Source of the DNA: a virus | Direction: 5' to 3' (one strand) | DNA length: 64,000 nt | IMG/VR virus record: IMGVR_UViG_3300045988_128133 | Shown: positions 1 to 64,000 of the stretch, piece by piece | How positions within the stretch are numbered: position 1 is the first letter of the stretch | Layout of the letters: every line of letters begins with the position of its first letter | Program-made: the position numbers and the translations under genes | Notes under the pieces: model-generated | Seen by the model: the letters and a program-made list of their open reading frames with translations, nothing else | Told to the model about the DNA's origin: nothing | Databases searched by the model: none

Positions 1-996
1 AAGGCCAAGACCTATCGGAGCCAGAGCAACATCATGGCATTGTCGGCGGCAGTCCAGAAGATTCCCACCATCATGCTTTCGGCCACCCCGTTCATTACGC
101 CGCTGGATATGAGTGTCCCCGCCACCTATGCCGGATGGATTAAAGACCCCCGTATCGGTTTCTGGATGTGGGCCAGACAGCAGGGATGTACCGAATCTTT
201 TTGGGGTGGGTTGGAATTTAAGTTATCCACTAGAACTCAATCCCTTATGGAGAACCTGAAACGCAAGCTGTTCGATGCGGGCGTTATGACGGAGATTGAC
301 AAGGAAAAGCTTGACACTTTCTTCCCGAAGAATAGAATCGAATATCTGTCCGTTGACGTGGACGTGAAGGGTATGAACAAGATTAAGGCATTGCAGAAAG
401 CTCTGACCAGACTGGACAACGCCTGGGACGAATCTATTGAACGCGCCAATGAGAAAGGTATTGAGCTTCCTGCTGTTGTAGAATTGCTTCGCCTTCGCCA
501 GCAGTCGGAGCTTGCCAAACTTCCCACCATGGCAGAGAAGGCAGTTGAACTGTTGGAGAGCGGATATAGCGTTGCCATCTTTGTCTCCTTCATCGACAGC
601 ATCCTTACCCTTTCGGACCTCATTAACCAGAAGGCCGGAGAGGTGGTTCAGTATTCCGAAATTAGCGGACAGCTGACGGGAACCCAGAGACAAGCAGAAG
701 TCGATAAGTTTCAATCGAATACGACACGGCTCGCTCTCGTTCAGATTAGTGCGGGCGGGACCGGAGTGTCCCTTCATGATACGGACGGCAACTATCCCCG
801 CGCGGCTCTCATCTCCCCGGACTACTCCATTCAGAACCTGTTGCAGGCCCAAGGCCGCATTGCCCGACTGGGTACGAAATCCTCCACGATTCAATATATC
901 GTGACTGCCGCGGACACTGTGGAAGAAAAAATCATCAAAGCACTCAACACTAAGGAAATCTGTTTTAACTCACTGACACACAATGCAAACGAATAA
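1..996 (+). CDS. SNF2/DEAD-like helicase, C-terminal fragment (gene starts upstream of window)
   Basis: Reading frame is open from nt 1. Helicase C-terminal motifs are present: GGTGVSLH (motif V-like) and QAQGRIAR (motif VI). Confidence 0.6.
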   Translation, partial: KAKTYRSQSNIMALSAAVQKIPTIMLSATPFITPLDMSVPATYAGWIKDPRIGFWMWARQQGCTESFWGGLEFKLSTRTQSLMENLKRKLFDAGVMTEIDKEKLDTFFPKNRIEYLSVDVDVKGMNKIKALQKALTRLDNAWDESIERANEKGIELPAVVELLRLRQQSELAKLPTMAEKAVELLESGYSVAIFVSFIDSILTLSDLINQKAGEVVQYSEISGQLTGTQRQAEVDKFQSNTTRLALVQISAGGTGVSLHDTDGNYPRAALISPDYSIQNLLQAQGRIARLGTKSSTIQYIVTAADTVEEKIIKALNTKEICFNSLTHNANE

Positions 997-2218
997 CGAA
1001 AAACCAGCAGACAACTCTGAGGCTACGCACAGCAAGTACAGCCCCAGCAAGATAGCACTCCTTGCTACCTGCCCCGGTTACGTGCCCCGCCCCCTGACAC
1101 AGGAAGAAGAGGAAGATGATTTCTCTCCCTCTGCCGTGGGTACCCGAGTCCACGGAGCCCTGGAAACCCAGAACCCGGATATGCTTCTGACCAAGCATGA
1201 ACGTTCCCTCTACACCGCGGCCAACAATATGGTTGGCATCCTGCGGGGGATGATGGAGAAGGAAGTAGGGACGGCAGACTTTGAAGTCCTGCCCGAACAT
1301 AAGTTCCCCGGAATCCTTTTTAACCCGGACGACCCGGAACAGACGGGGACTGCCGACGTGTTATTCCGACATGGGAATACCTCCATGATTATCGACTACA
1401 AGATGGGCATGGTGCCCGTTTCCAACCCTGAGGTCAATAGCCAATTTATTTACTACGGACTGTTGGAATTTGCGGAACGTCCTGAATGTGAAAGGATTAT
1501 ACTTGCAGTAATTCAACCGAGCCAGCAGGATGCGCTTAAAACCGCCGCCTTCTACCGGACGAAGGAATCACCGACATTTTCTTCCGACATGCCCGCGGTA
1601 CCCATGGGTGCCACGGAAGCCATGAAATCCATTGCCTCAGTTATTATCCGTCATGGCCGTGATGCGGACAACCCGTATGCCTACAGCTCATCCCCCCATG
1701 TCTGCCCTTACTGCGACCGACTGGCAACCTGTAAGAAGATTACCAGCATGGCCCGTAACTTCTCCCTCAAAGTATTGAAGGACAAGGATTTAGCGGAGGG
1801 GATGATTGACAGCGTAGGCACTGCCATGGACAACCCGGAAACCCTGGGCTCCCTTCTCTCCTTCGCAAGCATTATTGGGGAGGCGAATAAGGTGCATAAG
1901 GATTATGCCAAGACCCTGTTCGCCTGTGGGGTAGATGTACCCGGATGGAAGTACGCGAGCCGCGGGAATACGATTAAGGTGGACAACGATACGTTCCGCG
2001 CCTATGTCGAACAGCATCTATCCCCGGAAGAGATTCTGGACACTGTTTCCCGGCTTCCCGTAGCTAAGCTCCTTGACATCGTACTGGAACGAACCGCGGT
2101 CGAGGGAGCGAGCAAGGCAGAGAAGAAAGCCGCTAAGGAACTCCTGTTGAAGGACTTGCAGGACCTGGGCATTGTCCGCGAAGTGAAGAGCGCAATGGCT
2201 CTGCTGAAAATGAAGTAA
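983..2218 (+). CDS. PD-(D/E)XK nuclease with 4-Cys cluster (Cas4/RecB-like exonuclease)
   Basis: Motifs D...IDYK and QFIYY (Q-x3-Y). One N-terminal Cys plus C-terminal CPYCDRLATC (CxxCx5C) fits the Fe-S arrangement of Cas4/AddB-type nucleases. Confidence 0.55.
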   Translation: MQTNNEKPADNSEATHSKYSPSKIALLATCPGYVPRPLTQEEEEDDFSPSAVGTRVHGALETQNPDMLLTKHERSLYTAANNMVGILRGMMEKEVGTADFEVLPEHKFPGILFNPDDPEQTGTADVLFRHGNTSMIIDYKMGMVPVSNPEVNSQFIYYGLLEFAERPECERIILAVIQPSQQDALKTAAFYRTKESPTFSSDMPAVPMGATEAMKSIASVIIRHGRDADNPYAYSSSPHVCPYCDRLATCKKITSMARNFSLKVLKDKDLAEGMIDSVGTAMDNPETLGSLLSFASIIGEANKVHKDYAKTLFACGVDVPGWKYASRGNTIKVDNDTFRAYVEQHLSPEEILDTVSRLPVAKLLDIVLERTAVEGASKAEKKAAKELLLKDLQDLGIVREVKSAMALLKMK

Positions 2219-2225
2219 AAAGTTG

Positions 2226-2253
2226 TTGACATTTTCGGAAGTTCTGATATGTT
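2226..2253 (+). promoter_or_regulatory. sigma70-like promoter TTGACA-N16-TATGTT
   Basis: ttgacattttcggaagttctgatatgtt, about 80 nt upstream of the ATG at 2335. Confidence 0.5.
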
Positions 2254-2334
2254 CACTTCCACCGAGAGGTTAAGAGGGCGGTTCACTCGCTAAAGAAATT
2301 CCCTCAACTCGAATACAAGAATACTAGAATACAT

Positions 2335-3096
2335 ATGGCAACCGTAAGAAATACAAGTAACCCCGACACGCAGGACGAAGCCCTTGACCTCTGCACCACT
2401 GAAAAGCAGGAGCTTGCCACTGCCGAAACCTATCAGTCCTTTGAAGGTGAAACGGACGCGTCCGACATCCAGATTCCCTACCTCAAACTCTGGCAGGCCT
2501 CCTGTGAGGAAGCCAAGCTTGAGGAACCTGTAGGTAGCCTTGGTGCCTTCCTCCTTAACGGTCTCGTTGTCGCCGAGCGCAATAATCCTTTGGAATGCAT
2601 TGTGCTGAAAGCCAAAAAGTTTTTCCGGGAATACATCCCGTTCAACGAGCGTCAGCCTGGAGTCTTCGCCAAGTCCTGGAATACCAAGGAAGAATACGAA
2701 GCCGAAGGCTACGACAAGTCCCAGGTCAACCGCGCCCTGGCCATGTGGCTCCTGATTAAGAAGCCCGAAGGTATTAAGGATGCCTCCACCACGGAGGATG
2801 ACCTTGATGCTCTCTTCACGATTGACTTCATGGGTGCCCAGTGGACCCTTGCCCGCTACACCCCGGAAGGTAATCAGTACACAGGTGTTGGGGCTCCCTT
2901 CATTCAGTTCATGATGCTGAAGGGTGCCAAGACGGGTTCTCTCGCTTACCGTGTCCAGATTGGAGCTCAGCGTGCTGTAAGCCGCGATGGTAAGAACAGC
3001 TACGCGAAAGCGTTCCTTAAGTTCAAACCCCATCCCGTTGAAGGCCAGGTGGAGGCCATTCAGGAGATGGGCCTACTCTCCGCAGTCGCCAAGTAA
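2335..3096 (+). CDS. hypothetical protein; possible recombination/annealing partner of the upstream nuclease (position only)
   Basis: 253-aa ORF with coding-like composition, lying between the nuclease and the RuvC-like gene. No motif recognised. Confidence 0.4.
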   Translation: MATVRNTSNPDTQDEALDLCTTEKQELATAETYQSFEGETDASDIQIPYLKLWQASCEEAKLEEPVGSLGAFLLNGLVVAERNNPLECIVLKAKKFFREYIPFNERQPGVFAKSWNTKEEYEAEGYDKSQVNRALAMWLLIKKPEGIKDASTTEDDLDALFTIDFMGAQWTLARYTPEGNQYTGVGAPFIQFMMLKGAKTGSLAYRVQIGAQRAVSRDGKNSYAKAFLKFKPHPVEGQVEAIQEMGLLSAVAK

Positions 3097-3151
3097 GCGG
3101 CTCGCCTCATTGCCTTTGATTTTTCCATAGTTTAGTGTTTAGCACTAGGAG

Positions 3152-3193
3152 TCCCCCTGTTGCGCTGGGAAGCGTGGCAGGGGGTTTTCTTTA
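3152..3193 (+). terminator. rho-independent terminator
   Basis: CCCCCTG...CAGGGGG hairpin followed by TTTTCTTT. Confidence 0.55.
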
Positions 3194-3196
3194 GGC

Positions 3197-3225
3197 TTGA
3201 CTATCCTCCGTTTCTTCGGTATATT
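3197..3225 (+). promoter_or_regulatory. sigma70-like promoter TTGACT-N17-TATATT
   Basis: Ends 5 nt before the ATG at 3231, so the transcript would be leaderless or nearly so. Confidence 0.45.
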
Positions 3226-3230
3226 CCCGA

Positions 3231-3746
3231 ATGCAACTGGTAGCATGTGACCCCGGAGTCCACGGAGCCCTTGTACTCGCGGACACCCAGCAGAAAAAAA
3301 TCTACGTACAAAATATGCCGGAAGATACCCATGAGTTGGAAGGGCTCCTGAATCGGCTTCCTCGCCACAAGCATCGCAAGCTCGTAATTGAGAAGATGAG
3401 CTACGCTATGAGCGGAGGCGGTAAGGTGAGCAACCCCCGAAGCTCTGGAATCCTGGGCTATGCTACTGGGCGCGTTGTCGGTTATGCCGCCGCCTGCGGA
3501 TATGAGCTGACGGAAGTTCCCCCTGTCAAATGGATGCGGGCTGTTGGAGCCTACGATACGGGCCTGACTGCGCGGGATAGAACCCGCTGGAAGAACAACC
3601 TTAAACAGATAGCAATGGAGAACTTTCCGGGAGTGAAGGTAACGCTACAGAACGCGGATGCCCTGCTTATTCTCCTGTGGGCCTACCGCGAACTCAATGG
3701 CGACCACACCCTGACCCTTGACTCCTGGGATATTGTTCGACTCTGA
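3231..3746 (+). CDS. RuvC-like Holliday junction resolvase
   Basis: N-terminal VACDPGVHGALVLAD resembles the RuvC/YqgF catalytic start (G-x-D-P-G). 171 aa. Confidence 0.5.
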   Translation: MQLVACDPGVHGALVLADTQQKKIYVQNMPEDTHELEGLLNRLPRHKHRKLVIEKMSYAMSGGGKVSNPRSSGILGYATGRVVGYAAACGYELTEVPPVKWMRAVGAYDTGLTARDRTRWKNNLKQIAMENFPGVKVTLQNADALLILLWAYRELNGDHTLTLDSWDIVRL

Positions 3747-3749
3747 ATT

Positions 3750-5585
3750 ATGGCAAGACATTTTACACGATATGGGAGGCAATGGGAATACGGAGTCTCC
3801 GAACTGGATATTGAGCTTTGGTGCTTCAAATATGACTGGCCTGTAGAGAAGGGTGGTCTGGGCCGATACGGCCATGCCCACAATGCGATTGACCTGCTCT
3901 GGAATTACGAGGGTAGTCCGACTCCTATTACCTGGACTCCCTGGCTGGAGCAAATGATAGAGACCGCATCGAAGTACAACGTCTGCATTATGGGTGGCGG
4001 TTCCTCCTGTGGGAAGTCCCTGTCCATGGCCATCATGGCCCTGCTCTTCTATCTGGCTGACCCTATTGACACTCTGTGTCTCGTCACCTCTACCACCATT
4101 GAAGGTGCGAAGAAACGTATCTTCAAGGATATTAAGAGGTTATGGCGTAAGGAGTTTCCTGGCAAACTCGTTGATGGTAAGGGCCAGATTAAAGGTATTA
4201 ACGAGGAAGGAGATATTGATGACTCCCGCGGCATCTCCATTATTCCCTGTGCCAACGTTGGCGACCCCAGTTCCCGGTTCATTGGTATTAAAGCAAAGAA
4301 CATGCACGTCTTCTATGACGAGCTTTCCGAATTGCCCATTGAACTGGTGGAAGTCTGGCGCACCAACCTTATCACCAACCGCGCAGACACGCCCCCCACA
4401 CTGATGGCCGCTTCCAACCCCAAGAGCCGCACAGATGCTTTCGGGGTGATGGCCATGCCGAAGGATGGTTGGAACTCCGTTGATATTTTCGAAGAGTACT
4501 CCTGGGAGACTAAGGACGGGATTTACATCCGCTTCGACAACACCCAAAACCCGCGAATCAAATACAAGCGCGAAGACTGGAGCTTCTATACTCCGCTCGA
4601 CATTGTTCAGCAGACTATCGAACAGTACGGGGAAAACAGCCCGTTCGTCCTCCGGTTCCACAAGGCCACCTTCTCTGACGACGCTGAAGAAGGTAGCCTT
4701 ATGTCGGAAGCGGAAATTTACGGGAGTGGAGCGGACGCTATGCCTGTCTGGGGTGAAGGTGAACTTATCACCATTGCGGGCCTCGACCCTGCCTACACTA
4801 ATGGAGGGGACCAGACCTGCCTAAAACTCGCGAAGGTAGGGAAGACCGTGGAAGGTCTCTGGGCCTGTGCCGTTACTCAGACATTCCTGCTCAAATCCAC
4901 CAGAGCCAAGGAGAAGATGAAACAGCGCAACTTCGACATCGCTCAGCAGGTGGGTGAAATTCTTCGTGCCAATAACGTTCAGAGCAAGCACCTTGCCGTT
5001 GACGTTACCGGGGGTACTGGGTTCATCGAGATTCTGGCCCAGCACGTCGGTACGGATTTCCAGACGGTCAGCTTCGCGGGCCAGGCCAGCAAGGTACCGC
5101 TGGGCCTTCTCCAAAATCAGGAAGCGTGTCAGCAGTATTCCAATAAGGTCTCTGAACTGTGGGGGTGCATGAAACTCGCCATTAACGCACGACAGCTGTA
5201 TGGCCTTGACCCTACGACGATTGTGGAGTTGAAGTCCCGCAACTATACCATGAATGGCACCCGTATTTCCGTGGAGCCCAAGGTAGCAATGAAGAAGCGG
5301 ATTCGCAAATCCCCTGACAACGCTGACGCTCTGGCTCTTATTGTCCACGTATGCCGCGGAATCATGGGGCCTGAGTTCGGTAAAATTCGACTTGACATCA
5401 GGAACCAGCAAGTGGTAAAACATGAAGAAGTTATCAAATACCGCACGGACGGCACAGCCTACATCGAAGCCCAGGATATTGGGAGATACCTTGGAGGCTT
5501 TACCCCAGCTACCGAAGCGGACCGACCCAAGCGGGATAATTTCCGCGAGGAAGTGAACCAAGCCATGAATCTGTTATGGACCTGA
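3750..5585 (+). CDS. terminase large subunit
   Basis: 611 aa. Walker A-like GGGSSCGKS, Walker B-like HVFYDELSE, and an acidic C-terminal nuclease-like half. Lies upstream of the portal, scaffold and capsid genes. Confidence 0.6.
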   Translation: MARHFTRYGRQWEYGVSELDIELWCFKYDWPVEKGGLGRYGHAHNAIDLLWNYEGSPTPITWTPWLEQMIETASKYNVCIMGGGSSCGKSLSMAIMALLFYLADPIDTLCLVTSTTIEGAKKRIFKDIKRLWRKEFPGKLVDGKGQIKGINEEGDIDDSRGISIIPCANVGDPSSRFIGIKAKNMHVFYDELSELPIELVEVWRTNLITNRADTPPTLMAASNPKSRTDAFGVMAMPKDGWNSVDIFEEYSWETKDGIYIRFDNTQNPRIKYKREDWSFYTPLDIVQQTIEQYGENSPFVLRFHKATFSDDAEEGSLMSEAEIYGSGADAMPVWGEGELITIAGLDPAYTNGGDQTCLKLAKVGKTVEGLWACAVTQTFLLKSTRAKEKMKQRNFDIAQQVGEILRANNVQSKHLAVDVTGGTGFIEILAQHVGTDFQTVSFAGQASKVPLGLLQNQEACQQYSNKVSELWGCMKLAINARQLYGLDPTTIVELKSRNYTMNGTRISVEPKVAMKKRIRKSPDNADALALIVHVCRGIMGPEFGKIRLDIRNQQVVKHEEVIKYRTDGTAYIEAQDIGRYLGGFTPATEADRPKRDNFREEVNQAMNLLWT

Positions 5586-6250
5586 CAAGCGCATCTAAAA
5601 ACACCACAGCCCCTGTCACTGCCGACTACGACTGGCAGAACACCTTGTACCGCAAAGCATTAAGCCTGTATAAAGCAGGGGCTCCCGTCTCTGTTATTTC
5701 TGAAATCACCGGACTTACGGAGGACAAGGTTAATAAGCTGGTGGACCAGGTGCAACTCTCTCGTGAAGAGTTGACCATAAGGAATCAGCTTCTCAACAGC
5801 TACACCCAGAATACCCAGGCCCGCATCCTGCAACGTCAGGAAGCTCGCACCAAGATTGAGCTTGATATTGTCGAGAACATGAGTGAGCAGTATAAGGGAC
5901 TGATGAACAGTGGGTTTAAGAAGGTTGCCAGCTTCATGGCCGATGCTGACATTGAATCCATTAAGGACGTTCCTCTCTTCCTCTCCATCATGGAACGAAG
6001 CCACGGCTTGTGGGAACGGTTTAACGAAGCCATCGCCAAACGGGATATGGACCTGCTCGCTTCGGTCATTAAACAATTTGAACTTGAACAGACTGAGACG
6101 ATTACCCAGATGGGATTGCAGGGTGGGCCTATAGCTCTCAACAAAGACGGCACTCGTCCAGAGATTAAAGAAAACAGTGCCAGCCGTACTATCACACTTA
6201 AACTCAAGAAGAAAGGTGATAAGCCGGAAGAAGACGTAAAAAATAGTTGA
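5576..6250 (+). CDS. hypothetical protein with N-terminal HTH-like segment
   Basis: KALSLYKAGAPVSVISEITGLTEDKVNKL resembles an HTH. C-terminal half is coiled-coil and charged. Confidence 0.4.
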   Translation: MDLTSASKNTTAPVTADYDWQNTLYRKALSLYKAGAPVSVISEITGLTEDKVNKLVDQVQLSREELTIRNQLLNSYTQNTQARILQRQEARTKIELDIVENMSEQYKGLMNSGFKKVASFMADADIESIKDVPLFLSIMERSHGLWERFNEAIAKRDMDLLASVIKQFELEQTETITQMGLQGGPIALNKDGTRPEIKENSASRTITLKLKKKGDKPEEDVKNS

Positions 6251-6274
6251 CAATTTTGAGGAAGCTCCTATAGT
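6247..6274 (+). promoter_or_regulatory. sigma70-like promoter TTGACA-N16-TATAGT
   Basis: aatagttgacaattttgaggaagctcctatagt, 8 nt upstream of the ATG at 6282. Confidence 0.5.
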
Positions 6275-6281
6275 CAGGTGC

Positions 6282-7034
6282 ATGACCCAAGACGAAAACT
6301 TACACGAACTATTACGTCGTTGGACTCCGGTCACTCTTATCAACCTGCCGGAAGAAATTAAATCACCCGATATTTATCCTGACTACATGGGGAAGGAAAA
6401 GAAACCCCACCCCGTTGGTCAGGAGGTAGGGCTCCTCACTATTGTGGGCTATTCTCACGATGTTAATAAGCCCTACGTATTTAAGTGCGCTTGCGGTAAT
6501 CTGATTAAGGCCTCTTATTCTGGTGCCAGTAAGGTACCTCATTGCGGATGTTTTAGCCAGATTACGCGCACAGCTTATCTCATCCGACTGCGAATTGAGG
6601 CCTTGCGCTCCTGGTGCCAGCAAATGAATGCATGGCTGGACGACCTCAATGCCCTTCGGAATCATGCTAATAAATATAAGGTAAAGTACAGTCAGCATAA
6701 GCAATCCATATCCCCCGTCCTACAGAGGATAGAGTATGCGGATGACCCCCTGACCTTTGACCGGAAAGTCAGCCCGGAGAAGATTACCGACTATGATGTA
6801 TTCATGAAGCTGATAGCTCCCTCTCCCGAATATGAAAAATTCCTCCGGGATATGGTGGACAAACTGGCAAACGTATATGAACCCTGGTCTGCAATACCTA
6901 TGGCAAGTCTTAGTGCCTATGCCAGTTATAAGCGCGAATTGCCAGAATTCGATTCTGCCACCTTCATCAATTTTGTAAATTATCTGATTGACATTAAGAA
7001 CAAACCATGTAAATGTACGTCAGACGATGAGTAA
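6282..7034 (+). CDS. hypothetical Cys-containing protein
   Basis: CACGN...HCGC cysteine pairs. 250 aa. Confidence 0.4.
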   Translation: MTQDENLHELLRRWTPVTLINLPEEIKSPDIYPDYMGKEKKPHPVGQEVGLLTIVGYSHDVNKPYVFKCACGNLIKASYSGASKVPHCGCFSQITRTAYLIRLRIEALRSWCQQMNAWLDDLNALRNHANKYKVKYSQHKQSISPVLQRIEYADDPLTFDRKVSPEKITDYDVFMKLIAPSPEYEKFLRDMVDKLANVYEPWSAIPMASLSAYASYKRELPEFDSATFINFVNYLIDIKNKPCKCTSDDE

Positions 7035-7569
7035 ACCAAAGAAAGGGTCAGGTCCCCTGCGGTCAGAAAACTCGAAACTCTTCACCTCTGTGATGAGGGA
7101 TAAGGAGATATGGGGCAAGTCCTGGAAATATCGACAGTATTATACCTCCTGGATTTCCTCTAGCTCCCTGTCGAAAGCCAATGTTACTGCTACTACTCTA
7201 GTCCCCAAGGCCACTGAAGTGGACAATCCTAGAAAGGATGTCCGTAATGTTCAGCATCTTATGTGCCCCAAGGATATTACGCTTAAAGACGTGCGCCATG
7301 TGTATTTTAGACGAAACATGTTTCAGAACTACATGGGTGTGGCAAAACCTTTAGGAGGGCTGGAGGACCGTAAGTACCCTTACTTCAACTTTCTAATGTA
7401 CGAGCCCATCGTGGAGGCTCAATTCTATTTTCGCTGGTATGCGTTTAGCGCATTGATGACTCACAGGGCTTTCAGCATCCTGCCACCGCAGGCGGCCCTG
7501 TCACTGACGGATGCCGCAGTAGAGGCTTCGTTAGTACCTTCAGAAACTAAACTACACACTGTATTATAA
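7027..7569 (+). CDS. hypothetical basic protein (start moved to ATG 7027 overlapping upstream stop)
   Basis: The ORF-track start at 6988 lies inside the previous gene. ATGAGTAA forms a stop/start overlap. Confidence 0.3.
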   Translation: MSKPKKGSGPLRSENSKLFTSVMRDKEIWGKSWKYRQYYTSWISSSSLSKANVTATTLVPKATEVDNPRKDVRNVQHLMCPKDITLKDVRHVYFRRNMFQNYMGVAKPLGGLEDRKYPYFNFLMYEPIVEAQFYFRWYAFSALMTHRAFSILPPQAALSLTDAAVEASLVPSETKLHTVL

Positions 7570-7575
7570 CCAAAT

Positions 7576-8484
7576 ATGGCAACCATAGTAATCCCGTGTG
7601 AGCCCCGCGTACTCGTTAATGGTACGCGGATTGCTCAAAACCTGCTCGACAGCGTAGCGGTGTCCAGCCGCACTGACCATGAAATCTGGCTTATGCTCCC
7701 GTACCGGGCGAGAGCGGCGGCTGAACCCATGCTCAACCTGTTACGTAATCAGTTCAAGGACCTTCGAACTATCGAACTCCTTACCCCCGTCACTGATAAT
7801 TACAAGCTGGTGACTCACATGTTCGCCCGTCTTCATCAGGCCCTTGCTTACGAGAACGACCTGAACGAGCGTCCCATTATCTGGGTATCTGAACGAGGCA
7901 ATGAAACGTTCCTTCCAGGAGCCATTGATGCCCTGGATGCCGCGTTCTTCCGCAAGAAATGTGATACCGTTGCTGGTAAGTACTTCACTATCCCGGCCAC
8001 GGAATCTTCTAAGGAATCTCACACGCTTGACGGCACGTTCGTCATGTCCAGCCAACTGGCTAAGATTTACCCCCACCGGGTACCTTATGTCACAGTGTCT
8101 CCCCACTTCCGACTCTTCCTTGACAGCGTTCTGACTGAAAAGTGCTACAACGTGGACAACTGGGATGAGCTTATTGAAACCGGAGATATCCCCGACACCA
8201 CCGGGTTTGAACTGCCCCAGGAACTGGGACAAAGCCCAGTAACCACTCTGGCCGAAGTCTCTATTGCCAAGTTTAGCGAAGAGACTGTTAAAATCATGGG
8301 ACAGAGTGAACAGAAGGGAGGACCGACGAAAGCTCGTGAAGACCTCTCTGAGGCCGAAGGCTTAAAGCCCACTGCCCGTGTCGTAGCTCCTAGAGCTGTC
8401 AAGCCTAAAACCAAGAAGGCCATCAAGGAGGATGCCGCAACCGCATCCGTAGATGAAGAAGATTCCGAACCTGAATTCATTTAA
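7576..8484 (+). CDS. hypothetical protein
   Basis: 302-aa ORF with an acidic C-terminus. Confidence 0.4.
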   Translation: MATIVIPCEPRVLVNGTRIAQNLLDSVAVSSRTDHEIWLMLPYRARAAAEPMLNLLRNQFKDLRTIELLTPVTDNYKLVTHMFARLHQALAYENDLNERPIIWVSERGNETFLPGAIDALDAAFFRKKCDTVAGKYFTIPATESSKESHTLDGTFVMSSQLAKIYPHRVPYVTVSPHFRLFLDSVLTEKCYNVDNWDELIETGDIPDTTGFELPQELGQSPVTTLAEVSIAKFSEETVKIMGQSEQKGGPTKAREDLSEAEGLKPTARVVAPRAVKPKTKKAIKEDAATASVDEEDSEPEFI

Positions 8485-8489
8485 CCTCT

Positions 8490-10769
8490 ATGTCTAAGCC
8501 CGATTCCATAGCCCCCGTAGGGCCCGGAGTCATTGGCGTGGTTGACGAGAAGGGGAACCTGCTGAAACAGCGGGTCCCCACCGCCGACCAGGCAAGAGCC
8601 CTTCTGTACTTCTGTCTCACCGCTGACCAGCTCTCTATGCAGGCACGGACGGAAGCGCAGGCTGAACTCGACGGCCAACGCCCTTATGACCCCATGGCTC
8701 TCTCCGCTGTTGGTCAGAACTACCGGACCAACTACAACTTCCGCACCATGCGTATCATTCGCGAAAAGGTTGCGGCAAGTCTGCGTGAAGTTTGGGATAA
8801 CCCCGAATTCATTTCCGTCCAGACCCGTTTTGGCGATGATGCCCGCAGACCCATCTACTCTGACATTCTTTCCTCAGAGATTACCCAGATGGTTAAGTCT
8901 ATGCCGGGATTCACCTCCATCATTACGGACCTCTTGCACTACTTCTCTTTCCACGGCTTTGGCCTTGCCTACTTCGAGGACCCGGATTCCTGGTTCTTTA
9001 AGGCAGGCAGTCTGAATGAGTTTGCGTTTGAGCGCAAGGTTAAGCCGGACAGCAAGACGTTGGAAGTAGTATTCGCAACGCGCACCCTGCGTGCCCATGA
9101 GCTTTACGATTATGTTCGTGACCCGCAGACGGCACGCGAAGCGGGCTGGGATGTGGAAGAAGTCATGAAGGTTCTCCGCACAGCCAGCTACAACCAAACC
9201 GTTCAGCCTCAGCGCGTCTCCTGGGAAACTGAGAAGATGCTCAAGAACGGAGACTACACTCTGACCGATATTATCGGTACCAGCATTCCGATTTCCCACA
9301 TGTGGGTTCGTGAATTCGATGGCACCGTAACCCATTCCATTTTCTTCGTGAACGGCAATGGTGGCAATAGTCAGGATGTGAAGAGCGACAAGGAAGGAAA
9401 CGTTGATGATACCAAATTCCTTTACACGAAGTATGGAGCCTATGACTCCATGGAACAGGCGTTCGTCCTCTTCCCTCTGGGCAGTAGCACCAATGGAGAC
9501 ATCCATGCTCTGCGCGGATATGGCAATGACCTTCTTCCGCATACTCGTGTTATCGACAAGCTCATGAACCAGGCAACGGATGCCGCGTTCCTGGGTATGG
9601 CGTTGAACGTGATGGCCACCAACGAGTCCTCCCGTCTCTCTGCCATGGTTAATCCCATGGGTGCCTACACCATTCTGGACCCCTCTGTTCAGATTCAGAG
9701 CAATGCGACTCCTAACCTTCAGCAGGTTGCGGGTATGCCACTTACCTTATTGCAAAGCCAAATCCGTGAACGTCTTGGTGAAATCGACGTAAACGCGGAT
9801 GGTGGTATGGGCCGCACTCAGCTGGAAGCGGAAATCCGCATGGGTAATGCAAGCAAGGTCAGCAACAACATTATGGATATGTTGCTGGAACACCTGTCCA
9901 TCCTCCTGCGTGAAATCGTCCGTCGCGTCATCCGCAAGGACTACGATGAAGGAATTGCAGGAGCCGAGGAACGCAAGCGCATGATAGCCCGACTGACCGA
10001 AGCCGGAGTACCTGTGGAAGCCTTGTATGAAATCGACCTCGACAGCGTTACGGCTCTTCCTCCCATTGGTGCAGGTAGTAAGGTAAGAAGGACTCTGGCC
10101 CTTCGGCAGTGCCTCAACTACATGCAGTTCATGCCCAGGGCAGGTCAGGAACGTCTGGTTCGCATGGCTATCGCTAACGAAACGAACGGGCGCACTGCTC
10201 GCCTTCTCATGCCCTTGAAGGATGACCCGAACCCGTCCGAAACAATCGCCGCTTCTATTGCATCTATGCAGAACAACCAGCTTCTGGCAGGACAGGAAGT
10301 TCCGGTAATGCCGAACGAGGACCACAGGACGCACGCCGAAGTGCATGCCAATTACATCCTGTCCCTCGTCCCGGATGCCCAGCTTTCCCCTGAAGAAATG
10401 GCTCAACTTGCTCAGCCTCTCCAGCTTCTGGTCAGCCAACTGGCGGGTCATATGGACTATTTGCAGGCCAGTAAGGAAGTCGTCCCCGAATTCGAACAAT
10501 ACGAAAAACTGGTGAAGCGGTGCAACGAAGTCATCACTAACGGCATGCGAGCCCTGGAAGCTATGCAGGCTCAACAGCAGGCTGAGGGTGCTGAAGGTGA
10601 AGGTCCTACGCCGGAACAAATGAAAGCGCAGGCTGACATTGAGTTGAAGCGCATGAAGACCGAAGCCGAAATCAAACTTGCCGAAGAAAAGCAACAGGCA
10701 GAGATAGCGGCTAAGACTGTAGAAGCCAACGCCAAGGCCGCGGCAAACCTGGGAGGTACCAATGTCTAA
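8490..10769 (+). CDS. portal protein (putative)
   Basis: 759 aa. Lies between terminase and scaffold/capsid genes. Coiled-coil charged C-terminus. Confidence 0.5.
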   Translation: MSKPDSIAPVGPGVIGVVDEKGNLLKQRVPTADQARALLYFCLTADQLSMQARTEAQAELDGQRPYDPMALSAVGQNYRTNYNFRTMRIIREKVAASLREVWDNPEFISVQTRFGDDARRPIYSDILSSEITQMVKSMPGFTSIITDLLHYFSFHGFGLAYFEDPDSWFFKAGSLNEFAFERKVKPDSKTLEVVFATRTLRAHELYDYVRDPQTAREAGWDVEEVMKVLRTASYNQTVQPQRVSWETEKMLKNGDYTLTDIIGTSIPISHMWVREFDGTVTHSIFFVNGNGGNSQDVKSDKEGNVDDTKFLYTKYGAYDSMEQAFVLFPLGSSTNGDIHALRGYGNDLLPHTRVIDKLMNQATDAAFLGMALNVMATNESSRLSAMVNPMGAYTILDPSVQIQSNATPNLQQVAGMPLTLLQSQIRERLGEIDVNADGGMGRTQLEAEIRMGNASKVSNNIMDMLLEHLSILLREIVRRVIRKDYDEGIAGAEERKRMIARLTEAGVPVEALYEIDLDSVTALPPIGAGSKVRRTLALRQCLNYMQFMPRAGQERLVRMAIANETNGRTARLLMPLKDDPNPSETIAASIASMQNNQLLAGQEVPVMPNEDHRTHAEVHANYILSLVPDAQLSPEEMAQLAQPLQLLVSQLAGHMDYLQASKEVVPEFEQYEKLVKRCNEVITNGMRALEAMQAQQQAEGAEGEGPTPEQMKAQADIELKRMKTEAEIKLAEEKQQAEIAAKTVEANAKAAANLGGTNV

Positions 10770-11082
10770 AATCTGGCCCATCTATTCCGAAGAAGCCTTC
10801 AGGTCGAACGTTAAAACACAAGGCACTCTGTTCGACCTCTTAAACGACCCGGTGATGCAGGAAGCCCTTCTCATCATCCAATCTAAATTAAACGTCTCGC
10901 TTCCATCAACCATGGAAGCGGCGGCACTCGCCGGAGCTTATGCGGCTGGAGCTAAAGCGGTCATTGCCGGACTGCACACTCTCGCCCAACCCATGGAATC
11001 CATGGAAGCCCCGGTATCTGCGGTTCCTCACGAAACCCTTGAACGAAACGCTTGGATTAACTCACTCAAACCTAATCTCTAA
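10762..11082 (+). CDS. small head-module protein
   Basis: 106 aa. Overlaps the portal stop by 8 nt. Confidence 0.35.
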   Translation: MSKIWPIYSEEAFRSNVKTQGTLFDLLNDPVMQEALLIIQSKLNVSLPSTMEAAALAGAYAAGAKAVIAGLHTLAQPMESMEAPVSAVPHETLERNAWINSLKPNL

Positions 11083-11091
11083 TACACATTT

Positions 11092-12282
11092 ATGTCAGAC
11101 AATCAAATTCCCGCTACTGCGGAGGCCCCCGTATCTAGAGCAATCGACACCGCCATTCATGGCCTTTTTGAACAAGTATTTAATGACTCCCCGGCACCCA
11201 CGGAATCCGTGGCTCCCGTGGGTACAGTTGTTACCTCTGACCAGCCACGCATAGCGGAGGCCGAGGTAGAACAGAAAGTCCCCATTGAATTGTCCAACCC
11301 CAATGGCAATCCCGTAGAACCGGAACCAGAAGAAGGGGACGATGAGAAGGACACGGAAGAAGGGGACGATGAGAAGGACACGGAAGAGGGGGACGATGAG
11401 AAGGACACGGAAGAAGCTCAGCCCAAGGAAAAGCGGGCAAGCAAGGCCGCAAGCAAGGCGTTTGCTGAAATGCGAGTCCAGCTGAAAGAGGCCAAGAAGG
11501 AGATTCAGGAACTGAAACAGCAACTGGATGCGGCTAAGACGGCAACCCCGAATAACGAAGAACTGGAAGCCCTTCGCGAAATTGTCAAGGGATATGCCTT
11601 CACTGCGACAGAGGAATACAAGACCCAAGTCACCAACCCCTACAACAAAGCTAATGCCAGGATTGCCGACATTGCTCGCGAGGCTGGGGTATCTGTCGAT
11701 ATGAACAAGCTGAACGAAGTTGCCCTCAACCCTGAGCTGGATGCCTTCGACAGAGAGGAAGCCTATGAAACAATCGGAACGGACGCTGGATTGAGTGGAG
11801 CTTCCCTCTCCCGTTTTGTTCGGATGGCCAAAGTCCGTGACGCGGCTATCGAAGCTCACGGGAATTTCCAGGCTGACGCTGACAAGTATGTTGAAGAGCT
11901 GAAGGCGAGCAGGGGTAAATCGGGAGATGGCGGCAAGTATGAAGTCAACCTTGACAATTATACGCTGGAAGCCATGAAGGACCGGGCTAAGGAGCTGGGG
12001 ATTACCACCGAAATTACGGAAGAGAATCTTAAACATGCCCGCCATTTGGCTCACAAAATAAATAACAGTTCCTTCATGGATGGAGCCCTTGCGGAAATCA
12101 TGCAGAAGGAACTGCTGGAAGCTCGCGGGCAGATTGAAGCTCTGGAAGCCAAGGTGAAGAAGCTTCGTGGTGTCCGACCCTCCCCAGGGAAGGGCAGTCC
12201 AGAAGCTCCAGAAACGCCGAAAGCCGCTAAGCCTATGAGCGTAAGCGACGCTATCCACAGTGCGTTTGACCTGCTTCATTAA
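11092..12282 (+). CDS. scaffolding protein (putative)
   Basis: Acidic tandem repeat EEGDDEKDT x3, a long coiled-coil, and a position immediately upstream of the capsid gene. Confidence 0.5.
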   Translation: MSDNQIPATAEAPVSRAIDTAIHGLFEQVFNDSPAPTESVAPVGTVVTSDQPRIAEAEVEQKVPIELSNPNGNPVEPEPEEGDDEKDTEEGDDEKDTEEGDDEKDTEEAQPKEKRASKAASKAFAEMRVQLKEAKKEIQELKQQLDAAKTATPNNEELEALREIVKGYAFTATEEYKTQVTNPYNKANARIADIAREAGVSVDMNKLNEVALNPELDAFDREEAYETIGTDAGLSGASLSRFVRMAKVRDAAIEAHGNFQADADKYVEELKASRGKSGDGGKYEVNLDNYTLEAMKDRAKELGITTEITEENLKHARHLAHKINNSSFMDGALAEIMQKELLEARGQIEALEAKVKKLRGVRPSPGKGSPEAPETPKAAKPMSVSDAIHSAFDLLH

Positions 12283-12494
12283 GAATTATTAAATATTTCC
12301 TTGACATTCAGTCGGGAATACTCCAAAAAGGGTGCATCCAAAGCGGTGCATCCTTTTTGCTTTCCCGCGAGCAAACCAAATTCCTATATATTGCAGGTGC
12401 ATAAATCCTGGTCCTGTCCCTGCCATGACCGCCAAAGAACCCCTCAAATTCTTCCAAGAGAATAACGTTGCCATATTAACTACAAAACTACAAA

Positions 12495-13754
12495 ATGGCT
12501 ACTACTTCTCCTAACGACATTCAGGCCCAGGAACTTAAGTTGGTTACGATGACCAACCTTCTCAACGCTACCATGTACAGCACGTTTGCTCGTACATCTC
12601 CGTGGAACTCCCAGATGATTATGTCTGGCGAATGGACGGACGGCGTGGGTGACTCCGGGCGTATCGCAACCTTCGGTGCTACGGACCCCCGTCCCGAATG
12701 GATGAACATCAGTCTCGACTCCACCTCTGACCAGATTCCGATTACGGTCAACCGTACGGGTGCCACCACCTATTCCTACAGCCGCTTCATTACGCGCCTG
12801 GCTTCTGAAAAACTGGACGTGCTTCGTATGCGCCAGTCCTGGCAGGCTCAACAGCAGGCTGAAAACATCGTCAAGCAGTTGGTGCGTGCCGTGGGTAACG
12901 CCTGGTCCCGTTTCTACCGTCAGAGCTACATCAACATTGCGTCCTACAAGCTTATCCCCACGAAGGCTGGTATCGTCGGTCTCGACGTGGTGAGCAACGA
13001 TATTAACTCCATGCCGGAAGTTAAGCCGGAAGCCGCGCTTAACGACGACCTGATGAACCAGGCATGGCAGTTGCTCATTAACGAAGGAGCTGGCGACTCT
13101 GCCGCCTTCATGGACCAGGGTTCCCCTGTGTTCCTGGCCTACACCTCAAAAGATACGGTTGACTTCATCCTGCGTGAAAACCAGGTCATCCATAAGGACT
13201 GGAACTTTGCCGAAGCCGCTGAAGGCAAGGAAGCTACTCTGCTTCGTCAGCTGGGTGTGAAGTGGACGTACAAGGGCTTCACCTACGTCGTGGACAACAT
13301 GAACCCCCGCTACACCTTCGACGACTCCAAGCCGACTGGTCAGAAGTGGGTTGAAGTTCCGCAGTACATCCCGGTCGAAACCACGGTGGGTACCCGCTAT
13401 GTCCCGAACCCTGCCTACATGAACGCCCCGTATGAAGATACCATCATCTTCGTGAAGGACGTGTACAAGTCTCTGGTTCCTCGCCCCGTGTCTGCCTACG
13501 GCCAGGCCAAGTGGGACCCCGTGACCTACGCTGGGGAACTCACCTGGGTGAACAACAAGGACAACGATGCCAACTACATGGGTACTCAGGGTCTGTTCGT
13601 GGCTACGCTGTCTGCGGCCCCGATGCCTGTCTTCCCGCGTCACGGTGTTGTCATTCGTCACATCCGCACGACCTCTGGTCGCAACCTCGTGGGTGCCGAC
13701 GGTCAGCCCATTGGCTCTCTGGTCAGCACTCCGTCCGCTGTTGCTGGTCTGTAA
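12495..13754 (+). CDS. major capsid protein (putative)
   Basis: 419 aa following the scaffold gene. Followed by a strong terminator, which is the usual arrangement for a capsid gene. Confidence 0.5.
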   Translation: MATTSPNDIQAQELKLVTMTNLLNATMYSTFARTSPWNSQMIMSGEWTDGVGDSGRIATFGATDPRPEWMNISLDSTSDQIPITVNRTGATTYSYSRFITRLASEKLDVLRMRQSWQAQQQAENIVKQLVRAVGNAWSRFYRQSYINIASYKLIPTKAGIVGLDVVSNDINSMPEVKPEAALNDDLMNQAWQLLINEGAGDSAAFMDQGSPVFLAYTSKDTVDFILRENQVIHKDWNFAEAAEGKEATLLRQLGVKWTYKGFTYVVDNMNPRYTFDDSKPTGQKWVEVPQYIPVETTVGTRYVPNPAYMNAPYEDTIIFVKDVYKSLVPRPVSAYGQAKWDPVTYAGELTWVNNKDNDANYMGTQGLFVATLSAAPMPVFPRHGVVIRHIRTTSGRNLVGADGQPIGSLVSTPSAVAGL

Positions 13755-13775
13755 TATAAACCCTTAACTCAGTAA

Positions 13776-13815
13776 CCGGGGCGGGTGGGACATTCCTGCC
13801 CGCCCCAATTTTATT
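13776..13815 (+). terminator. rho-independent terminator
   Basis: GGGGCGGG...CCCGCCCC hairpin followed by AATTTTATT. Confidence 0.6.
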
Positions 13816-13821
13816 CTCACA

Positions 13822-14091
13822 ATGAAGATTGCTTACGACCCTGAAAAATTTGGTGAACTTAAACCCGGCGATGACGTACAGGTCATGGGTGTCGGTATAG
13901 TTTCCGACGACGGTAAATCCATCGAAATCGTCTCCATCGAAGACCAGGAACTGGATGAAGAGGGTGACGATAAAGATGGCGATAAAGATGACGAAGAATC
14001 CCCCAAAGACGAAACCCAGGAAGAAACTGATGAAGAAATGGCTGAAGGTGCTGACCTTGATGCAATCATTGCTTCCGGCTTCGGCGCGTAA
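13822..14091 (+). CDS. small highly acidic protein
   Basis: 89 aa with a D/E-rich C-terminal half. Confidence 0.4.
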   Translation: MKIAYDPEKFGELKPGDDVQVMGVGIVSDDGKSIEIVSIEDQELDEEGDDKDGDKDDEESPKDETQEETDEEMAEGADLDAIIASGFGA

Positions 14092-14109
14092 CTTAACCCT
14101 TTTACTCTA

Positions 14110-14637
14110 ATGGAAATCGACCTCCCAACCACTAAACCCATCGTACTGACTCCCGGTGAAGAGAACATGCTCATCCCCGAAAGTGAAGGGGATTTCATCA
14201 TTACCCTCACCAGCGACCGCGGCACGCCTACGGCAACTTTTACTGAGGATGACACTCCGAAGGCCCAAGGCACTTCCCTGTTTAATAGAGAGTTCAAACT
14301 CCATATTAAAACACAGGCAATCCTTGTCGTAAAGGAAACCGTAGCAGACACCGTAATTACTTTGTCGGTAGCAGAAGCTCCCGAAAGCAAGTATGGGACG
14401 GCGGCAGTCGCCCCTGGCGTTGCTCACCAGGTGAACTTTGTCCCAGACAGCAACAAGCCGGAAACCCAGTCTGCCGTCATCTACTTCGGCGAATCTGTAC
14501 AGGCTTCTGTGCAGGAAGTTTTCGTACACGACGGAGATGTTGTCATTCCCGCGCACGCCACAGCCCATGTACCTGTAGGTCACAGTATCACCATTACCCC
14601 GCTGGTTGAACAGACCAAAGCGGTGTCTCAAGCTTAA
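14110..14637 (+). CDS. virion structural protein
   Basis: 175 aa, beta-rich composition, in the structural block. Confidence 0.4.
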   Translation: MEIDLPTTKPIVLTPGEENMLIPESEGDFIITLTSDRGTPTATFTEDDTPKAQGTSLFNREFKLHIKTQAILVVKETVADTVITLSVAEAPESKYGTAAVAPGVAHQVNFVPDSNKPETQSAVIYFGESVQASVQEVFVHDGDVVIPAHATAHVPVGHSITITPLVEQTKAVSQA

Positions 14638-14656
14638 CTCCTAACTCATTTATTTT

Positions 14657-15631
14657 ATGCCTGCAACTAAACTTCCCATTCCTGCAACCAAGGCCGCCAT
14701 CAACCGTGGCGAACTCTATCAACTGACGGGGCTTCAAAACGGTACCCGGTACAAGTTTGAAGTCACCTCCACTAAGAGAGCCTTTGTAACCATTGCTGAA
14801 GATGAACAGCTGAAGAAGGTTCAAGCTGAAGGTTTCCTCGATGGAACCGCTTATCACTTCTCGACAGAGGGCAGTCAAACCTCAGCCTATCTTCGCATTG
14901 ACGCACTGGAAGGTGCCGAGATTGTGCTGAACATGAAAGCTGACCCGGTACCCGCACCTGAAGGAGCCCAGCTCCCGAAGGACCTTTCGCCTGATAAGTG
15001 GTACAGTGTTGAGAACCTTACGGAGAACACTCTGTACGAATTGAAGGTAAGCGCGGATGCTCCTGTAACCGTGTTCGTCAAGACTGGCGACCAGATTATA
15101 AGCGCGATTGAAGAGCCTCCCTTCACCACACAGGAAGGTTCTGTTCGATTCTATGCAACCGGAACGAATGCCTGGATTTACGTGGATGGGGCCGTTCCTG
15201 CAAATGTTGCCCTCGTTCCTGCAACAGGTATCGAAGGATTTACGAAGCCGCAAATTACGGCCCTCTCCAGCACGGTGACAGCCGTATCTCTCATGGGCCC
15301 TGCCCCTGCTGGGTACTACAGTGTTGAGTTCGTAACGCATGCGGACGACCTCTCCTTCAAACAGGACCAGGTTCTTACAGTTGTTTCTCAGAATGTAGCC
15401 TTCTCTCTTCTGAACTCAGTTGCTTCTGACGGGCAGACTATGCAACCTGCTTATCTTGCTAACAGTGAGTTCACTGGGAAAGACGTTCGAGGTAAGATTG
15501 TTTTCTCCCAGACCACGCCGCTTGGTGAAGGGCAGAGCGCACAGGTTCTTACCATTACGCCGCCCACGGGTGGGAACGCACAGCAGTACTCCGGCACGGC
15601 CATCATCACCTTTGCTGGGAATATCGCGTAA
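14657..15631 (+). CDS. virion structural protein (Ig-like/beta-rich)
   Basis: 324 aa, T/V/S-rich with a beta-strand pattern. Confidence 0.4.
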   Translation: MPATKLPIPATKAAINRGELYQLTGLQNGTRYKFEVTSTKRAFVTIAEDEQLKKVQAEGFLDGTAYHFSTEGSQTSAYLRIDALEGAEIVLNMKADPVPAPEGAQLPKDLSPDKWYSVENLTENTLYELKVSADAPVTVFVKTGDQIISAIEEPPFTTQEGSVRFYATGTNAWIYVDGAVPANVALVPATGIEGFTKPQITALSSTVTAVSLMGPAPAGYYSVEFVTHADDLSFKQDQVLTVVSQNVAFSLLNSVASDGQTMQPAYLANSEFTGKDVRGKIVFSQTTPLGEGQSAQVLTITPPTGGNAQQYSGTAIITFAGNIA

Positions 15632-15647
15632 TACAGCAACTTAAACC

Positions 15648-15705
15648 TTGACGGGCCCGACCCCATGAGCTATAAGCTTTACCGGGCCGGGCCCAAATTA
15701 TTTTC
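15648..15705 (+). promoter_or_regulatory. terminator-like hairpin with embedded promoter (TTGACG-N17-TATAAG; -10 in loop)
   Basis: GGGCCCG (15653-59) and CGGGCCC (15688-94) form the arms, followed by AAATTATTTT. The -10 TATAAG (15671-76) lies between the arms. Confidence 0.35.
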
Positions 15706-15709
15706 AATC

Positions 15710-17821
15710 ATGAATATCAAAGAATACGTAAACGGTTCAGCTATCGAGCCGGGTGTAACTTACAAGATTGGAACCGCGGATGCCAATTCTGCGTGGACTC
15801 TAATCTCCGACCGTCCGATTCTCTTTAAGCTGTCAGCCACGGAACCCACGGATTCCGAGTGGTCTAATGTAACTGAAGAGCAATACCTCATCAATGGTGC
15901 GCTCTCCAACCAGGTTCTTAAAATTGAATCACCTGCTGGAAAGTTCTTCGTCGTCCCCACTAATGCACAGGATTCCGCGGCTACCGTGGAATCCGCGTAT
16001 GCCAAGGTCTCTCTCAAGCCCCTGGGGTTTGACTATGAGGACACGTATGAGGCACTGCCGCTGGAGGGCGATGGCCCCGTAGCCGAAGGCTTCTACAAGA
16101 TTTCCAACCTTGAATCCGGCAAGCTCTACTCCATCAATGTATCTCCTGATGCTGGTGGTCTTAGAGCGAACAACCCTATCCCCGAATACGCCTTTGCCCT
16201 TTTCGCTGTAGATGGTTCGAACAATCCCAAGGCTCTTCTGGCCGCGGGGAATTCCGGTAAGCAACTGGTCTTCGTGGCTACCGAAGCTACGGCTATCATC
16301 AACCTCAGCTCCACCATTGAAGAGAGCGAGTTCTTTGTCAGCATCCGAAATTTTAGTGTAGGCTCTGGTGGTGGAAGCGGCTCTGGTTTTGACCCTGCGT
16401 CTGACCAGAACATTACCGGGGCCTGGTCTTTCTCCAATGTAACGGGCTTAACCATGGCTGATAACGCGGCCATTAAGCTGGGCACGGGAGACGACGCTGT
16501 TCAGATTAGAGGGTCGAGCAATGGAGCGGCGGTGATTGAGGGGACAAACAAGTCCCATCTTGACATTGCTGTCCCCCTGAAATTGCAGAACCCGGTGACG
16601 GTAGATGATAGCCTCAACTTCATTGCCACTACTGGTGAGAAGATGAAGGCCATTCAGTTTGGCACAGCCGCGGGCATGGCTCGTTGCATTGTGTTTGAAG
16701 AGGCCAACAAATTCCTCAGCATTGCTAATCCTGCCAACGTTAACCAGAAGACGCTCACCATCGACGGTAGCGGCAATATCTGGTTCTATCTGGTAGAGAA
16801 CCATAATGGACAGTGCAACTTCAACACAGAGGTGCGACTCAATAGCACGGTTTCAGTTGGCGGGGTTGCCTCGTTCAACAAGACCGTCAACGCGAACCAG
16901 GGGATAAACATCCCCCTGACCGTGGGAATCCCTACGGACACCTCCGTAGTGAACCGTGCCTATGCGGCAGGGTTGGGAACCATTGCCAATATTCTGTCCA
17001 CTGAGGCCTATCTTAACACAGAGTCCCTGTCGGCTACACAAAGTGCGGCTATCACCAAGAACGTTCCTTACGCCAGTGCTGATATTCGAGTAAATAACGG
17101 AGCCCATTCTACCATTCAGGGAGAATTTCATGCTCGCAGTTTCCAGTGGAACTATTCCAGTTTTGCGGGTATCTCCTTTATTTGGAGGTGCACGGGGGCA
17201 AGTAAGCTCACCTTTGGCATTGGCCGTGGTAGCAAGGACATTCGCACAGACCTGTCCATCAATTCGTACAGCATGATACCGGGCAGTTCCCTCGCATACA
17301 ATCATGGGGAAATCTTTGACATCACCTTCGACAATTCCAGAGATTCTTCCCGTAATGGATATACTGTGAAGGTCCGGGAGATTTATGCTCTCTCCGCTGA
17401 TACTGGCTGGAAGGTCAAGACGACTACCAGCTTCATTCCTGCAACCAATAACGAACCCATACCGTGGACGGTATGCAAGGTCATTTACATGCAGGAGAAA
17501 GTTGCGGCAATAAATAAATACGAACCCACGGGAGCTATTTATCTCATGGTCACAGGTGGGCAAGGGAATACCCTGTTCAAAATCGCCACCTGCCGGGGTA
17601 TCTCCAACTTCGAGTCGGGTGTAGGCCTGAGCCGCTGGGTGACGGACGTAGTGAATAATACCACCGGAAGTATTTCCGTAAGCGTTGGCAACGGCGACTA
17701 CACCTTCTACCAACCAGGTGGTACCAACCCCGCGTACTACGCACTGAACGCTCTGGCCCGCGACTGTGTGGAAAGTGAAGATACCGCAGACTTCGCGGAC
17801 ATCAATGAACCTATTCAGTAA
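15710..17821 (+). CDS. tail fiber/tailspike-like protein (start moved to ATG 15710)
   Basis: 703 aa. Contains a Gly-rich SGGGSGSG linker and N/T/S-rich beta repeats. The ORF-track start at 15665 lies inside the hairpin. Confidence 0.4.
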   Translation: MNIKEYVNGSAIEPGVTYKIGTADANSAWTLISDRPILFKLSATEPTDSEWSNVTEEQYLINGALSNQVLKIESPAGKFFVVPTNAQDSAATVESAYAKVSLKPLGFDYEDTYEALPLEGDGPVAEGFYKISNLESGKLYSINVSPDAGGLRANNPIPEYAFALFAVDGSNNPKALLAAGNSGKQLVFVATEATAIINLSSTIEESEFFVSIRNFSVGSGGGSGSGFDPASDQNITGAWSFSNVTGLTMADNAAIKLGTGDDAVQIRGSSNGAAVIEGTNKSHLDIAVPLKLQNPVTVDDSLNFIATTGEKMKAIQFGTAAGMARCIVFEEANKFLSIANPANVNQKTLTIDGSGNIWFYLVENHNGQCNFNTEVRLNSTVSVGGVASFNKTVNANQGINIPLTVGIPTDTSVVNRAYAAGLGTIANILSTEAYLNTESLSATQSAAITKNVPYASADIRVNNGAHSTIQGEFHARSFQWNYSSFAGISFIWRCTGASKLTFGIGRGSKDIRTDLSINSYSMIPGSSLAYNHGEIFDITFDNSRDSSRNGYTVKVREIYALSADTGWKVKTTTSFIPATNNEPIPWTVCKVIYMQEKVAAINKYEPTGAIYLMVTGGQGNTLFKIATCRGISNFESGVGLSRWVTDVVNNTTGSISVSVGNGDYTFYQPGGTNPAYYALNALARDCVESEDTADFADINEPIQ

Positions 17822-17826
17822 ACGAC

Positions 17827-18315
17827 ATGAACAACGCAGAGATTCAAATCCAATTCCCCGAACCTGGTATATGGACGGTGATGAGCATGTCCGCGGTTTA
17901 TGCGGATGCCGATGGTTTCAACCGGGTAGATACCTATACACAAGACACTCTCCCTCCTGAACAGATACCAGCCCTGGAAGCCGCGATTACTGCGATAGCC
18001 ACGCTGGAAGAAGACTGGAGGGCAAGGCAGGTCTGGGCCCGACTGGTTACGGAAACCATAGTAACCGCGGAATCCGTGGAATCCGTGGAAACCATTCTTC
18101 TCACTGTCGAGGCTATCAACAAAAACGGAGGGACTCGAATGTTCCGGCCATCCGAATACGAACAATTTCGGCTGACGGACACAGGTTCCCTGTCCTTCTT
18201 TAAATACTTCACAACTAAACAACCATCAACCATTTATGGAGATACAGGAACTTCTGAACCTACTCCTGCTCCTGAAGCGGTAAAGAAGGTTCGAAAGACT
18301 AGAAAGTCCAAGTAA
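17827..18315 (+). CDS. hypothetical structural-module protein
   Basis: 162-aa ORF. Confidence 0.4.
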   Translation: MNNAEIQIQFPEPGIWTVMSMSAVYADADGFNRVDTYTQDTLPPEQIPALEAAITAIATLEEDWRARQVWARLVTETIVTAESVESVETILLTVEAINKNGGTRMFRPSEYEQFRLTDTGSLSFFKYFTTKQPSTIYGDTGTSEPTPAPEAVKKVRKTRKSK

Positions 18316-18320
18316 ACCAT

Positions 18321-18355
18321 GGGGGCCGGGGGAACAATCCTCCGGCCCTCTTTTG
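18321..18355 (+). terminator. rho-independent terminator
   Basis: GGGCCGG...CCGGCCC hairpin followed by TCTTTT. Its loop, gggaacaatcct, resembles the loop of the terminator at 44413. Confidence 0.55.
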
Positions 18356-18374
18356 TCATACTAAAATAAACTTA

Positions 18375-18402
18375 TTGACAAAAGTAAAAATCCCTGTATG
18401 TT
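18375..18402 (+). promoter_or_regulatory. sigma70-like promoter TTGACA-N16-TATGTT
   Basis: Preceded by TTTTGTCATAC at 18351-18361, the same element found in the minus-strand early cassettes. Confidence 0.5.
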
Positions 18403-18409
18403 GATGCAC

Positions 18410-18730
18410 ATGGATAACAACCCATCCACAAAAAACATCGTAGTAGTTCAAGACATGACTAATGGTCTTAGCCATGTCATTGAAAGTGAAACCAACGGGG
18501 GAGAAGATGTGAAGAAGTACGTTTCTGTCGTGTCCCCCACGGCTCCCCGTCCAGTACCTCTGTCCCAAATGACCTGGGAGGAAGCGGAGATTGATGCTTT
18601 CTGTATCGTTCGGCTCCTCGACCCATCACTGTCCCCTGAACGGGAACCTTCGGAGTCGGAATCACAAATTAAGAAAGAAGTGGAATTGACCATTAAATGT
18701 GCTAAGAAACGATTGAACAAACAAAACTAA
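18410..18730 (+). CDS. hypothetical protein (possibly leaderless start)
   Basis: The ORF-track start at 18398 overlaps the -10 element. ATG 18410 lies about 8 nt after the -10. Confidence 0.35.
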   Translation: MDNNPSTKNIVVVQDMTNGLSHVIESETNGGEDVKKYVSVVSPTAPRPVPLSQMTWEEAEIDAFCIVRLLDPSLSPEREPSESESQIKKEVELTIKCAKKRLNKQN

Positions 18731-18731
18731 A

Positions 18732-19139
18732 ATGGAAAAGCAAGATAGATTCTTCCAGAGAGGAGACGAGGTGCGGTTCATCAACCGAGGCAGACCTCTC
18801 CCCAAACAGTTCAAGTATGATAAAACGTATATAGTAACTCGAAATGAAACGGAAACTGGGCTAGTAGCTATTGAGGGTTTAGACTTCTCAAGTTTCATGT
18901 TGGAATTGGTTTCACCCGTTGAAAAGAACTTTCCTTTCGGATTTCAGGAAGCAGTAAAATACATGATGGAAGGACATATTCTGGAAAGATTGTCCCCTAT
19001 ACATAATGCTAGATTTCGGGTACGAATGATTGATGGGCACATTCAAAGCAGGCATAATGAATCTACTGACGACAGGGACTGGTGCTCTTGTGCGCTCGAT
19101 GACGAAGATGTTATGTCCAGGTGGAAAATTGTTGACTAA
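18732..19139 (+). CDS. small SH3/KOW-like beta-barrel domain protein
   Basis: GDEVRF...YIVTR motif, similar to 19182, 45118 and the C-terminal halves of the 20531 and 20882 proteins. Confidence 0.4.
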   Translation: MEKQDRFFQRGDEVRFINRGRPLPKQFKYDKTYIVTRNETETGLVAIEGLDFSSFMLELVSPVEKNFPFGFQEAVKYMMEGHILERLSPIHNARFRVRMIDGHIQSRHNESTDDRDWCSCALDDEDVMSRWKIVD

Positions 19140-19172
19140 TTAACCAATTAACCAATTAACCAATTAACTAAT
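19137..19172. repeat. tandem repeat (AATTAACC) x4
   Basis: taattaaccaattaaccaattaaccaattaac, in the intergenic region. Confidence 0.7.
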
Positions 19173-19181
19173 TGAAACACA

Positions 19182-19754
19182 ATGAAGAGAGAAGATTGTA
19201 AACCGAACAAGATTGTCATGTTGAAAGGAGTCATTGACCATGATGATAAAACTACAGTACGTCCTATTAAAGTGAACTTCATTCGCCCTGATGAGGACGA
19301 ACCGCCTTATGCGTGGTTCGACCCGGACCAGTTGCTCGAAGTTAAGGAACCCACAATTAGCCGGACAAGAAAGTTCTGCAAGGGGGATAAGGTACGGTAC
19401 GTTTCCAGTGGACGTATGGATTATATTAAGGTACCAAAAGCAGATGAAGAGTATGTAGTCACTGTCTCTGAGTTGGATGGCTGGGTTAATATAAAGAACG
19501 ACCAGTATGACAACTGCGTTAAATGGCATGACCTGGAACTCGTGGAACCCGTGGATTCCGTGGGTGAAAGGAACCCCTATGAAATCGGGGACTATGAAGG
19601 TGCTTATTTCCGCATCCAGCGTGATGGACGATATATCCATGAAATCTGGTATAGTTCAAACCTGGGCAGTCCCTATACTAAAGCGGAAGCCCGCCAGATA
19701 GCGCAGGAACTCTGTGATGAATTAAACCGTAAGTACAACCCCTCAAACAATTAA
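19182..19754 (+). CDS. protein with two SH3/KOW-like modules; begins MKREDCK like the 45118 gene
   Basis: NKIVMLKG... and GDKVRYVSSG... modules. N-terminus is paralogous to MKREECK at 45118. Confidence 0.4.
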   Translation: MKREDCKPNKIVMLKGVIDHDDKTTVRPIKVNFIRPDEDEPPYAWFDPDQLLEVKEPTISRTRKFCKGDKVRYVSSGRMDYIKVPKADEEYVVTVSELDGWVNIKNDQYDNCVKWHDLELVEPVDSVGERNPYEIGDYEGAYFRIQRDGRYIHEIWYSSNLGSPYTKAEARQIAQELCDELNRKYNPSNN

Positions 19755-19781
19755 ACCGTAAGTACAACCCCTCAAACAATT
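19722..19781 (+). repeat. 30-bp perfect tandem duplication spanning the stop of the 19182 gene
   Basis: TTAAACCGTAAGTACAACCCCTCAAACAA x2. Confidence 0.7.
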
Positions 19782-19795
19782 AAACCCAACAAGAT

Positions 19796-20257
19796 ATGCC
19801 AATACTCAATCTTACAGTCAGCCAGTATATTGTCGTTGCCCTTCTCATCACCCTGTGGGCTTTCATTGCCCGCTGGGTTATGGCCTGGGTGAATGGCCGT
19901 AAAACGGAAGAGGTGAAAAAACTTTGGAAGAAGCAGGGGATAGAAACCAACTCCTTCCGAACCCGCGGAAGCCAATACACTCTGTACGAGAAGGGAGCCA
20001 TGGAACAAATGCATGATACTCTGGTCAACAGGTTTATGCACATTGTCTATGGAGCCTGCATCTTCTTCATTATGGTGGTCACGGCAGAAAGCATTTACTT
20101 CTTCATGACCCCAACTACTGTTGGTGCTTACTTCGCAGGGCTGGCAGTATGGCTCGCAGGAACTTTCTTCTGGTCTATCTTAGCTACCCAGTTTACTTAC
20201 TACATCACCCTGCTGTGTGAAAAGCGCAGGCTGACAAATAATAAGCTTGACGAATAA
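19796..20257 (+). CDS. integral membrane protein (about 4 TM)
   Basis: Several hydrophobic stretches: IVVALLITLWAFIA, IFFIMVVTA, AGLAVWLAGTFFWSILA. Confidence 0.45.
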   Translation: MPILNLTVSQYIVVALLITLWAFIARWVMAWVNGRKTEEVKKLWKKQGIETNSFRTRGSQYTLYEKGAMEQMHDTLVNRFMHIVYGACIFFIMVVTAESIYFFMTPTTVGAYFAGLAVWLAGTFFWSILATQFTYYITLLCEKRRLTNNKLDE

Positions 20258-20280
20258 AACTCCTATTACATAATAACTGC

Positions 20281-20544
20281 ATGTCACCAACACCAATCAA
20301 AGAGACGCTTAATTGTCCAGTGTGCGGCTTGCCCTTGTACCTATCTGACGACCTGTTTACGAAGGACCATCTGGGATATAGTTGCTATGAAGACCGTAAT
20401 GTCTATTACTACGAATGCCCCGACTGTCCTCTGGCAACCGAATATGGAGATACGGAAGAAGATGCTTGGGAGAAAGCTAAACAACTTGTAGATAAGTGTC
20501 TTGAAAAATTTAACCAGAAGGAGGCTTCCAATGGCGATGCTTAG
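20281..20544 (+). CDS. Zn-ribbon protein, paralog 1 of 3
   Basis: CPVCG...C...CPDC: two CxxC pairs. Confidence 0.45.
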   Translation: MSPTPIKETLNCPVCGLPLYLSDDLFTKDHLGYSCYEDRNVYYYECPDCPLATEYGDTEEDAWEKAKQLVDKCLEKFNQKEASNGDA

Positions 20545-20863
20545 ATGCCCTGTATGTAACACTCCCCTAAAAGAATTCGAGGATTCCGCATACGAACTTA
20601 GTTCTGTAGGCTGTCCCCGGTGCGAATGGACTACGTTTAAAGCGTACCCGGAAGAAGCGTGGAAGGCCGCTGAAAAATTTATCAACGAGTTCCCGCCCGC
20701 TATGCGGGTGCATCCAGGAGATAAGATTATCTACTTCGATAACCTGTATCATAGGGTAGGAGGAACCGTTATGGGGAAAGACCCGGTTACCATGCGAATC
20801 ATACTCGAAGACGGAAGCACTACAGCTGACATGGTGTACAAATGGCCCTGGCAACTGAACTAG
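20531..20863 (+). CDS. Zn-ribbon + SH3-like protein, paralog 2 (start at ATG 20531 with AAGGAGG SD)
   Basis: CPVCN...CPRC, PGDKIIYF, and a C-terminal KWPWQL. Confidence 0.45.
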   Translation: MAMLRCPVCNTPLKEFEDSAYELSSVGCPRCEWTTFKAYPEEAWKAAEKFINEFPPAMRVHPGDKIIYFDNLYHRVGGTVMGKDPVTMRIILEDGSTTADMVYKWPWQLN

Positions 20864-20881
20864 AAAGGAGAAAGGAGAATA

Positions 20882-21379
20882 GTGAAAACGTTTAAATGTC
20901 CCGTGTGCGGAGGCACCTTCGAACTGCAATCCGATTTGGCCTTCTACGATTACCATGAAGCAACCTACGAACAGGTGCATTACTATGTCTGCGACACCTG
21001 TGCCCTCACTTCGGACTGGCAGTATATCGAAGATGAGGCGAGGAAAAAGCTGGAAGCCCTTATCCGCAGGTTTCCCCCTCTCATGAGGGTCTGGCCCGGG
21101 GATGTAGTTTCATGGGGAGTCCATCCCGTTACGGTTCTGGATAAGGATGTCCAGTGCGGAGAACTGCTGGTACTAGATTCTTATGGAAATAAACAGCTTC
21201 TTGAACAACGCGTCATTGATAAATGGCCATGGGAACTTGAACAGGAAAAGGAAGAGAGAAACTGCTATAACTGCAAATATAGCGCACTGTCTTGCAGGGA
21301 CCATCCCTGTAACGCATGTTCGTCACCGGAAGCACCTGAGTGTTATAAGTATTGGGAAGCTGAACCGAAAGAAAACTAA
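20882..21379 (+). CDS. Zn-ribbon + SH3-like protein, paralog 3 (GTG start, AAGGAG SD)
   Basis: CPVCG...CDTC, PGDVVSWG, and KWPWEL. Extra Cys-rich tail. Confidence 0.45.
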   Translation: MKTFKCPVCGGTFELQSDLAFYDYHEATYEQVHYYVCDTCALTSDWQYIEDEARKKLEALIRRFPPLMRVWPGDVVSWGVHPVTVLDKDVQCGELLVLDSYGNKQLLEQRVIDKWPWELEQEKEERNCYNCKYSALSCRDHPCNACSSPEAPECYKYWEAEPKEN

Positions 21380-21534
21380 TGCTATTCGACATCATATATT
21401 TGTTCGTCATATTGGCCACCATCGCTGTCTTTGGGTATTACTACTACATGGCAGGCAAGGTGCAAGGAGTTCTTATGGCCCTCGAAATTTATCTGACGCA
21501 CAACGACGAAAAGGAAAATGAAACTGACACCTGA
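21379..21534 (+). CDS. small single-TM protein (51 aa), not in ORF track
   Basis: Starts at a TAATG overlap with the upstream stop. Has a hydrophobic core, ILATIAVFGYYYY. Overlaps the start of the 21518 gene. Confidence 0.25.
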   Translation: MLFDIIYLFVILATIAVFGYYYYMAGKVQGVLMALEIYLTHNDEKENETDT

Positions 21535-21871
21535 ACAGCAGGCCTTTTACCGATATGGGTTTGTCAAAGCCTGTTTATGTCTTAAAATCCAAGAGGCTCG
21601 TGATTATGCGCGATACACCTACGGGACAACCTACGCTAAATTAACACCGAAGGAACGGGCAGACTGTCGAAAGCAATTTCAAATTGAATTTCTTCTCGAC
21701 CTGGTAAGGGACCGAAGAGTCACGTGCCGGGCGTGGGTACCGCCGCGACAACGCGGTTGCTCAACCTGTAGGCATGACGGAACTCATTACAAGCTTTGTG
21801 CACTCTGCCACGGTGAAGGATGGCCTGTCAGCTGGGTACCGAAAAGGAATTCCCTAGGTAAGATGAAATGA
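21518..21871 (+). CDS. Cys/His-rich small protein
   Basis: CSTCRHDGTHYKLCALCHGEGW. AAGGAAA lies upstream of the start. Confidence 0.4.
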   Translation: MKLTPEQQAFYRYGFVKACLCLKIQEARDYARYTYGTTYAKLTPKERADCRKQFQIEFLLDLVRDRRVTCRAWVPPRQRGCSTCRHDGTHYKLCALCHGEGWPVSWVPKRNSLGKMK

Positions 21872-21945
21872 CAAATTCTACTAAATAATATTCTTGACAA
21901 AACAACCGGGGGTACTACAATACCTCCGAACTCCAATCAAATTCA

Positions 21946-22167
21946 ATGATGAAGTTAGACCCTATCGTACCCTCCTGCGCTCACTGCCATTACAGCGACC
22001 TGCCTTCGGAGTCGTTCCCGTGTTCAGATTGTGACAAAGACTATAGCCAATTTACAGCCAAGTCTATCTGCCGTATCTGTTCACTCGCAAGCATGTCACT
22101 CTGCCAACCTGATTGTTTCACCTGCAATTCATCCTGGGCAGAGATTAAGAACAACAAAAAGAAATAA
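21946..22167 (+). CDS. Cys-rich Zn-ribbon protein (paralogous N-terminus to the next gene)
   Basis: SCAHCHYSDLPSESFPCSDC, compared with SCDHCVYNELRGNDYPCSDC in the 22175 gene. Confidence 0.4.
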   Translation: MMKLDPIVPSCAHCHYSDLPSESFPCSDCDKDYSQFTAKSICRICSLASMSLCQPDCFTCNSSWAEIKNNKKK

Positions 22168-22174
22168 CCACCCC

Positions 22175-22747
22175 ATGTCTCAAACCAAACTTACAGAATC
22201 CTGTGACCATTGTGTCTATAATGAATTGAGAGGGAATGATTATCCCTGCTCAGATTGTTCATCCCAAGGGACCCATTTCACCCCGGACCCCATATGTCAA
22301 AAATGTGAACATGCGGACACCCCTGTGGCAGATTATCCTTGTTCAACCTGCCGCATCGAATCTGATAGGGGACATTACGTAGAATCCACGGAATCCACGG
22401 AACCTGTGTCTCCGTGCCAGTCCTGCCCGCACGCGGGGACCCCTCCGCTCCAACAGCCATGCGCGGACTGCGGTCACAATGGGCTTAGTGCGGGCATTCA
22501 AAGGAACAGAGAAGCAGAGTACCAGCGGTTCGTGGAGGAAATGAATGCACGCCCAGCCGCCTGTATCTGCGGGGAGAATCCCGAATATGTGGAAGACAAC
22601 ATCTATCCCGGAGAAGTCCACCGCTATGTGGTCTGCAACGGGAGTCACCCCGTCCCCCATTCCCTGTCGGTCCACGGCGGCAATAGCCGGGAGGAAACCA
22701 TTGGACGATGGAACGCTTTTATTTTCAATCTTAAAAACAATAAATAA
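22175..22747 (+). CDS. multi-Zn-ribbon Cys-rich protein (start moved to ATG 22175)
   Basis: Four or more C-x2-C...C-x2-C modules. Contains the GAATCCACGGAATCCACGGAACC tandem motif. Confidence 0.4.
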   Translation: MSQTKLTESCDHCVYNELRGNDYPCSDCSSQGTHFTPDPICQKCEHADTPVADYPCSTCRIESDRGHYVESTESTEPVSPCQSCPHAGTPPLQQPCADCGHNGLSAGIQRNREAEYQRFVEEMNARPAACICGENPEYVEDNIYPGEVHRYVVCNGSHPVPHSLSVHGGNSREETIGRWNAFIFNLKNNK

Positions 22748-22749
22748 TT

Positions 22750-22983
22750 ATGTATATGGCAAACACACCGCTCTATCATAATCAGGTCCGACAAATGCGT
22801 AAACTACTTCAGATTAACTTCGGCATACCCTGGGAAGAACTTGCGCTCATGACAGACAATGAAGCCGAAGAAACTCTGTCCTCCCTGGGGTACACCCTCG
22901 TCAAAACCGCCTCTGTGGATGACGGCACTCTGTACGTCGTCCCCAAAGACCTGCTCGAAAACGCTTTCACTCTAAACCGATGA
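22750..22983 (+). CDS. hypothetical small protein
   Basis: 77-aa ORF. Confidence 0.35.
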   Translation: MYMANTPLYHNQVRQMRKLLQINFGIPWEELALMTDNEAEETLSSLGYTLVKTASVDDGTLYVVPKDLLENAFTLNR

Positions 22984-23063
22984 TTATGTTTCTAATCGGC
23001 GCGGCCATGGCTCTCTGCCTAATCTACATCATTGAGAATAACGAACCACTTTTACCTGCATGA
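22980..23063 (+). CDS. 27-aa hydrophobic micro-ORF bridging two genes by ATGA overlaps
   Basis: MIMFLIGAAMALCLIYIIENNEPLLPA. Both its start and its stop overlap the neighbouring genes. Confidence 0.2.
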   Translation: MIMFLIGAAMALCLIYIIENNEPLLPA

Positions 23064-23542
23064 AGAATCAAGGAAAACTCATCCAGCACCCAGGGCTCAA
23101 GTACCCACGGAAACCACGGAATTGTACACCCGCTGTAAAGAAGATTCCCTATGGCTACATGTCCACCCAGGAAATCGCGGAAGCCGTGGGTAGAACTCCC
23201 ACCTGTGTTCTCGTTACTCTGGAACGCCGCAAGGTGCCGAAGGTACGTTCCGGCAAGATGGTTTACTGGGACGGAGACATAGCACGGGAATATATTAAAA
23301 CACTTAACTCAGACGTGTACGAGGGAATTCCTAACGGATATACGGATATGGAAGGAGCCCTGGAACTCACTGGTTTTAAGAATGGAGCGACCCTCTCCAC
23401 CATGTTTAAGCGCGGGCGGGTCCGGCGTGTCCGGTACCGTGATGACATGGGTGCCGGGAGAAAGACGCGATTCGCGTATAATATTCTTGACCTGGAACGG
23501 CATATGGGCTTAACTAATGTCACCGAAGATGACGACGAATAA
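23060..23542 (+). CDS. HTH DNA-binding protein
   Basis: MSTQEIAEAVGRTPTCVLVTLER is an HTH-like segment. Confidence 0.4.
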   Translation: MKNQGKLIQHPGLKYPRKPRNCTPAVKKIPYGYMSTQEIAEAVGRTPTCVLVTLERRKVPKVRSGKMVYWDGDIAREYIKTLNSDVYEGIPNGYTDMEGALELTGFKNGATLSTMFKRGRVRRVRYRDDMGAGRKTRFAYNILDLERHMGLTNVTEDDDE

Positions 23543-23873
23543 TAACCATCAAATGGCAAAAGTCAGCAATCAGGAGGCATTACTGACAATTCTGTCCTGG
23601 GTCGATTTATTCGACCCTGACATGAGCCTGACCCGACTCCGCATCCTGCTTGCCCTTCACGGTGCGGGGGGCACCCCCACGCTGACGGTCAAGGTTTTGT
23701 CTCGCTATCTGTCTCTTTCCACGTCCAACCTTAACTATAATCTCAAGAAACTGATGGAGGATGGATGGGTGGAGATTGTAGAGGATAGCGAACCTGCTCT
23801 CTATCAACTGACAAGACGTGGCAGAACCTTCTGCCGCGATATATTCAAACCCCGAAAGTACATCAACAAATGA
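23517..23873 (+). CDS. winged-helix transcriptional regulator (MarR/ArsR-like)
   Basis: LRILLALHGAGGTPTLTVKVLSRYLSLSTSNLNYNLKKLMEDGWVE. Confidence 0.4.
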   Translation: MSPKMTTNNNHQMAKVSNQEALLTILSWVDLFDPDMSLTRLRILLALHGAGGTPTLTVKVLSRYLSLSTSNLNYNLKKLMEDGWVEIVEDSEPALYQLTRRGRTFCRDIFKPRKYINK

Positions 23874-24292
23874 CTCACGAAGAAATTGAAAAGGTAGCTG
23901 AACAGCTATACACCCTGACAGAATCCCGTACTGCATGGTCTGAACTTGACACTGCGGGCCAATACCCCTACGTCAAACTGGCACTCAATCTGGGAGAAAA
24001 GAAACCGGAAATTCTTGGTGAACTGGTTTCAAAGTACTGCGTCGATTTCGGAATGCCCAGCAAGTACAAGGCGATTGTCGCTGGGATTATTTCCGGGATT
24101 CTTACGGTACTGGCCGCTTTCGGTCTCATCTCCCAGAACAGCTGTACCCGTGTCGATATGACGGAAGACCATGCAATTATTTGTCGTGGCGATTCCTGCA
24201 TTGTCCTTGAGCCGGGCCGGATTTCCTACAGCCAGGCCCAGCCGGAAACGGACGTGCCTCCGGTGGTTCAGGTAAAACCCAGCAAGAAGTAA
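23870..24292 (+). CDS. membrane-anchored protein
   Basis: One TM segment, AIVAGIISGILTVLAAFGLI. Confidence 0.4.
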   Translation: MTHEEIEKVAEQLYTLTESRTAWSELDTAGQYPYVKLALNLGEKKPEILGELVSKYCVDFGMPSKYKAIVAGIISGILTVLAAFGLISQNSCTRVDMTEDHAIICRGDSCIVLEPGRISYSQAQPETDVPPVVQVKPSKK

Positions 24293-24293
24293 T

Positions 24294-25331
24294 ATGGCCG
24301 ACAACGAGGTTCAATATTCAGAACTGCCCTCAGCCCCGGACCTCTTTAATCATCCGGTACCCACGGTTCCCGTGGGTACCGAATTGTTTAATGACATGCC
24401 GCCGTTCGATTCCCTCCCTGACCCCATTGCCCCAGTTTACGGTGAAAGCGATGTCATGGTACATACTCCGTCGCCGTACAACGACGACCCCCTGATGCGG
24501 AACCGACCGGAGAATATGTTCGCTATCGTCTATGACCCAACGAACAGCGGAGCCAACGCGGCCGTCCAGTACGTTGCCGGGGTAATCATCGACAGCAATG
24601 AGGTTACTAAAATAGGTGGGGAACCGGGAACCCTGCACAATGTCGATTCCAAAGAGCAGGCACCGCTGGACGAGGACATCACCTGGTACCTCAATGTGAA
24701 AAGCGACCGGGCCAGTTCCACGGTGACAAGCGTAAAGGACGAGAGTGCTGACTTCTCTGTCCCTCTGGCCAAGATGACTCGCGGCAATAACGGGTACATT
24801 CAGCAGTTACACCGTGGTGCTGTGTTCATTGGTGGCGGTAGCGGAGGCGGCACGTTCCCGTTTAAAGTCACTACCTCTAAGGAACAGGATGGTTCTGGCG
24901 TATGGCATACCTACGCAGTAATCGTTGAGGGCGGCTTCCGGGACACCGACCGGAAGAAGGCTACCATAGATGGGTTCAAGGACGGGAAGGCTAAAGTGGA
25001 AATTGTCACGGATGGTGAACTCCCTATCCTGTTGGAGTGGGAATATGCATGGCCCTATACGGGGCTGACCCAAGCTAAGGTGGTTGTCGATGATAAGCCC
25101 TGGGATGGGAAGGAAGTCATTACACCCATTACCAGTGAAGAGGGGAATGGTAAAAGTAAATGCGCTTTAGCCATCCTTACTGTCACCCGTGCCAAAGATG
25201 GGACGCTCGACGCAGTTGTTAAATCCCAGCTGGTCAATACCGGGTTAATCGCCATGTGGTATAGCGGCTACGTTGACGGGGTATCGGGCAACGTCGGCCA
25301 GTATGCAGAAGCCAGTACTGTATCACCATGA
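24294..25331 (+). CDS. structural (fiber-like) protein
   Basis: 345 aa, beta-rich, with a GGGSGGG linker. Contains a 24-bp perfect palindrome. Confidence 0.4.
   Translation: MADNEVQYSELPSAPDLFNHPVPTVPVGTELFNDMPPFDSLPDPIAPVYGESDVMVHTPSPYNDDPLMRNRPENMFAIVYDPTNSGANAAVQYVAGVIIDSNEVTKIGGEPGTLHNVDSKEQAPLDEDITWYLNVKSDRASSTVTSVKDESADFSVPLAKMTRGNNGYIQQLHRGAVFIGGGSGGGTFPFKVTTSKEQDGSGVWHTYAVIVEGGFRDTDRKKATIDGFKDGKAKVEIVTDGELPILLEWEYAWPYTGLTQAKVVVDDKPWDGKEVITPITSEEGNGKSKCALAILTVTRAKDGTLDAVVKSQLVNTGLIAMWYSGYVDGVSGNVGQYAEASTVSP
24356..24380. repeat. perfect palindrome GGTACCCACGG-TT-CCGTGGGTACC inside coding sequence
   Basis: 11-bp arms that contain the CCACGG core in both orientations. Confidence 0.8.
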
Positions 25332-26143
25332 GTTCTCTTCTTCTCTACCCCAAGCCATTGCAGGGGAATAGACCTGCATCCTTCCTGCAACAGTGGCACC
25401 AGAAGCTGACACATCCCTTCAATGAGATGTACTGGTATGGGACACCCGGACCTACACTCCATGGCATGCCAACTCCGAACGGGCTTGCTATTCCCATTAA
25501 AGCAGATGCAACTTATCGACCGGGAGTCCGGTGCAAAAATATCAGTGATGCGTGGAAGATATACAATACCCTGAAAGGATTAAAGACTCCAGAAATGACA
25601 CCTGTATTGCCGAGCCAGGCAGGATGGAAGACCCATATCTACCCTACGGAATCTGTACGTGTCTTTGACTACGAAGTCTGGAAAGTGTGGCACCCGAATC
25701 AGCCACAGCATGAGATGACGCTGGATGAGGTCAAGACCTGGCCCATACCTACAGAGGGTGGCCTGGGAGGTTCCATTTACGTGGTGACGTATAATGAGAA
25801 CGGGGTTCTCATCGATAACACAGCCCGGTTCCTAATTGACCAGGTATGGTACATTGAAGAAGAGACGGGAGCTGTTTACCTGGACCTTCGCTACAATATC
25901 ACAGGCCAGTATGAACAGAGGGTTTCCGGTGTTGGCCGAACCTTCAACGTATCAGCTGACTTCGGAAGACGACAGCACATCAATGGAACACAGTCCCGTA
26001 TCATCCAGTGGACTGGCGAGATATGCGGCGTGACAGTCGATTTCCTTGCTTCCTACTTCAGCTATGCTCCTTCCACGGTAACAGTCCCCCAGGTGCCTGT
26101 TCTTACCACATTCTTCAAAGGAATCCAGTTTACTACCCTTTGA
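25328..26143 (+). CDS. structural protein
   Basis: 271 aa. Overlaps the upstream stop by ATGA. Confidence 0.4.
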   Translation: MSSLLLYPKPLQGNRPASFLQQWHQKLTHPFNEMYWYGTPGPTLHGMPTPNGLAIPIKADATYRPGVRCKNISDAWKIYNTLKGLKTPEMTPVLPSQAGWKTHIYPTESVRVFDYEVWKVWHPNQPQHEMTLDEVKTWPIPTEGGLGGSIYVVTYNENGVLIDNTARFLIDQVWYIEEETGAVYLDLRYNITGQYEQRVSGVGRTFNVSADFGRRQHINGTQSRIIQWTGEICGVTVDFLASYFSYAPSTVTVPQVPVLTTFFKGIQFTTL

Positions 26144-26258
26144 ACATTTCAATACAGCTGTACAATCCCCCAGCGGATTTCGTACATTGAAATGTCAGAG
26201 CGTTTAGATTGCGAGAATATACGGAAAATGTATATTCTCGCAATCATTTTATGGAGGA

Positions 26259-27011
26259 ATGACGAGGAAAGTAGTTGACAGAAACAAACTCTCCACTATG
26301 ATGGGGGTCATGTCCGAACCATTACCCAATCACGAATTCGATGATTTTGTTTTCATCATCTTTGCGTACAACGCTACGCTTGACTGGCCGGAACGAGAGT
26401 CCCTGCTTGTCCACTACTCCGTCAACTACCTGCTCAACCACGGAATCCACGGAACCCGTATCACCGTTCTGGCCAATGACCTGTCGGTATGTTCCTGGGC
26501 AAATTTGCAGGGATTGAAGTTTATTCAGCTTAAAGCCACTGACAAGGAAACTGTTACGGAAGCCATATCCACCGTGATGCGGGAAAACCCTGAGAAGAAT
26601 GTTGCATGCCTCAATACTGTATTCCCTGTACGTGAATCCGACCTCCTGTCTCTGATATGTAGCCAAACCCGAACGGAAAAGGATAAGCTCTTTATCTCTG
26701 CCCACATGGGTGCCAAGTATGAGAAGGACGACAGGACAACATCCTGGGGCACTACTCTGAACGGAAGTATCATAGGCTTTCGTCATGACTCTGATATTAA
26801 AGCTCTCTTCCATCCTAAGAACATTTACCCCGTACTTCACACTGCTGAATGCGGAAATTATAAGGTCTGTTTCAGGTATGAGTACATGAAGGAACCCCTG
26901 GAATCCGCGGTTGCCGTGGGATATAAGATGTCCGCATGGTCTGCCCCCTGTCCATCAGAATATCCTCGCAGGGTGGAAATAAAGCTGGACAACGGAACGG
27001 ATGCCCGCTAA
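26259..27011 (+). CDS. hypothetical protein
   Basis: 250-aa ORF. Confidence 0.4.
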   Translation: MTRKVVDRNKLSTMMGVMSEPLPNHEFDDFVFIIFAYNATLDWPERESLLVHYSVNYLLNHGIHGTRITVLANDLSVCSWANLQGLKFIQLKATDKETVTEAISTVMRENPEKNVACLNTVFPVRESDLLSLICSQTRTEKDKLFISAHMGAKYEKDDRTTSWGTTLNGSIIGFRHDSDIKALFHPKNIYPVLHTAECGNYKVCFRYEYMKEPLESAVAVGYKMSAWSAPCPSEYPRRVEIKLDNGTDAR

Positions 27012-27465
27012 CCTGAAGCCCATGAACAACACCAACTTATACTTTGACGGTGCGCTTGGCCAGTTCATAGGAAAGCACAACTATGACCTCATCAGCGTTG
27101 ACCCAGACCTCGAAGTCCAGCACGCCACGTCGTCTAAGACAATCTGCCTTGGAGCCGACTTCCAGGGAAACATCAACCTGTACATCTCCCATGCCGCCGC
27201 GCTGGGGTTGACGGGCCGTGCTTTCTCCTGGGATATTTATCTGGCTCCATACAACAATGCCAATCTCCCTGTCTGGGAGAATATAGCATCCGGCAATACC
27301 TCCGCAGAGAAACCGGGAGGGACTACAGATACAGTTCTCCTGGCCACTGACATGTTTACCCTGGGCCTCGAAAACTATCCGCGAGGCGTTTACTGGATGA
27401 AACTGCATTTCAGCAATATGTCTGACTGGATGCGTTCCTTCCCCTTCATTCTTCACATCATTTAA
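27001..27465 (+). CDS. hypothetical structural protein
   Basis: 154 aa. Confidence 0.35.
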   Translation: MPANLKPMNNTNLYFDGALGQFIGKHNYDLISVDPDLEVQHATSSKTICLGADFQGNINLYISHAAALGLTGRAFSWDIYLAPYNNANLPVWENIASGNTSAEKPGGTTDTVLLATDMFTLGLENYPRGVYWMKLHFSNMSDWMRSFPFILHII

Positions 27466-27470
27466 CCGAC

Positions 27471-27845
27471 ATGAAATTAGACCTCAACAAAATACTCCGG
27501 CTCTACCCTCTCCTTAAAATCCTCCACTATCAAACAGGGGCGGGGTTCCATCATGAGAAATATGACGATGCCCTCGACTGTCTGGGGGAGATAGCAGACA
27601 AGTACATCGAGACTTACATGGGGCTGAACGGACGGGACTGGGTTGCAGGGACTTCCCCCATGCCCAAGCTCGTAACTGGTACGCGCCCCTGTGTTGTGCA
27701 GTTCCGCATGGAAATCGTCGAGACACTTGTTCCCTACCTCTATCAACTGGCCAAGGGACAGAAGGCTCTGAACAAACTGGCAGAAGACTTTGACGAAGCC
27801 GCCCACGGAATCCTTGGTCTCCTGGAAAACTACAGCAATCAATAA
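27471..27845 (+). CDS. hypothetical protein
   Basis: 124 aa. Confidence 0.35.
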   Translation: MKLDLNKILRLYPLLKILHYQTGAGFHHEKYDDALDCLGEIADKYIETYMGLNGRDWVAGTSPMPKLVTGTRPCVVQFRMEIVETLVPYLYQLAKGQKALNKLAEDFDEAAHGILGLLENYSNQ

Positions 27846-27861
27846 ATCAACCAAACACACT

Positions 27862-28371
27862 ATGCCCTGCAACGTACAGCGCGGAGAATTCTATATTGCC
27901 AACGACGGACCGGAAAGCAATTCCGAAATCATAGCAAACGTACTTCCCAGGATGGACGGGATTCTGTCGCGGTCCCGCTCCATGACCTGGGGTATGATTA
28001 GCTACACCCTGTCCCACCTGAACAATCCGTTCGGCATTGCTCTGGAACATATGCGGGTAGGTTTCGCGGCGCGTACCGCATCCCTGCCGGACGCTATGGG
28101 GGTGGTCGATGTATCTCACTGGATTATCATTGAGAAGGTACCTATCTCTTTTGAGGACTTCCGCTGTGTCTTCAAGATTCTGGAACCCACGGATTCCCCG
28201 GATGAGCGGAAGGATTATCTCCTTCATGGCAAGTGGTTTACACCTACCAAGGAAATCAAACTGAGCAACGATATGATTACCCGGTTCCACTGGGAACTGG
28301 GCTATCCTGAAAACGAACGAATCAACCTGCTGGAAGACAGCACAGAAGAAGACGATGACACAGAAAGCTAA
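27862..28371 (+). CDS. hypothetical protein (start moved to first ATG after upstream stop)
   Basis: In the same frame as ORF-track 27790. Confidence 0.35.
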   Translation: MPCNVQRGEFYIANDGPESNSEIIANVLPRMDGILSRSRSMTWGMISYTLSHLNNPFGIALEHMRVGFAARTASLPDAMGVVDVSHWIIIEKVPISFEDFRCVFKILEPTDSPDERKDYLLHGKWFTPTKEIKLSNDMITRFHWELGYPENERINLLEDSTEEDDDTES

Positions 28372-29104
28372 AATCAAAAAGATTCAACAGCTGGTCGGCG
28401 TGACCGCTGACGGCATTATCGGACCGAAGACCATTGATGCAATTCTTAAACGGCTGACCCCGGAATCCACGGGTACCGGGGATTCCGCGGGTACCGTGGA
28501 TGCTCATGAAATCCGCAACCGGATGGCCGCTAAAATCCTGAACATGGAGGACTACAAGATTACGGGGCCAGAATCCCTGCGGGTTACGCGCCTCCCCTCC
28601 GGCGATGGTGGCGGCACCTGGGAGATTGCAGGTATCTGTGACGGGATTGAACCGAAGGTGTTTAACCGGATTAAATCCCTGCTGGACAAGGGACTGCGGG
28701 ATGAAGCATGGGAAGAATGCCTTAGCTACGTACTGGAGAACACCTCCAAGATTGTAAGCTATCTTCCGAACTATGGTTTCGGCTACGAATTCATGGTACG
28801 CGACCTCGCGTTCAACATGGGTACCGGAGGTGCCGTCAATGTCATCCAACGCATGCTCAACTCTGTGGGAGATGCTGGCCTTACAGTGGATGGCAAATGG
28901 GGACCTAAGACTCAAGCCGCCCTACGAAGCGTAACGGATGTTATTCCAGAAGCTGAAGTTGTCAGGGGGCTGGACAGGGCGGCCCGTGCAAGGTATGAAA
29001 GCATTGTCAAGGCCAACCCTGTTAAGAAGAAGTTCCTTAAAGGTTGGTTTAACCGATGCGAAGCTCGTGTTAAGTTTGCCGAGACTATTATGTCAAGAAA
29101 ATAA
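28355..29104 (+). CDS. peptidoglycan-binding-domain lytic enzyme (endolysin-like)
   Basis: Two D-G-x-x-G-P-K-T PG-binding-like repeats, ADGIIGPKT and VDGKWGPKTQAAL. A terminator follows. Confidence 0.45.
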   Translation: MTQKAKIKKIQQLVGVTADGIIGPKTIDAILKRLTPESTGTGDSAGTVDAHEIRNRMAAKILNMEDYKITGPESLRVTRLPSGDGGGTWEIAGICDGIEPKVFNRIKSLLDKGLRDEAWEECLSYVLENTSKIVSYLPNYGFGYEFMVRDLAFNMGTGGAVNVIQRMLNSVGDAGLTVDGKWGPKTQAALRSVTDVIPEAEVVRGLDRAARARYESIVKANPVKKKFLKGWFNRCEARVKFAETIMSRK

Positions 29105-29133
29105 TTCTTTACAGCAATAAATTCATTTAGTAC

Positions 29134-29169
29134 CATGGCGGTGAGGTAAACCTTGCCGCCATGTTTTTG
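29134..29169 (+). terminator. rho-independent terminator
   Basis: CATGGCGG...CCGCCATG hairpin followed by TTTTTG. Confidence 0.55.
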
Positions 29170-29205
29170 TATAGTCTCGCAAGCGTGGATGCAAATGTCT
29201 GGACG

Positions 29206-29517
29206 ATGTTCCTGACGCGCATCGTTGATGAGATGAGCCCTGCGTATCTGGTGTTCGTAGGGCTTATTTACGTGGCGGCGAAGCTTGCCTATAAGTACCT
29301 TAGTAAAAAAATTGATTATACTCTTGACAAGGAGAAATCTTTTTTAGTACTTCTACAGGAGGCACTGCGGGTTATCTCTGAACTGGATGAAACTCTGGAC
29401 CAGCTCCACGGTAAACTGGATTCCCTGCGGAGTGGCCACGAAGAACTGTTAGAAATCGTCAAACACAGCGGCATGAACAATGAAGCTACTCCCAAAACTA
29501 TTCCGAAAAGAACCTGA
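29206..29517 (+). CDS. single-TM coiled-coil protein (holin/i-spanin-like), start at second ATG
   Basis: One TM, YLVFVGLIYVAA, then a coiled coil. Adjacent to the endolysin-like gene. Confidence 0.3.
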   Translation: MFLTRIVDEMSPAYLVFVGLIYVAAKLAYKYLSKKIDYTLDKEKSFLVLLQEALRVISELDETLDQLHGKLDSLRSGHEELLEIVKHSGMNNEATPKTIPKRT

Positions 29518-29992
29518 ACCAGAAGGAGTGATTAAGAACATCACCAGTCTGGCTGATGAGTTGCAGGTTAAATTACACACCTGCGGCGAACGCATTGCCA
29601 AGCGGAATCAGTTCTACGCGACTCTGCCCCTGGGCCGTGAAGGTGAAAGAAAGCTACCCAAGAATCAGTGGGTTTACTTTCTGCGTGGTTCGGTAGGTAT
29701 CAAGTATGTTGGAGAAAACCTCACAAGCTCTGTTACTTACATCCGAACACATGAAGAGATTAAGCTTCCCAATTTTATTGACAGCGAACGCTCACATAAA
29801 CTTCGTGTCATAAACGGATATATTATTGACAGAAGAACAAACCGGAAGTATTCTGCGGGTGAGTCGATAGACTTTCAGCGGGGAGAACCTATGCACTTAA
29901 CCATAAACGGATATGTGTGGATGACCTGGACACCCCCGCTTCCGGGTTCAACACTTCCGTTCTACCACTCAAATCATGCCTCTAATTCCTAA
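29480..29992 (+). CDS. hypothetical protein
   Basis: 170 aa. Confidence 0.3.
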   Translation: MKLLPKLFRKEPEPEGVIKNITSLADELQVKLHTCGERIAKRNQFYATLPLGREGERKLPKNQWVYFLRGSVGIKYVGENLTSSVTYIRTHEEIKLPNFIDSERSHKLRVINGYIIDRRTNRKYSAGESIDFQRGEPMHLTINGYVWMTWTPPLPGSTLPFYHSNHASNS

Positions 29993-32855
29993 TACAGGAG
30001 CATCAAACCCACAACCTCCGATAATTCCGATAGGAACCACGGACAGTTCATGGCGTAACGGGCATAACCCGGACCGTCCCATGGGGGAACCCATCATCAA
30101 TTTCCCCTATGCCGTAGTCAAGAACGTCATGTTCTTCGTGGAAAGGATTGTCAAGAATCCCAACGAATTGTCGGCAGAACTGGGTACTCCCTACAACCCC
30201 ACAGCGGGGACTACTTTCCTCCCCTTCATGCGTGAAGCTGTGCTTGTCCATGTCGAACCCGTAGCGGAAGACACGCGCCGCCACATCTATCGGTTCTACT
30301 ACATGGTCCCACCGCAGGAGCAGTATCGGTATAACATCCAGGATATGAAGAAGATTCAGGATGGCTATACACTCAAGGACACTGCCGCGGACGGGAACTT
30401 CATGAGCAGTGCCGCTGACGCTGAAGACCTCAAGGACTTCTATGAAATCATTCGTGAATGGGTTGAACCCACGGATTCCGCGTACACCCCGTTAGCCCTA
30501 GGGTCTTTCGACCCCAGCAACGAGAAGCTTGACCCTGACTTCTATGACCTCCATGATTATACGGCCTACGATGCCCAGCTGGTCTATGAAGAAGTTGGCC
30601 GCTTCGAGCAGGAACATCTCAACAAGTACTTCCGTAAAGTTACACGGGTGTATAAAACTCTGCCCGGCCCTGTCGTTAAGGAGTTCATGCCCAATAACAT
30701 GTGGGTAAAGGGAGACACTGTATGGGAAAACGGTGGGCCCGGAACTTCCGTACCGGAGAACGAATGGGTATCTCAGAACGCTATCAAACTTTCCCGCGAG
30801 GTGTGGGCCGCCCCACTGTGGGAGGGTGAAGGTGGAGCAGAGCCCGGACAGGCACGCATCCCTTTCATGCCCACCAAAGAGTTCGAAGGTAAACCTCTTA
30901 GCACTGGATGGGATAAGGGCACGTACCCCAGCCTCCAGAACTATACGGTGGTTACGATGTTCAAGCGCAATTCCTCCATCGTGGAGAATGAACAGCAGAA
31001 CAGCCTTTCCGGCAACTGTTGCAACCCGGACTCCCGGTTTGTGCGTTGCATCAATACCACGGTGACGACCAGCCAGTCAGTGGACTGGACGGCCAACGGA
31101 GACCTTCCATCCATTGAACCCCCGGAACCCGGTGAGAACTGTAGCCAGTGGAGAGTGGATAGTAGTGTCGTTGTCCGGGAAGGCTATAGCCAGAAGGAGA
31201 CGAGAAAGCAGTGTACCACTTACGAACAGATTGACGAGTTCTGGGAGAGCCAGTTCGACCGGATAACGAATCAGGTTTATCCGGTGCTTCGTAAAATCGT
31301 GCATGAACCCTCCACCGAGTTCGATAAGGACTGGCAGGAAGAAGGGTTCAAGAAATACACGGACTCCGTGGGTAACGTCTATTACGGACGCAAACTGGAA
31401 TCCCCGGTAACTGAGGTTTCCATATCCATCCCTGACACTGTGTGGGTTAAAGAGAACTACAGCCTCAGCGATTTCTCCGTTGGCGAGGACAACCCCAGCC
31501 CTACGGGATTGCTTTCTAACCTTAATGTCATCAACGGATGGAACGACCCCAGCTATCCTTCGTTCTCCAACTACTTCGCATTCACCTGCGAATTCACTTC
31601 CAACAATCCGGGGAGAGACAGGGGAACCGTGGTAACGGTCTATTACAAGAACAAACGCTGGTGGCCCATGTATGTGCAGAATAGCATGCCCGTGGAGCAA
31701 TCTCCTGGCACCATCTCTACGGCCAACCATTACTACAATGTCAACCCGGATGGCCCATGGTACACTGCGGACGGCCTTTATCGGATTAGCATGGAGGGGA
31801 TTATCTCCGACACGCTGTACGGTGAAGGAGTATCTGGCCAGACCTGGACGCTTCCCATAGGTTATATGGATGGTTCAGGGATATATAAGCGGGGAACCTA
31901 CAACCCCGAAATGAAGTTTACGGTTGGTTCTCTCCCCACGGGGATTAGCAAGGTATTCCTTGATGTCACTAACGGTCAGCTCAATATGCTGGTCTGGGTA
32001 GAGAACCCCAATGGCATCTCCATTAACGGGAACATTCCCATTAAGCTCAACGGCACCAAGATATTCGACATTGCAGTAACCTCTTCCGTGTCCTCATCTA
32101 ATGAGCCTCCTTCTGTTGTGACCCGCAATGGCGAGAAGAGCGAATACACGGATGGAACCTACTCATTGAAGGCGGCAGTAGCAAACCGGATTGAACTCTC
32201 CTACAATGGAACGAGATACCCTTACTTCCAGTTTGGTGCGACCGTAGCTACCTTGACCGGGAATACATTCAAGCTCCAGAAGAATACCAACGTGTCCCGC
32301 GTCGTACTCCGGCAGTGGGTGAACCCCTGTTACGCTGTTGATAGCTACATGCAGATTCCCGGCATTGGCTATTACCGAAAGTACACCACCACCATGAACT
32401 ACAGTTTCCCCGCAGTGCTGGGAAATGTTTCATGGATGGCCTGGAATACGAGGCCCGACATGTCGGGTAAACAGGGTGGCCAATACTTCCCGTCCACGAA
32501 CATGAAACGGGATTCCTACTCAGGCCCCTGCCGTGCCGTGGTGGAAGAGCTTTTCAGCCCGGACGGCTCCTGGCCCAGCACCTGGGGCCTGGGAACTTCT
32601 CCCCAGTTCACTACGGCCAGCGGATATTTCTCTACGCCGTTAGTGGACTTCCGTCTTCCGGCCTGCCTCCACACCCAGTTGAACTTTACGGTCACTATTG
32701 GAAACCAGGATGCCAAGTGGACTCCCGGAGTCTTCAATGCAACCTTCCCGGCAACCAGTGTTACCGACTGGACCTCCGTGACATCCTACTATGCATCCCC
32801 GTGGAACGGCGGCATGCTGTGCAAGAAAGTAACCATCTATCCTCCAACCGCATAA
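29976..32855 (+). CDS. large tail/baseplate or receptor-binding protein
   Basis: 959 aa, W/Y/N/T-rich and beta-rich. Confidence 0.4.
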   Translation: MPLIPNTGASNPQPPIIPIGTTDSSWRNGHNPDRPMGEPIINFPYAVVKNVMFFVERIVKNPNELSAELGTPYNPTAGTTFLPFMREAVLVHVEPVAEDTRRHIYRFYYMVPPQEQYRYNIQDMKKIQDGYTLKDTAADGNFMSSAADAEDLKDFYEIIREWVEPTDSAYTPLALGSFDPSNEKLDPDFYDLHDYTAYDAQLVYEEVGRFEQEHLNKYFRKVTRVYKTLPGPVVKEFMPNNMWVKGDTVWENGGPGTSVPENEWVSQNAIKLSREVWAAPLWEGEGGAEPGQARIPFMPTKEFEGKPLSTGWDKGTYPSLQNYTVVTMFKRNSSIVENEQQNSLSGNCCNPDSRFVRCINTTVTTSQSVDWTANGDLPSIEPPEPGENCSQWRVDSSVVVREGYSQKETRKQCTTYEQIDEFWESQFDRITNQVYPVLRKIVHEPSTEFDKDWQEEGFKKYTDSVGNVYYGRKLESPVTEVSISIPDTVWVKENYSLSDFSVGEDNPSPTGLLSNLNVINGWNDPSYPSFSNYFAFTCEFTSNNPGRDRGTVVTVYYKNKRWWPMYVQNSMPVEQSPGTISTANHYYNVNPDGPWYTADGLYRISMEGIISDTLYGEGVSGQTWTLPIGYMDGSGIYKRGTYNPEMKFTVGSLPTGISKVFLDVTNGQLNMLVWVENPNGISINGNIPIKLNGTKIFDIAVTSSVSSSNEPPSVVTRNGEKSEYTDGTYSLKAAVANRIELSYNGTRYPYFQFGATVATLTGNTFKLQKNTNVSRVVLRQWVNPCYAVDSYMQIPGIGYYRKYTTTMNYSFPAVLGNVSWMAWNTRPDMSGKQGGQYFPSTNMKRDSYSGPCRAVVEELFSPDGSWPSTWGLGTSPQFTTASGYFSTPLVDFRLPACLHTQLNFTVTIGNQDAKWTPGVFNATFPATSVTDWTSVTSYYASPWNGGMLCKKVTIYPPTA

Positions 32856-32859
32856 TCTC

Positions 32860-33597
32860 ATGGCGTTCATTACTAAATCCTATTTGACGTATCGAAACGT
32901 ATGCGACGAATTGTGTATGCTCATTACCAATACGCCGCCCTCCAAATCCAATGTTGACTTCCGCAGGATTCTGAAGGAAGCCCAGAACCTCCTGCTTAAC
33001 GAGGCCACGGTTTCCCCGGATTCCATGGCAATCCTTGATTTCGAAGGAGTTGAACGGAATGGAATCATTGCCCTCCCTGATGAGTACGATAGTATCGTTG
33101 CGGCATGGACACCGGGGGGACAACGGTATAACATCGTTGACCGGGCCATGTTCGAATCCAACACCTGGTTCCGTAGCGAGTACCCCCGCAGGCCGCACGG
33201 CTCACCCCCTCTCATGGTGGACATGGGGCTGAACGAGATGAACCTCCGTACCTATGCCGTACTGTCTGGTAGCAATGGCATCAATGACAAGGATATGGGC
33301 ATGACCGTTTCCGCGCGTTGCGCTCTCCGCGGTCTCTCCCTCAATGTCTATGATGATAAGGCATGGGAAGATAAGGAGGTTCGTATCTATCCCGGATGCC
33401 TCCCCGCCCTCAAGGCCATGATGCTGTCAGTGGTCTATAATGAACAGGGCAATACCCAGATGGGCACCGACAGCTATGGACTTGCGGTCAAGTACCTGAA
33501 CGACCACCTCCGCAAATATCGTCAGGGAACTTATCAGGCTCCCAACATTGTACAGAACGGCGGGCTGATGCAGAGCCCCGGCCTTAACCTCATGTAA
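32860..33597 (+). CDS. tail-associated protein
   Basis: 245 aa. Confidence 0.4.
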   Translation: MAFITKSYLTYRNVCDELCMLITNTPPSKSNVDFRRILKEAQNLLLNEATVSPDSMAILDFEGVERNGIIALPDEYDSIVAAWTPGGQRYNIVDRAMFESNTWFRSEYPRRPHGSPPLMVDMGLNEMNLRTYAVLSGSNGINDKDMGMTVSARCALRGLSLNVYDDKAWEDKEVRIYPGCLPALKAMMLSVVYNEQGNTQMGTDSYGLAVKYLNDHLRKYRQGTYQAPNIVQNGGLMQSPGLNLM

Positions 33598-33603
33598 ACC
33601 ATC

Positions 33604-34674
33604 ATGGCAACTCAATCCACAGATATCAGCAGTGAAGGGAAGAACCCGGCAACCAAGTCTCCCCGGCAGAAGATAACCGAAGAAGTCCTGCCCAAGGTGA
33701 ACCCGGATGTTCCCCTTCGTCCCGTAACCAATAACGACCCGAACAAACCAGTGGACGCTAAGGCATTGAACGAGGTAGCCGCGGCTAACAGCAACCGGGG
33801 GATTCAACGTCCCCCGGCATCCCCGGCACCCGCGAATCAGTATGGCCGCGGCATTACGGAACCTACGGTTCCGGGTGCCGTGGACCCGAACAGTCAGGCC
33901 TATGCGGAAGCACAACGTGCCAATTACCAGAAGCTCATGGCCCAGGGACCCACTGCGGAGGATAGGCTTCTCATGCGAGGGGTGGACCAGAATGTAAGCA
34001 GAGGGCAGATGCCCGTTGGTAGGGTACCAGGAGCCACGGCATCCCCGGTACCCACGGGTTCCGGTGCCACCCGTCCCACGGGTTCCGCTACTCCGGCATC
34101 GCTATCGCAGGAAGCTTTCGGCACAGACATTAAGAACAGGCTCAGCCCTGACGACTATAAGCTATATCAATCACTGAACCCGGCCAAGCAGACTGAGCTC
34201 TACAATAAATGGAAGGAACAGCAGGTAAAGCAGAACCCCTCCCTGCTCACAGCACCGACAGGTTCTCCGGCGGCCCCGGCGGCCCCCGCTGGTGCCCTAC
34301 CCTCCGGCGGCTCCCCTATACCCACGGCGCAGGTATCGCCGCCCGGACGTGATGAGAAAATGCTGGAGGTACTGCGTGACCCTACGGCAGACCCGCAGGC
34401 AAGGTCTCAGGCCAGCACCTATCTGAAGGTCAAAACCATGTACGCACAGAAGGCGAAATTCGGCAACGAGATTAAAGCTCTGGAACGGGCCAGCCGCGCA
34501 TATACACGCCAGCTGGGGAACATGTTTAAGAATCCCCTGAACAGGAGAGACCCGAAGTACCAGCAACAGTACGAGCACTGGAAGGCTCTCCGAAAAGGAA
34601 ATCCACAGGCGAAGCTCATCATGTTCAATGAGTTAATGAAGCGACCGGAGTTTGCTTCCCTCAGTTTCAAATAA
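33604..34674 (+). CDS. Pro/Ala-rich low-complexity protein
   Basis: 356 aa, P/A/G/T-rich. Confidence 0.4.
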   Translation: MATQSTDISSEGKNPATKSPRQKITEEVLPKVNPDVPLRPVTNNDPNKPVDAKALNEVAAANSNRGIQRPPASPAPANQYGRGITEPTVPGAVDPNSQAYAEAQRANYQKLMAQGPTAEDRLLMRGVDQNVSRGQMPVGRVPGATASPVPTGSGATRPTGSATPASLSQEAFGTDIKNRLSPDDYKLYQSLNPAKQTELYNKWKEQQVKQNPSLLTAPTGSPAAPAAPAGALPSGGSPIPTAQVSPPGRDEKMLEVLRDPTADPQARSQASTYLKVKTMYAQKAKFGNEIKALERASRAYTRQLGNMFKNPLNRRDPKYQQQYEHWKALRKGNPQAKLIMFNELMKRPEFASLSFK

Positions 34675-34704
34675 TATTGCTGACAGAAAAAGTTAGTATT
34701 TCTC

Positions 34705-34756
34705 TTGACCTTAGCCCCTGCTTTGATAGACTTAGGCAGTCCCTCGAAGCAGGGGC
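34705..34756 (+). promoter_or_regulatory. promoter TTGACC-N16-TAGACT interleaved with 10-bp-stem hairpin
   Basis: Arms GCCCCTGCTT (34714-23) and AAGCAGGGGC (34747-56). The -10 lies in the loop. About 30 nt upstream of the giant gene. Confidence 0.35.
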
Positions 34757-34787
34757 GCATTGTATTAGAAACCAACCTATTAAGTAA

Positions 34788-37700
34788 ATGGCTATTGACT
34801 TTACTACAGCTAGCCCGGCAGACTGGAACCCCAGTTCTGAAATCACCGGAATCCGAGAAGCCCGCGCCGCAGAAAAGCATGCGGCATGGCAACGGGGTCA
34901 GGAGCAGAAAGCTCTCGACCGTCAGAAGAAGGAAGCAGAAGAAGCACAGAAACAGGCCGTTAAAGGCGTAGAAGCGGAAGCGGATTTCTTCACTCACCTG
35001 TCCGGCGTACTGGACACCGAACGCAAGGAACAGGAAAAACGAGCCAAGGAACAGAAGACGGAAGCAAGGAAAGAAGTTACCGAGGCCCGTGCCGACATTC
35101 AGTTTGAGCAAGGGCAGGCTGACCGTGCGCGTGCTGAACGCGACCGGGATGTCAAATCCCTGTCCCGCCGCAACATGGGGCTCAACTTCGAAGCCCTTGA
35201 GGACATGACCGACTACGTTGGCCGCAGTGCCGATAGCTTTGTTGACCTGAAAGAAGGGGCCAAGGCTAACCCGCAGGTGATGGAAAAGCTTGGCAACTCT
35301 CTGGGTCTCAATGTCGTAAGCTCCAACTCCCTTACGCCTACCGACCCTGCATTCACTTCCCGGTTCGGCTTCTCTGTCGGTGCGGATGGACAGCCAGTTA
35401 TTACTGAAAAGTTCCTCGCTATTGCCGCCGACCGGAACCGTAGCAGTAAGGATGTAAGCACGGCGATTGCCCGGACTCTGGCCGCTGAACGGAAGAGCTA
35501 CATTAAAGCGAATACGACTGTGGCTCCTGACAGTGCCGCGAAAGCGGAAGCGGAAGCCCCGGAAACCATGGAAGCCGAAGAGATTAAGGCAATCATCGAC
35601 AGCATTCGCCGCGAGGATGTAAATACCTTCAATGCGGCACGCAAGGTTTACGACAAATATAATACGGCATCCACGGAATCCATTCAGGGTAAAGCCGCTA
35701 AACCCCGCGAGGCTAGCGTGGGGGAGCTTGGCGTTGGCGAATCCTTTGACACGGCACCTTCATTCACTGGGAATGTATTTGCTGAGCTCGCCAACTTGTC
35801 CAAGTCCCCCAGCACCATGTTCCGTCTCGTCCGCGACTACGGCAAATACGTAGCTGACACGGCATCCACGGTAGCCGCGGATGCCCGTGCCGCTGAGGCC
35901 GGGAAGCGGGCCGTCACTGCCGCGAAGACGATTGACAATCTAGTTAAGCAGATGGAGGACGAGTATGAGGGCATCAACTCCGTAGCCCTCCGGGATGCTT
36001 TGATGAACGAAGCCAAGGTTGCCGAGGCCGCCGTGAAACGGTTGGCCCCCATGGTTGACCTCGACGAGATGCGGGCCATGGCTGACAAGAAGAGCCATGA
36101 ACTGGGCCGCACCATTGAATCGGATTACCGCCGCGATTATGCTGACACGCTGTATGCCGAACTGGAGAAGCGCAATCCAGGATTGAGCCGTGACCTGATT
36201 CGCACGCTGGGAACTACGGAACTTCTCGACAAACATACCGTTGGACTGAAGAAGAGAGGAAGTCTGGATGACGCAGTAGCGGGAGCTATGAGCCAGTACA
36301 GAAGTGCGGCAGGCCAGGTTGCCGACGTTCTCACCTTCCAGCCGAAGGCTTCGGTAGGCAAAACCAGTGACCCCCTGAGTGCTATGGAATGGCGGCAGGG
36401 TGCGCGTGGCTGGGAATATGGCGTAGTTGGCGGTCCTACCTTTGAGGTCAGCACCGAACAGCTCCGCGACTACATGAAGAACTATGGGATTAAGAGTACG
36501 AAGGACGCGCTTAATTCCCTCAGTCATGCGGCGAGGCAGGGGGACCTCAACCTTGGCAGGGGTACGCTGTTTGCATACAACCCCCATACTAAGGAGGTAG
36601 ATACAAACGCCACGCTTCAATACAACCCCAACGCCCTGTACGATGATGACCTATTTAACCGTAGCGTCAATCAATTACAGGAATCCGGGGCGAATCCCGA
36701 ACTCATCGAGAGAACGATTGAACAGTGGAAGAAGGCCCGCACCAAATCCGCAAGCGAAATGGTCAAGCAGAACATGGAACTGGAAGAAACTCTGGGCGCG
36801 CTCCGCGATACCTGGATGGGAACTGGTGCCGGGTTTGCTGGAGGCTGGGTTATGGACCGTCTGGACAAGATGCTGTCCTTCAAGGAGTTCTATAACAGCG
36901 GCAAGGAGAATGGCCAGAGTGATGAGCAGATTCTTGCCGCATGGCAGAAGGAAGGACAGGGGGCTATTAACTCCATCCTGCGTGGCCTTCAAATCGGCGC
37001 ACACAAATTTGCTGACATTGGGACGGGTGCTGTTGCGGGCTCCCTTCTTTTCGCCTCCAACCTTATAGGCAGTGACACTGGCCGGGAAAAAGCCCGCACC
37101 ATGTGGAACACGCTGAATGAAAAACAGCAGGCAGAAGGTGAACTGGTCAAGGGGAATCTCATGGCTGACATGTCTGCGGAGATTGTCAACCTGGGATATC
37201 AAATGGTAGCGACCCATGTCGGTGGTACGGTTGGCAGTGTTGCGGGCCGTGCTCTGGAACGGACTGCGGTCAATGGTCTCATTAAGGCCAGTGCCAAAGT
37301 CATCGCCCGAAAGACGGAAGCCCTTGTCCCTGCCGCGCGTCCCGGCCTTGCTAGTGGTATTAGCGGCGGTGTCCAGCGTGTATTAAACCAAGCCGCCGCG
37401 ATTGACCTCCAGCGGGTTGGAGCTGGTGCCGGGGTTAATACCGTCATTGCCAGCCAGATAGTTCCGCAGGCATACTCCGAAATCTTCTATGCGGTTTACG
37501 ACCGTGAAATGGATGGTAAGGAACACACTGCGGAAAACCTCGAAGCCGCTCAGGCAAAGGCTAATCGCCGGGCCATGATGGGTGCAGGTATCGCGGGTGG
37601 CATGTCCGTCCTGATTAACAACCGTATGGGTATGGAATCCTTTATCCGTAAAGCAGTTGGAGCTAAAAACCTTCGCAGGGAAAACTGGTTCAACCGTGTG

Positions 37701-40700
37701 GATGACCGTCTTTCCAACTGGCGCAGGAAGAACTGGAAGGACATGACCAATGTGGAGAAGGTGAAAGCTGTATCTTCCTACCTGTACAGCTGTGCCAAGG
37801 TGTCCGCTGAAGGCGCAACCGAAGAACTCGCGGATGAGTTTCAGGAATGGGCCGTCACGGAACTGGCCAAGAACGGAGAGATTTCTGAACAGTCTATCGG
37901 TACGTTCGAAGGAGTCGTTGAAGTAGGAGCAAAGGTTGCTTTCCTTGGTGCGCTTGGCGGTGTCTATGGAGCGCGGATTGCAGGGGAGACCCCGGCCCAG
38001 TTCCAGTTGCCCGCTATCGAACCCACGGAATCCAAGGTATTCAGGGATGCGAGTCAGCTGGTGGATAGCACGGGCAAAGCCCTGGAATCCGTGGACCCCA
38101 CGGGACCCGCGGCACCCTTGCTTGAAACAGGAATGCGGACGATTGAAATCGCAGGGGATAGGGGAGACGTGGAACTGGTGGCAACTGAATGGGTAAACAA
38201 GACCATAACTGACGAGGCCCTACAGCTGACGGATGAGCAGAGAAAGCAATGGATATCTAGGGCACCTGCCCTGGGTATGACCAACTTCCAGTCTTTCCGT
38301 GGCTACGTGCAGGAAGCTTCCGACAGGTATCAGTACGAAGGCGAATCCGCCGCGGCTGAATACCTTGCGGGCGTTATTCGCGACCTGCCCAACACGATGG
38401 CCTATGCCAACGATACAAACGTCAGTGTCATGCGCTCCATGCTGACCGAAGCATTCGACGCAATGAAGAGCCGCGAAGCCAACGTTCCCCTTGATGACCA
38501 CCTCGACCTTCAGGGTACGGGGGATGAAAGCCTTGATGAAGCATCCGTCGTAATCAATACGCTGACCAATGAACCCACGGAAACCACGGAAGCCGTAGCT
38601 CCCACGGAAACCACGGAGACCGCGGCCCGTGAGGAAGCCAATAAGATAGTAGCTCCTGTGCAGAACTTCCTCGACAATGGTACGGGGAGAGAAGCCGCCG
38701 AGGAAACCGTAAATACTTTGGCCGCAGGGACGGCTACGTTTGACCCCAACACCGGGGCATGGCTAGCCAGCGGCTCCTTGGAACAGCGGGCAGAAAAGCT
38801 GGTGGTGCTTAATAGCATGACCAGTCCCACGGGCCCCGTAGTTACCACGAACACCGGGGAGAGTATTGTCATGACTCCCAACGCCAGTATGTATGCGCCA
38901 AGTGCCAACGCCAAAGCGGAAGAAGCTCCTACTACCAAATGGGGGAACGCCGTCATGAGCCTTGACCTGCCTACGGACGGGACTGGAGTCAATGGTATTA
39001 ACCTCCTGAACAGGTTGAGCGTCAACGCTACACCTGCTCAGAAGAAAGCCATTGAAGGATTGACGCAGGCTCTCAATGCCGCGGGCCTTGACCTCGCAGT
39101 CCGTATGAGCACAGCGACTGACGGTAACTTCTCCCCTGCCATGATTACCTACAATCAAGGTGCGGATGGTGAACTGGCTGGTGGCGTTATTGACCTCTTC
39201 ACCAACAGGGAGAACGCGGTGGAAGGCACTACGGGTACACTCATCCATGAAGCTATCCACCTGCTGGACCGACACCTGCGGAAGAACAATGCAGAATATG
39301 GCCGGGAAATGAGCAAGCTTCGCTCAGCTATGGCGGCTCGCTTCAACGACATCCATGCAGTCTTGCGGGAGGCTTACGACAATAGCCTTGACCCCAACGA
39401 GATGAACGCAATCGCCGCTGTCATGAACGACCTGGCCTACGGGATTAAGGGTGCTGACGAGTTCGCCTCTGTGGTCTTCTCCAACCCCGTCATCAATTCT
39501 CTGGTAATGGGATTCACCGGGAAGAATGCGGATATGGACATGCTTACCCGGTATGCGGAAACGACAGGTAAACGTAAGCCGATTCACAATCGTATCATCG
39601 ACTGGTTGCGCGACCTCTTTCATGAGGTTCGCAATGAAATGCAGAATGCGCCTGTTCTCGATGAGGCAGAATGGAACGCCTATGTCCAGCGCGTGGCCGA
39701 CGTAGCCCCGGAAGGTGCCTGGTATAGTCTTGACCGACCGGAAACCTATGCAGTAAATGTGACGGACTACACCGGGAATAAGCTGGGTAAATCCTATTTC
39801 AACCCCATGGCCTATGAGAGCGGCCTCTCCCAGCGCATGAGCTTCGGTGTGGCCGCAGAAATTGTAGGCTCTTCCTCCGGCAACTGGGCGACCATGTTCC
39901 GCAACGGTTGGCGCATGACCCGCTGGGGGCAGGGAGGTATCAACGTTCCCACCCCGGAACAGCGTCTCGTCCTACAAGAACAAATGGTCAACCTGAGCGC
40001 ATCCTATGAGCGCGTCAATAAGCGTCTGGGTAAGGTGAAGGAGCTTGCGGATAAGTATGTCCAGAAGAACAACCTCACCACTGATGCCCGGCAGAAACTT
40101 GCCTCTGCCATCATTGACACGGCAGGTAATCTGGACAATGACATCGACCCGGAAACCGTGGAACGTATTAACCGTGAAACGAATGCGGAGATTGCTCAGC
40201 TCAAGGAAACCCGTGACTACCGTATCAATGCGGCGAAGCAACACGTACAGAGGGTGGTTAATCAGAACGCTGAACTGATTCGTGCCGCCAACCTCATGGC
40301 CAACACCAGTGAAGGACGTGCATCCATCAATGAAATGATTCGTCTCCTTAACGAAGTTGGCCGGGAAGGATATGCATCTACGGTCAATGCCGAAACTATG
40401 GCTCCCGCTATGAACCAAAGGCTCACGGAATCCATGGATTCCCTGGGTTCACGGGTTCGTGACCTGGGGAATGCGGCTCTCGCCTCCCGCTACTATGCAC
40501 TGGCACGGGACACCAAGAGCTACATTCTGGACCAGGTGAATGGGGTGGAATCTCCCTTCACTCTGGATGAATTGCAGGAGGGCTGGGATAATCTGCGCTC
40601 CGACTACCTGCGTGACGAGCTGTCCAAGAACGTTGAAACGGCCAACATGCTCCGTGACATTAAGGAGGCTAAGGCTCAAGCTCGTGAATGGATTAAAGAG

Positions 40701-43700
40701 GCTAACGCGGAATACGCGCAAGCCACACGCCATACGGGTATTAAGGCAGACGGTACGGTCGTTGAATCCGGCATCGTTTGGAAGAAGCGTGATGCCGCCC
40801 TGCTGGAAGCCCGAAGGAAGAAGCAGGCTGAATTCATGGCTCGTCGTGAAGCTGGTGAAAAATACCTGAAGGAGCAAGGCGTAATCGGAAACCTCATCTA
40901 CAATGCAGTTGTCGATGCCCGCAAGGAAATCGCAGTAACGCAAATGGCTATCGCCCGCATCACGGGTGACAGCAAGATGGAAGACAATGCCAAGCGCATG
41001 GACTACCTGCATCGCACCTATCTGGCTGTGGGTAAGCACGCTGGGGACTACACGAAGACGATGCGGGAAATCATCGCCAATCCTAACGGTGAAACCGCAC
41101 AAGCCTTTAAGGGGCTTACCGTTCTGTTGAATGAAGCCGCGACGGCTCATGCCGAAACCCATCAGAGGGAGATGGCCGAAACCGTAAGCACCGTGCTGGA
41201 CAATATGCAGGCACTTGCAACCCTGCATGATGAACTGAACCTTGAGGTAGTGCCCGCAGGGGACACGGCTAACGAGAACAACGCACTCCTGTTCAATGGT
41301 GTTGCCAAGAACTTCAGAAGTCGCAATATTCTTGACTTCATCCATGACAACTATGGGGAAATTCAGTTGGCTTCTGACCTCAAGAACGGAATGAATATGT
41401 CCAGCATCTACGATAAGGCCATGTCCATGATTGTGCAGAGCGACAGGTACACGGCCAAACGTCTGGACAAAGTGAAGCGCAGGCTTCGCACGGAAGCCCA
41501 GGATAAATACATTGAATCCCTCCTACAAGGTGTGCCGGGCGATACGCTTCTGGACAAGCTGGGTTCCTTCAATTCAGGAGATGCTTTGGCCCACAGGATA
41601 AATGAAATCCTCCCCATGGTTCCGGTCAATGCCATCAACCAAATCTGGAATACCCCGCACCTGGATATTGAAGAGAAGCTGAACGACGTGGTGGACCTTC
41701 TCCGTAAGCAGGCAGAGATTCAGATGAACCTCAATGGTCTGGGCAATGTCATTAACGCTCAGGACATTAAGACGTTGGAATACCCCCAGCTCGCGGAACT
41801 GGCCATGGCTCATGCCAAGGAAGCCATTGACGAAGTACTGTCCAAGAAACGCACCCGTGAAGACGTAACGTCTATGCGGAAACGTGAACCGGAATGGAAG
41901 CGCAAGGCCATGCACGAACTCCACGATACTACCATTGGTGAAGCCATTGGCGTATTGCAGAACACTGTTTCCCTCCAGTCTAAACTGGCAGTGAATCAGG
42001 TGCTGTCTGATGAATATGCAACAGTGCTTAAGGACCAGGGGGTTGTAGTCGCGGAGGACAGTGCGGACCGTACCCCCGACATGGTGGAAGTCATGTTGAA
42101 GAATAAGCGTAATTCCCTGAACGGACTCTACACTACGCCGGATGTGGCTCGTGCCATTTACAAAATCTACATGCCCTCCGACGAAATCATGGACTCCAAG
42201 ACCAGCACGTATGAGGATGTCCGCAAGTACTGGAAGAGCCACACAGGAAGACCTGGCTTCCTCTCAAAGACGGGCGGCTACATCAACATGGCCACTCTTA
42301 TCGCCAGCCCAGGTTCCACCTTCCGTAACGCCTATGGTACTGCGGCTCAGATGCTTCATGCTGGTGCGTTCCCTGTGAAGGGGCTTAAGGACATTGGTTC
42401 CCTCGTGAAAGAATGGGGCCAGATGCACAAGCTCTACCTTAAAGCACAGGAAGGAGGCATTGGTGCGGAGTCTTCTGCTCAGAAGCTCCTACAGGCTGAG
42501 TCTAAATACAATGAGAAGATTCGCTACTGGCAGGAGATTGGTCTTCTTGATGCGGGGCAGGGTGAATTCCTTCGGAATATTTGGAAGTCCGAAGAGTTCG
42601 CGACAATGCAGGGAGAACTGGAATCCACGGATTCCGAGGATTCCTTCTATGCCTTTGCCGAAGCGTTAGAGGATAAGAGGTCCAAGACCACCATCAAAGA
42701 TGTGGCCAAGAAGGCAGGACATGGTGTTGCATACCCCGTGAAATTGGCCGCCTTTGCTTACGGGATGCCGGATGCCGCGGCTAAGATTGCGTTGTTCGGT
42801 AATCAGCAGGCACTCAGCCGCAAGCAGTTGGAGGTCCAGCTGGAACGGGCGACCATGAGAGCGGCCGCTGGGGAAGAACTCAATGCAAGGCAGAAGGCCC
42901 TTGTCCGCGCGGCAGGTAATGGTGAAGTGGCATGGAATGCGTATGTCGATAGGCATGCGGCTTCCAAGGTGAAAACCCTGCTTCCGACAGGTACGCGCAC
43001 CCCGAAGTGGGTGAAGTACATGGGGCAGTATGTTGCGCCCTACTTCATGTTCCAGTACCATACCTTCCAGTCCGCTATGTATAACGTGGGCTACGGCATG
43101 GAAGAAATTAGCGATGGTGTATGGGCTATGAAGAACGGCATGAGTAAGGACGGTGCCTACCTCGTAACCCGCGGGCTTGGCCGATTCATGGGTTCCGCGG
43201 CGGCTCTGACTGCCATGCCCATGCTTTCCCGCTGGGCTCTCATCACAGCGTTGCATACTCTTTATGGTGATGATGAGGACAAGATGCAATTCATTACGAA
43301 TGAGGGGGCACTCCGTAAGATGGCAGAGGCTGGACTCTTCCCGGAATATGACAAGTACGGTGACTTACTCGCCGTAGTGGACAAGGAAAGGAACGAGTTT
43401 ACCTACTTTAATCTTGACTATGTGAACCCCTACAAGAACGTGGTCAAGAGCTTTGGTACACTCTACAGACTAGCAGTCAAGTATGACGAAGACAAGTGGT
43501 CCAGCAATCCTATGGGTGAACTTCACAACCTGTTGGAAGGCACTGTGTTATCTCCGTCCATGGGGCTCGCTACCTTGTTTGAAGTGTTAGATGCTGAAGG
43601 ATTCCATTATCAGTATGCGACTACGGGCAATGAGAACGTGGACTTCATACCTGCGGTCGTCAATGCTCTAACCCTCACGGCGGGCTTCGAACCGTCCATG

Positions 43701-44387
43701 AGTGGCGGCCATACCTGGGAATGGGCTGAACGTCTGGCAACTACAGCGAATAGCAAACTCCCGGTCTATAGTTGGGGTGTCAAGTCTATCCGTTCTCTGG
43801 GTGGAGATACCCCCGACCTTAGCTGGGGAGCATTCGCCGCGCAGACGATTGGTACGGGGATGCGTAGGCCGAAGGACCTGACGGAAACCTTCGCTCAAGG
43901 GTTGAAGAATTCCCAAGCTTCGCTCAACCGAGCCAAGCGTATGACGATTCTCAAGCCGAACTACTATAAGCGAATGGAGTCCGGGGCTGACGTGGATGCC
44001 GTGGTTGCCGAGGAATCCGAGGCTATCATTAAGAGCTATACCAACGTGGTGAACGGGGTGCGCTTCGTCTATGGACTGAGCCGAACCTTGCCAGAGAATA
44101 TGAGGGATGCTGTCCTTGCCTCCGCTATTGAACGTTCCGGCATGAGTGCCAACAGGTTCAAGGCGGCCATGAGTGGCATCCTCCCTGAACTGATTAGCAA
44201 GGAGTCTGCCAAGGAAGCCATTGCTCGTCTCCAACTGGAAGATAAAAAGGCAAGCACGACGGAACGTGGTCATGAACTGATTCAGAAACAGATTGACCTC
44301 ATCCTCCAGCAGGCTGGAAGCGGTTCCGTGGATGTCAATGACAGAGCCTTGAGCCAGAAGGAAATTGATGGTTCTCTTCGACAGTAG
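34788..44387 (+). CDS. giant (3199 aa) multidomain virion/injection protein; tape-measure-like hydrophobic Gly-rich segments plus HExxH zincin motif
   Basis: N-terminal coiled coils, Gly-rich hydrophobic segments, and HEAIH at nt 39246-39260. Sits at the end of the tail block. Confidence 0.55.
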   Translation: MAIDFTTASPADWNPSSEITGIREARAAEKHAAWQRGQEQKALDRQKKEAEEAQKQAVKGVEAEADFFTHLSGVLDTERKEQEKRAKEQKTEARKEVTEARADIQFEQGQADRARAERDRDVKSLSRRNMGLNFEALEDMTDYVGRSADSFVDLKEGAKANPQVMEKLGNSLGLNVVSSNSLTPTDPAFTSRFGFSVGADGQPVITEKFLAIAADRNRSSKDVSTAIARTLAAERKSYIKANTTVAPDSAAKAEAEAPETMEAEEIKAIIDSIRREDVNTFNAARKVYDKYNTASTESIQGKAAKPREASVGELGVGESFDTAPSFTGNVFAELANLSKSPSTMFRLVRDYGKYVADTASTVAADARAAEAGKRAVTAAKTIDNLVKQMEDEYEGINSVALRDALMNEAKVAEAAVKRLAPMVDLDEMRAMADKKSHELGRTIESDYRRDYADTLYAELEKRNPGLSRDLIRTLGTTELLDKHTVGLKKRGSLDDAVAGAMSQYRSAAGQVADVLTFQPKASVGKTSDPLSAMEWRQGARGWEYGVVGGPTFEVSTEQLRDYMKNYGIKSTKDALNSLSHAARQGDLNLGRGTLFAYNPHTKEVDTNATLQYNPNALYDDDLFNRSVNQLQESGANPELIERTIEQWKKARTKSASEMVKQNMELEETLGALRDTWMGTGAGFAGGWVMDRLDKMLSFKEFYNSGKENGQSDEQILAAWQKEGQGAINSILRGLQIGAHKFADIGTGAVAGSLLFASNLIGSDTGREKARTMWNTLNEKQQAEGELVKGNLMADMSAEIVNLGYQMVATHVGGTVGSVAGRALERTAVNGLIKASAKVIARKTEALVPAARPGLASGISGGVQRVLNQAAAIDLQRVGAGAGVNTVIASQIVPQAYSEIFYAVYDREMDGKEHTAENLEAAQAKANRRAMMGAGIAGGMSVLINNRMGMESFIRKAVGAKNLRRENWFNRVDDRLSNWRRKNWKDMTNVEKVKAVSSYLYSCAKVSAEGATEELADEFQEWAVTELAKNGEISEQSIGTFEGVVEVGAKVAFLGALGGVYGARIAGETPAQFQLPAIEPTESKVFRDASQLVDSTGKALESVDPTGPAAPLLETGMRTIEIAGDRGDVELVATEWVNKTITDEALQLTDEQRKQWISRAPALGMTNFQSFRGYVQEASDRYQYEGESAAAEYLAGVIRDLPNTMAYANDTNVSVMRSMLTEAFDAMKSREANVPLDDHLDLQGTGDESLDEASVVINTLTNEPTETTEAVAPTETTETAAREEANKIVAPVQNFLDNGTGREAAEETVNTLAAGTATFDPNTGAWLASGSLEQRAEKLVVLNSMTSPTGPVVTTNTGESIVMTPNASMYAPSANAKAEEAPTTKWGNAVMSLDLPTDGTGVNGINLLNRLSVNATPAQKKAIEGLTQALNAAGLDLAVRMSTATDGNFSPAMITYNQGADGELAGGVIDLFTNRENAVEGTTGTLIHEAIHLLDRHLRKNNAEYGREMSKLRSAMAARFNDIHAVLREAYDNSLDPNEMNAIAAVMNDLAYGIKGADEFASVVFSNPVINSLVMGFTGKNADMDMLTRYAETTGKRKPIHNRIIDWLRDLFHEVRNEMQNAPVLDEAEWNAYVQRVADVAPEGAWYSLDRPETYAVNVTDYTGNKLGKSYFNPMAYESGLSQRMSFGVAAEIVGSSSGNWATMFRNGWRMTRWGQGGINVPTPEQRLVLQEQMVNLSASYERVNKRLGKVKELADKYVQKNNLTTDARQKLASAIIDTAGNLDNDIDPETVERINRETNAEIAQLKETRDYRINAAKQHVQRVVNQNAELIRAANLMANTSEGRASINEMIRLLNEVGREGYASTVNAETMAPAMNQRLTESMDSLGSRVRDLGNAALASRYYALARDTKSYILDQVNGVESPFTLDELQEGWDNLRSDYLRDELSKNVETANMLRDIKEAKAQAREWIKEANAEYAQATRHTGIKADGTVVESGIVWKKRDAALLEARRKKQAEFMARREAGEKYLKEQGVIGNLIYNAVVDARKEIAVTQMAIARITGDSKMEDNAKRMDYLHRTYLAVGKHAGDYTKTMREIIANPNGETAQAFKGLTVLLNEAATAHAETHQREMAETVSTVLDNMQALATLHDELNLEVVPAGDTANENNALLFNGVAKNFRSRNILDFIHDNYGEIQLASDLKNGMNMSSIYDKAMSMIVQSDRYTAKRLDKVKRRLRTEAQDKYIESLLQGVPGDTLLDKLGSFNSGDALAHRINEILPMVPVNAINQIWNTPHLDIEEKLNDVVDLLRKQAEIQMNLNGLGNVINAQDIKTLEYPQLAELAMAHAKEAIDEVLSKKRTREDVTSMRKREPEWKRKAMHELHDTTIGEAIGVLQNTVSLQSKLAVNQVLSDEYATVLKDQGVVVAEDSADRTPDMVEVMLKNKRNSLNGLYTTPDVARAIYKIYMPSDEIMDSKTSTYEDVRKYWKSHTGRPGFLSKTGGYINMATLIASPGSTFRNAYGTAAQMLHAGAFPVKGLKDIGSLVKEWGQMHKLYLKAQEGGIGAESSAQKLLQAESKYNEKIRYWQEIGLLDAGQGEFLRNIWKSEEFATMQGELESTDSEDSFYAFAEALEDKRSKTTIKDVAKKAGHGVAYPVKLAAFAYGMPDAAAKIALFGNQQALSRKQLEVQLERATMRAAAGEELNARQKALVRAAGNGEVAWNAYVDRHAASKVKTLLPTGTRTPKWVKYMGQYVAPYFMFQYHTFQSAMYNVGYGMEEISDGVWAMKNGMSKDGAYLVTRGLGRFMGSAAALTAMPMLSRWALITALHTLYGDDEDKMQFITNEGALRKMAEAGLFPEYDKYGDLLAVVDKERNEFTYFNLDYVNPYKNVVKSFGTLYRLAVKYDEDKWSSNPMGELHNLLEGTVLSPSMGLATLFEVLDAEGFHYQYATTGNENVDFIPAVVNALTLTAGFEPSMSGGHTWEWAERLATTANSKLPVYSWGVKSIRSLGGDTPDLSWGAFAAQTIGTGMRRPKDLTETFAQGLKNSQASLNRAKRMTILKPNYYKRMESGADVDAVVAEESEAIIKSYTNVVNGVRFVYGLSRTLPENMRDAVLASAIERSGMSANRFKAAMSGILPELISKESAKEAIARLQLEDKKASTTERGHELIQKQIDLILQQAGSGSVDVNDRALSQKEIDGSLRQ

Positions 44388-44401
44388 GCTACATTAAATC
44401 C

Positions 44402-44450
44402 TTGACTTACAGAGGGCATGGGGGGTACAATCCTCCCATGCCCTCTTTTC
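44402..44450 (+). promoter_or_regulatory. terminator hairpin with embedded promoter TTGACT-N17-TACAAT
   Basis: Arms GAGGGCATGGG (44413-23) and CCCATGCCCTC (44435-45), followed by TTTTCG. The -10 (44425-30) lies in the loop. Confidence 0.4.
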
Positions 44451-45049
44451 GTATAGTACCCAATCATGTCAGAGCCACCCCTCCCGGTGGCTGGAAATTT
44501 ATTGTCCCGGAATCTATGAGCGTTCGACTGAAAGGTGTTAAGGTTGAAGGACCTACGCTTGAACAGCTCAGGAAAAACGTTACCCGCCTCTTCATCAACA
44601 ACGGGGAACCTTTCCGAAATGAAGCTTTCGAATCTGAACTATGCTCCTATCTCCCCCCGGAGTATTGTCAGACGTGCGGAGATAAGGGTATCGAGTGGCG
44701 GGAATATGAACCCATGTCTGCACGCAAAGTCCTGTCCTTCTTTGCCACGATGGTATTGTGGTATAGACAGGGGCACAGGTTTGTAAGCAGTGAAGAGGCT
44801 CGACGACGCTACGATATTTGCAGGAACTGCCCTCGTGCTACGGACGTACCTCCCCCAGGTTTGGATAAGGAAGGGTGTGCTACCTGCGGTGCCGAAGGGG
44901 CTGGAAGAAAATTCTTAAAAGAGAAAACACAAAATCTTGTGGACCTCTCTGGCGGGCGGCCTCCCTTATACTGCACCTTGTGTGGTTGTGACCTGACGGT
45001 GAAGGCCCACTTTGATATAGACTCTGACTGTTGGAAGAAAAATTCTTGA
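44438..45049 (+). CDS. Cys-rich (multi CxxC) protein; start uncertain
   Basis: YCQTCGDKG, CRNCP, CATCG and YCTLCGC pairs. The ORF-track start at 44402 lies in the terminator. Confidence 0.35.
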   Translation: MPSFRIVPNHVRATPPGGWKFIVPESMSVRLKGVKVEGPTLEQLRKNVTRLFINNGEPFRNEAFESELCSYLPPEYCQTCGDKGIEWREYEPMSARKVLSFFATMVLWYRQGHRFVSSEEARRRYDICRNCPRATDVPPPGLDKEGCATCGAEGAGRKFLKEKTQNLVDLSGGRPPLYCTLCGCDLTVKAHFDIDSDCWKKNS

Positions 45050-45117
45050 CAATAATAAAACAACAGTCATACTGGCGTTGCTATGAAAGAGCAACGAACT
45101 AGAAAGAAACTAACACA

Positions 45118-45684
45118 ATGAAGAGAGAAGAATGCAAAGTAGGAACAATGGTCCGGGTTACTTGTGGCGAACACAAATCTGCTATAGGTATTATCAAGGA
45201 AGATGATGGAACCGGAACATTGCCTATCAGAGTCAGATACATTGATGAGACAGGCTACGATTTCTACGAACCCTTTGAGTTAGAACCTTACTCATGCACA
45301 GACATTAACCACAACGAATCCAAAATGAAAACCACCTTTGAACCTGAAGAACTTAAAAACATAACCCTGCATAAGGGAAGCACCGCATATATCAAATCTT
45401 CACAGGGCGGGGTCCCTGTCGTCCTTGGCGTTGAAGTGGACCATATCTCCTACGATATTGAACGCAAAACTGTTGAAGTGACATACACCAACCACCATTT
45501 CAGGACTCAGGAATGCGGCACTTTGAATCTGGAAGTATTCTTCTGTGCAGACGATGCCAACATGTCAGCTATTCGAGAATACGAACGTGTAGTCCAGAGC
45601 CTCAAGCGCGGCTGGGAATCAGCAGAAGCTCATTTAGAACAGCTCAAAAAAAATCATAAGGATAAAAACTATATCGTCAAATAA
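45118..45684 (+). CDS. SH3/KOW-like domain protein, MKREECK N-terminus
   Basis: GTMVRVTCGE...IRVRYIDETG, paralogous to the 19182 gene. Confidence 0.4.
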   Translation: MKREECKVGTMVRVTCGEHKSAIGIIKEDDGTGTLPIRVRYIDETGYDFYEPFELEPYSCTDINHNESKMKTTFEPEELKNITLHKGSTAYIKSSQGGVPVVLGVEVDHISYDIERKTVEVTYTNHHFRTQECGTLNLEVFFCADDANMSAIREYERVVQSLKRGWESAEAHLEQLKKNHKDKNYIVK

Positions 45685-45776
45685 AGATTGACAGCTTGAA
45701 TGGTAACATGGTATAAAACCCTTGCAACGATAGACATTCTGTTTGGACTGTAAGTTGTGTTTGGGTTCTTAGCATC

Positions 45777-45807
45777 GGCCCCCGTAGGTTAATTCCTACG
45801 GGGGCCA
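45777..45807. terminator. bidirectional terminator between convergent gene blocks
   Basis: Perfect 12-bp stem, GGCCCCCGTAGG-ttaattc-CCTACGGGGGCC. Confidence 0.6.
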
Positions 45808-45812
45808 TGTGC

Positions 45813-46313
45813 TTATTTAGATTCAAGGTGGGCGACAAGTTGTGTAATCGCTCCAATGCAGGCTTGCAATTCGGAAGCTGGATTAACATCCGCTAGCCTG
45901 TCATGTGTCCAGATGTTGAAGAGTCGTACAAGAATCCTGTCCTCTTCACATTCTTTATAGCTTTTAGCCATCACTGTGCGCTGAAACTGTTTCAAGATTA
46001 GGTGAAGCTCATAGGTCTCAAATACTTTCGCCCAGTTTTTGGCATGGTATTCGAGGTACCACTTAGCCTTCTTGAGGTCTTCAATGCGGTTCTTCTTGTA
46101 CCGTGAACGCATCAAATATTTTACGGCGTTGCCAAGGGCAAAGGGAAGCTTGCCTGTAATCTGGATAGCTTCAATTCCGCTGGGGTGTGATGTATAATGG
46201 GAGGGATGATTAACTGCATCATGGGTAATGGAATCCTCTTCAGGAATATCTGCAAAAGCCTGGGTCTTTACCCGGCTTGCCACTACCGCATTGATTACTT
46301 CGTGTTCTTGCAT
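45813..46313 (-). CDS. DUF3310-like phage protein
   Basis: NHPSHY...GIEAI...NAVKYL(M)R fits the DUF3310 signature as I recall it. Confidence 0.4.
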   Translation of the reverse strand: MQEHEVINAVVASRVKTQAFADIPEEDSITHDAVNHPSHYTSHPSGIEAIQITGKLPFALGNAVKYLMRSRYKKNRIEDLKKAKWYLEYHAKNWAKVFETYELHLILKQFQRTVMAKSYKECEEDRILVRLFNIWTHDRLADVNPASELQACIGAITQLVAHLESK

Positions 46314-46879
46314 TGATTTATAAGAGCTTTATAGATTAAACGTTGTTGATATTTTTGAACAAAGTGTTGGATGTTTAGAATGAAATCCGCAGGGACTGCG
46401 ACTAGAGTATATTTTCTAGCGTATCTTCGTAGCAGATACCGCACCATTCCATTTGTTTTTCCTACGATTTCTTTAGCTTTAACAGCATCTCCCACCAGTG
46501 TCACTACCATGGAAATATGGTGCTGAACACCGTTAAGATAATAACCGACCGAAAAGGCGTTGCTGTCTGCCTTCCACATTATAGCACACTCTGAGTCCTC
46601 ACCGTAGCGAGGACCTTTGGATGCCTTCGGTCTATCACTGGCGAGAATTGCGCCATAGTTTAATTGACTGCTGGTTAAGGGTTTGGCACTGGATAGGTCC
46701 GTATCTACCCACTTGTCGTGTTTAGGGTATAAGTCTGTTATAATACGCCTGCGGGCTTCAAGCTGGTCTCTCCCCAGGCGCACACCCCATGCGTGGTATG
46801 TCTCTTTAATTCGCCGATAGGAATCCGGGGTATTATTGAACAGCTGATAGCGGCCAGGGCCGTAGTATAGGCGAGGCAT
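46295..46879 (-). CDS. hypothetical protein
   Basis: 194 aa. Confidence 0.4.
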   Translation of the reverse strand: MPRLYYGPGRYQLFNNTPDSYRRIKETYHAWGVRLGRDQLEARRRIITDLYPKHDKWVDTDLSSAKPLTSSQLNYGAILASDRPKASKGPRYGEDSECAIMWKADSNAFSVGYYLNGVQHHISMVVTLVGDAVKAKEIVGKTNGMVRYLLRRYARKYTLVAVPADFILNIQHFVQKYQQRLIYKALINQCKNTK

Positions 46880-47550
46880 TAGTCCAGATATATAGCTGAG
46901 TTATGGATGCGATTTGGGCAGTGGGGGATATCCTCGAATGCCCAGCTTAAGCCGTATTTGTAGCTCATGGCTATCTTCAATGTAGTGAAGAGACTCCGTA
47001 TCTGAGGCTGAGCCGCGCCATCAAGACGCATACGGAAGATATGCCTCCACTCCCGGAGGTTAGCAGTCATAGCAATGGTTGTGGCTGTGCAGTTAGGGAG
47101 AAGACCGCGGGCTTCTTCAGGGGGCAGTCCTTCTTCACTAATCAGCTCAGCATAAGTGTACACCAGAGATAGGCACTTACCTTTGAACAGCCTGACAACT
47201 GTGGAAGGGGTTGAAGGGTCTCCAAAGAACTGAGGCTTAACCAGTTGAATAATTCCCTTCTTGTTGTAGTTCACGTACCTCTGAGACTCCATAGAGAAGG
47301 CGCAGTGGCGGTGACGTACCAGCTGGTGAGTTACACTCCTGTCCGTAGTTAGAACGGCAGAGATATTGATGTGTTCCAGTACGCTTTCATGTCCCCTATG
47401 GAGAATTTTAGACAGGAAAGCTACCGGGTCTCCTTTAGGTTCGCTTTTGTAGCAGGTGCGTCCGGCTTCTTCTGCCATAGATATGGCCTCAGAAACAGTT
47501 TCCTTACTAAGGGGGAGTCTTACCTGCTGGTCAATCCATTCGATGTCCAT
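46879..47550 (-). CDS. thyX: FAD-dependent thymidylate synthase ThyX
   Basis: ThyX signature RHRHCAFSMES (RHR-x7-S) and HESVLEH. Confidence 0.7.
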   Translation of the reverse strand: MDIEWIDQQVRLPLSKETVSEAISMAEEAGRTCYKSEPKGDPVAFLSKILHRGHESVLEHINISAVLTTDRSVTHQLVRHRHCAFSMESQRYVNYNKKGIIQLVKPQFFGDPSTPSTVVRLFKGKCLSLVYTYAELISEEGLPPEEARGLLPNCTATTIAMTANLREWRHIFRMRLDGAAQPQIRSLFTTLKIAMSYKYGLSWAFEDIPHCPNRIHNSAIYLD

Positions 47551-47562
47551 TGTTGTCTGTGT

Positions 47563-47880
47563 TTAAGAGTTCTTTAATTCATTTTCCATTCTTCTCAATG
47601 CTGTTCTGGATAAGAGTTCTTTAACTCTTTCCTCAGCATCTTCAATGCTGGTGTAAGTCCAACCGTAAGTTCCCCATTCTTCAGGGCTTGGCAAGTATTC
47701 ATCCCCAGCTTTAGTACCAGTGAAGTCATTGTCTTTTGTTCTGGTTCGGACAACGACCACTTCATACCTCCGGGTCTTCCCTTCGGGGTGGGTTTGTGAA
47801 TAAAGGGCTACGTGTTTTTCCCTCCTTATCAGAGTACATGTGAAGGGTTTGCGGATGTATTCGTCAGGAATCTTTTTCAT
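47563..47880 (-). CDS. hypothetical protein
   Basis: 105 aa. Confidence 0.35.
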   Translation of the reverse strand: MKKIPDEYIRKPFTCTLIRREKHVALYSQTHPEGKTRRYEVVVVRTRTKDNDFTGTKAGDEYLPSPEEWGTYGWTYTSIEDAEERVKELLSRTALRRMENELKNS

Positions 47881-49852
47881 TTTGTTTGAGCATGTTTAGG
47901 AATTCTTTCTCACTAATCACCGGGACTTTATGGAGTGCCGCAACCTTTTGCTTGTGTTCTCCGGGGGAGTCTCCGACAACTAGATAGCTGGTCTTTCTGG
48001 ATATATTCTCCTTAACACTGCCACCCATCCGTTTTACCAGCATAGCATACACAGAGCGGGGCTGGTTCAGCGTTCCCGTGATAACGAAGTTAATGCCTTT
48101 CAGGGTCTGGTTCTCTGGAAGGTTGCCCTTAACATCAACAATATCTTCACGCAGAACTGCGTAGTACATATCATTCCATGCAGGGTGCTGTTCAATCCAG
48201 TTCAGGATTTCCTCCGTCATTGCGCTTCCGAAACCTTCAATGTTCCCCTTCTTCAAATCGTCAGGGAAGAGGGTAAAGAAAGCTGACAGGGAAGAATATC
48301 TCCAGGACAGGTTTACGGCTCTGGTTTTGCCTATGTGGGGAATACCCATTGCCGTAATCCATTGCTCCAGTTTAGCGTCCTTTCTCCGCTTGTCAAGACA
48401 TTCCTTCAACCTTTTAGTCCCCGGTATCTGTGTAATCATGTCATCATAATCTCCAAGCATCAGAGGGAGCCACGGGTACTGGGCATCCGAAGGTATCTCT
48501 GCACACAGGTCAAGGCTGTCGTCAACGTATTCACGGAACCGGGCAACGAGGTTGCGGGCTACCGCAGGCCCCATGCCGTCAATGTCCAGAGCGTTCTTCC
48601 CACAGGCGTAAACGAGACTAGCCGCCATGCGTCCCCAGCAGTTGGGGTTAGGGCATACGAGGTTATCCGCTTCCAGACCTTTCTGCACGATGAGAGAGTG
48701 CTGACATTCCGGGCAGGATGCAGGGGACTTCGTACTAGTATTTGCAAGCTGAACCACCTTTCGGATAAAGGGAATGATTTCTCCTGCTTTCACCACTTCA
48801 ACCACGTCCCCGACATGATAGAGCTGGGCGTTGGAGTAGTTGGAAAGCGTGGCACGCCGGACTTCGGTACCTCCAATGATAACTGGGTCAAACTCTGCCA
48901 CTGGGGTCAATACTCCGGTTCTTCCTACCTGCCAGACAATCTTTCGGATGGTGGTATCTACCCCTCGCGGGTGGAACTTGAACGCAATAGCATCCTTCGG
49001 GTGATGAGCCGTAGGTTCTCCGGCCTCTTCAATATCCTGCAACGAAATCAGTTTAAGGACAAGGCCGTCCGTAGGATATTCCGTATCATACTGAAGTCCC
49101 TTTTGAAGAGCCTCCAGAAAATCCTGGGTAATTTCCCCATCAGTCAGGGGATTCCATATGCGTTGAGGGGGAACTACTCCGAACTGGCGTTCCATATAGA
49201 CACCCGCATAAGCGCGAGATACGGGGGCTTCCATGTCGAAGGGCATGAAACGGATAAGGAGGTCTTCCGCATTGAGGCGATTGTTCCTGAGCTGTCCCAC
49301 AGCACAGGCCCGGAGATTAGAGTAGCCCATAGCCAGAGCTTTCGCTTCATTCTCCACAGCTACCACCACTTCACCGCGAATGGTACCAGAGAAGGGGGAG
49401 TCCAACGCAAAGGCCGTATCGGGAAGGAAGGATTTAAGCCGGGACATGGGAACAATTTCTCCACGGGTTCCGTTGCCACGGGTGACACCGCGGATGAGCA
49501 AACCATCCTCATAATAGAGAACGAGAGTTAGCCCATCGTATTTAGGCTCAATGTACACCTTGCGTCCATTTATCCAGCTGTTAAGCTGGGCCACCCCGCT
49601 ACCATCCTCCCCCTCATGAATCTTGTCGAGGGAGAGGATGCGGTGGGTATGGACTACAGTCTTCGCTCCCCGCTGTGCGTCGTCACCGAGGGAACAGAGA
49701 AGCGGGGACTCAGGGTTACGGCTTCGGAGTTCAGCAATAAGTGCATCGTATTCACAATCGGGAACAACAGATAACCCTTCCCCATAATACTTCTGGTTCA
49801 GGAATTCAATCCGCTTTTCGAGTTCTGGTGTACTGTAGTCTTGAGGTTTCAT
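47864..49852 (-). CDS. ligA: NAD-dependent DNA ligase
   Basis: KYDG adenylation motif, C4 Zn finger CPECQ...CPNPNC, and a C-terminal BRCT-like segment. 662 aa. Confidence 0.75.
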   Translation of the reverse strand: MKPQDYSTPELEKRIEFLNQKYYGEGLSVVPDCEYDALIAELRSRNPESPLLCSLGDDAQRGAKTVVHTHRILSLDKIHEGEDGSGVAQLNSWINGRKVYIEPKYDGLTLVLYYEDGLLIRGVTRGNGTRGEIVPMSRLKSFLPDTAFALDSPFSGTIRGEVVVAVENEAKALAMGYSNLRACAVGQLRNNRLNAEDLLIRFMPFDMEAPVSRAYAGVYMERQFGVVPPQRIWNPLTDGEITQDFLEALQKGLQYDTEYPTDGLVLKLISLQDIEEAGEPTAHHPKDAIAFKFHPRGVDTTIRKIVWQVGRTGVLTPVAEFDPVIIGGTEVRRATLSNYSNAQLYHVGDVVEVVKAGEIIPFIRKVVQLANTSTKSPASCPECQHSLIVQKGLEADNLVCPNPNCWGRMAASLVYACGKNALDIDGMGPAVARNLVARFREYVDDSLDLCAEIPSDAQYPWLPLMLGDYDDMITQIPGTKRLKECLDKRRKDAKLEQWITAMGIPHIGKTRAVNLSWRYSSLSAFFTLFPDDLKKGNIEGFGSAMTEEILNWIEQHPAWNDMYYAVLREDIVDVKGNLPENQTLKGINFVITGTLNQPRSVYAMLVKRMGGSVKENISRKTSYLVVGDSPGEHKQKVAALHKVPVISEKEFLNMLKQNEKDS

Positions 49853-49853
49853 G

Positions 49854-50090
49854 TTAATTCAAGTTTTGAGGATTTCTTAAAATAGTACCGGGGCGTGGTA
49901 TAGCCATCCGTTCCACGGCCAGCTGGACTTCCTCCCGCACAATGGATTTAATACCCCGGATGCCTGTGTTATAGAACGCCAGTCCGATATAGTGGTCCAT
50001 ATTCATGGGGATTCCTTTCTTACTGGCCGCCTTATACCACAGTGGGATATGCTTTCGGAGGTATTCCCGGATTGATGCTTCGTCTTTCAT
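49854..50090 (-). CDS. hypothetical small protein
   Basis: 78 aa. Confidence 0.35.
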   Translation of the reverse strand: MKDEASIREYLRKHIPLWYKAASKKGIPMNMDHYIGLAFYNTGIRGIKSIVREEVQLAVERMAIPRPGTILRNPQNLN

Positions 50091-50092
50091 GA

Positions 50093-50659
50093 TTACCAGG
50101 TGGTCATAACAGACACATTATGTCCCTGCCAGTGGTGATATTTAACCGCCCGGCCCTGCTCATCCCGCTCTATCACGGATATATGGGTTCCATGGGTGTT
50201 GGTTAGCATATCCAAATCGGAGACCTTGAGTTTATCGAACCCCTTGATGCAGGTGCCACCGACAAAGATAAGGCATTGAGTATAAACATCATCCACTTTT
50301 GTGGGACGTTCGGGGGAGTCGCAGGATGAGAGGCATACCACGGCAATCAGACCCGCCACGAGGGCCAGAACCAGTGTGAGAATCCTATGGGTTAAATGCT
50401 TCATATATTTTCGTTGTCTTCTCCGTTTGAGTTTAAGCTGTTTCTTAATTCTTTTCCGATTGTTCTTTACCAGACAACGTATGTTGTCGGGCAGAGGTTT
50501 AAGGGAAGAGCGCATCCTTTCCAGTTCATAGAAAAACAGGAGGACATACCCGCAGGTAGCGCATACTATTTGTGGATTGGAACCATCAGTAACCTGATAG
50601 GGGCCTCCGCAAACAGGGCATACCGGAGTATTAGGCGAGGATGATTTTGGACTTGGCAT
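50093..50659 (-). CDS. Zn-ribbon / basic / single-TM / extracytoplasmic-domain protein
   Basis: CPVCG...CATCG ribbon, a K/R-rich stretch, one TM, then a lipobox-like LSSCDS. This architecture resembles anti-sigma or superinfection-exclusion proteins. Confidence 0.4.
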   Translation of the reverse strand: MPSPKSSSPNTPVCPVCGGPYQVTDGSNPQIVCATCGYVLLFFYELERMRSSLKPLPDNIRCLVKNNRKRIKKQLKLKRRRQRKYMKHLTHRILTLVLALVAGLIAVVCLSSCDSPERPTKVDDVYTQCLIFVGGTCIKGFDKLKVSDLDMLTNTHGTHISVIERDEQGRAVKYHHWQGHNVSVMTTW

Positions 50660-51224
50660 CTTCTACTTGCTGTTGCAGAACTTCTTTACTGATGAAGGAG
50701 TATTTGGAAAGCCTCAACAGCTTCATGCTTACGACGTTGGACAGTACGGTGAAATACCTGAACGCGTTAATCTTTCCTTCACCCTCACCCACGAGGTCAG
50801 GCTTGTTCAGGGTGGTGTAGGAAATGAGCATATGCACTGCCATGACCATGATAATGGCACGAACCATTGTGTTCGTATCAGTGTACATAGCGCATGCCTG
50901 TCCCGCATTCTCAATCTCCTGCGTGAACATGATAGAATCCCGGAGGTTGGACACCAGTTCAATAGCCTTCTCCAGCATGAACTTGACACCATGAGTTGTG
51001 GGAAGTTCTATACCTGGGAAAATAGAAGCCGCATGTTCCCCAATCTCCGTAGCCTTTTCAGCCACGGCTTCCGCGGATGCATCGGGTGCCAGACCGAAGG
51101 TGGGAATGGATTCCCAGGCCAGTTCCATTTCCTCTTTGAGCTTAATGGATTCCGGTTCCTTCAACAGGGCGGCCACTGCTTCTTCAACTGCGTCGAGCTT
51201 GATTTCTTTAGTAGATTCGTTCAT
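50631..51224 (-). CDS. acidic hypothetical protein (start moved to ATG 51224 downstream of internal promoter)
   Basis: The ORF-track start at 51278 is TTG. A TTGACA-N16-TATCAT promoter at 51251-51278 precedes ATG 51224. Confidence 0.35.
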   Translation of the reverse strand: MNESTKEIKLDAVEEAVAALLKEPESIKLKEEMELAWESIPTFGLAPDASAEAVAEKATEIGEHAASIFPGIELPTTHGVKFMLEKAIELVSNLRDSIMFTQEIENAGQACAMYTDTNTMVRAIIMVMAVHMLISYTTLNKPDLVGEGEGKINAFRYFTVLSNVVSMKLLRLSKYSFISKEVLQQQVEDAKSKIILA

Positions 51225-51250
51225 TTGTGTAGGTTGGTTAATGGGTTTAA

Positions 51251-51278
51251 ATGATACCGTGGGTTCCGTGGATGTCAA
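51251..51278 (-). promoter_or_regulatory. sigma70-like promoter TTGACA-N16-TATCAT embedded in the 3' end of the upstream gene
   Basis: The spacer is tccacggaacccacgg, that is, two CCACGG motifs. Confidence 0.4.
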
Positions 51279-51757
51279 TGAAAATCATCGAACATTTTAG
51301 GGACACAGGAAACTGCATTACAGATGGAAAACCGGGGGATAGATGCACCCGAAGGGGCCTCAATCTCCAGCTGGTTCTCAACCTGGGAGAGCAGAGCTAA
51401 AACATCCTTGCAGAATATCTGCTCCTTCCCCGATTCAATATTTTTACAGCGGTACTGGAGAGTGTCTGCGATAAAGGATGAAATTACAACGTAGTCCCTA
51501 CATGGGCACGAATCCAGCGAACAATATCCAATGTATCGAACTACATCCCCCACTTGCAGTTCGCGGTCGGGATAATAAAACATCGGCGTAAGGTCTAGAG
51601 GATTAGCCAGAATCGGTTTCGTGTTCGAGGCCTTCAACAGCTTAATCAGGTAGTTCCGGTCCTGTGCAAGAACCACTCCGGGGGTTATCCCATCAAAGAG
51701 AACGTGGTCTCCGATTACTGGATGTCTTAACTGGTCGAGAAGTATGTTAATGGTCAT
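51275..51757 (-). CDS. hypothetical protein
   Basis: 160 aa. Confidence 0.4.
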   Translation of the reverse strand: MTINILLDQLRHPVIGDHVLFDGITPGVVLAQDRNYLIKLLKASNTKPILANPLDLTPMFYYPDRELQVGDVVRYIGYCSLDSCPCRDYVVISSFIADTLQYRCKNIESGKEQIFCKDVLALLSQVENQLEIEAPSGASIPRFSICNAVSCVPKMFDDFH

Positions 51758-51761
51758 TGTT

Positions 51762-51903
51762 TCTGATTGGTTTTATAATTTCTTTCGTCGTCAAAGCGTT
51801 TCCATTCTTCCTTGTACTGGTGGTAGGCATCCCACAGGATGATGAAGACGCACAGAGATAGGATGAAGGAAAAAATGATACCAAGATATAACAGAATTTG
51901 CAT
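51762..51903 (-). CDS. small single-TM protein (46 aa), not in ORF track
   Basis: MQILLYLGIIFSFILSLCVFIILWDAYHQ... Its stop overlaps the downstream ATG as ATGA. Confidence 0.3.
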
Positions 51904-51937
51904 AGAACTTATTAGTAGCGTTATATGAGGGTTCTAG

Positions 51938-52504
51938 TTAGGCGCGGGTGTTGTCCTGAAGAGAACCACCAAGGATGAGACTTTCTATATCCAGCGGGTG
52001 TGCCGGGTCGAGGCTGATAGCTAAAGCGTCCACGTTAAAATCTACCAACGTTTCCCCGTAGGGTTCAATGTCCGCGGGCCTGTATTTAACCTCACGGGTC
52101 AGGGCCGGGCGAGCCTTGAATAGTGCGGAGAAGAGGTTCGTAGAGTAGCGTACTGCATTGAAGCCCATTTGATATGGCGTGTAGAAGAGTGTCGCATAGT
52201 AGTGTTCTTGTCCGCGCTTAATTATGGGAGTGTTTAGCCGCATAATCTGAACACATCTCCGGTCATGGTCGTTGCGGTAGGTGGCCGTCAGGGTTACTTG
52301 CTTTTTCTGCCACCAGGCGGGACCAAGCCCGAAGCCTTCCAGTTCAATGACATTTGGAGTCACTGGCTTCCGGGGAATAACTATCTGGGTCGGCTCATCT
52401 ACCATAAACAGAAGACCTTTCGGAAGTCCTTCGTAAACCGTCGGGTTCTTCTTCACGTAGTCAGCGAGAAGCCAAATCTGCTGGGCGAGTGCGATTGATT
52501 TCAT
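51938..52504 (-). CDS. hypothetical protein
   Basis: 188 aa. Confidence 0.4.
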   Translation of the reverse strand: MKSIALAQQIWLLADYVKKNPTVYEGLPKGLLFMVDEPTQIVIPRKPVTPNVIELEGFGLGPAWWQKKQVTLTATYRNDHDRRCVQIMRLNTPIIKRGQEHYYATLFYTPYQMGFNAVRYSTNLFSALFKARPALTREVKYRPADIEPYGETLVDFNVDALAISLDPAHPLDIESLILGGSLQDNTRA

Positions 52505-52541
52505 TATCTTATTGATTAGTAGGGTTATATGAGGGTTCTAG

Positions 52542-52889
52542 TTAGAGAATAGGTGGGTTAATTCCGAAGTCCTTCATCCAGCGGGCCAGTACTGCGGCCT
52601 GGCTGATATGTTTACGCATGCGCTTCCTGCATATGTTGGTTGCAATCTCAATCAGGAAGGAGGGAAGGAACCAAACCAAGATGAGAGCGCACCATACATG
52701 GAAACCCAGGTCAAACTTTCCAACCACACCCGCAACAAGCATGGCGGTGGAGAGAAGGAATCCCACAACAGTGGTTGCAATCGTAGATTTTTCGAGCAAG
52801 TCCCATGCGGTGTGGTACCTATCCGCAAGGCCCATGTGCTTCAAATACTGGGCACGGGTATTAAGCACGGCTTCCTTAAACGTGTTCAT
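52542..52889 (-). CDS. small membrane protein (2-3 TM)
   Basis: Hydrophobic segments. Confidence 0.4.
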   Translation of the reverse strand: MNTFKEAVLNTRAQYLKHMGLADRYHTAWDLLEKSTIATTVVGFLLSTAMLVAGVVGKFDLGFHVWCALILVWFLPSFLIEIATNICRKRMRKHISQAAVLARWMKDFGINPPIL

Positions 52890-52912
52890 AGCGTTCTATG
52901 AGGGTTCTAGAA

Positions 52913-53521
52913 TTAACGGAAAACTACCTTAATTTCAGTCACATCTGAATCACCCTTCTTCTCAACCACCGTGCTAAACTTCACCATGCAGGGGAGGAAC
53001 ATCTTTTCGGCCATGCGGCGAGCCTTAATAGAGTTCAGCTTCTGAGCCTGTGGTTCGTCGGCGTTCAGTACCCTGAATTTCATGTAGGTCAGGCTTTGGT
53101 CTACCATGAAGTCAACGGCTTGAATCTCATTTGCAATTCTGAATGCCACATCCTGCCAGTTCTGGGTTATCACCTCCATGAAGGTACGTGCCCACTGCAC
53201 GGCATCCTTGAGTGACAGGGAAGCCACTTCCAAAATCGTCAGCACCTGCCCATTCCACTTCATCTTGTGAATACGGGTAATGTACGAAGTAAGGGAAATG
53301 CGTTGCAGTTCAACGGCATAAGGTCTCCGATACGGTTTGATGAATACCGAGCCTTCACCATTCCAAAGTTCCGGCTTCTCAATGCGTACAGACTCTTCAT
53401 CCTTATGTAGGAGCAGGGTGTTAGGCTGAATTTTATTTACATAGGTGGTCAATCTAATCCATTCAGGGCGAGAAAGTTCTTCACGGCTCTTGCATTCAGT
53501 ATTTACGAAAAAGGCTTTCAT
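52913..53521 (-). CDS. hypothetical protein
   Basis: 202 aa. Confidence 0.4.
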   Translation of the reverse strand: MKAFFVNTECKSREELSRPEWIRLTTYVNKIQPNTLLLHKDEESVRIEKPELWNGEGSVFIKPYRRPYAVELQRISLTSYITRIHKMKWNGQVLTILEVASLSLKDAVQWARTFMEVITQNWQDVAFRIANEIQAVDFMVDQSLTYMKFRVLNADEPQAQKLNSIKARRMAEKMFLPCMVKFSTVVEKKGDSDVTEIKVVFR

Positions 53522-53623
53522 GATTTATAGCGTTCTATGAGGTTTCTAGTATTTTGGTTGATGTTAATTTAGGTTAATTATCTTTTTTCTTTTGGATTGT
53601 TAGGGTAGCCTAATTTGTTAGTT

Positions 53624-54700
53624 CTATCTAAGGGAAGAAGTATCAAGCACCGGGTGCACTGGGTTAGTCTCCGAGTTGACAAGATAGGAAGAATGGGAAG
53701 ACATGAGGACGTGAAGCCGTTGATGCACCGCCTGATAGTGGCGGTGAGCATCTAACCATTCCGTCAAGAGACTGCGTAGGTACCGCTCACTTTTAGCACT
53801 AGTCAAAGCCGCTTCCACCTTTTCAAGCTCGCTTTTAATACGGTTCTCCTGCTCTTTCAAGACTTGCGCCAATTCCGCTTGCGCCCCTTCATCCAGTCGG
53901 AAGCTGACGGAACCACGGCATACATTGAAGGCACTTGCAGGGAAAGAAATAAGCTCAATAGCTTCCGCATCCGTTGAACAGTCTTCGCACCTTACCCAGA
54001 CTTGCACGGCTAATCTCTCCATATCCACAAGAACATCAAGGCCATGTTTGTCATGCAGATTGCGAAGGGCCTCAATTTCGCCGGACGCACGGTTGAATAA
54101 ATGTTCAGCAAGGTAGGGTGTGAAGCGATACCCTGCTAATGCCTTCAAATCAAGGCGTAATGCGGTCAGGAGATACTGGGAAACTGTCAAAGCTATCCGG
54201 CGATTGATTAGATAAGACTGTGTGCGCTTGATATCATGGAGAATAGACCACGCCGCATTGTGACATGCGGCCCCTTCATCAGGAGAGAGCAGGGGAAGAA
54301 AAGTACTCATGGCTCCAGCGCAAGCATTATCCACCTGCTTTAAATGGTTGTCTATTTGGTCATACCCGTTCACGCTCAAGAAGTTGAACAGGTTTGCATG
54401 GGGAGAAGCGGCTAAAGTTTTTCCGTTGGTAATATGAACTCCGTACGTTGGCATGAAATGGGAGGTTGCCAGCGTTACGCCGTTTCTCCGGCGCATTTGC
54501 GCCCCTTCTGCGTCATACGTCCAATTATAATCTGCATAGTTTATCCCATTGAACAGGAAAGCTTTCTGGATATCGTCCGGTTCCGGGTTGTCCAAATATT
54601 TCACAGGTCGAAGGCAATCCAAATCACCGCAGAATTGAATGAGAGAAAGGGTGTTGTCCTTGAAACTCTTGACAAGTTTAGTTGCGGAAATGTTTGTCAT
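53624..54700 (-). CDS. hypothetical protein
   Basis: 358 aa. Confidence 0.4.
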   Translation of the reverse strand: MTNISATKLVKSFKDNTLSLIQFCGDLDCLRPVKYLDNPEPDDIQKAFLFNGINYADYNWTYDAEGAQMRRRNGVTLATSHFMPTYGVHITNGKTLAASPHANLFNFLSVNGYDQIDNHLKQVDNACAGAMSTFLPLLSPDEGAACHNAAWSILHDIKRTQSYLINRRIALTVSQYLLTALRLDLKALAGYRFTPYLAEHLFNRASGEIEALRNLHDKHGLDVLVDMERLAVQVWVRCEDCSTDAEAIELISFPASAFNVCRGSVSFRLDEGAQAELAQVLKEQENRIKSELEKVEAALTSAKSERYLRSLLTEWLDAHRHYQAVHQRLHVLMSSHSSYLVNSETNPVHPVLDTSSLR

Positions 54701-54735
54701 ACTTAAATAATTGCTTAGGGTTAATGAGTTAGGAA

Positions 54736-55536
54736 TTAGCGGTTGTACTTAGGAAGGGCGGCGTTGTAGTCCGTGCGCTTGTAGTGATATGTTTTCGGTG
54801 ACGTAATGGACGCAATAAGGGCATCCTGCTTCACCAGTTCACGCTTTACTTTAATTGTAGATTGCACAATCTTTCGCAAGATGCTTTCTTTCTGCATGTT
54901 GTGGAGAGATGTAAGAGCACTTTCCGCCTTAGATTCCAGATATTCCACAGTTGCGTTTAGCTTGTCAATCACGGGTTGCATGTCATCTACGCTAACAATG
55001 CGCCCAGTTTCCGGACTCACTAACACCTTAAAATCCAACGGGAAAGAAATATGTTCCTCCAATCCTAGGCTTCCGTGGAATCGGAGGCAATGCAAATCGT
55101 AATTGCTGAAATCTACATAGCCTTTAATTGTACGGAGAGTCTCTTTTTTCCGGGCATCATCCAAAGAGTCGGAGAAGCAAGCCTTTATGGCATTGTCCAA
55201 CCGGGCGTTGTAGACCTTACCCGCAAAACTGGGAAGCTTAGCAATTAGCCGCCTGATGAAGTCAATGGAGATATTGGCGGCGTAATAATAATTAAAAAGT
55301 TTCACTCGTGTAACATTCAAATCATCCAAAAAGGTACGGATTGATGCACCCAGTTCCCGCCAGTCATCTTTACCGAGGCCTTCCCCCGGTTCACCGTTGA
55401 ACTGGTTCCAGACTTCTTCCCGAACCGTTTTAATAGCGGCATCACTTTTCGTCATGTATGCAATCGTTTCGTTATGTGTGGTATATTTCATTTTCTTATT
55501 CTTTCTATTGGTTTTGTTAATATCCTTAAATATCAA
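54736..55536 (-). CDS. hypothetical protein
   Basis: 266 aa. Confidence 0.4.
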   Translation of the reverse strand: MIFKDINKTNRKNKKMKYTTHNETIAYMTKSDAAIKTVREEVWNQFNGEPGEGLGKDDWRELGASIRTFLDDLNVTRVKLFNYYYAANISIDFIRRLIAKLPSFAGKVYNARLDNAIKACFSDSLDDARKKETLRTIKGYVDFSNYDLHCLRFHGSLGLEEHISFPLDFKVLVSPETGRIVSVDDMQPVIDKLNATVEYLESKAESALTSLHNMQKESILRKIVQSTIKVKRELVKQDALIASITSPKTYHYKRTDYNAALPKYNR

Positions 55537-56084
55537 TCAATTATGCGTAACACCCTTGCTTCTGCGTCATCCGTACTGGGTGCCATATAACGCCCGCAAC
55601 CGTCAAAAGTTTCCGTTGCGGATGCGTCCATGAAATTAGTATGGACGTAATAGCTAAGATAAGGGCGGCCGTGCTTCGCATAATTCCACCCTACGGGAGC
55701 ATATTCATCATTCCAACGCATATCTGCAACACGCTTAAAACCTGCGTTTTTATATATTTTCGATAAATGGGGCGTATCGAGGCACATCAGCCACCCGGCA
55801 CCGTGAGCAACCGCATCACAGACTAGCCCGCTTCCGAGTATGATACTTTTCGGAGACTTAATGAGAGATACTAGCTCAAGATTTTCCGTGATTGCATAAA
55901 CTGCAACCGGGTTTGACGGTGTGCCTATCAAGTGGCAGTGCGCTTTCTTTTGGACATACCAGCTTTCTTCATGCACATCCACCGCGCCGCGCGTTCCTTC
56001 GTCAATCTTATTACGCAATTTATGCGCGGCGGTCAGCCATTCATTAAGGTCTTCGGTTTCGGCGTTGTAGCAATATCTATTCAT
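55533..56084 (-). CDS. possible GNAT-fold acetyltransferase
   Basis: ILGSGLVCDAVAHGAGW...YKNAGFKRV is a weak match to the acetyl-CoA-binding motif A. Confidence 0.3.
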   Translation of the reverse strand: MNRYCYNAETEDLNEWLTAAHKLRNKIDEGTRGAVDVHEESWYVQKKAHCHLIGTPSNPVAVYAITENLELVSLIKSPKSIILGSGLVCDAVAHGAGWLMCLDTPHLSKIYKNAGFKRVADMRWNDEYAPVGWNYAKHGRPYLSYYVHTNFMDASATETFDGCGRYMAPSTDDAEARVLRIID

Positions 56085-56149
56085 AATCTATTGTCTTTCT
56101 ATTGTTCGGTTGTTTTGTTCACCGCCCCTTATTGGCGGCTGATGTGGCT

Positions 56150-56177
56150 ATTTTAGCGGATTTGCGGATGTTGTCAA
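56150..56177 (-). promoter_or_regulatory. early promoter TTGACA-N16-TAAAAT (cassette A)
   Basis: Minus-strand read. TTTTGTCATACA lies at 56192-56203, an AT-rich UP-like tract, and a conserved leader hairpin CCGCC/GGCGG. Confidence 0.55.
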
Positions 56178-56185
56178 ATTATTTT

Positions 56186-56576
56186 TTAGACTGTATGACA
56201 AAACGGAGATTTATTTAGTAGTTTTGCTATCTGTATTTTTGCAATTCTGTGAGAAGGAAACACCCTAGAACATTTTCTTTTATATGTTGATAAGGTGCAA
56301 GGTGTTAGACAATTTGCCCGAACGTAATAAATTGTTGAATCTTCTTCTCCACCGTAAGGACGTACTAAACCTATTTCAATATATCCGGCTGAAATAAGTT
56401 CTTCAATGGGTCTTTTTGTTGCAATAGCCAGCCAGCTATACTTCTCCAACTGTACCGCATCTTTAATAGGTACGGAAGAAGCCTTTTCATCCGATACGGG
56501 AATCAATTCACTATTTACTACCTTATACCGGAACACCAAATCGTCAGCCAAAGGTAAAAATTTTATTCTTTTCATA
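56186..56576 (-). CDS. hypothetical early protein (ATG 56576)
   Basis: TTGTCATACAA at 56590-56602 abuts its start region. Confidence 0.35.
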
Positions 56577-56601
56577 TTATTTTTCAAGGTTGTATGACAA
56601 A

Positions 56602-57150
56602 TTACAAATAATTAACATGAGAGAGATACTTACTCCAATTCAGATTTTCCGGCTCTACTTCCTGCCCTTTCACCTGACGGAAGCGCATAAAGAGCTCCAC
56701 CTTTTTTCCTTTGGTATCATATCCGGGTGCGCTCCACTCTTCCAGATATTCTTCCCCCTCCCCCGCGTGGTGAATACTACCCGGAAAAAATCGGTTGGAA
56801 AGGGTCATTTGACGGGTGGCGCAATAGACGTGCCCTTGATAGACATACCCGCCGAACTGTTTTCGGAGTCCGTGAAAATCAACAGGGCATTGACCTTGCA
56901 CAAAGTAAAAATTATTGTTAACTACCAACCCTAAACGGAGGGAAACTGCACCGAGAGCACGGGCAATCAAACCTTCCAAAGATTTGACGGAATCGGAGGC
57001 GGTCAAATAGACTACCCATGCTTGGCCATGCCTCCAACAAATATGTTCCCGTTGGAGTGCGTTCTTAACACGTTTTTTAGCGTTGCGCCCTTCGGCACCT
57101 TGTGCATTGAGGCAGTCAAATAAAATTACGATTGTTTTTGCAGTTTTCAT
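56602..57150 (-). CDS. hypothetical early protein
   Basis: 182 aa. Confidence 0.35.
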   Translation of the reverse strand: MKTAKTIVILFDCLNAQGAEGRNAKKRVKNALQREHICWRHGQAWVVYLTASDSVKSLEGLIARALGAVSLRLGLVVNNNFYFVQGQCPVDFHGLRKQFGGYVYQGHVYCATRQMTLSNRFFPGSIHHAGEGEEYLEEWSAPGYDTKGKKVELFMRFRQVKGQEVEPENLNWSKYLSHVNYL

Positions 57151-57204
57151 ATTTAGTTTTTCTATTTGGTTTGTTCACCACCCTTGTGGGTGGCTGATGA
57201 AGTT

Positions 57205-57232
57205 AATCTAGCAGATTTTGCTACCTTGTCAA
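57205..57232 (-). promoter_or_regulatory. early promoter TTGACA-N16-TAGATT (cassette B)
   Basis: Leader hairpin is CCACCC-ACAA-GGGTGG. Confidence 0.5.
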
Positions 57233-57266
57233 ATTATTTTTTACTTTGTATGACAAAATGGATAAA

Positions 57267-57587
57267 TTATTGATTGATAATGGCTTGTGCGTAGTCCATA
57301 ATATTGCTTACGTGTACAACCCGGAAGCGTTCCTGTTCCGCAATCAGGGCAATGTCTTTTTGCTGACGGGAAGTTGTCTGGGAGTATTTGCGGGAAGAAA
57401 GATAAAGGATTTTATTTGCTCTATCTACTGCCGCAATTATGGTGGCATATGAGTACAAGAGCGGCCCCTCAAATTTCATTGAGCGAAGGCTTCCATAGTT
57501 GGTGCGGCGCAATGGTGCTTTCCCGCTGGTTGCGGTTCCGTCCAGATACGGGTACATAAGTTTTTCAACGTAGTTTCGGGTATTCAT
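57267..57587 (-). CDS. hypothetical early protein
   Basis: 106 aa. Confidence 0.35.
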   Translation of the reverse strand: MNTRNYVEKLMYPYLDGTATSGKAPLRRTNYGSLRSMKFEGPLLYSYATIIAAVDRANKILYLSSRKYSQTTSRQQKDIALIAEQERFRVVHVSNIMDYAQAIINQ

Positions 57588-57643
57588 ATTCTGTTTTCTT
57601 TCTATTTGATTTGTTTGCCGTCCTATCGGTGGCTGATGAAGCT

Positions 57644-57671
57644 AGTTTATCGGATTTGATGATGTTGTCAA
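57644..57671 (-). promoter_or_regulatory. early promoter TTGACA-N16-TAAACT (cassette C)
   Basis: TTTTGTCATACAA lies at 57699-57711. Confidence 0.5.
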
Positions 57672-57717
57672 CTATTTTATTTAAAATTTTTCATCTTTGT
57701 ATGACAAAAGTTGAAAC

Positions 57718-57951
57718 CTATTTATTTTCAGTGCGTTTCACGTTTGTAAATATTAGGCAGGTTAAGGGGCCGCTGGTAGGGCATATGCCTGATAAAACCC
57801 ATTCACCGGGAAATTTCCGCTTGTCAATTCTTTTTTCTCTTTTTTGCGGTGTATCTGATTTCGGCCCTAGCGTCATCACCCTTTCCGGCGTTCCCCTCAT
57901 TCTGCCTATCCGAAATGTTTCGGTGGTTATCTCGTCCATATTAAGCGGCAT
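57718..57951 (-). CDS. possible small basic protein in 228-nt gap
   Basis: 77-aa ORF that overlaps the upstream stop by 11 nt. Composition is only moderately coding-like. Confidence 0.2.
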   Translation of the reverse strand: MPLNMDEITTETFRIGRMRGTPERVMTLGPKSDTPQKREKRIDKRKFPGEWVLSGICPTSGPLTCLIFTNVKRTENK

Positions 57952-58264
57952 TCATTCCGGCATCTTCCAGCATCAAGCAAAGCGGGTCAGAAATGTGCAC
58001 CCGTGAAACTTTCCAATCGGCTTCATTTCGGCGGTACTCGTCAATCGTCATTTCCCGGTGCGGTACGTTTTTGAGCAGGCCCCGCTTTTTTGCGATAATG
58101 GTAAGAGTTGCACCGCATTTTTCCGCTAGGTTAGTAAGATAGACTAGTTCCGTTGCGGCATTTTTTGATAGTTGCAGGGTATATGGTTCAACCTGCCTCA
58201 CATTAGCGGCTAGATTTTTAATCATCACCCGTTCATAAGGTTTGAGTTCGGCAATGGTATTCAT
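57941..58264 (-). CDS. hypothetical early protein
   Basis: 107 aa. No promoter of its own, so probably co-transcribed with the 58289 gene. Confidence 0.35.
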   Translation of the reverse strand: MNTIAELKPYERVMIKNLAANVRQVEPYTLQLSKNAATELVYLTNLAEKCGATLTIIAKKRGLLKNVPHREMTIDEYRRNEADWKVSRVHISDPLCLMLEDAGMNAA

Positions 58265-58288
58265 GATTGATTGTTAGTAGGTTAAAGA

Positions 58289-58528
58289 TTAGTCAAAAAG
58301 CAGTTCAAAGCCGTCTTCATACTTGCTCAATTCCGCATCCCATGAATCCGCAACTTCTTTGATAAGTGATTCAATGGCTTCCGGGTTTTCGGTAATTACG
58401 TAGATAATGCAAGTGTTGGTGGTGCGGAAACTTTGCCCCGTGATGCGGTTGATATGCTGGTGTATGTTTTGCTGATGCGCCTTTTCCCAGATTTCGCTTG
58501 CAATTATTGCCATAGTTTCTTCTCTCAT
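58289..58528 (-). CDS. small acidic early protein
   Basis: 79 aa, acidic. Confidence 0.35.
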   Translation of the reverse strand: MREETMAIIASEIWEKAHQQNIHQHINRITGQSFRTTNTCIIYVITENPEAIESLIKEVADSWDAELSKYEDGFELLFD

Positions 58529-58607
58529 AATCTATTGTCTTTCTATTTGGTTTGTTCACCGCCCCTTGTGGGTGGCTGATACCGCTATCGCGGCGGGTTA
58601 TGCGGCT

Positions 58608-58635
58608 ATTTTATCGGGTGTTCTAATGTTGTCAA
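58608..58635 (-). promoter_or_regulatory. early promoter TTGACA-N16-TAAAAT (cassette D)
   Basis: Consensus -35 and -10 elements, with TTTTGTCATACAA at 58664-58676. Confidence 0.55.
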
Positions 58636-58690
58636 CTATTTTATTTAAAATTTTTCGAGGTTGTATGACAAAATCGTAAATTGTTGATTA

Positions 58691-59185
58691 TTAGTTAGAT
58701 AGTTTGAAGTGAGGGCGGGCAATACTGGTTGGCAGGTAAATATCATCATGGGTGGCAAAGAGCACACGCCCATTGCGGATGACCGCAAACGCCGTCCACC
58801 CGTCATTGCGGGCAAGTACTGATGTCAGGGCGTTAAGATAGGTTCCTATCGTCCTGCGTCCGTCCGGTTTGTGTGCACCAACGGGCGGCTCGCTTTTATC
58901 GCACCAGAAATAGACGGTGCAGTTATGAAGTGAAGTAGATAATGGGGCCGGAATGATGCCCGTGTATCTATAGCGGCTCTCCACATACCAAGGTGTACAA
59001 GGTGCCGGGCCACCAAAGGCAGGGGAGTTTTCGAACCGGGAGTCTGGGGCGGTAGGGGAGACAAGCAAAAAATGACGGGAAAACTCGTCAGCTTGTGCCC
59101 GTTCTTCGGCGGTCGTATCTCCAAAGTCTCCTGTACGGAGGTAATTGACAAGGCGGGTAGGAATATATGCAATATCTGTGTTCAT
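58691..59185 (-). CDS. hypothetical early protein
   Basis: 164 aa. Confidence 0.35.
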   Translation of the reverse strand: MNTDIAYIPTRLVNYLRTGDFGDTTAEERAQADEFSRHFLLVSPTAPDSRFENSPAFGGPAPCTPWYVESRYRYTGIIPAPLSTSLHNCTVYFWCDKSEPPVGAHKPDGRRTIGTYLNALTSVLARNDGWTAFAVIRNGRVLFATHDDIYLPTSIARPHFKLSN

Positions 59186-59233
59186 ATGTTTATTTTGGTT
59201 GCGGGGGAGGTACCGCCCCCCGGTGATTGATAT

Positions 59234-59575
59234 TTAGTCATTAACGCCGAAGGCCAAACGGGCGGCGGCTCCCATGACGGAGGTATTAAGCTCATGCCGG
59301 GTTGCTACGATATTATTGCCCTGACGGGTGGCCACATCCGTGAAATAGAGATTGCGGGCCTTGCGGGCATCCTTATCATTGCGGATATCATGGCCCAGAT
59401 AGTTTTCCAGTAGGTCTTTATCCTCATTCCAACATGCCGCAACGTCGATATTATCGATGCAGGGCCTAATGGATTCTGTGGGCACCGGGGATGCAAAGAC
59501 TGTCCGGCTTCCGTGGGTTACAAACATGTGTAAGGTTCCGGCGTTATCTTCAATCACAATGTAGTTCATATTCAT
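59234..59575 (-). CDS. hypothetical early protein
   Basis: 113 aa. Confidence 0.35.
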   Translation of the reverse strand: MNMNYIVIEDNAGTLHMFVTHGSRTVFASPVPTESIRPCIDNIDVAACWNEDKDLLENYLGHDIRNDKDARKARNLYFTDVATRQGNNIVATRHELNTSVMGAAARLAFGVND

Positions 59576-59637
59576 AATATATTGTCTTTTTCTATTTTGG
59601 TTTGTTATTCACCGCCTTATTGGCGGTTGATGCGGCT

Positions 59638-59665
59638 ATTTTATCGGGTATGATGACGTTGTCAA
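59638..59665 (-). promoter_or_regulatory. early promoter TTGACA-N16-TAAAAT (cassette E)
   Basis: Leader hairpin is ACCGCC-AATAA-GGCGGT. Confidence 0.55.
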
Positions 59666-59731
59666 CTATTTTTTTTTTAAAATTTTTTCAGCTTGTATGA
59701 CAAAAGTTGCAATGCCCTCACTACGTGTGAC

Positions 59732-60313
59732 TTATCGCACGGGAAAAACTTCGCATCCTACCACAACCACCCGGCAATATTCCCGGCCGTCATTCTTGGC
59801 TTCCCGGATTGTGGTGACTAGCCGGGTTAAATCGTCCGGGTTTTTGAGGGTGAGGGCAAGAGCCGAGCAAGTGACGGTACCAAGTTCCATTGCTTCAAAA
59901 TTGGATTTAATGGCGGCGAGTACCCGGGTGCGGGTCTCTTTGTTTTTGATAAGACTAGCCATGACGATTACTTTTTTCCCGGCATACTTTGCAGACAGTT
60001 CGGCGGGCGTGGGGGAAATGGCACTAAAGGCATGGCGGCCCGCATTCCTCATATTTTCCCACAAGGGGCGGCGGCAATAAACTAGTTCTGTCCCCGGCGT
60101 TGCGGCCGTTGCAGTCCACCACTTGCGGGCATCGATGATATCTACGGGCATTTTCCAGCTCTTCACCTCATGCAAATTGTTGAGCATGTGTGGCAAGTAT
60201 TCAGCCGATACCGGGCCAGCAAATCTGATATCACCTAGATTATCAACCACAACTAAACGGAGTTCACCCGTCTTTGTTTCGTACACTAGCACATGGAGTT
60301 CTTTCTTATTCAT
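59732..60313 (-). CDS. hypothetical early protein
   Basis: 193 aa. Its N-terminus is duplicated in the adjacent pseudogene. Confidence 0.4.
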   Translation of the reverse strand: MNKKELHVLVYETKTGELRLVVVDNLGDIRFAGPVSAEYLPHMLNNLHEVKSWKMPVDIIDARKWWTATAATPGTELVYCRRPLWENMRNAGRHAFSAISPTPAELSAKYAGKKVIVMASLIKNKETRTRVLAAIKSNFEAMELGTVTCSALALTLKNPDDLTRLVTTIREAKNDGREYCRVVVVGCEVFPVR

Positions 60314-60326
60314 ATCTTATATCTTT

Positions 60327-60522
60327 CTATCGTTTGGTTTGATTTGTTTTGTGGTAGTTATTAAGCGTTTTCGGTATCGTTCAAATTACGTAGGAGGGTG
60401 AGCAAGGATTCTGTGGGTACAATAGGGGCGATTGCCTGATTCCCCTTATCGTCCATGACTATCATACGGAGTTCACCCGTCCGGGTTTCGTAAATATGTG
60501 CGGTCACTTTGGCCATGTTCAT
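60327..60522 (-). pseudogene. frameshifted partial duplicate of the 5' end of gene 59732..60313
   Basis: MNMAKVTAHIYETR, then a +1 shift, then TGELRMIVMDDKGNQAIAPIVPTESLLTLLRNLND aligns with HVLVYETKTGELRLVVVDNLGD...LNNLHE. DNA shares the 15-mer ACGGGTGAACTCCGT, and the shift comes from a 1-nt insertion. Confidence 0.45.
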
Positions 60523-60572
60523 ATTCTATTGTTTTTCTATCGTTTAGCCGCCAATGAGGGTGACGGTTACAA

Positions 60573-60602
60573 GTATTATTTAGTATTTTCGGAGGTTGTC
60601 AA
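60573..60602 (-). promoter_or_regulatory. early promoter TTGACA-N18-TAATAC (cassette F, variant leader)
   Basis: Leader shares the 33-nt block ggttacaagtattatttagtattttcggaggtt with the 61017 region. Confidence 0.35.
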
Positions 60603-60626
60603 TAAGTTTTTTCGGAGTATGACAAA

Positions 60627-61019
60627 TTAAAGCAAACGGTCATCGATGACGCTAACCCATTGATTATTTGCCGCATCATAGCGGGGTGCAACAAAGAGAG
60701 CGGAATCAACCCCTAGCGGCATCCATGCAATGCGCTCATGCATGGGCAGATTGTTGAGGAGACTCGCCGGGGGTGTGCCGTCAGGGGAAATGAGCATCAC
60801 GCCATTTTCGGAGGCCCGTACAACAGTCACACCCGGATAATTCCGGGAAACGTTCGGCCATGCGTACCGGGTCATGAGGTCTAAAATCAGCAAGGCATCT
60901 TTAGCAGTCATGCCCGTATACCAACGTACCCGGTCATCTACCGTTGACCACATAATAAGAGTAGATTCTTGCAGTTCGTAGCTTATATGCAGGTTTTCAA
61001 TAATTCCTTTCAGCTTCAT
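60627..61019 (-). CDS. hypothetical early protein
   Basis: 130 aa. Its upstream cassette lacks TTGACA, so it is probably co-transcribed with the 61093 gene. Confidence 0.35.
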   Translation of the reverse strand: MKLKGIIENLHISYELQESTLIMWSTVDDRVRWYTGMTAKDALLILDLMTRYAWPNVSRNYPGVTVVRASENGVMLISPDGTPPASLLNNLPMHERIAWMPLGVDSALFVAPRYDAANNQWVSVIDDRLL

Positions 61020-61092
61020 AAGTTATTGTCTTTCTATTGTTTGGCCTTCCTTTCGGCGGTGGTTACAAGTATTATTTAGTATTTTCGGAGGT

Positions 61093-61323
61093 TTAGGCAC
61101 GGAGCCGGACTTTCCAATCTTCAACGGTGGCGGGCAAGCCGAAAGCCGGGAAGCGGGTGAAGTAGTGCTCTTCACCGCAACGAGCCACAAGGTAATAGTC
61201 AGCTTTAAACCCATTGGCAAGCGCAATGTCCTCAAGGGTTAGGCCGTCCGTATCTCCGTATTCCAAATAACAAAGGGCCCATTCAGGAATTGCGGCGATT
61301 TCGTATTCTTCCAGTTCGTTCAT
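61093..61323 (-). CDS. small acidic early protein
   Basis: 76 aa. First gene of the array. Confidence 0.35.
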   Translation of the reverse strand: MNELEEYEIAAIPEWALCYLEYGDTDGLTLEDIALANGFKADYYLVARCGEEHYFTRFPAFGLPATVEDWKVRLRA

Positions 61324-61379
61324 ATCTATTATCTTTCTATTGTTTGGTTTAACCTCCCTTGTGGGCGGTTGATGTGCTC

Positions 61380-61407
61380 ATTTTACAAGAGAGTAGGGTA
61401 CTGTCAA
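61380..61407 (-). promoter_or_regulatory. early promoter TTGACA-N16-TAAAAT (cassette G)
   Basis: Here the TTTTGTCATACA element (61476-61487) is in inverted orientation. Confidence 0.5.
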
Positions 61408-61529
61408 TAGATTTATTTGATAATTGTTGATACTCATTGGCGAAAGCGGTGTAACTCGTTGAACCTGTGGCAATTATGATTTTGTCATACATCTCCGCTT
61501 CGCTATGATGCGGGCCGTACATCTCCGCT

Positions 61530-61742
61530 CCCACGGTTCCCACGGTTCCCACGGTTCCCACGGTTCCCACGGTCGCCATATGTGCGTGCGCGCGTGTGCG
61601 TGCATATGTATATAGTGGTTGCCGTGGGTTCCGTGGAGTCCGTGGAGTGTATGGGTAGCATGGGAACCGTGGAGTGTATGGGTAGCATGGGAACCGTGGA
61701 GTCAATGGGAACCGTGGAGTCAATGGGAACCGTGGGTTCCGG
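61530..61742. repeat. large imperfect inverted-repeat cluster of CCACGG-type units (candidate ori/pac/partition site)
   Basis: 5x tandem CCCACGGTT (61530-61574), then an alternating Pu/Py tract (61577-61614), then inverted units GGAACCGTGGAGT: 2x a 27-bp unit plus 2x an 18-bp unit (61621-61742). Confidence 0.85.
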
Positions 61743-61810
61743 CCGCGCCTCATGTATGGTAACTCCCTGATGCTAAGTCTGTTACATTTCTTATACAACT
61801 GTATAACTTT

Positions 61811-61845
61811 TAGTTTAGGTTTCTTAATAGTTTAGGTTTCTTAAT
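61811..61845. repeat. direct repeat AGTTTAGGTTTCTTAAT x2; nearby AAAATTTATAC x3 (61847, 61879, 61971)
   Basis: Seen directly in the sequence. Confidence 0.7.
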
Positions 61846-62321
61846 TAAAAATTTATACCGTTCGCATACCTTCACATAAAATTTTATACGAAGTGCATGC
61901 GAAGGGTGCAAATTAGAGCACGGAAATCACGGAAACAGTGTAAAATAGTCCAATATCAGACCATCCCACATAAAAATTTATACGCCTGTATAGGAAATGT
62001 GCCAACCTTTTACAATTTTGTAAAATGAAGCATGCTTCGGATAATTTAAGACCTTCATCCTCAACGTATTCCCCTTATTCTGACAGGATTAGTAGGATTA
62101 AAAAGATGAGGCCAGTTCTCAAATAACATTCCTACCAATTAGGCATTATATGTATTATGCGAAGTATGGAACTGTAACCCATTGATTCTATGGTACTTAT
62201 AGCAAACAGGGTGCCAATAGGAAACAGGGGAGAGTGGAAGCATGCACCAATTGCGTGAAGGGGCAGGCTACCCTATACCTTATTGAGTATCTGACGGTTA
62301 GGGGAAGCGGAAGCCGGAAAG

Positions 62322-62364
62322 CCACGGATTCCACGGATGCCGGGAGGCCACGGATGCCGGGAGG
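62322..62364. repeat. tandem CCACGGATGCCGGGAGG x2 preceded by CCACGGATT
   Basis: gccacggattccacggatgccgggaggccacggatgccgggagg. Confidence 0.8.
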
Positions 62365-62612
62365 CCCTAATATGTTAGGCGCAACTAACTTTTGGAAAAA
62401 ATTGGCGGCATGGGGAAATTTTTTCGGCCAAAAAAGTCCAAATACCACCACGGTTTCCGGGGCTTCGGGGCAACACATGCGCTATTGTAAAAGATTGACA
62501 CAAATTTTTCGGCAGGGGTGCGGGGGTAGGGGTACCCTTCTGGGCAGACAGGGGAGAGGCTTGTCAAGAGAAATCGACGCGCGGCTGGGCTTCATTTTCA
62601 TCTATTTTATGC

Positions 62613-62640
62613 TTGACAGAAAAAAGATTTCTGCTATAAA
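62613..62640 (+). promoter_or_regulatory. sigma70-like promoter TTGACA-N16-TATAAA in non-coding region
   Basis: gcttgacagaaaaaagatttctgctataaa. Confidence 0.45.
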
Positions 62641-62646
62641 AGCCTC

Positions 62647-62827
62647 CGGTTCTCGAAGAGGTCTGCAAGGGCTCACTCCCCAACTGTAGACCCACTCTTT
62701 ACTCAGGTAGCCGCAACAGATAATGTCGAGTAAAACTGTTGGCCGGGCAGACCTGGTTTCGAGTTCGAGAACCCAACTTCCATTGGATTCCCCGGAGGTC
62801 GCGGCAACGGCTTCCGGGGTTTTTGTT
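62647..62827 (+). ncRNA. candidate ~180-nt non-coding transcript (promoter-to-terminator unit)
   Basis: Bounded by the 62613 promoter and the 62790 terminator. No convincing ORF inside. Confidence 0.3.
62790..62827 (+). terminator. rho-independent terminator
   Basis: CCCCGGAGG...CTTCCGGGG hairpin followed by TTTTTGTT. Confidence 0.5.
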
Positions 62828-63860
62828 GTCAAGAGAAATCGACGCGCGGCGAGGGTTCCAAGAGGCATATTAAATCCTACTAGTTTGGTAGGGATTAAGA
62901 GGGACCAGATTAGAGTTACTGAAACCCCATGGAGCAGTCCATGTCAAGCAAAATCGACATGCGGCCATTACCATGCACAGGGCACTGTCAGATAAACAGC
63001 AACATCTACAGCGTCGCAACATGAAAGAACCCCTCCGAAGTACCGTGAAGGCGATACCTGGAGGGGCTGAAAGATACGACTAAACCAGTAGAAAGGAAGG
63101 CCCGTGCGGAGAACCTTAGCCAGGGAAGGGTTTCTGAACTCGCGTCGCGTAGCGGTGTCAGCCGTTGTCTCCGTGGGGACCGGGGGCAATTTATCACGGG
63201 GAGGAAACCCTGTCAAGCAAAAACGGTTTACGTGGGAGCAATGGCTTCCGAGGGTACCGGGGGTACATGTCAAGCAAAAACGACGCGCGGCGGGTACCCA
63301 GGCCCACAGTAGGGAGTTCCATCATACAGGAGGTAGCTCTTGCTCTTATAGCTTCCACCCAAGGTTGCCCATTCCTGACATGTTACCCCACCACTCCACG
63401 CGCTTGCACAGTGTGTTGGCTATCGTTAACCACTGAAGGAGGTCAAGGCCGTTTTAGCCGGGGGTAACTTTGTTCTACCTTATTAGGCCTACTTACAATG
63501 TTACCCATACCTAAAAGAGAGGTTTGAGAGCGGGATGGACAATCACAAGGGGGAGGGTAGGTAAGCTCGTGGAAGGTAGGGGTAACATGACAAGAATGGG
63601 ACTGTGCGTAGCCACCCGTGATGCAGGTGTTCATGCGTAGGTACGCGCGGGGGTGAGCAGGAGGGGGAAAGAGGAGGAACCCGCTTGACAGAGGCTGTGA
63701 CTGGCCTAGAACAGTGGAACAACGTAACTTTGGTAGTGGGTTAACTCCCTTATCATCAAGAAGTTACTACAGAGTGGAACAGAGTGGAACAAGATGAGAA
63801 TGTGACAAATTTTCACTGACTATCAACGAGTTGCAGGGTTAGGAACAACGAACAGCTTTA

Positions 63861-63902
63861 CGCGCGCGGTGTATATGTGTGTATGTGTGTATGTGCGTAT
63901 AT
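63861..63902. repeat. alternating purine-pyrimidine (GT/GC) Z-DNA-prone tract
   Basis: cgcgcgcggtgtatatgtgtgtatgtgtgtatgtgcgtatat. Resembles the tract at 61577-61614. Confidence 0.7.
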
Positions 63903-64000
63903 TTTTTATTACTCTCTCACACATTAAATAAATTATATATATTCATTGTTATAGGGGATGTAACTCATTAACACTCAATAAAAATTTGTACCAATCTTAC

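Follow-up and report, generated by a model that had tools for sequence, protein, structure and literature searches.

T7 class III transcripts carry a 5' stem-loop (the phi10 leader, as in pET vectors) that is reported to raise mRNA stability; there, a conserved phage promoter is followed by a 5'-terminal stem-loop, an unstructured leader and a ribosome site. The boxB loop of P22 is GACAA, and the ops element of E. coli is GGCGGTAG, the first six bases of which are GGCGGT.

Promoter-early stem-loops (PeSLs) of the T4-like phages RB49/phi1, PST and nt-1 are repeated intergenic modules of ~100 nt that comprise an AT-rich tract, a consensus sigma-70-like early promoter, a G+C-rich stem-loop, a ribosome site and an ATG (Arbiol et al. 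2010, PMC2839356; Comeau et al. 2014, PMC4122927). Their stable stem-loops, often a G-run facing a C-run, lie upstream of, between or over the -35/-10 boxes, or just 5' of the start site. They are found on either side of small ORFan genes in a hyperplastic region, where inter-module recombination inserts, deletes and swaps genes, with crossovers even within the loop. Generic 5' stem-loops whose sequence is unimportant block 5'-end-dependent decay of ompA and papA mRNAs and of B. subtilis aprE and ermC mRNAs (PMC3997798). N4 promoters are G+C-rich inverted repeats of 5-7 bp at early-unit starts, with variable stem bases that still pair; the hairpin is upstream of +1 and requires a 3-nt loop and a specific -11 purine, -10G, -8G and +1C (PMC4496689). 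Lambda/P22 nut boxB and Bacteroides ops pause hairpins are small, promoter-near leader structures whose stems can covary (PMC11685472).

Organisation of the repeated module

The window analysed here is a 64,000-nt stretch of an uncultured human-gut phage of ~70 kb, from a lineage without a match in INPHARED and unrelated to the T4-like PeSL phages. On its minus strand, small ORFan genes follow one another in cassettes between 61.4 and 56.1 kb. Six of these cassettes have near-identical promoters, and each opens with a repeated ~130-nt regulatory module in the order TTTGTCATAC, A/T tract, TTGACA-N16-TAnnnT, N5, CATC, G+C-rich hairpin of 4-11 bp, leader and ATG. After the hairpin the leader is A/C-rich and predicted to be structure-free, with AATAGAAAGA ~10-13 nt 5' of the ATG. 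The leaders lack a Shine-Dalgarno sequence, as a preliminary description had said; the AAGGAG that it assigned to some late genes is marginal, any Shine-Dalgarno core being present at only 2 of 65 starts.

All features that follow are on the minus strand, and the z values compare whole leaders with dinucleotide shuffles. In cassette 1, a TTGACA-N16-TAAAAT promoter (61380..61407) precedes CATC and the hairpin (61351..61374; predicted +1 the A at 61373); the hairpin, ACCGCCC-ACAA-GGGAGGT (61351-61370; z -1.67), has one G.A mismatch, and the AATAGAAAGA box (61331-61340) and ATG (61323) follow. Cassette 2 has TTTGTCATAC at 59695-59704, the same promoter at 59638..59665, and CATC plus hairpin at 59609..59632 (predicted +1, 59631). 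Here ACCGCC-AATAA-GGCGGT is lengthened by a UCA/UGA extension (59609-59630; z -4.06), ahead of the box at 59586-59595 and ATG 59575. Cassette 3 (TTTGTCATAC 58663-58672; TTGACA-N16-TAAAAT 58608..58635) starts with CATA (predicted +1, 58601) and carries two tandem hairpins within 58556..58602 (z -2.44): GCCGC-GATA-GCGGT at 58581-58594, then ATCAG plus CCACCC-ACAAG-GGGCGG at 58556-58579, whose chimeric arms leave one A.C mismatch; its box is at 58537-58546 and its ATG at 58528.

The promoter of cassette 4 is TTGACA-N16-TAAACT (57644..57671; TTTGTCATAC 57699-57708), with CATC and hairpin at 57617..57638 (predicted +1, 57637), box at 57596-57605 and ATG 57587. Its hairpin, GCC.CC-GAUA-GG..GGC (57617-57633; z -1.58), is degraded and weak, and orthologs in relatives keep an intact CCGCC/GGCGG stem. 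Cassette 5 (TTTGTCATAC 57248-57257) has TTGACA-N16-(TGc)TAGATT at 57205..57232, CATC and hairpin at 57175..57199 (predicted +1, 57198), CCACCC-ACAA-GGGTGG with the UCA/UGA extension (57175-57197; z -3.13), box 57156-57165 and ATG 57150. Cassette 6 (TTTGTCATAC 56193-56202) has TTGACA-N16-TAAAAT at 56150..56177, CATC and hairpin at 56119..56144 (predicted +1, 56143), CCGCC-AATAAGG-GGCGG, likewise extended by UCA/UGA (56119-56142; z -2.51), box 56093-56102 and ATG 56084. The five hairpins listed previously thus all lie on the minus strand where they had been placed. That listing had missed the weak sixth copy at 57617-57633, the extra first hairpin at 58581-58594 in the 58528 cassette, and the promoter.

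Variants of the module also occur. The cassette with ATG 60521 combines TTGACA-N16-AATAAT with a different spacer block (60546..60602), and its weak hairpin CCGUCA/UGGCGG (60548-60566) is no better than shuffles (z +0.46). The leader at 61020..61090 (ATG 61019) shares the block aacctccgaaaatactaaataatacttgtaacc with it and keeps a AATAGAAAGA box (61029-61038), with neither TTGACA nor a significant hairpin (z +0.86). A promoter-less leader remnant at 59202..59223, 5' of an internal ORF (ATG 59185), consists of ATCA, a CGGGGGG...CCCCCG hairpin and CAACCAAAATAAAC, and is similar to clade-B leaders.

Promoter and predicted transcription start

The window contains 16 copies of TTGACA-N16-18-TAnnnT, where 1.2 would be expected. 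Some 70 related loci, drawn from human-gut phage genomes of ~70 kb, hold 57 unique promoters, and across the family variation in the -10 box is confined to positions that sigma-70 tolerates. Clade-B copies carry TGC directly 5' of the -10 hexamer, which we read as a probable extended -10. CATC stands 5 nt past the consensus promoter. A scan of the 57 promoters that did not require CAT finds an A at position 7 after the -10 box in all 57, preceded by C or T at position 6 and followed by T at position 8 in 51 and by C at position 9 in 53. By promoter geometry, CATC is the predicted transcription start, with its A as +1, which would place the hairpin at about +5 to +25 in each early message.

The preliminary description had treated this region as an invariant CATCAGCC(A/G)CC box. 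That box resolves into two parts: CATC, the predicted start, and AGCC(A/G)CC, which in this clade is simply the 5' arm of the stem, a variable part for which relatives have unrelated sequences. Even within the window it is not invariant, since CATCAGCCRCC has three exact and three one-mismatch copies on the minus strand (with one on the plus strand, a total of seven against 2.2 expected).

Conservation of pairing

Whole leaders of the six cassettes fold better than their dinucleotide shuffles (z = -2.5, -3.1, -1.6, -2.4, -4.1 and -1.7), and in five of the six the +1..+30 segment ranks in the top 7% of all the phage's 30-nt windows. The other ten TTGACA promoters in the window all fall short of that level and lack a hairpin. 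Among the relatives, where the hairpin is repeated in 6-8 cassettes per genome, 56 of the 57 unique promoters have one starting at about +5; the +1..+30 segment averages an MFE of -10.3 kcal/mol and a z of -2.6, with z < -1 in 90%.

The window by itself offers essentially a single compensatory change of a base pair (G-C to A-T), which is weak evidence when taken alone. The relatives contain at least 12 unrelated stem designs, and their 24 distinct arm pairs formed the covariation set. Paired cells amount to 82% against 45% when shuffled, and double-sided changes number 52 against 24, with all six stem positions changed on both sides. The covariation score is 0.788 against 0.208 for shuffles, none of 500 of which scored as high, and slid controls reach at most 0.32. 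The relatives thus bear out the earlier proposal that selection acts on structure, and it is clearly pairing, not primary sequence, that selection keeps.

Sense and antisense strands fold equally well (-10.26 and -10.22 kcal/mol), and in common variants an A.C mismatch in the sense strand is a G.T in the other, so the sense RNA is not proven to be the folded species. A DNA-level hairpin or cruciform could accordingly be considered as a promoter, or an aid, for an injected N4-like phage RNA polymerase, starting just 3' of the hairpin in GAACAAAC. The sequence 3' of the hairpin is conserved, and the late block encodes a 3,199-aa ORF with a DNDID motif resembling the DFDxD of the crAss-like virion RNA polymerase (bioRxiv 10.1101/2020.03.07.982082). 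Sequence comparison of this ORF with Pfam, PHROG and PDB, however, gave no match, and a full consensus sigma-70 promoter stands at canonical distance upstream of the hairpin. Only 3 of 64 leaders have a 3-nt loop, and neither loop nor stem has a conserved base, so the hairpin-promoter idea of the preliminary description fails the features that define N4 promoters. Host RNA polymerase, moreover, uses the sigma-70-like promoters of phage phi14:2 (bioRxiv 10.1101/2020.03.07.982082). We regard a DNA-level role as highly improbable.

Recombination among cassettes

Cassette indel breakpoints fall in the repeated modules. Two TTTGTCATAC copies, one without a promoter behind it (56592..56601) and the other at 56193-56202, bracket an ORF (56186-56574) that is missing in relatives L156, L209 and L263. 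Orthologous genes in different genomes have unrelated hairpins in front of them, some stems are chimeric (CCACC with GGCGG), the G-run of one loop shows length slippage, and chimeras with a mismatch are found alongside repaired stems (for example, GGCGGC in 8 loci and GGTGGC in 10). As these comparisons show, the modules are substrates of homologous recombination that inserts, deletes and swaps cassettes, and hairpins are exchanged between orthologous genes by recombination.

The palindromes themselves could be functionless by-products or substrates of this shuffling, in keeping with the breakpoints, the chimeric stems, one flipped palindrome and the slippage. Yet homologous recombination does not need a palindrome, wholly different arms stay complementary at the same place in 56 of 57 promoters, and repaired versions stand alongside the mismatched chimeras. 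We give this possibility very little credence. Recombination generates chimeric mismatched stems that selection then repairs or replaces.

Position and function of the hairpin

The hairpin's position tracks the promoter, not the start codon: a median of 5 unpaired nucleotides precedes the stem (sd 1.3), and the ATG follows the stem by 24-55 nt (sd 7.5). The hairpin is absent from the internal genes, ATG 55490 and 60313, that have a AATAGAAAGA box without a promoter. In the clade of this phage, counting the UCA/UGA extension would leave a single unpaired 5' nucleotide; in clade B, ~5 nt are unpaired at the predicted 5' end. The leader outside the hairpin is predicted to be unpaired.

This fixed position beside a conserved start motif might mark a site for a trans-acting factor on nascent RNA or non-template DNA, such as an early-shut-off translational or stability repressor, an N/boxB-type or put-type antitermination signal, or the loader of a NusG-like factor. 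Loops are often ACAA or GACAA(G/A), recalling boxB of P22, and the clade A 3' arm and flank, GGCGGT, match the start of ops; Bacteroides leader hairpins recruit factors (PMC11685472). The match to ops is missing from clade B, however, and the family has no common loop or stem sequence: loops of 3-9 nt are not conserved, and in one ortholog AATAA is flipped to its reverse complement, TTATT, which disfavours the loop-specific repressor or chaperone suggested previously. No boxA-like partner or family-wide boxA or ops consensus was seen, and 27 ORFs scanned against Pfam include no NusG, N-like or RNA-binding domain. Terminator-like sites are at chance frequency (21 found, 21 expected), leaving no excess to overcome. 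A factor site seems quite unlikely. As identities in their own right, boxB/nut and the intrinsic terminator each fail their defining features.

The stem-loop might alternatively serve in transcriptional attenuation, insulation or pausing, as proposed for PeSLs. Transcription reaching it from upstream cassette promoters, as well as from its own, would be weakened or held up, which would curb cumulative read-through or set the timing of ribosome loading. PeSL G(n)-loop-C(n) stem-loops beside sigma-70-like early promoters cut lacZ expression about as strongly as the rrnB T1 terminator (PMC2839356), clade-B stems are likewise G-run/C-run, and there are no other terminators between cassettes. CPS operons of Bacteroides are known to have pause hairpins in their leaders (PMC11685472). 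The 8 nt 3' of the stem, however, hold a median of 1 T (maximum 3) and no U-tract; a hairpin placed after the promoter would attenuate its own strong promoter equally; and the sequence 10-14 nt downstream, inspected by eye, is A/C-rich without a pause-like G/Y-G context. We therefore consider attenuation or pausing unlikely.

The RNase-stability element, another idea of the preliminary description, fits best, because the hairpin is tied to the 5' end, generic and without a conserved loop. We tentatively favour a 5'-proximal RNA stem-loop that shields early mRNAs from 5'-end-dependent decay within PeSL-like shuffling promoter cassettes. Host RNA polymerase would initiate at the invariant A of CATC, and the hairpin, acting as RNA, would hinder pyrophosphate removal, 5'-monophosphate-stimulated attack by RNase E/G, or a 5'-exonuclease, leaving the unstructured ribosome-loading region accessible. 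With no terminators between cassettes, each downstream segment would likewise be capped at its 5' end by the hairpin once read-through transcripts are cut in AU-rich spacers. E. coli and B. subtilis mRNAs are stabilised by 5' hairpins that impede RppH, RNase E and RNase J; the B. subtilis enzyme requires at least 2 unpaired 5' nucleotides and prefers three or more (PMC3997798), so protection could be partial in clade B. Counting against protection, experiments show PeSLs, the nearest elements described so far, to be terminators or attenuators, not stabilisers (PMC2839356).

The stem-loop here differs from that of PeSLs in always lying in the predicted transcript, with no U-tract or terminator context, no Shine-Dalgarno sequence and an extra TTTGTCATAC boundary motif. 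It shares the T7 class III arrangement, but T7 uses its own single-subunit RNA polymerase, a stem at +1 of conserved sequence and a Shine-Dalgarno. Bacterial stabilisers serve single genes, whereas this one is a repeated module of putative function. What is new here is a variation on arrangements previously described in T4-like and T7 phages, in which box and hairpin would form the start of messages from six near-identical strong promoters before small early genes.

A repeated promoter module precedes the small ORFan genes

Six small ORFan genes on the minus strand are preceded by the same long module, of which the leaders recognised in the preliminary description are the 3′ half. Its layout was read from the upstream regions of 13 start codons together with a promoter pattern search (55.8-61.7 kb, minus strand). 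The module opens with TTTGTCATAC(AA), followed by 15 or 27 nt of A/T-rich sequence and a TTGACA-N16-TAnnnT promoter, and continues after 5 nt with CATC, a G+C-rich hairpin, (T)GAACAAACC..., AATAGAAAGA, another 10-13 nt and the ATG. The cassettes, named by the position of their ATG (61323, 59575, 58528, 57587, 57150 and 56084), have +1 predicted from promoter geometry at the A of CATC (61373, 59631, 58601, 57637, 57198 and 56143, respectively). Two variant cassettes (ATG 60521 and 61019) have a different upstream block in common and no significant hairpin. Across the window, a pattern search for TTGACA-N16-18-TAnnnT returned 16 matches against 1.2 expected. The promoter and A/T tract occur together in all six cassettes, with matching architecture at about 70 related loci. 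ORFs flanked by modules encode 52-193 aa, with no Pfam match or DUF-only matches, and their position and gene type suggest that the cassettes are early.

TTTGTCATAC marks the 3′ boundary of each cassette and is kept both in clade A (the stem type that includes the window's AGCC(A/G)CC arm) and in clade B (relatives with other stems). Seven minus-strand copies fall within 56193-60626, and plus-strand copies stand at 18352, 54693 and 61481. Candidate roles are those of a regulator site and of a recombination boundary.

The five hairpins listed in the preliminary description were all confirmed; overlooked there were a weak sixth copy and, in the 58528 cassette, an additional tandem hairpin. The box reported there as invariant is less uniform: CATCAGCCRCC fits three copies exactly and three others with one mismatch. 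Nor is it a single element: it comprises the predicted start site and the spacer/5′ stem arm of clade-A stems, and in clade B the AGCC(A/G)CC position is taken by, for example, CAGCGGGG or AACGGGGG.

The hairpin is tied to the promoter

When family promoters were re-collected without requiring CAT (57 unique), position 7 after the -10 was A in 57/57 and position 6 was C (53) or T (4), with T at position 8 in 51/57 and C at position 9 in 53/57. Such a Y(-1)A(+1) step, spaced canonically from a consensus -10, points to the A of CATC as the +1. A hairpin lies behind 56 of the 57 promoters. Its core stem is preceded by a median of 5 unpaired nt (sd 1.3), whereas the distance from stem to ATG varies over 24-55 nt (sd 7.5). 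From the predicted +1, 1 nt is unpaired in clade A, counting its UCA/UGA extension, and about 5 in clade B. Two promoter-less internal genes (ATG 55490 and 60313) have the AATAGAAAGA box and lack the hairpin. The tight spacing to +1, the loose spacing to the ATG and the lack of hairpins without promoters show that the element is part of the promoter and 5′ end rather than of the ribosome site.

Pairing is selected, sequence is not conserved

Whole leaders fold better than their shuffles (z -1.6 to -4.1), and all positions from the 3′ side of the hairpin to past the ATG are predicted to be unpaired. When every 30-nt window of the phage is ranked by folding, +1 to +30 comes within the top 7% in 5/6 cassettes, a level reached by 0/10 other TTGACA promoters in the window. 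Among family leaders, the hairpin begins at about +5 to +8 in 41/41 unique 5′ ends, and +1 to +30 has a mean MFE of -10.3 kcal/mol and a mean z of -2.6 (z < -1 in 90%).

At least 12 unrelated stem designs occupy this one location: CCGCC/GGCGG, CCACCC/GGGTGG, GCCACC/GGTGGC, GCGGGG/CCCCGC, CCGGG/CCCGG, GGGGG/CCCCC, GGGGA/TCCCC, GGGG/CCCT, GCAAGGGAGA/TCTCCCTTGC, GGGGGAGA/TCTCCCCC, GCCGC/GCGGT and CCC/GGG. Because MAFFT left the arms of the real leaders out of register, we aligned the arms only, with six positions per arm counted from the predicted closing pair, in 24 distinct arm pairs. Paired cells make up 81.9%, against 44.7 ± 3.7% with shuffled partners (0/500 shuffles as high), changes on both sides occur at all six pairs (52 double-change cells versus 24 ± 3), and the covariation score reaches 0.788, compared with 0.208 for shuffled partners and no more than 0.32 for partners slid by 1-3 columns, all figures that lean towards structure since the alignment is anchored on the predicted fold. 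This bias does not touch the z-scores, the comparison with the genome background or the replacements between orthologs. The structural element is thus real and selected, as the preliminary description had correctly proposed from compensatory changes, and we re-read it as a hairpin at the transcribed 5′ end of sigma-70-type promoter cassettes that are repeated and recombine.

Loops span 3-9 nt and none is conserved (for example ACAA, AATAA, GGAAG, GACAAG, AAG and TGAA). In the 59575 cassette (hairpin 59609-59630), the loop reads AATAA in the window and, reverse-complemented, TTATT in a 94%-identical relative, the loci compared being L041 at 4890 and L268 at 330. The loop of the clade-B hairpin GCGGGG-G(n)ACAAG-CCCCGC has a run of 4 to 8 G across genomes (L239, L240, L245 and L242), a length change that looks like slippage. 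Sense and antisense strands fold equally (-10.26 versus -10.22 kcal/mol), so that sequence alone leaves sense RNA and DNA undistinguished as the folded species; a strand test through wobble pairs gave no asymmetry. We infer that function lies with the sense RNA.

Relatives exchange hairpins and genes

Among 50,697 deposited phage records, neither megablast with the region nor tblastn with the terminase gave a match. Pattern scans of IMG/VR and human-gut metagenomes identified a family of contigs of about 68-72 kb, including one 94% identical to the window (L041); in the first, loose-pattern scans, unrelated loci predominated among the matches listed. The 73 family loci yielded 65 unique leaders.

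Orthologous genes in different genomes stand behind unrelated hairpins, and combinations of hairpin and gene are shuffled. The gene MKENEIEVW... has GCCACC/GGTGGC, CGGGG/CCCTT or GCGGGG/CCCCGC depending on the genome, and MNNQIINIP... has four hairpin designs among genomes. In pairwise comparisons, the breakpoints of cassette indels fall inside modules. Window 56186-56601, which holds a promoter-less ORF (56186-56574) between two TTTGTCATAC copies, is missing from three relatives (L156, L209 and L263), and 56207-57166 is missing from another (L248), with about 97 nt of common leader at the junction. The one-mismatch stems that recur (CCACC with GGCGG) are most readily explained as chimeras in which a crossover in the loop has joined the 5′ arm of one cassette type to the 3′ arm of another; in front of one ortholog, mismatched GGCGGC (8 loci) occurs alongside perfect GGTGGC (10 loci). 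That the hairpins are themselves a by-product of this recombination is scarcely probable.

In front of the internal ORF 59185, at 59202-59223 (minus strand), stands ATCA-CGGGGGG...CCCCCG-CAACCAAAATAAAC, a hairpin whose leader resembles those of clade B and which lacks a -35/-10. Here a cassette has probably lost its promoter.

Comparison with known systems and possible function

In kind, these elements are akin to PeSL-like modules or to 5′ stabiliser hairpins, here in an undescribed gut phage lineage. PeSL (promoter-early stem-loop) cassettes of T4-like phages combine a sigma-70-like early promoter with a G(n)-loop-C(n) stem-loop, flank ORFans and recombine, at times within the loop (PMC2839356, PMC4122927). 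The present modules resemble them in their repeated sigma-70-like promoters with an AT-rich upstream tract, in the stem-loop that each contains, and in flanking ORFans whose insertion, deletion and replacement they mediate. They are analogues rather than homologues, with no match to any of the 50,697 phage records, and they differ in that the stem-loop is always downstream of the predicted +1. Its place inside the transcript points to a function at the RNA level and not as a terminator.

An intrinsic terminator is a G+C-rich hairpin followed at once by a U-tract. The hairpin here is not of this type: the 8 nt past the stem hold a median of 1 and a maximum of 3 T, a context that also argues against a canonical terminator role of the PeSL kind. 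On the opposite strand of the 56084 cassette, a T-run begins about 13 nt after the stem (one copy, by eye). A PeSL-like attenuator or pause hairpin is on balance unlikely.

Lambda-type nut sites have a 5-bp stem, a conserved GNRA-like pentaloop, a boxA and terminators downstream. Here, 18/64 leaders have a loop of 5 nt, with no conservation among them, no partner resembling boxA was seen, and the 21 terminator-like sites of 45-64 kb equal the chance expectation of 21. The boxB form of a factor-binding site fails on its unconserved loops and on the lack of excess terminator-like sites, and we consider such a site improbable.

N4-type hairpin promoters go with a T7-like virion RNA polymerase encoded by the phage. 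The window contains a 3,199-aa ORF (34788-44387, plus strand) with a HEAIH metalloprotease-like motif at about residue 1486 and DNDID at 1783-1787, the latter similar to DFDxD, a catalytic motif in the virion RNA polymerase of crAss-like phages. Neither the whole ORF nor a 400-aa window around DNDID had a match in Pfam, PHROGs or PDB sequences, no motif B or motif C pattern is present, and a homologue search with residues 1450-2350 returned one protein. The N4 promoter itself has a 3-nt loop with a central purine, conserved -10G, -8G and +1C, and a hairpin centred at -11 (PMC4496689). Only 3/64 leaders have a 3-nt loop and no loop or stem base is conserved, so the hairpin-promoter-like signal raised in the preliminary description lacks the defining loop and bases, and an N4-like DNA hairpin promoter is very improbable.

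The mechanism we prefer, with somewhat less than even confidence, is a 5′-proximal protective stem-loop. Hairpins at 5′ ends hinder 5′-end conversion and attack by RNase E/G or RNase J whatever their sequence (review PMC3997798), and the elements here share this sequence-independence in their many unrelated stems and variable loops. A generic stem-loop of this kind would shield early mRNA from 5′-end-dependent decay. In clade A, the UCA/UGA extension would leave one free 5′ nucleotide, and, with no terminators in the array, cleavage in the AU-rich spacers would leave every segment downstream capped by its hairpin as well. The five or so free nucleotides of clade B are a weak point of this reading.

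We also speculate, with little confidence, that the hairpin is a signal read by shape and independent of sequence, placed just past promoter escape, which would reprogramme the transcribing polymerase or recruit an injected phage factor. The signal would be carried by nascent RNA or extruded DNA and would not be a passive stabiliser. One outcome might be processive early transcription through the whole terminator-free 6-kb array; another, transcripts marked for a phage-specific fate. The host would perhaps be a member of the Bacteroidota with canonical sigma-70-like phage promoters.

Translation signals and the host

Avoidance of Shine-Dalgarno (SD) sequences with A-rich upstream regions is typical of Bacteroidota. 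Across the window, the SD core precedes 2/65 starts against 11.7% of random 15-mers, below the random rate and in agreement with the SD-less leaders first reported, and upstream regions are 44% A. The host of this SD-less genome may therefore be a member of the Bacteroidota. The Bacteroides/Bacteroidetes -7 motif TAnnTTTG is not enriched in the window (27 versus 32.7 expected). In the Bacteroidota phage phi14:2, middle promoters are -35/-10-like and can direct the sigma-70 holoenzyme of E. coli, and T7 A1 is in turn a template for the host polymerase (bioRxiv 10.1101/2020.03.07.982082). Given this precedent, canonical promoters in an SD-less genome are no contradiction.

Early genes of both clades have a near-invariant AATAGAAAGA box before the ATG, at 55500-55509, 56094-56103, 57157-57166, 57597-57606, 58538-58547, 59587-59596, 61029-61038 and 61332-61341. 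By complementarity, its AGAAAG could pair with a 16S rRNA tail that reads CUUUCU.

Scans for the cassette pattern in 185k species genomes gave no match, a back-translated LigA scan found no relative, and ThyX homologues outside the family are less than 50% identical. The minus strand encodes a DUF3310 protein (45813-46313), ThyX (46879-47550) and an NAD-dependent DNA ligase (47864-49852), and the plus strand a helicase-like protein (34-996) and an exonuclease (983-2218); the large terminase lies at 3750-5585. Other ORFs are mostly without a PHROG or Pfam match, and a tRNA scan found none.

Other repeats in the window

Just upstream of the first cassette, at 61520-61741, a 9-bp unit (CCACGGTTC/CCA) forms two arrays in opposite orientation, of 4-5 and about 6 copies, which could be iterons or regulator sites. 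The whole window has no Rfam match at gathering thresholds; the only match with E<1 in 55.9-64 kb, MIR538 (E = 1e-4), is spurious and stems from these arrays. CCACGGWWCCCA occurs 32 times with at most one mismatch, against 1.3 expected, including one copy within a promoter spacer (51251-51278, minus strand).

The approximately 2.3 kb from 61700 to 64000 contain few ORFs. Their minus strand carries 4-5 copies of GCCGCGCGTCGATTT(t/c)nCTTGACA (near 62561, 62826, 62941, 63200 and 63267), which make up a second family of promoter-like TTGACA sequences, here not followed by a gene. The region, in which TAAAAATTTATAC repeats are also present, may represent the leading end of the genome or give rise to non-coding transcripts. 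At 18325-18402 (plus strand), the hairpin GCCGGGGG-AACAAT-CCTCCGGC is followed by CCTCTTTTGTCATAC and a TTGACA-N16-TATGTT promoter; the motif's TTTTGTC could provide the U-tract of a terminator straight before this plus-strand promoter.

Significance

These cassettes carry the PeSL idea, that of modules which both express and shuffle ORFans, beyond the T4-like phages. They offer a portable, ready-made expression module, consisting of a promoter, a 5′ hairpin and an SD-less leader, from an abundant, uncultured human-gut phage lineage whose natural variation is in effect a compensatory-mutation experiment. Should the host belong to the Bacteroidota, the module could serve gene expression in gut commensals, and it could inform how SD-less mRNAs are stabilised.

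Follow-up and report, generated by a model that had tools for sequence, protein, structure and literature searches.

An uncultivated phage with a genome of ~70 kb, of which a 64-kb window was analysed (~8 kb of the complete genome lie outside it), carries at 45.7-61.4 kb a series of minus-strand genes punctuated by a recurring 10-mer, TTTGTCATAC, which we call Box A. Read in the sense of these minus-strand genes, the motif is TTTTGTCATACAA. The window contains 10 exact copies against a mean of 0.11 expected from dinucleotide-preserving shuffles (n = 100). The repeated element proposed in an earlier note is thus real: the k-mer count against shuffled controls suggested there was run, and none of the 100 shuffles reached 10. 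The 11-mer given in that note has 11 matches with at most one mismatch in the 64-kb window, with 1.09 expected.

All nine copies listed earlier were recovered, some of them displaced by 1-5 nt from the positions given, and one was missed. This tenth copy (54693-54702, plus strand) is probably fortuitous, since it overlaps the start codon of a minus-strand gene (53624-54700) and a distant relative has only the degraded form TTTTTCATAC. Seven copies lie on the minus strand. The one at 56193-56202 overlaps the final codons of the ORF 56186-56575 and heads the cassette driving the gene 55533-56084, in which TTGACA starts 23 nt past the T of TGTCATAC. The copy at 56592-56601 is directly 3' of the TAA stop of the gene 56602-57150 and is followed by AACCTTGAAAAATAAT and then by the ATG (56575) of a 129-aa gene; as had been noticed, it sits at a gene start, with the ATG 17 nt downstream and no promoter in between. 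Short cassettes begin at 57248-57257 (box, AAGTAAAAAATAAT, TTGACAAG) and at 60617-60626 (ATTTGTCATACT, directly 3' of the TAA stop of the gene 60627-61019). Long cassettes begin at 57699-57708 (box, AAGATGAAAAATTTTAAATAAAATAG, TTGACAAC, with a spacer like a full UP element), at 58663-58672 and at 59695-59704, where the -35 is at 37 nt.

TTGACA-N16-TAnnnT follows six of the seven minus-strand copies. This also holds for the copy at 18352-18361, on the plus strand within a plus-strand gene block, which lies after an intrinsic-terminator-like hairpin (18322-18351) and, as previously described, precedes a TTGACA promoter (TTGACA at 18375, N16, TATGTT at 18397-18402). It is kept in the relatives L207-L209, two of which have one further Box A promoter nearby. 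Box A is found 0-28 nt past the upstream stop codon, in line with the 0-30 nt noted before, except that the copy at 56193 overlaps the end of the upstream ORF.

Box A forms the 5' edge of a repeated early-promoter cassette, for which repeat families D1-D6 were found: Box A, a UP-like A-tract, TTGACAA, 16 nt, TAAAAT, a 5' hairpin, a conserved leader without a Shine-Dalgarno sequence, and the ATG. The box and the adjoining A-tract make up a seven-copy 26-nt family (D5), and the box is constant in relation to the following N4-6 + AAAAAT. The core promoters, which were called independently of Box A, are of sigma-70 type: the one at 56150-56177 (minus strand) matches 11 of 12 consensus positions, and equivalents occur on the same strand at 57205-57232, 57644-57671, 58608-58635, 59638-59665 and 60575-60602. 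Box A never overlaps a core promoter. The first early promoter, P1 (TTGACA-16-TAAAAT; 61380-61407, minus strand), is the only complete cassette promoter of the early block without a direct Box A.

The G+C-rich hairpin, which starts ~10 nt past the -10 where each early transcript is presumed to begin (e.g. 57176-57196, minus strand), retains its fold despite changes in stem sequence (73 distinct cassettes, mean z = -3.2). The leader, for example AACAATAGAAAGACAATAGATT-ATG at 56078-56111 (minus strand), is repeat family D3, with 8 copies in the early block, and Shine-Dalgarno sequences are absent from the genome. There are no intrinsic terminators between the tandem early promoters and no hairpins upstream of the box in the early block, a terminator preceding the box only at copy 18352. 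A role in RNA processing or attenuation, which had been offered as an option, finds no counterpart in the box, where we detected no terminator-like G+C-rich hairpin with a U-tract at any copy and no Rfam family (the sole Rfam match was a sub-threshold miRNA model on the iterons described below).

The element had been described as a quasi-palindrome for a dimeric regulator, lying at about -70 as in class I activation. Neither description is supported. Across 25 copies, the left side (TTT-TGT) is nearly invariant, but on the right arm A is present at position 9 in 20/25 and at position 10 in 18/25, and the sequence beyond is unconserved (several copies end in ...ATACT). As the right arm of the palindrome is poorly kept, the conserved unit is asymmetric. 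If transcription starts 7 nt downstream of the -10, as presumed, the core has its centre at ~-52 to -55 in short cassettes and at ~-66 to -68 in long ones. In direct copies the box is either 21-24 or 35-37 nt from the -35, a bimodal spacing whose 12-14 bp difference keeps the two classes from sharing one helix face.

The remaining copy (61481-61490, plus strand) marks the boundary between P1 and an iteron field (61529-61741) with five direct TCCCACGGT units, an alternating purine-pyrimidine core and ~8 inverted CCGTGG units. This field looks like a replication origin. The boundary copy is oriented against the genes on either side, and its place and orientation are identical in every relative examined, from three lineages. 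Downstream of it there is no A-tract, and the sequence is not kept between lineages. Its distance to the -35 of P1 is 62, 72 or 83 bp (83 bp in this phage), values which come from only three lineages and differ in steps of about one helical turn, so that helical phase seems to be preserved here and not among the direct copies. Such phasing is what a DNA-bound factor acting on P1 would require. The presence of an inverted, conserved copy beside P1 argues for recognition on DNA and against an RNA signal.

Searches with nucleotide sequence and TerL protein returned no similarity to cultured phages, crAss-like phages included. The metagenomic relatives fall into two clades whose protein sequences differ by ~50%, and the box is retained in each. 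Across 32 related loci taken from both clades (~51% identity in a neighbouring protein), Box A is carried by 47 of the 101 distinct promoter contexts; the flanks of these 47 vary and the TGTCATAC core is exact, apart from two single-base variants noticed at the same position. Box A itself occurs in 85 distinct contexts: in 56 it lies 21-24 or 35-37 nt upstream of the -35 hexamer (TTGAC), and 17 are the single inverted boundary copy. Apart from two distinct exceptions, the box is missing from promoterless junctions of the early block. The element noted earlier at gene boundaries is tied to promoters, the -35 following 21-37 nt downstream in 56/85 contexts, and not to gene ends. The orientation of promoter-linked copies always follows the downstream genes.

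In clade B, an unrelated "Box B" (TTACRCCGCYCTA) fills the same slot, and the same core promoter and gene stand behind Box A in some genomes and behind Box B in others. Box A therefore does not specify any particular gene, and the phages may be able to do without it.

The breakpoints that separate relatives are only a few nt away from Box A or the cassette (Wrc positions 3372/3384, 5329, 7397/7399 and 7816, against boxes at 3377, 5331, 7402 and 7801). Relative L123/L197 lacks the 129-aa gene together with copy 56592, a gap with Box A copies at its edges; in recombinants, the box moves together with the upstream module. Since the box and cassette are the only sequence common to otherwise unrelated small genes, we propose that they act as crossover points for early-gene modules.

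Two helix-turn-helix proteins, encoded at 23060 and 23517, had been named as possible binders. The second (23517-23873) is a MarR-type winged helix and the only recognisable DNA-binding protein in the window; the first is not recognisable as such. Homologues of the MarR-type protein were found only among close relatives, and Box A is kept far more widely, including in the abundant second clade. The structural block ends with a giant protein of 3,199 aa which has no Pfam, PHROG or PDB match, no DFDxD and no T7-like catalytic motifs. Among the other proteins scanned, no polymerase or sigma factor was detected, and the proteins scanned included no recognisable repressor, integrase, recombinase or homing nuclease. 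In size and gene order, the genome is N4-like or crAss-like.

Several known regulators bind next to the UP/-35 region of sigma-70-type promoters: phi29 p4 upstream of A3 and A2c, P2 Ogr and P4 delta at TGT-N12-ACA centred near -55, and Fis at site I, which adjoins the rrnB P1 UP element. Such upstream binding can activate or repress. Box A shares this location, is repeated like these sites at every promoter of one temporal class, and is a conserved, non-random site at a defined position upstream of the -35 and -10. It differs in its unrelated sequence, in being an asymmetric 10-mer rather than a dyad, in its two unphased spacing classes, and in that the core promoters are already near consensus. 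Nor is it the dyad that a class I (CRP-like) dimer binds, the right arm being unconserved past position 10. Asymmetric sites are recognised by monomeric activators such as MarA/SoxS (marbox) and T4 MotA (MotA box), and the Pho box consists of two direct 11-bp repeats (CTGTCAT + 4 A/T; half-site CTGTCATA) which replace the -35. Box A resembles the marbox, the MotA box and the Pho half-site in its asymmetric, orientation-dependent recognition, and its TGTCATA is the core of one Pho half-site. However, it is not a Pho box: its single TGTCATA unit gives way to 11 bp of A-tract and then to an intact TTGACA. It has no sequence similarity to the marbox or MotA box and lies upstream of an intact -35 instead of replacing it.

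Phage elements with a similar distribution have also been described. The stoperators of L5 and other cluster A phages are short asymmetric intergenic sites, present in many copies, whose orientation follows transcription and which stop elongation; in L5, a temperate phage, they are bound by the immunity repressor (PMC9283540). Like these ~13-bp sites, Box A is asymmetric, multicopy and found in short intergenic spaces, which is compatible with a monomeric binder. The sequences are unrelated, though, Box A does not overlap core promoters, and the proteins scanned hold no repressor or integrase; its promoter-linked copies obey the orientation rule of stoperators but the boundary copy, inverted with respect to the genes on both sides, does not. 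In the PeSLs of T4-type phages, a stem-loop (terminator) precedes an early promoter (PMC2839356, PMC4122927). As is the case with PeSLs, the Box A cassettes (D1-D6) are composite early promoters that separate small genes without known function in a plastic part of the genome, with indel and swap breakpoints of relatives, such as those of the 129-aa gene indel, inside them. Here, however, the hairpin comes after the -10, and the cassette starts with an extra invariant box that is absent from PeSLs. The crAss-like phage phi14:2 has tripartite middle promoters (bioRxiv 10.1101/2020.03.07.982082), and both phages have genes without Shine-Dalgarno sequences and combine a -35-like, a -10-like and a third conserved block. 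The phi14:2 promoters, read from the genome, have the form TTG...TAnnTTTG after an A-tract, and the regions upstream of g070, g075, g108 and g110 do not contain TTTGTCATAC.

We wondered how Box A might act. It is rather unlikely to work in the transcript or on the elongating polymerase, as a factor-dependent terminator, pause, roadblock, processing or stability signal. Such a function would insulate the strong promoters from read-through, and it would suit a box that lies in sense orientation just past upstream stops, between tandem promoters lacking intrinsic terminators, at promoterless junctions in places, directly after a terminator hairpin at 18352, and that travels with the upstream module in recombinants; the L5-type stoperators are a precedent for oriented, asymmetric elongation stops (PMC9283540). 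But most promoterless junctions lack the box, no RNA structure or Rfam match is found at it, and the boundary copy, conserved and phased, is oriented against all annotated transcription nearby. That Box A is non-regulatory, being the edge of a spreading, recombination-homogenised cassette or a site used by a phage enzyme for recombination or homing, we consider unlikely. The breakpoints at box and cassette edges, the two boxes bounding the 129-aa gene indel and the resemblance to T4-type PeSL cassettes (PMC2839356, PMC4122927) speak for it. Homogenisation, however, predicts even conservation along the cassette, while the 10-mer is invariant and the spacer and upstream flank vary freely; the idea also leaves unexplained why the boundary copy is conserved and phased although it has none of the other cassette parts, and the proteins scanned gave no recombinase or homing nuclease.

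It is quite unlikely that Box A acts as a promoter in its own right, or as the main element of one, for a different transcription machinery (a phage-encoded or phage-modified polymerase or sigma factor). Early genes would in that case each carry two tandem promoters, and the inverted copy would fire into the iterons, for example activating the origin. The strict tie of orientation to downstream genes, the promoterless copy 17 nt before an ATG, the boundary copy facing origin-like repeats, the constant relation to N4-6 + AAAAAT, and the N4-like or crAss-like layout with its 3,199-aa protein ending the structural block fit this idea. Against it, the scan gave no polymerase or sigma factor and no match or catalytic motif for the giant protein, nothing past the boundary copy resembles an A-tract or is conserved between lineages, and that copy is phased relative to P1 in every relative. 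We regard as very unlikely the proposal that Box A is not an operator but the recognition sequence of transcription or DNA-entry machinery that sequence comparison does not reveal, served for instance by an activity of the 3,199-aa protein in the virion or by a phage factor that redirects polymerase; Box A-type and sigma-70-type promoters would then stand in tandem at each early gene, and transcription from the inverted copy into the iterons would fire the origin. Equally improbable is a primary role at the origin, with promoter copies secondary, through a replication-linked or architectural protein (IHF/Fis-like, or an accessory of a phage initiator). Origins and strong promoters often share architectural-protein sites, and the cassette-independent copy kept by every relative adjoins the iterons and an AT-rich/alternating core. 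Most copies, though, are at promoters distant from the iterons, whose function as an origin is itself only presumed, and to our knowledge Box A matches no E. coli IHF, Fis or DnaA consensus.

We give about an even chance to Box A being the DNA site through which a sequence-specific protein controls, and probably represses, the early promoters; the site would also mark where gene modules recombine. A regulatory protein site on DNA, as the earlier note had suggested, is still the best reading of the sequence, given the link to promoters and the lack of the box at promoterless junctions. Several observations sit poorly with it: the only recognisable DNA-binding candidate, of MarR type, is confined to close relatives, the bimodal, unphased spacing to the -35 argues against a rigid activator-polymerase contact, two junctions have a box without a promoter, and in clade B Box B can replace Box A before the same gene. 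In addition, if the lack of Shine-Dalgarno sequences points to a Bacteroidota host, it is uncertain that its main sigma factor would read TTGACA/TAAAAT.

For regulation by a Box A-binding protein, we envisage an asymmetric binder of phage or host origin, probably a monomer, that would occupy the box directly upstream of the UP-like A-tract of strong sigma-70-type promoters, presumably used by host RNA polymerase, and also the inverted copy ~90-115 bp upstream of the first early promoter, beside the origin-like iterons. The occupied box would adjoin the position expected for the RNA polymerase alpha C-terminal domains, and binding would modulate all early promoters together. Because the core promoters are near consensus and have UP-like tracts, negative control is likelier than activation; it could take the form of a shut-off of early transcription or of a block to read-through between tandem promoters. 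As a secondary effect, box and cassette may serve as crossover points for the gain, loss and exchange of early-gene modules. On balance, Box A is most likely where a regulatory protein docks, which would add one more to the known phage control elements of this type.

Box A, the conserved 10-mer at the upstream edge of the early-promoter cassettes, is best explained as an asymmetric site predicted to be recognised by a protein. The exact 10-mer TTTGTCATAC occurs 10 times in the window, a count that chance puts at 0.11 and that was not attained in any of 100 shuffles; allowing up to one mismatch, the 11-mer TGTATGACAAA has 11 matches versus 1.09 expected. This k-mer check confirms that the element described in the earlier note is over-represented relative to shuffled controls. 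The coordinates it had been assigned were correct within 1-5 nt, but an exact copy at 54693-54702 had been overlooked. ORF layout and upstream regions show that minus-strand genes span ~45.7-61.4 kb; in the sense of these genes, the seven copies located at 56.2-60.6 kb therefore read TTTTGTCATACAA.

In an alignment of 25 non-redundant copies, the core and the three T's before it are nearly invariant, followed by A in 20 and then A in 18 of the 25, with unconserved flanks; since the core served to select the sites, its own values are biased and those of the flanks are not. An exact core is shared by the 47 Box A promoters, and only two single-base variants were seen, both at the same position. 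The aligned copies speak against the palindromic operator that the earlier note had envisaged: the right arm of TTGT-CAT-ACAA is weakly conserved, which also speaks against a hairpin formed by these arms. Read directly, the TTGTCA of the box and the TGACAA of the -35 region are exact reverse complements. This inverted repeat encloses the A-tract with a variable spacing of 17 or 29-31 nt, and we attach no mechanism to it.

On the gene strand, the cassette runs from Box A through 4-6 variable bases and an A-tract to the -35. The A-tract has a short form (AAAAAATAAT) and a long form (GAAAAATTTTAAATAAAATAG), both resembling an UP element. It is followed by TTGACAA(C/G) and, after 16 nt, by TAAAAT, TAAACT or TAGATT; a G+C-rich hairpin ~10 nt beyond the -10, an A/C-rich conserved leader AACAAACCAAATAGAAAGACAATAGATT and ATG complete the cassette. 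Seven cassette promoters have 10-11 of 12 consensus matches in an independent promoter scan, and a repeat search of the window returned the box with the A-tract as a family of 7 copies, the leader as one of 8, and the longer cassettes as further families. The T of TGTCATAC lies 21-24 nt or 35-37 nt from TTGACA. With a start inferred 7 nt after the -10, the core would be centred near -52 to -55 or -66 to -68. Two copies have other surroundings: the one at 56592 is without a promoter and has an ATG 17 nt downstream, while the one at 18352, in the plus-strand block, has a terminator-like hairpin just before it and TTGACA-N16-TATGTT after it.

Each early -10 is followed, after ~10 nt, by the G+C-rich hairpin (57176-57196 and 56118-56140 are examples), which would sit at the 5' end of the transcript. 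Across the family, 73 distinct cassettes give a mean z of -3.2 versus shuffles; the stems differ (GCCGCC/GGCGG, CCACCC/GGGTGG, GCGGGG/CCCCGC) and the position is kept, and the hairpin is likely an mRNA 5' stabiliser. The early-gene leader, AACAA(A)CCAAATAGAAAGACAATAGATT-ATG, occurs at 56078-56111 and in seven further copies (repeat family D3), with ATAGAAAG placed 9-13 nt ahead of the start codon. In many bacteria the 16S rRNA ends 3' in a CUUUCU tail, to which AGAAAG is complementary. The upstream regions of all genes in the window contain no Shine-Dalgarno sequence, which points to a Bacteroidota-like host without proving it.

The first early promoter, P1 (61407-61380, minus strand), has no direct Box A. 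An inverted copy at 61481-61490 (plus strand), 83 bp upstream of its -35, borders a field of CCACGG/CCGTGG iterons, and every lineage has one inverted copy in the interval that separates the iterons from its first early promoter. This boundary copy has neither A-tract nor other cassette parts. Its distance to the -35 is 62 bp in clade B, the second, abundant clade (11 distinct sequences), 72 bp in the related locus L201 and 83 bp in clade A, to which the window belongs; these 10- and 11-bp steps would keep it on the same helix face. The conservation and phasing of the boundary copy provide the strongest argument for a predicted recognition at the DNA level and an action on the promoter at a distance. 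The spacing of the direct copies to the -35 is unphased, which lowers our confidence in a protein-recognition site as the best explanation.

Next to the boundary copy lies an origin-like control region (61529-61741, with flanks to ~61990). Within it are five direct TCCCACGGT units, a 40-nt near-palindrome of alternating purines and pyrimidines (CATATGTGCGTGCGCGCGTGTGCGTGCATATG) and about eight CCGTGG units in inverted orientation, with 18- and 27-nt periods. Beyond the iteron field are two 17-nt repeats (61811-61845) and three AAAATTTATAC boxes. At the position of the field, relatives instead have another iteron, GGTTCCCCC, along with a TATATATAG tract.

Relatives were found by pattern and protein searches of IMG/VR, and stretches of up to 20 kb were compared. 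Close relatives share ~92% nucleotide identity, one lineage has 71% amino-acid identity, and clade B shows ~51% identity in a 202-aa protein; Box A is present in all three alike. The 85 distinct Box A contexts comprise 56 that are followed by a -35, 17 inverted boundary copies beside iterons, 2 promoterless junctions, 3 promoter variants whose -35 is altered or absent, and 7 intragenic or start-codon matches. Box A accompanies 47 of the 101 distinct promoter contexts and Box B another 24, leaving 30 with neither. Box B, TTACRCCGCYCTA, is unrelated to Box A, always lies 21 nt from the -35, and occurs in clade B only and not in the window. The same core promoter and gene are found behind Box A (cassette of locus L018, 4539) or Box B (locus L167, intergenic 1713-2059), so that the two boxes are interchangeable, which lowers confidence. 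Box B occupies the Box A slot and is found at promoterless junctions too. It has an extended form, TGAAWAR-YTACRCCGCYCTA-AAAAAGTAT-TTGACAAG (clade B loci L167 and L170-L195; for example, L167 674-797 and 1713-2059), and is similar to one of the arms of the cassette hairpin, GTTCACCGCCC. Upstream of P1, the window has a partial Box B match, TTACACCGCTTTC, at 61442-61454. In an unrelated 44-kb contig of a different phage from the same sample (L001, IMGVR_UViG_3300045988_075567), which has no similarity to the window, Box A-like sequences occur as iterons: five units like TGTGACA(A/T)TTTGTCA(T/C)ACCCCC at 860-1000.

Box A might persist simply through recombination. Early-gene content varies between genomes that are ~92% identical, and where relatives differ by recombination, the breakpoints are no more than a few nt away from a box or the edge of a cassette. 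A 129-aa gene (ATG 56575) with one Box A copy constitutes an insertion or deletion bounded by boxes (56186-56601): it is present in the window and the relative L122 and missing from L123 and L197, where a long-type cassette comes straight after the 182-aa gene. PeSL cassettes show the same recombination behaviour (PMC2839356, PMC4122927). However, recombination leaves unexplained both the invariance of the 10-mer alone and the boundary copy. A gene-end or RNA signal, such as the processing or attenuation signal suggested in the earlier note, is disfavoured: the box has no hairpin with a U-tract, which also speaks against a terminator, and no match to a known RNA family in Rfam; promoterless junctions in the early block are normally without a box; and the boundary copy runs antisense to every gene around it. 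Against Box A as a promoter in its own right, the sequence after the boundary copy is not conserved, and no polymerase or sigma factor was found among the proteins scanned. A predicted protein-recognition site remains the best explanation.

Several narrower readings were rejected. The phi14:2 tripartite promoter, read from four published promoter regions in that genome, has a different motif. A Bacteroidota-type promoter (TTTG at -33, TAnnTTTG at -7) fits neither in spacing nor in its ‘TA’, and there is no conservation in the bases that precede TTTG. If the box is taken as a -35, whether sense or antisense, the candidate sigma-70 promoters have -10s that are unconserved in paralogues and relatives; the scan had flagged TTGTCA-16-TATGAT at 61482 (+) and ATGACA-16-TATTTT at 57701 (+). 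ORFs starting from the ATG in the reverse complement of the box have inconsistent frames and 5-7 codons in most copies. A Chi-like site, replication fork barrier or nick site would not need a fixed place beside an UP element, and the orientation pattern of such sites is broken by the copy at 18352. A full-text search for the box sequence gave only unrelated primers and a PhoB paper.

The sole recognisable DNA-binding protein, a MarR-type winged helix protein (23517-23873), is a weak candidate for binding Box A. It is a poor one because its homologues, in a search that can miss distant small proteins, are confined to close relatives (11 small clusters, at least 61% identity), while the box is in both clades. 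To our knowledge, Box A matches no E. coli IHF, Fis, DnaA or CRP consensus. Its working mode can be likened to that of the upstream regulator sites of phi29, P2/P4 and rrnB P1. Box A is also like the L5 stoperators (PMC9283540) in copy number, asymmetry and orientation, but lacks their defining feature, an orientation that always follows transcription; by sequence it belongs to none of these site families.

The window encodes a large terminase subunit, an exonuclease and a partial helicase on the plus strand, and a NAD-dependent ligase, a thymidylate synthase and a nucleotide kinase on the minus strand. The structural block ends with a 3,199-aa ORF (34788-44387, plus strand) with no detectable domain; searches of Pfam, PHROG and PDB gave no match, the catalytic motifs of polymerases are absent, and it was rejected as a polymerase. 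Its 400 homologues, many on ~67-71-kb contigs and with ~50% identity in the abundant clade, indicate a large phage family, and one neighbouring protein cluster has 619 members. One homologue lies on a 437-kb contig (P0110) that could be an integrated copy or a misassembly. The family is uncultivated, no similar genome was found among cultured phages, and ligase-based and cassette-pattern host searches of 185,579 species genomes gave chance matches only. The first early gene encodes a 76-aa DUF6926 protein (61093-61323, minus strand; E = 4e-16), a 164-aa early protein has a weaker match (58691-59185, minus strand), and there is also one in clade B (L167 1182-1712). In the middle-gene block, CTAGAA(A/C)CCTCATAGAACGCT junctions (52890-52912 and 53522-53560) stand just before the ATG of minus-strand genes 52542-52889 and 52913-53521; they may be a second promoter class or a translation signal, and similar junctions beginning TTAGAAMCCTCA occur in clade B (L167). 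The intergenic stretch 19140-19181 consists of ~4 repeats of TTAACCAA (TTAACCAATTAACCAATTAACCAATTAACTAATTG), just ahead of gene 19182-19754.

Box A would probably serve co-ordinated control of the near-consensus early promoters, with a sign that is probably negative, and as a by-product would mark points of early-gene module recombination. It is a promoter-associated predicted protein site, an ordinary kind of element that leaves the understanding of phage regulation unchanged. Almost no gene of this phage has an assigned function, and the family's regulatory code first becomes readable in Box A, the cassette, its 5' hairpin and its leader: the cassette parts mark early genes and predict sites of gene-module exchange, and Box A offers a defined bait sequence with which its regulator could be fished out.

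Follow-up and report, generated by a model that had tools for sequence, protein, structure and literature searches.

Opposed arrays of short repeats at the transcriptional divergence point of an uncultured gut phage: a candidate replication origin

Gene context and anatomy of the repeat cluster

The window analysed here is the whole stretch of viral DNA, 64,000 nucleotides in length. Genes on the + strand occupy 1-45.7 kb and include the gene for the large terminase (TerL, 3750-5585) and a 3199-aa ORF for which Pfam gave no match. Genes on the - strand occupy 45.8-61.3 kb and encode an NAD-dependent ligase, a thymidylate synthase and many small unknown proteins, and those lying closest to the cluster are preceded by a series of sigma-70-like promoter cassettes. 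A non-coding region of 2.83 kb follows (61324 to ~64156), with no credible gene inside. Beyond this gap, the + strand genes encode, in order, a 249-aa protein, a 954-aa primase-helicase, PolA (a family-A DNA polymerase), an SNF2/DEAD helicase and a PD-(D/E)XK exonuclease. The 954-aa protein carries a BT4734-like N domain and a VapE-like domain, and represents a primase fused to an SF3 helicase. The repeat cluster lies in the non-coding region, ~2.8 kb upstream of the primase-helicase gene, with non-coding DNA and the 249-aa gene between them. Given that the early operon on the - strand is read leftward and the genes beyond the gap are on the + strand, the cluster sits at the sole point of transcriptional divergence. 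The initial annotation had placed it between the first early promoter and a 2.3-kb non-coding region; the region measures 2.83 kb and includes the cluster. GC skew was also considered as an origin marker and was discarded as uninformative, because it tracks the coding strand.

The cluster (61529-61741) contains 12 CC(AC/GT)GG hexamers, 5 forward and 7 reverse, and every spacing among them is a multiple of 9 bp. The two hexamer sets flank a 38-nt tract of perfectly alternating purines and pyrimidines. The left arm (61529-61573, + strand) consists of 5.0 contiguous copies of TCCCACGGT with a 9-bp period and 100% identity by TRF, confirming the five tandem units described initially. It is C-rich on the + strand, and the full CCACGGTTCCCA is present in 4 of its 5 copies. 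The core occupies exactly 61577-61614, in agreement with the 38-nt alternating centre first reported, and is rich in G+C. It is the longest alternating run of the 64-kb window, where the only other run of at least 16 nt is found at 63869-63902 (34 nt). The end of the core is AT-rich (ATATGTATATAG) and is overlapped by TATATAG (61609-61615), the sole block conserved across all relatives. No convincing sigma-70 promoter was found in the core, either by promoter scan or by eye.

The right arm is inverted and lies on the - strand. Its inner part (61617-61648) carries three CCGTGG hexamers (GCCGTGGGTTCCGTGGAGTCCGTGG) at 61622, 61631 and 61640, spaced by 9 bp. The outer part (61651-61741) carries four full copies of TGGGAACCGTGG, the exact reverse complement of the left-arm 12-mer, at 61661, 61688, 61706 and 61724, with spacings of 27, 18 and 18 bp. 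This outer part is G-rich on the + strand, with a GC skew of +0.5. TRF resolved the right arm into a 27-bp unit (~2.6-3.5 copies) and an 18-bp unit (2.7 copies, 100%). The right arm had been described as about six inverted units; the inversion and the 27-/18-bp organisation hold, but there are seven hexamers and only four full units.

The arms of the cluster can pair over 50 nt with 76% complementarity. Folded as single-stranded DNA, the cluster reached -64.2 kcal/mol (z = -5.1), and none of 200 shuffled sequences folded as well. The 8-mer core CGGTTCCC occurs 11 times in the window versus 2.7 times expected by chance. Eight of these copies lie inside the cluster (4 forward and 4 reverse), and the 3 elsewhere correspond to the chance level. 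Nothing comparable to the cluster was found elsewhere in the ~64 kb by the TRF repeat scan and 8-mer counts. Searches with Rfam (gathering thresholds) and ARAGORN found no known RNA or tRNA. An identical cluster is present in the ENA contig ERZ1689595 NODE_1 (71,872 bp). Because of this second copy and of homologous versions in independent assemblies, the cluster is not an assembly artefact, an alternative that had been raised at the outset.

Several further elements flank the cluster. On the left, the first (most upstream) leftward early promoter (61380-61407, - strand) consists of TTGACA, a 16-nt spacer and TAAAAT; it scored 11/12 in the promoter scan and is conserved in two relatives, L040 and L041. 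The cluster starts ~120 bp upstream of the -35 element of this promoter. Between them, the 12-mer TGTATGACAAAA (61480-61491, - strand) adjoins the cluster, inverted with respect to six + strand copies in the early promoter cassettes. It is overlapped by a promoter-like site on the + strand (61482-61509; TTGTCA, 16-nt spacer, TATGAT). A direct repeat, TACATCTCCGCT (61488-61529, + strand), is present in two copies 30 bp apart and runs into the left arm, and relatives carry analogous pairs or 27-bp repeats at this position. On the right, the arrays are directly followed by an AT-rich trough (61780-61900, 23-28% GC), which contains TTATAC-type repeats and 2.1 copies of the 17-bp iteron TAGTTTAGGTTTCTTAA (61811-61845). 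In relatives, the iterons appear as a 17-bp unit at 2 and 4 copies or as a 19-bp unit at 3-10 copies. The AT-rich stretch is bracketed by a 28-nt inverted repeat with 82% complementarity (61784-61811 and 61973-62000). A rightward promoter-like site (61999-62026, + strand; GTGCCA, 16-nt spacer, TAAAAT) leads into the non-coding region and is conserved in L040, L044, L091 and L095. Farther right, three CCACGG hexamers form a small secondary group (62322-62353, + strand), and the homologous hexamers in L040 are flipped to CCGTGG.

Relatives, probable host and variation of the arrays

A TerL search identified 39 loci in IMG/VR; the contigs that carry them reach 73 kb, and nearly all of the loci come from a single dataset. 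The related phages have genomes of ~70 kb and come from the human gut. No match was found among the cultured phages of INPHARED, either by megablast of 59-64 kb or by tblastn with TerL, and TerL had no relative, prophage or plasmid included, in 185,579 species genomes. When metagenomes were searched with the left flank of the cluster, human-gut contigs were matched. Among them is a CRISPR array with 18 spacers, of which at least 10 match this phage family; the target of one spacer, 61410-61439, lies next to the cluster and abuts the first early promoter. The repeat of this array was found in 1 of the 185,579 species genomes, an uncultured Akkermansia MAG. Akkermansia is therefore the likely host, because the repeat of a CRISPR array that matches the phage occurs in its genome. 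The phages form a previously undescribed, probably Akkermansia-infecting family without a cultured relative.

Two types of arrays were distinguished at the homologous position. Type A was found in five versions: the window, L040/L094/L090, L044/L093, L091 and L095. In this type, 3-5 units of (T/C)T(T/C)CCACGG on the left are followed by a partly alternating core of ~25-50 bp that ends in ATATAG and by 3-7 inverted CCGTGG units. The opposed hexamer sets are retained in 5/5 type-A versions. Type B was found in more than 10 contigs. On its left side lie either 2-7 copies of TTCCCCCGG or units of 15-18 bp that contain TTCCCCGG; its core, either (TA)n or (TA)n(GA)n, ends in TATAG. Right of this core lie phased T-tracts and a 16-bp palindrome, TGTTCCA(C/T)(G/A)TGGAACA, then 8-9-bp arrays (GCAATCGG, GGATTCC, CGGSTTCAA) and 3-10 copies of a 19-bp iteron. 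Moreover, the early operon of type-B phages has, between two of its genes and ~3.2 kb away, a second small array accompanied by the same 16-bp palindrome.

From left to right, C-rich arrays, an alternating core with TATAG at its end, G-rich arrays and AT-rich iterons follow one another in 14 of 15 versions. Strand polarity is kept in as many, with skew of -0.18 to -0.45 left of the core and +0.03 to +0.44 right of it. The core alternates between purines and pyrimidines in both types and is GC-rich only in the window. The Z-DNA-prone core proposed initially is, in its GC-rich form, specific to this lineage. The large cruciform or hairpin, to which the fold and the 50-nt arms of the window correspond, is lineage-specific too: dyad symmetry is kept in type A and often absent in type B, and hairpin z values range from -3.6 to -12.1 in type A and from +0.6 to -7.2 in type B.

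The array units, on the other hand, differ among lineages by single substitutions homogenised over a whole array (TTCCCACGG, TTTCCACGG, CTTCCACGG, TTCCCCCGG). Copy number varies between 2 and 8, and entire arrays are gained or lost. On sequence comparison, the units turn over fast while position, block order, TATAG core and polarity stay. Inheritance of the arrays follows that of the early-gene module, as does that of the 17-bp iterons and the rightward promoter, and a mosaic breakpoint lies just right of the cluster, at ~62171. Two types of primase-helicase were recognised, type 1 in L040 and type 2 in L044; these two proteins are only 35% identical, whereas the TTTCCACGG arrays of the two phages are near-identical. 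Conversely, the helicases of L044 and L045 are 99% identical over the 703 C-terminal residues compared, and their arrays are different.

Such turnover would also fit a functionless, hypervariable micro- or minisatellite cluster, generated by slippage and unequal exchange where a non-coding hotspot of recombination separates two exchangeable modules. The homogenised substitutions, the changing copy numbers, the loss and gain of whole arrays and the neighbouring breakpoint are all consistent with this explanation, and nine-base arrays inside genes vary in copy number too. However, the block order, strand polarity and TATAG core kept in 14/15 versions, together with the opposed arrangement that all five type-A versions keep despite the turnover, argue against it, as does the lack of anything similar elsewhere in the ~64 kb. 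We regard a purely functionless array as rather unlikely.

The hexamer CCACGG, without the rest of the unit, is common throughout the window (108 copies versus 34.8 +/- 6.1 expected, ~3-fold), as the initial annotation had remarked in calling it the motif sprinkled through the genome. This holds for the hexamer but not for the full unit, and the frame bias and non-conservation of the copies speak against a functional link. Among the 90 coding copies, 67 lie in one reading frame (xCC-ACG/GTG-Gxx), and the in-frame copies often correspond to tripeptide repeats of the form [SPTA]-[TV]-[EGD]. Shuffling of synonymous codons predicts 45.7 +/- 6.1 coding copies versus the 90 observed, leaving only a 2-fold excess. 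The pattern is one of codon context, because CCGCGG and CCATGG likewise exceed expectation, whereas CCTCGG never occurs (0 versus 15 expected). The coding copies are not conserved at the DNA level in relatives that are ~76% identical over the stretch, and their density is equal in type-B relatives whose array unit is TTCCCCCGG. A genome-wide binding network was rejected on these grounds, together with the unenriched full 8-mer outside the cluster. The excess of CCACGG is mostly a codon-context effect, uncoupled from the array.

Candidate functions of the cluster

We tentatively propose that the cluster is a cis-acting protein-loading site, likeliest as part of the phage replication origin, and give this reading somewhat less than an even chance. 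It is proposed because the opposed arrays are unique in the genome and conserved in position, AT-rich iterons lie beside them, and the site is a divergence point upstream of the replication module. From these observations we infer protein binding, melting and a role in replication. A multimeric DNA-binding protein would bind both opposed hexamer sets; it may be encoded in the early module, be supplied by the host or be the SF3 primase-helicase itself. The bound protein would wrap or distort the DNA and thereby allow the alternating core or the adjacent iteron stretch of 23-28% GC to open. The SaPI-Rep1-like primase-helicase and the family-A DNA polymerase, both encoded downstream, may then start synthesis. 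The layout kept despite the turnover of units, the opposed sets kept in all type-A versions and the Rep1-like helicase suggest such a role. Against it stand the lack of co-variation with the helicase, a position that is wrong for a SaPI origin, a core rich in G+C and the lack of a reader among the proteins searched; with units and copy numbers changing so fast, selection on the arrays could also be weak or absent.

The SaPI/PICI origins, which are read by Rep initiator-helicases, are among the closest known systems. In SaPI origins, 6-12 short iterons are divided equally between the two sides of an AT-rich centre and face opposite ways (PMC9371898). The cluster likewise has its short repeats in two opposed sets, five forward and seven reverse, around a centre, and the fused primase and SF3 helicase with its VapE-like domain is distantly related to Rep1. 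The only PDB relative of this protein by sequence is 7PDS, SaPI1 Rep1 bound to DNA (E = 6e-6). However, the units of the cluster are hexamers phased at 9 bp, while SaPI iterons are 5-6 bp long. In the window, the centre is a G+C-rich alternating tract with an AT-rich end, compared with the AT-rich centre of SaPIs; in type-B relatives it consists of (TA)n and T-tracts. The cluster is located 2.8 kb upstream of the helicase gene, whereas the SaPI origin lies directly downstream of rep. Moreover, array type does not follow helicase type among the phages, which speaks against a SaPI-like pairing of helicase and iterons despite the Rep1 likeness. The shuffling of modules among L040, L044 and L045 thereby weakened the primase-helicase as a candidate reader.

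Iteron-type origins such as lambda ori, P1 oriR, P4 ori/crr and pSC101 contain repeated sites beside an AT-rich unwinding stretch. The tandem 17-19-bp iterons (2-10 copies) in the AT-rich stretch beside the cluster resemble them, although this likeness belongs to the neighbouring element and not to the flagged hexamer arrays. The additional palindromes and phased T-tracts of relatives are also in line with such origins, and the second, smaller site of type-B relatives, some kilobases away, recalls the pair of P4 ori and crr. On the other hand, the flagged units are contiguous 9-mers rather than 17-22-bp iterons at helical phasing, and no initiator resembling lambda O, RepA or the DNA-binding domain of P4 alpha was found in the phage. 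Apart from the SF3 primase-helicase, neither the early nor the replication module gave a Rep, O or RepA-type match in Pfam, PHROG or PDB.

In the Leonard and Grimwade model, the low-affinity DnaA sites of E. coli oriC reportedly form two opposed 9-mer arrays. The cluster also consists of two oppositely oriented 9-mer arrays, and its unit GTTTCCACG shares 6/9 positions with TTATCCACA, including TCCAC; the DnaA box of the host may differ. The DnaA sites of oriC are 2 bp apart, giving an 11-bp period, whereas the period of the cluster is 9 bp. The change of the unit between lineages is likewise not favoured by a conserved host protein as the reader.

The same features were considered in terms of transcription. 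In this explanation, the cluster would be an operator array for divergent promoters, at which an early DNA-binding protein, for example of the ribbon-helix-helix (RHH) or winged-helix kind, tunes or shuts the first early promoter, the rightward promoter or both. Analogous arrays are read by RHH proteins, namely ParR at R1 parC and the omega protein at the heptad arrays of pSM19035. As in those systems, two blocks of about five short direct repeats flank a core of ~40 bp, copy number is variable, and units are tolerated in direct and inverted orientation. Sites of this kind have 7-11-bp repeats on both sides of a promoter core; the geometry of the repeats agrees, and the scan for sigma-70 promoters gave no convincing one in the core of the cluster. 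The operator explanation is consistent with inheritance of the arrays together with the early-gene module and not with the replication module. It also fits the promoter-like sites on both sides of the cluster, including the first early promoter ~120 bp away, and the second small array and palindrome inside the early operon of type-B phages. However, CCACGG units are missing from the other early promoter cassettes of the window (57.6-60.6 kb), and twelve sites are many for a simple operator. No DNA-binding or initiator domain could be recognised in the early-module proteins by Pfam and PHROGs, RHH and HTH proteins included; the sole Pfam wHTH is a MarR_2 match among the late genes (23517-23870). 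We consider an operator function unlikely. A partition role after the model of parC and omega is further disfavoured, since no ParM/ParA motor and no RHH protein was detected in the phage and nothing points to a plasmid or prophage lifestyle.

A packaging or terminus element was weighed as well, either as a site of the P1 pac type or as a repeat block like T7 SRL/SRR beside a terminal repeat. P1 pac has hexamer sets flanking a cleavage region, and SRL/SRR are repeat blocks next to the terminal repeat of T7, at whose left end the early promoters lie directly inside. The hexamer sets of the cluster also stand on both sides of a central region, and its short arrays would separate a possible genome end from early promoters of the host type, which are found directly inside the region as in T7. 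Moreover, the two longest alternating tracts of the window bracket the non-coding region, and the 2.3 kb between them (61577-61614 and 63869-63902) could be the terminal repeat. Four IMG/VR contigs begin within ~60 bp of each other at the homologue of the second tract, some loci stop inside arrays, and other contigs start inside them. This contig-end evidence is ambiguous and was not accepted as marking termini, since breaks at tandem repeats and (TA)n tracts are expected assembly failures in a multi-strain sample. Other full-length contigs and the ENA contig break at unrelated places, like circular or permuted assemblies, and no contig ends at a core of the window type. The cluster is neither in nor near the terminase genes as P1 pac would require, lying ~14 kb from the large terminase gene around the circle, and no small terminase was identified; a 171-aa ORF before TerL was dismissed as a candidate, having neither a Pfam match nor a terminase signature. 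A packaging function thus seems quite unlikely.

An RNA or R-loop role was judged very unlikely. A rightward transcript from the promoter-like site at 61482-61509 would form a long hairpin RNA, acting in processing or as a decoy, or an R-loop that primes a Pol I-type polymerase; in the latter case the G-rich non-template right arm would stabilise the R-loop, and priming would take place in the AT-rich stretch, in the manner of ColE1 or T4. This site lies just upstream of the cluster, a conserved TATAAT or TATGAT stands 3-4 nt ahead of GTCATACA in both array types, the succession from a G-rich + strand right of the core to AT-rich DNA is conserved, and the phage encodes a family-A polymerase. 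However, the conserved -10-like element has poor -35 spacing, hairpin potential is not conserved in type B, and Rfam gave no match.

The units were also compared with the half-sites of parS (GTTCCAC or GTTTCAC), which would make the cluster a ParB-type centromere or a decoy titrating host ParB. The parS consensus is the 16-bp palindrome TGTTNCACGTGAAACA (PMC7022226), and ParB of P. aeruginosa binds GTTCCAC half-sites (PMC10419367). The type-B palindrome in its CG form agrees with TGTTNCACGTGAAACA at 15/16 positions, and the window has three copies of TGTTCCAC at 63714-63791. The units GTTCCCAC, however, carry one extra base compared with the half-site, and a parS in the window was rejected because no palindrome matched TGTTNCACGTGAAACA even when 2 mismatches were allowed. 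No ParA, ParB or ParM domain was found among the window proteins scanned (63, and six large ORFs) or the replication-module proteins of relatives, and the absence of prophage or plasmid relatives from the species genomes searched is a further objection. These points make a ParB site highly improbable. The likeness to origins, pac sites and centromeres noted initially therefore survives in part: the context fits an origin-like or other nucleoprotein site, and the proteins found do not support pac or a centromere. Taken family by family, the cluster resembles several repeat-built nucleoprotein sites without fully matching any of the specific families examined.

In a more novel reading, the arrays and an early-module protein may form a fast-evolving pair of reader and site that passes between phages as a cassette, uncoupled from the replication genes. 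We hold this reading to be improbable. If true, it would represent a new type of specificity module, origin- or immunity-like, in widespread uncultured Akkermansia phages. In a variant of this idea, the units would mimic parS half-sites and so recruit or titrate host ParB.

The phage family is abundant and highly diverse in human-gut datasets, without a cultured relative, and CRISPR spacers link it to Akkermansia, a bacterium of medical interest. Its repeat complex is the clearest candidate for the origin or control region of the family, and the cluster provides a concrete fragment for replication, binding or phage-resistance ('Per'-type) assays, given a matching pair of host and phage. The arrays also offer a natural series in which the turnover of tandem candidate binding sites can be followed under a kept layout. 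Because they are hypervariable, assemblies of these phages break at the cluster, and the same hypervariable arrays could serve as strain markers.

CRISPR spacers and the likely host

L092, a human-gut contig (ENA UAOM01010162), carried a CRISPR array of 18 spacers whose 36-nt repeat was GTTTTGCCTTGAATCCAAAATAAGGCACAGTACAAT. No fewer than 10 of the 18 spacers matched the phage family of the window, mostly in the early region, and protospacers were located at window positions 54750-54779, 55628-55658, 58781-58808, 60258-60287, 61410-61439 and 36868-36898. The CRISPR observation covers locus L096 as well as L092 and the window. Because the only source found for the repeat GTTTTGCCTTGAATCCAAAATAAGGCACAGTACAAT was one uncultured Akkermansia MAG, Akkermansia is the likely host of the phage family.

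Repeated elements of the early and non-coding regions

The early promoter cassettes shared several elements. The 12-mer TGTATGACAAAA was present in every one of them (56192-59705 on the plus strand) and also lay at 61480-61491 on the minus strand; when one mismatch was allowed it gave 8 matches in the window versus 0.3 expected. The cassettes also had GTTGTCAACTATTTTATTTAAAATTTTT in common, as well as the leader CCAAACAATAGAAAGAnAATA ahead of each ATG.

In the non-coding region, the plus strand carried about five copies of a roughly 24-nt motif, TGTCAAG(A/C)(A/G)AAA(T/A)CGAC(G/A)(C/T)GCGGC, between 62556 and 63300. A strong sigma-70-like promoter (TTGACA, 17-nt spacer, TATAAA) was read by eye at about 62612-62640, and a terminator with a T-run lay downstream of it at 62790-62819. 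Together, this promoter and terminator would yield a putative non-coding RNA of about 170-190 nt, for which Rfam gave no match.

Upstream of the 249-aa gene, at 63714-63791 on the minus strand, lay a cluster of three of the four TGTTCCAC copies of the window, of which two were arranged in tandem with a 10-bp period. TGTTCCAC is half of a 16-bp palindrome, TGTTCCA(C/T)(G/A)TGGAACA, and likewise half of parS. The palindrome was present in two copies per genome in relatives carrying the type-B version of the array region, and its CG form agreed with the ParB parS consensus at 15 of 16 positions. One copy was in the array region, roughly 3.3-3.6 kb into the 16-kb loci L045, L049, L050, L051, L054, L061, L066 and L070; the second was in an early-operon intergenic gap, adjoining a small GGGTTCCGG array (L049:438, L050:420, L054:99).

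The second longest alternating purine-pyrimidine tract, of 34 nt, was located at 63869-63902, and an AT-rich stretch ran on from it to about 63950. It is the right-hand member of the two longest such tracts, which are 2.29 kb apart and bracket the non-coding region. Position 1 of four IMG/VR contigs (085489, 079317, 105858 and 091709) fell in a (TA)-rich tract homologous to 63869-63902, with all the starts within about 60 bp of one another. These shared starts could represent a terminus, or merely an assembly break.

Replication module and coding regions

The genomes of relatives L071/L043 and L044/L026 were near-identical, with primase-helicases just 35% identical, and the extra 249-aa gene upstream of the primase-helicase was found with type 1 only. 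The replication module is swapped between phages independently of the early module.

Tandem 9-bp repeats of the CCACGGAAT type were found in frame in many unrelated proteins, encoding tripeptide repeats such as S-T-E and P-T-E (for example at 18065-18090, 22382-22402 and 38571-38625, and at 6857-6919 in L045-L054). Their copy number differed among relatives, from 3.6 to 7 in the primase N-terminal region.

Within 1-61300, CCTCGG was absent from the plus strand versus about 15 expected, with CCGAGG occurring 11 times; CCTAGG (3 versus 14 expected) and CCTTGG (8 versus 21) were also depleted. The depletion of these three hexamers is likely due to codon usage in the xCC-NNG-Gxx frame.

A 3199-aa ORF (34788-44387), which gave no hit in a Pfam search, was the sole long region with a G-rich rather than C-rich coding strand. 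Among the late genes, a 118-aa MarR-type winged-helix protein was encoded at 23517-23870 on the plus strand (MarR_2, E = 6e-11), and it is the only recognizable sequence-specific DNA-binding protein in the window.
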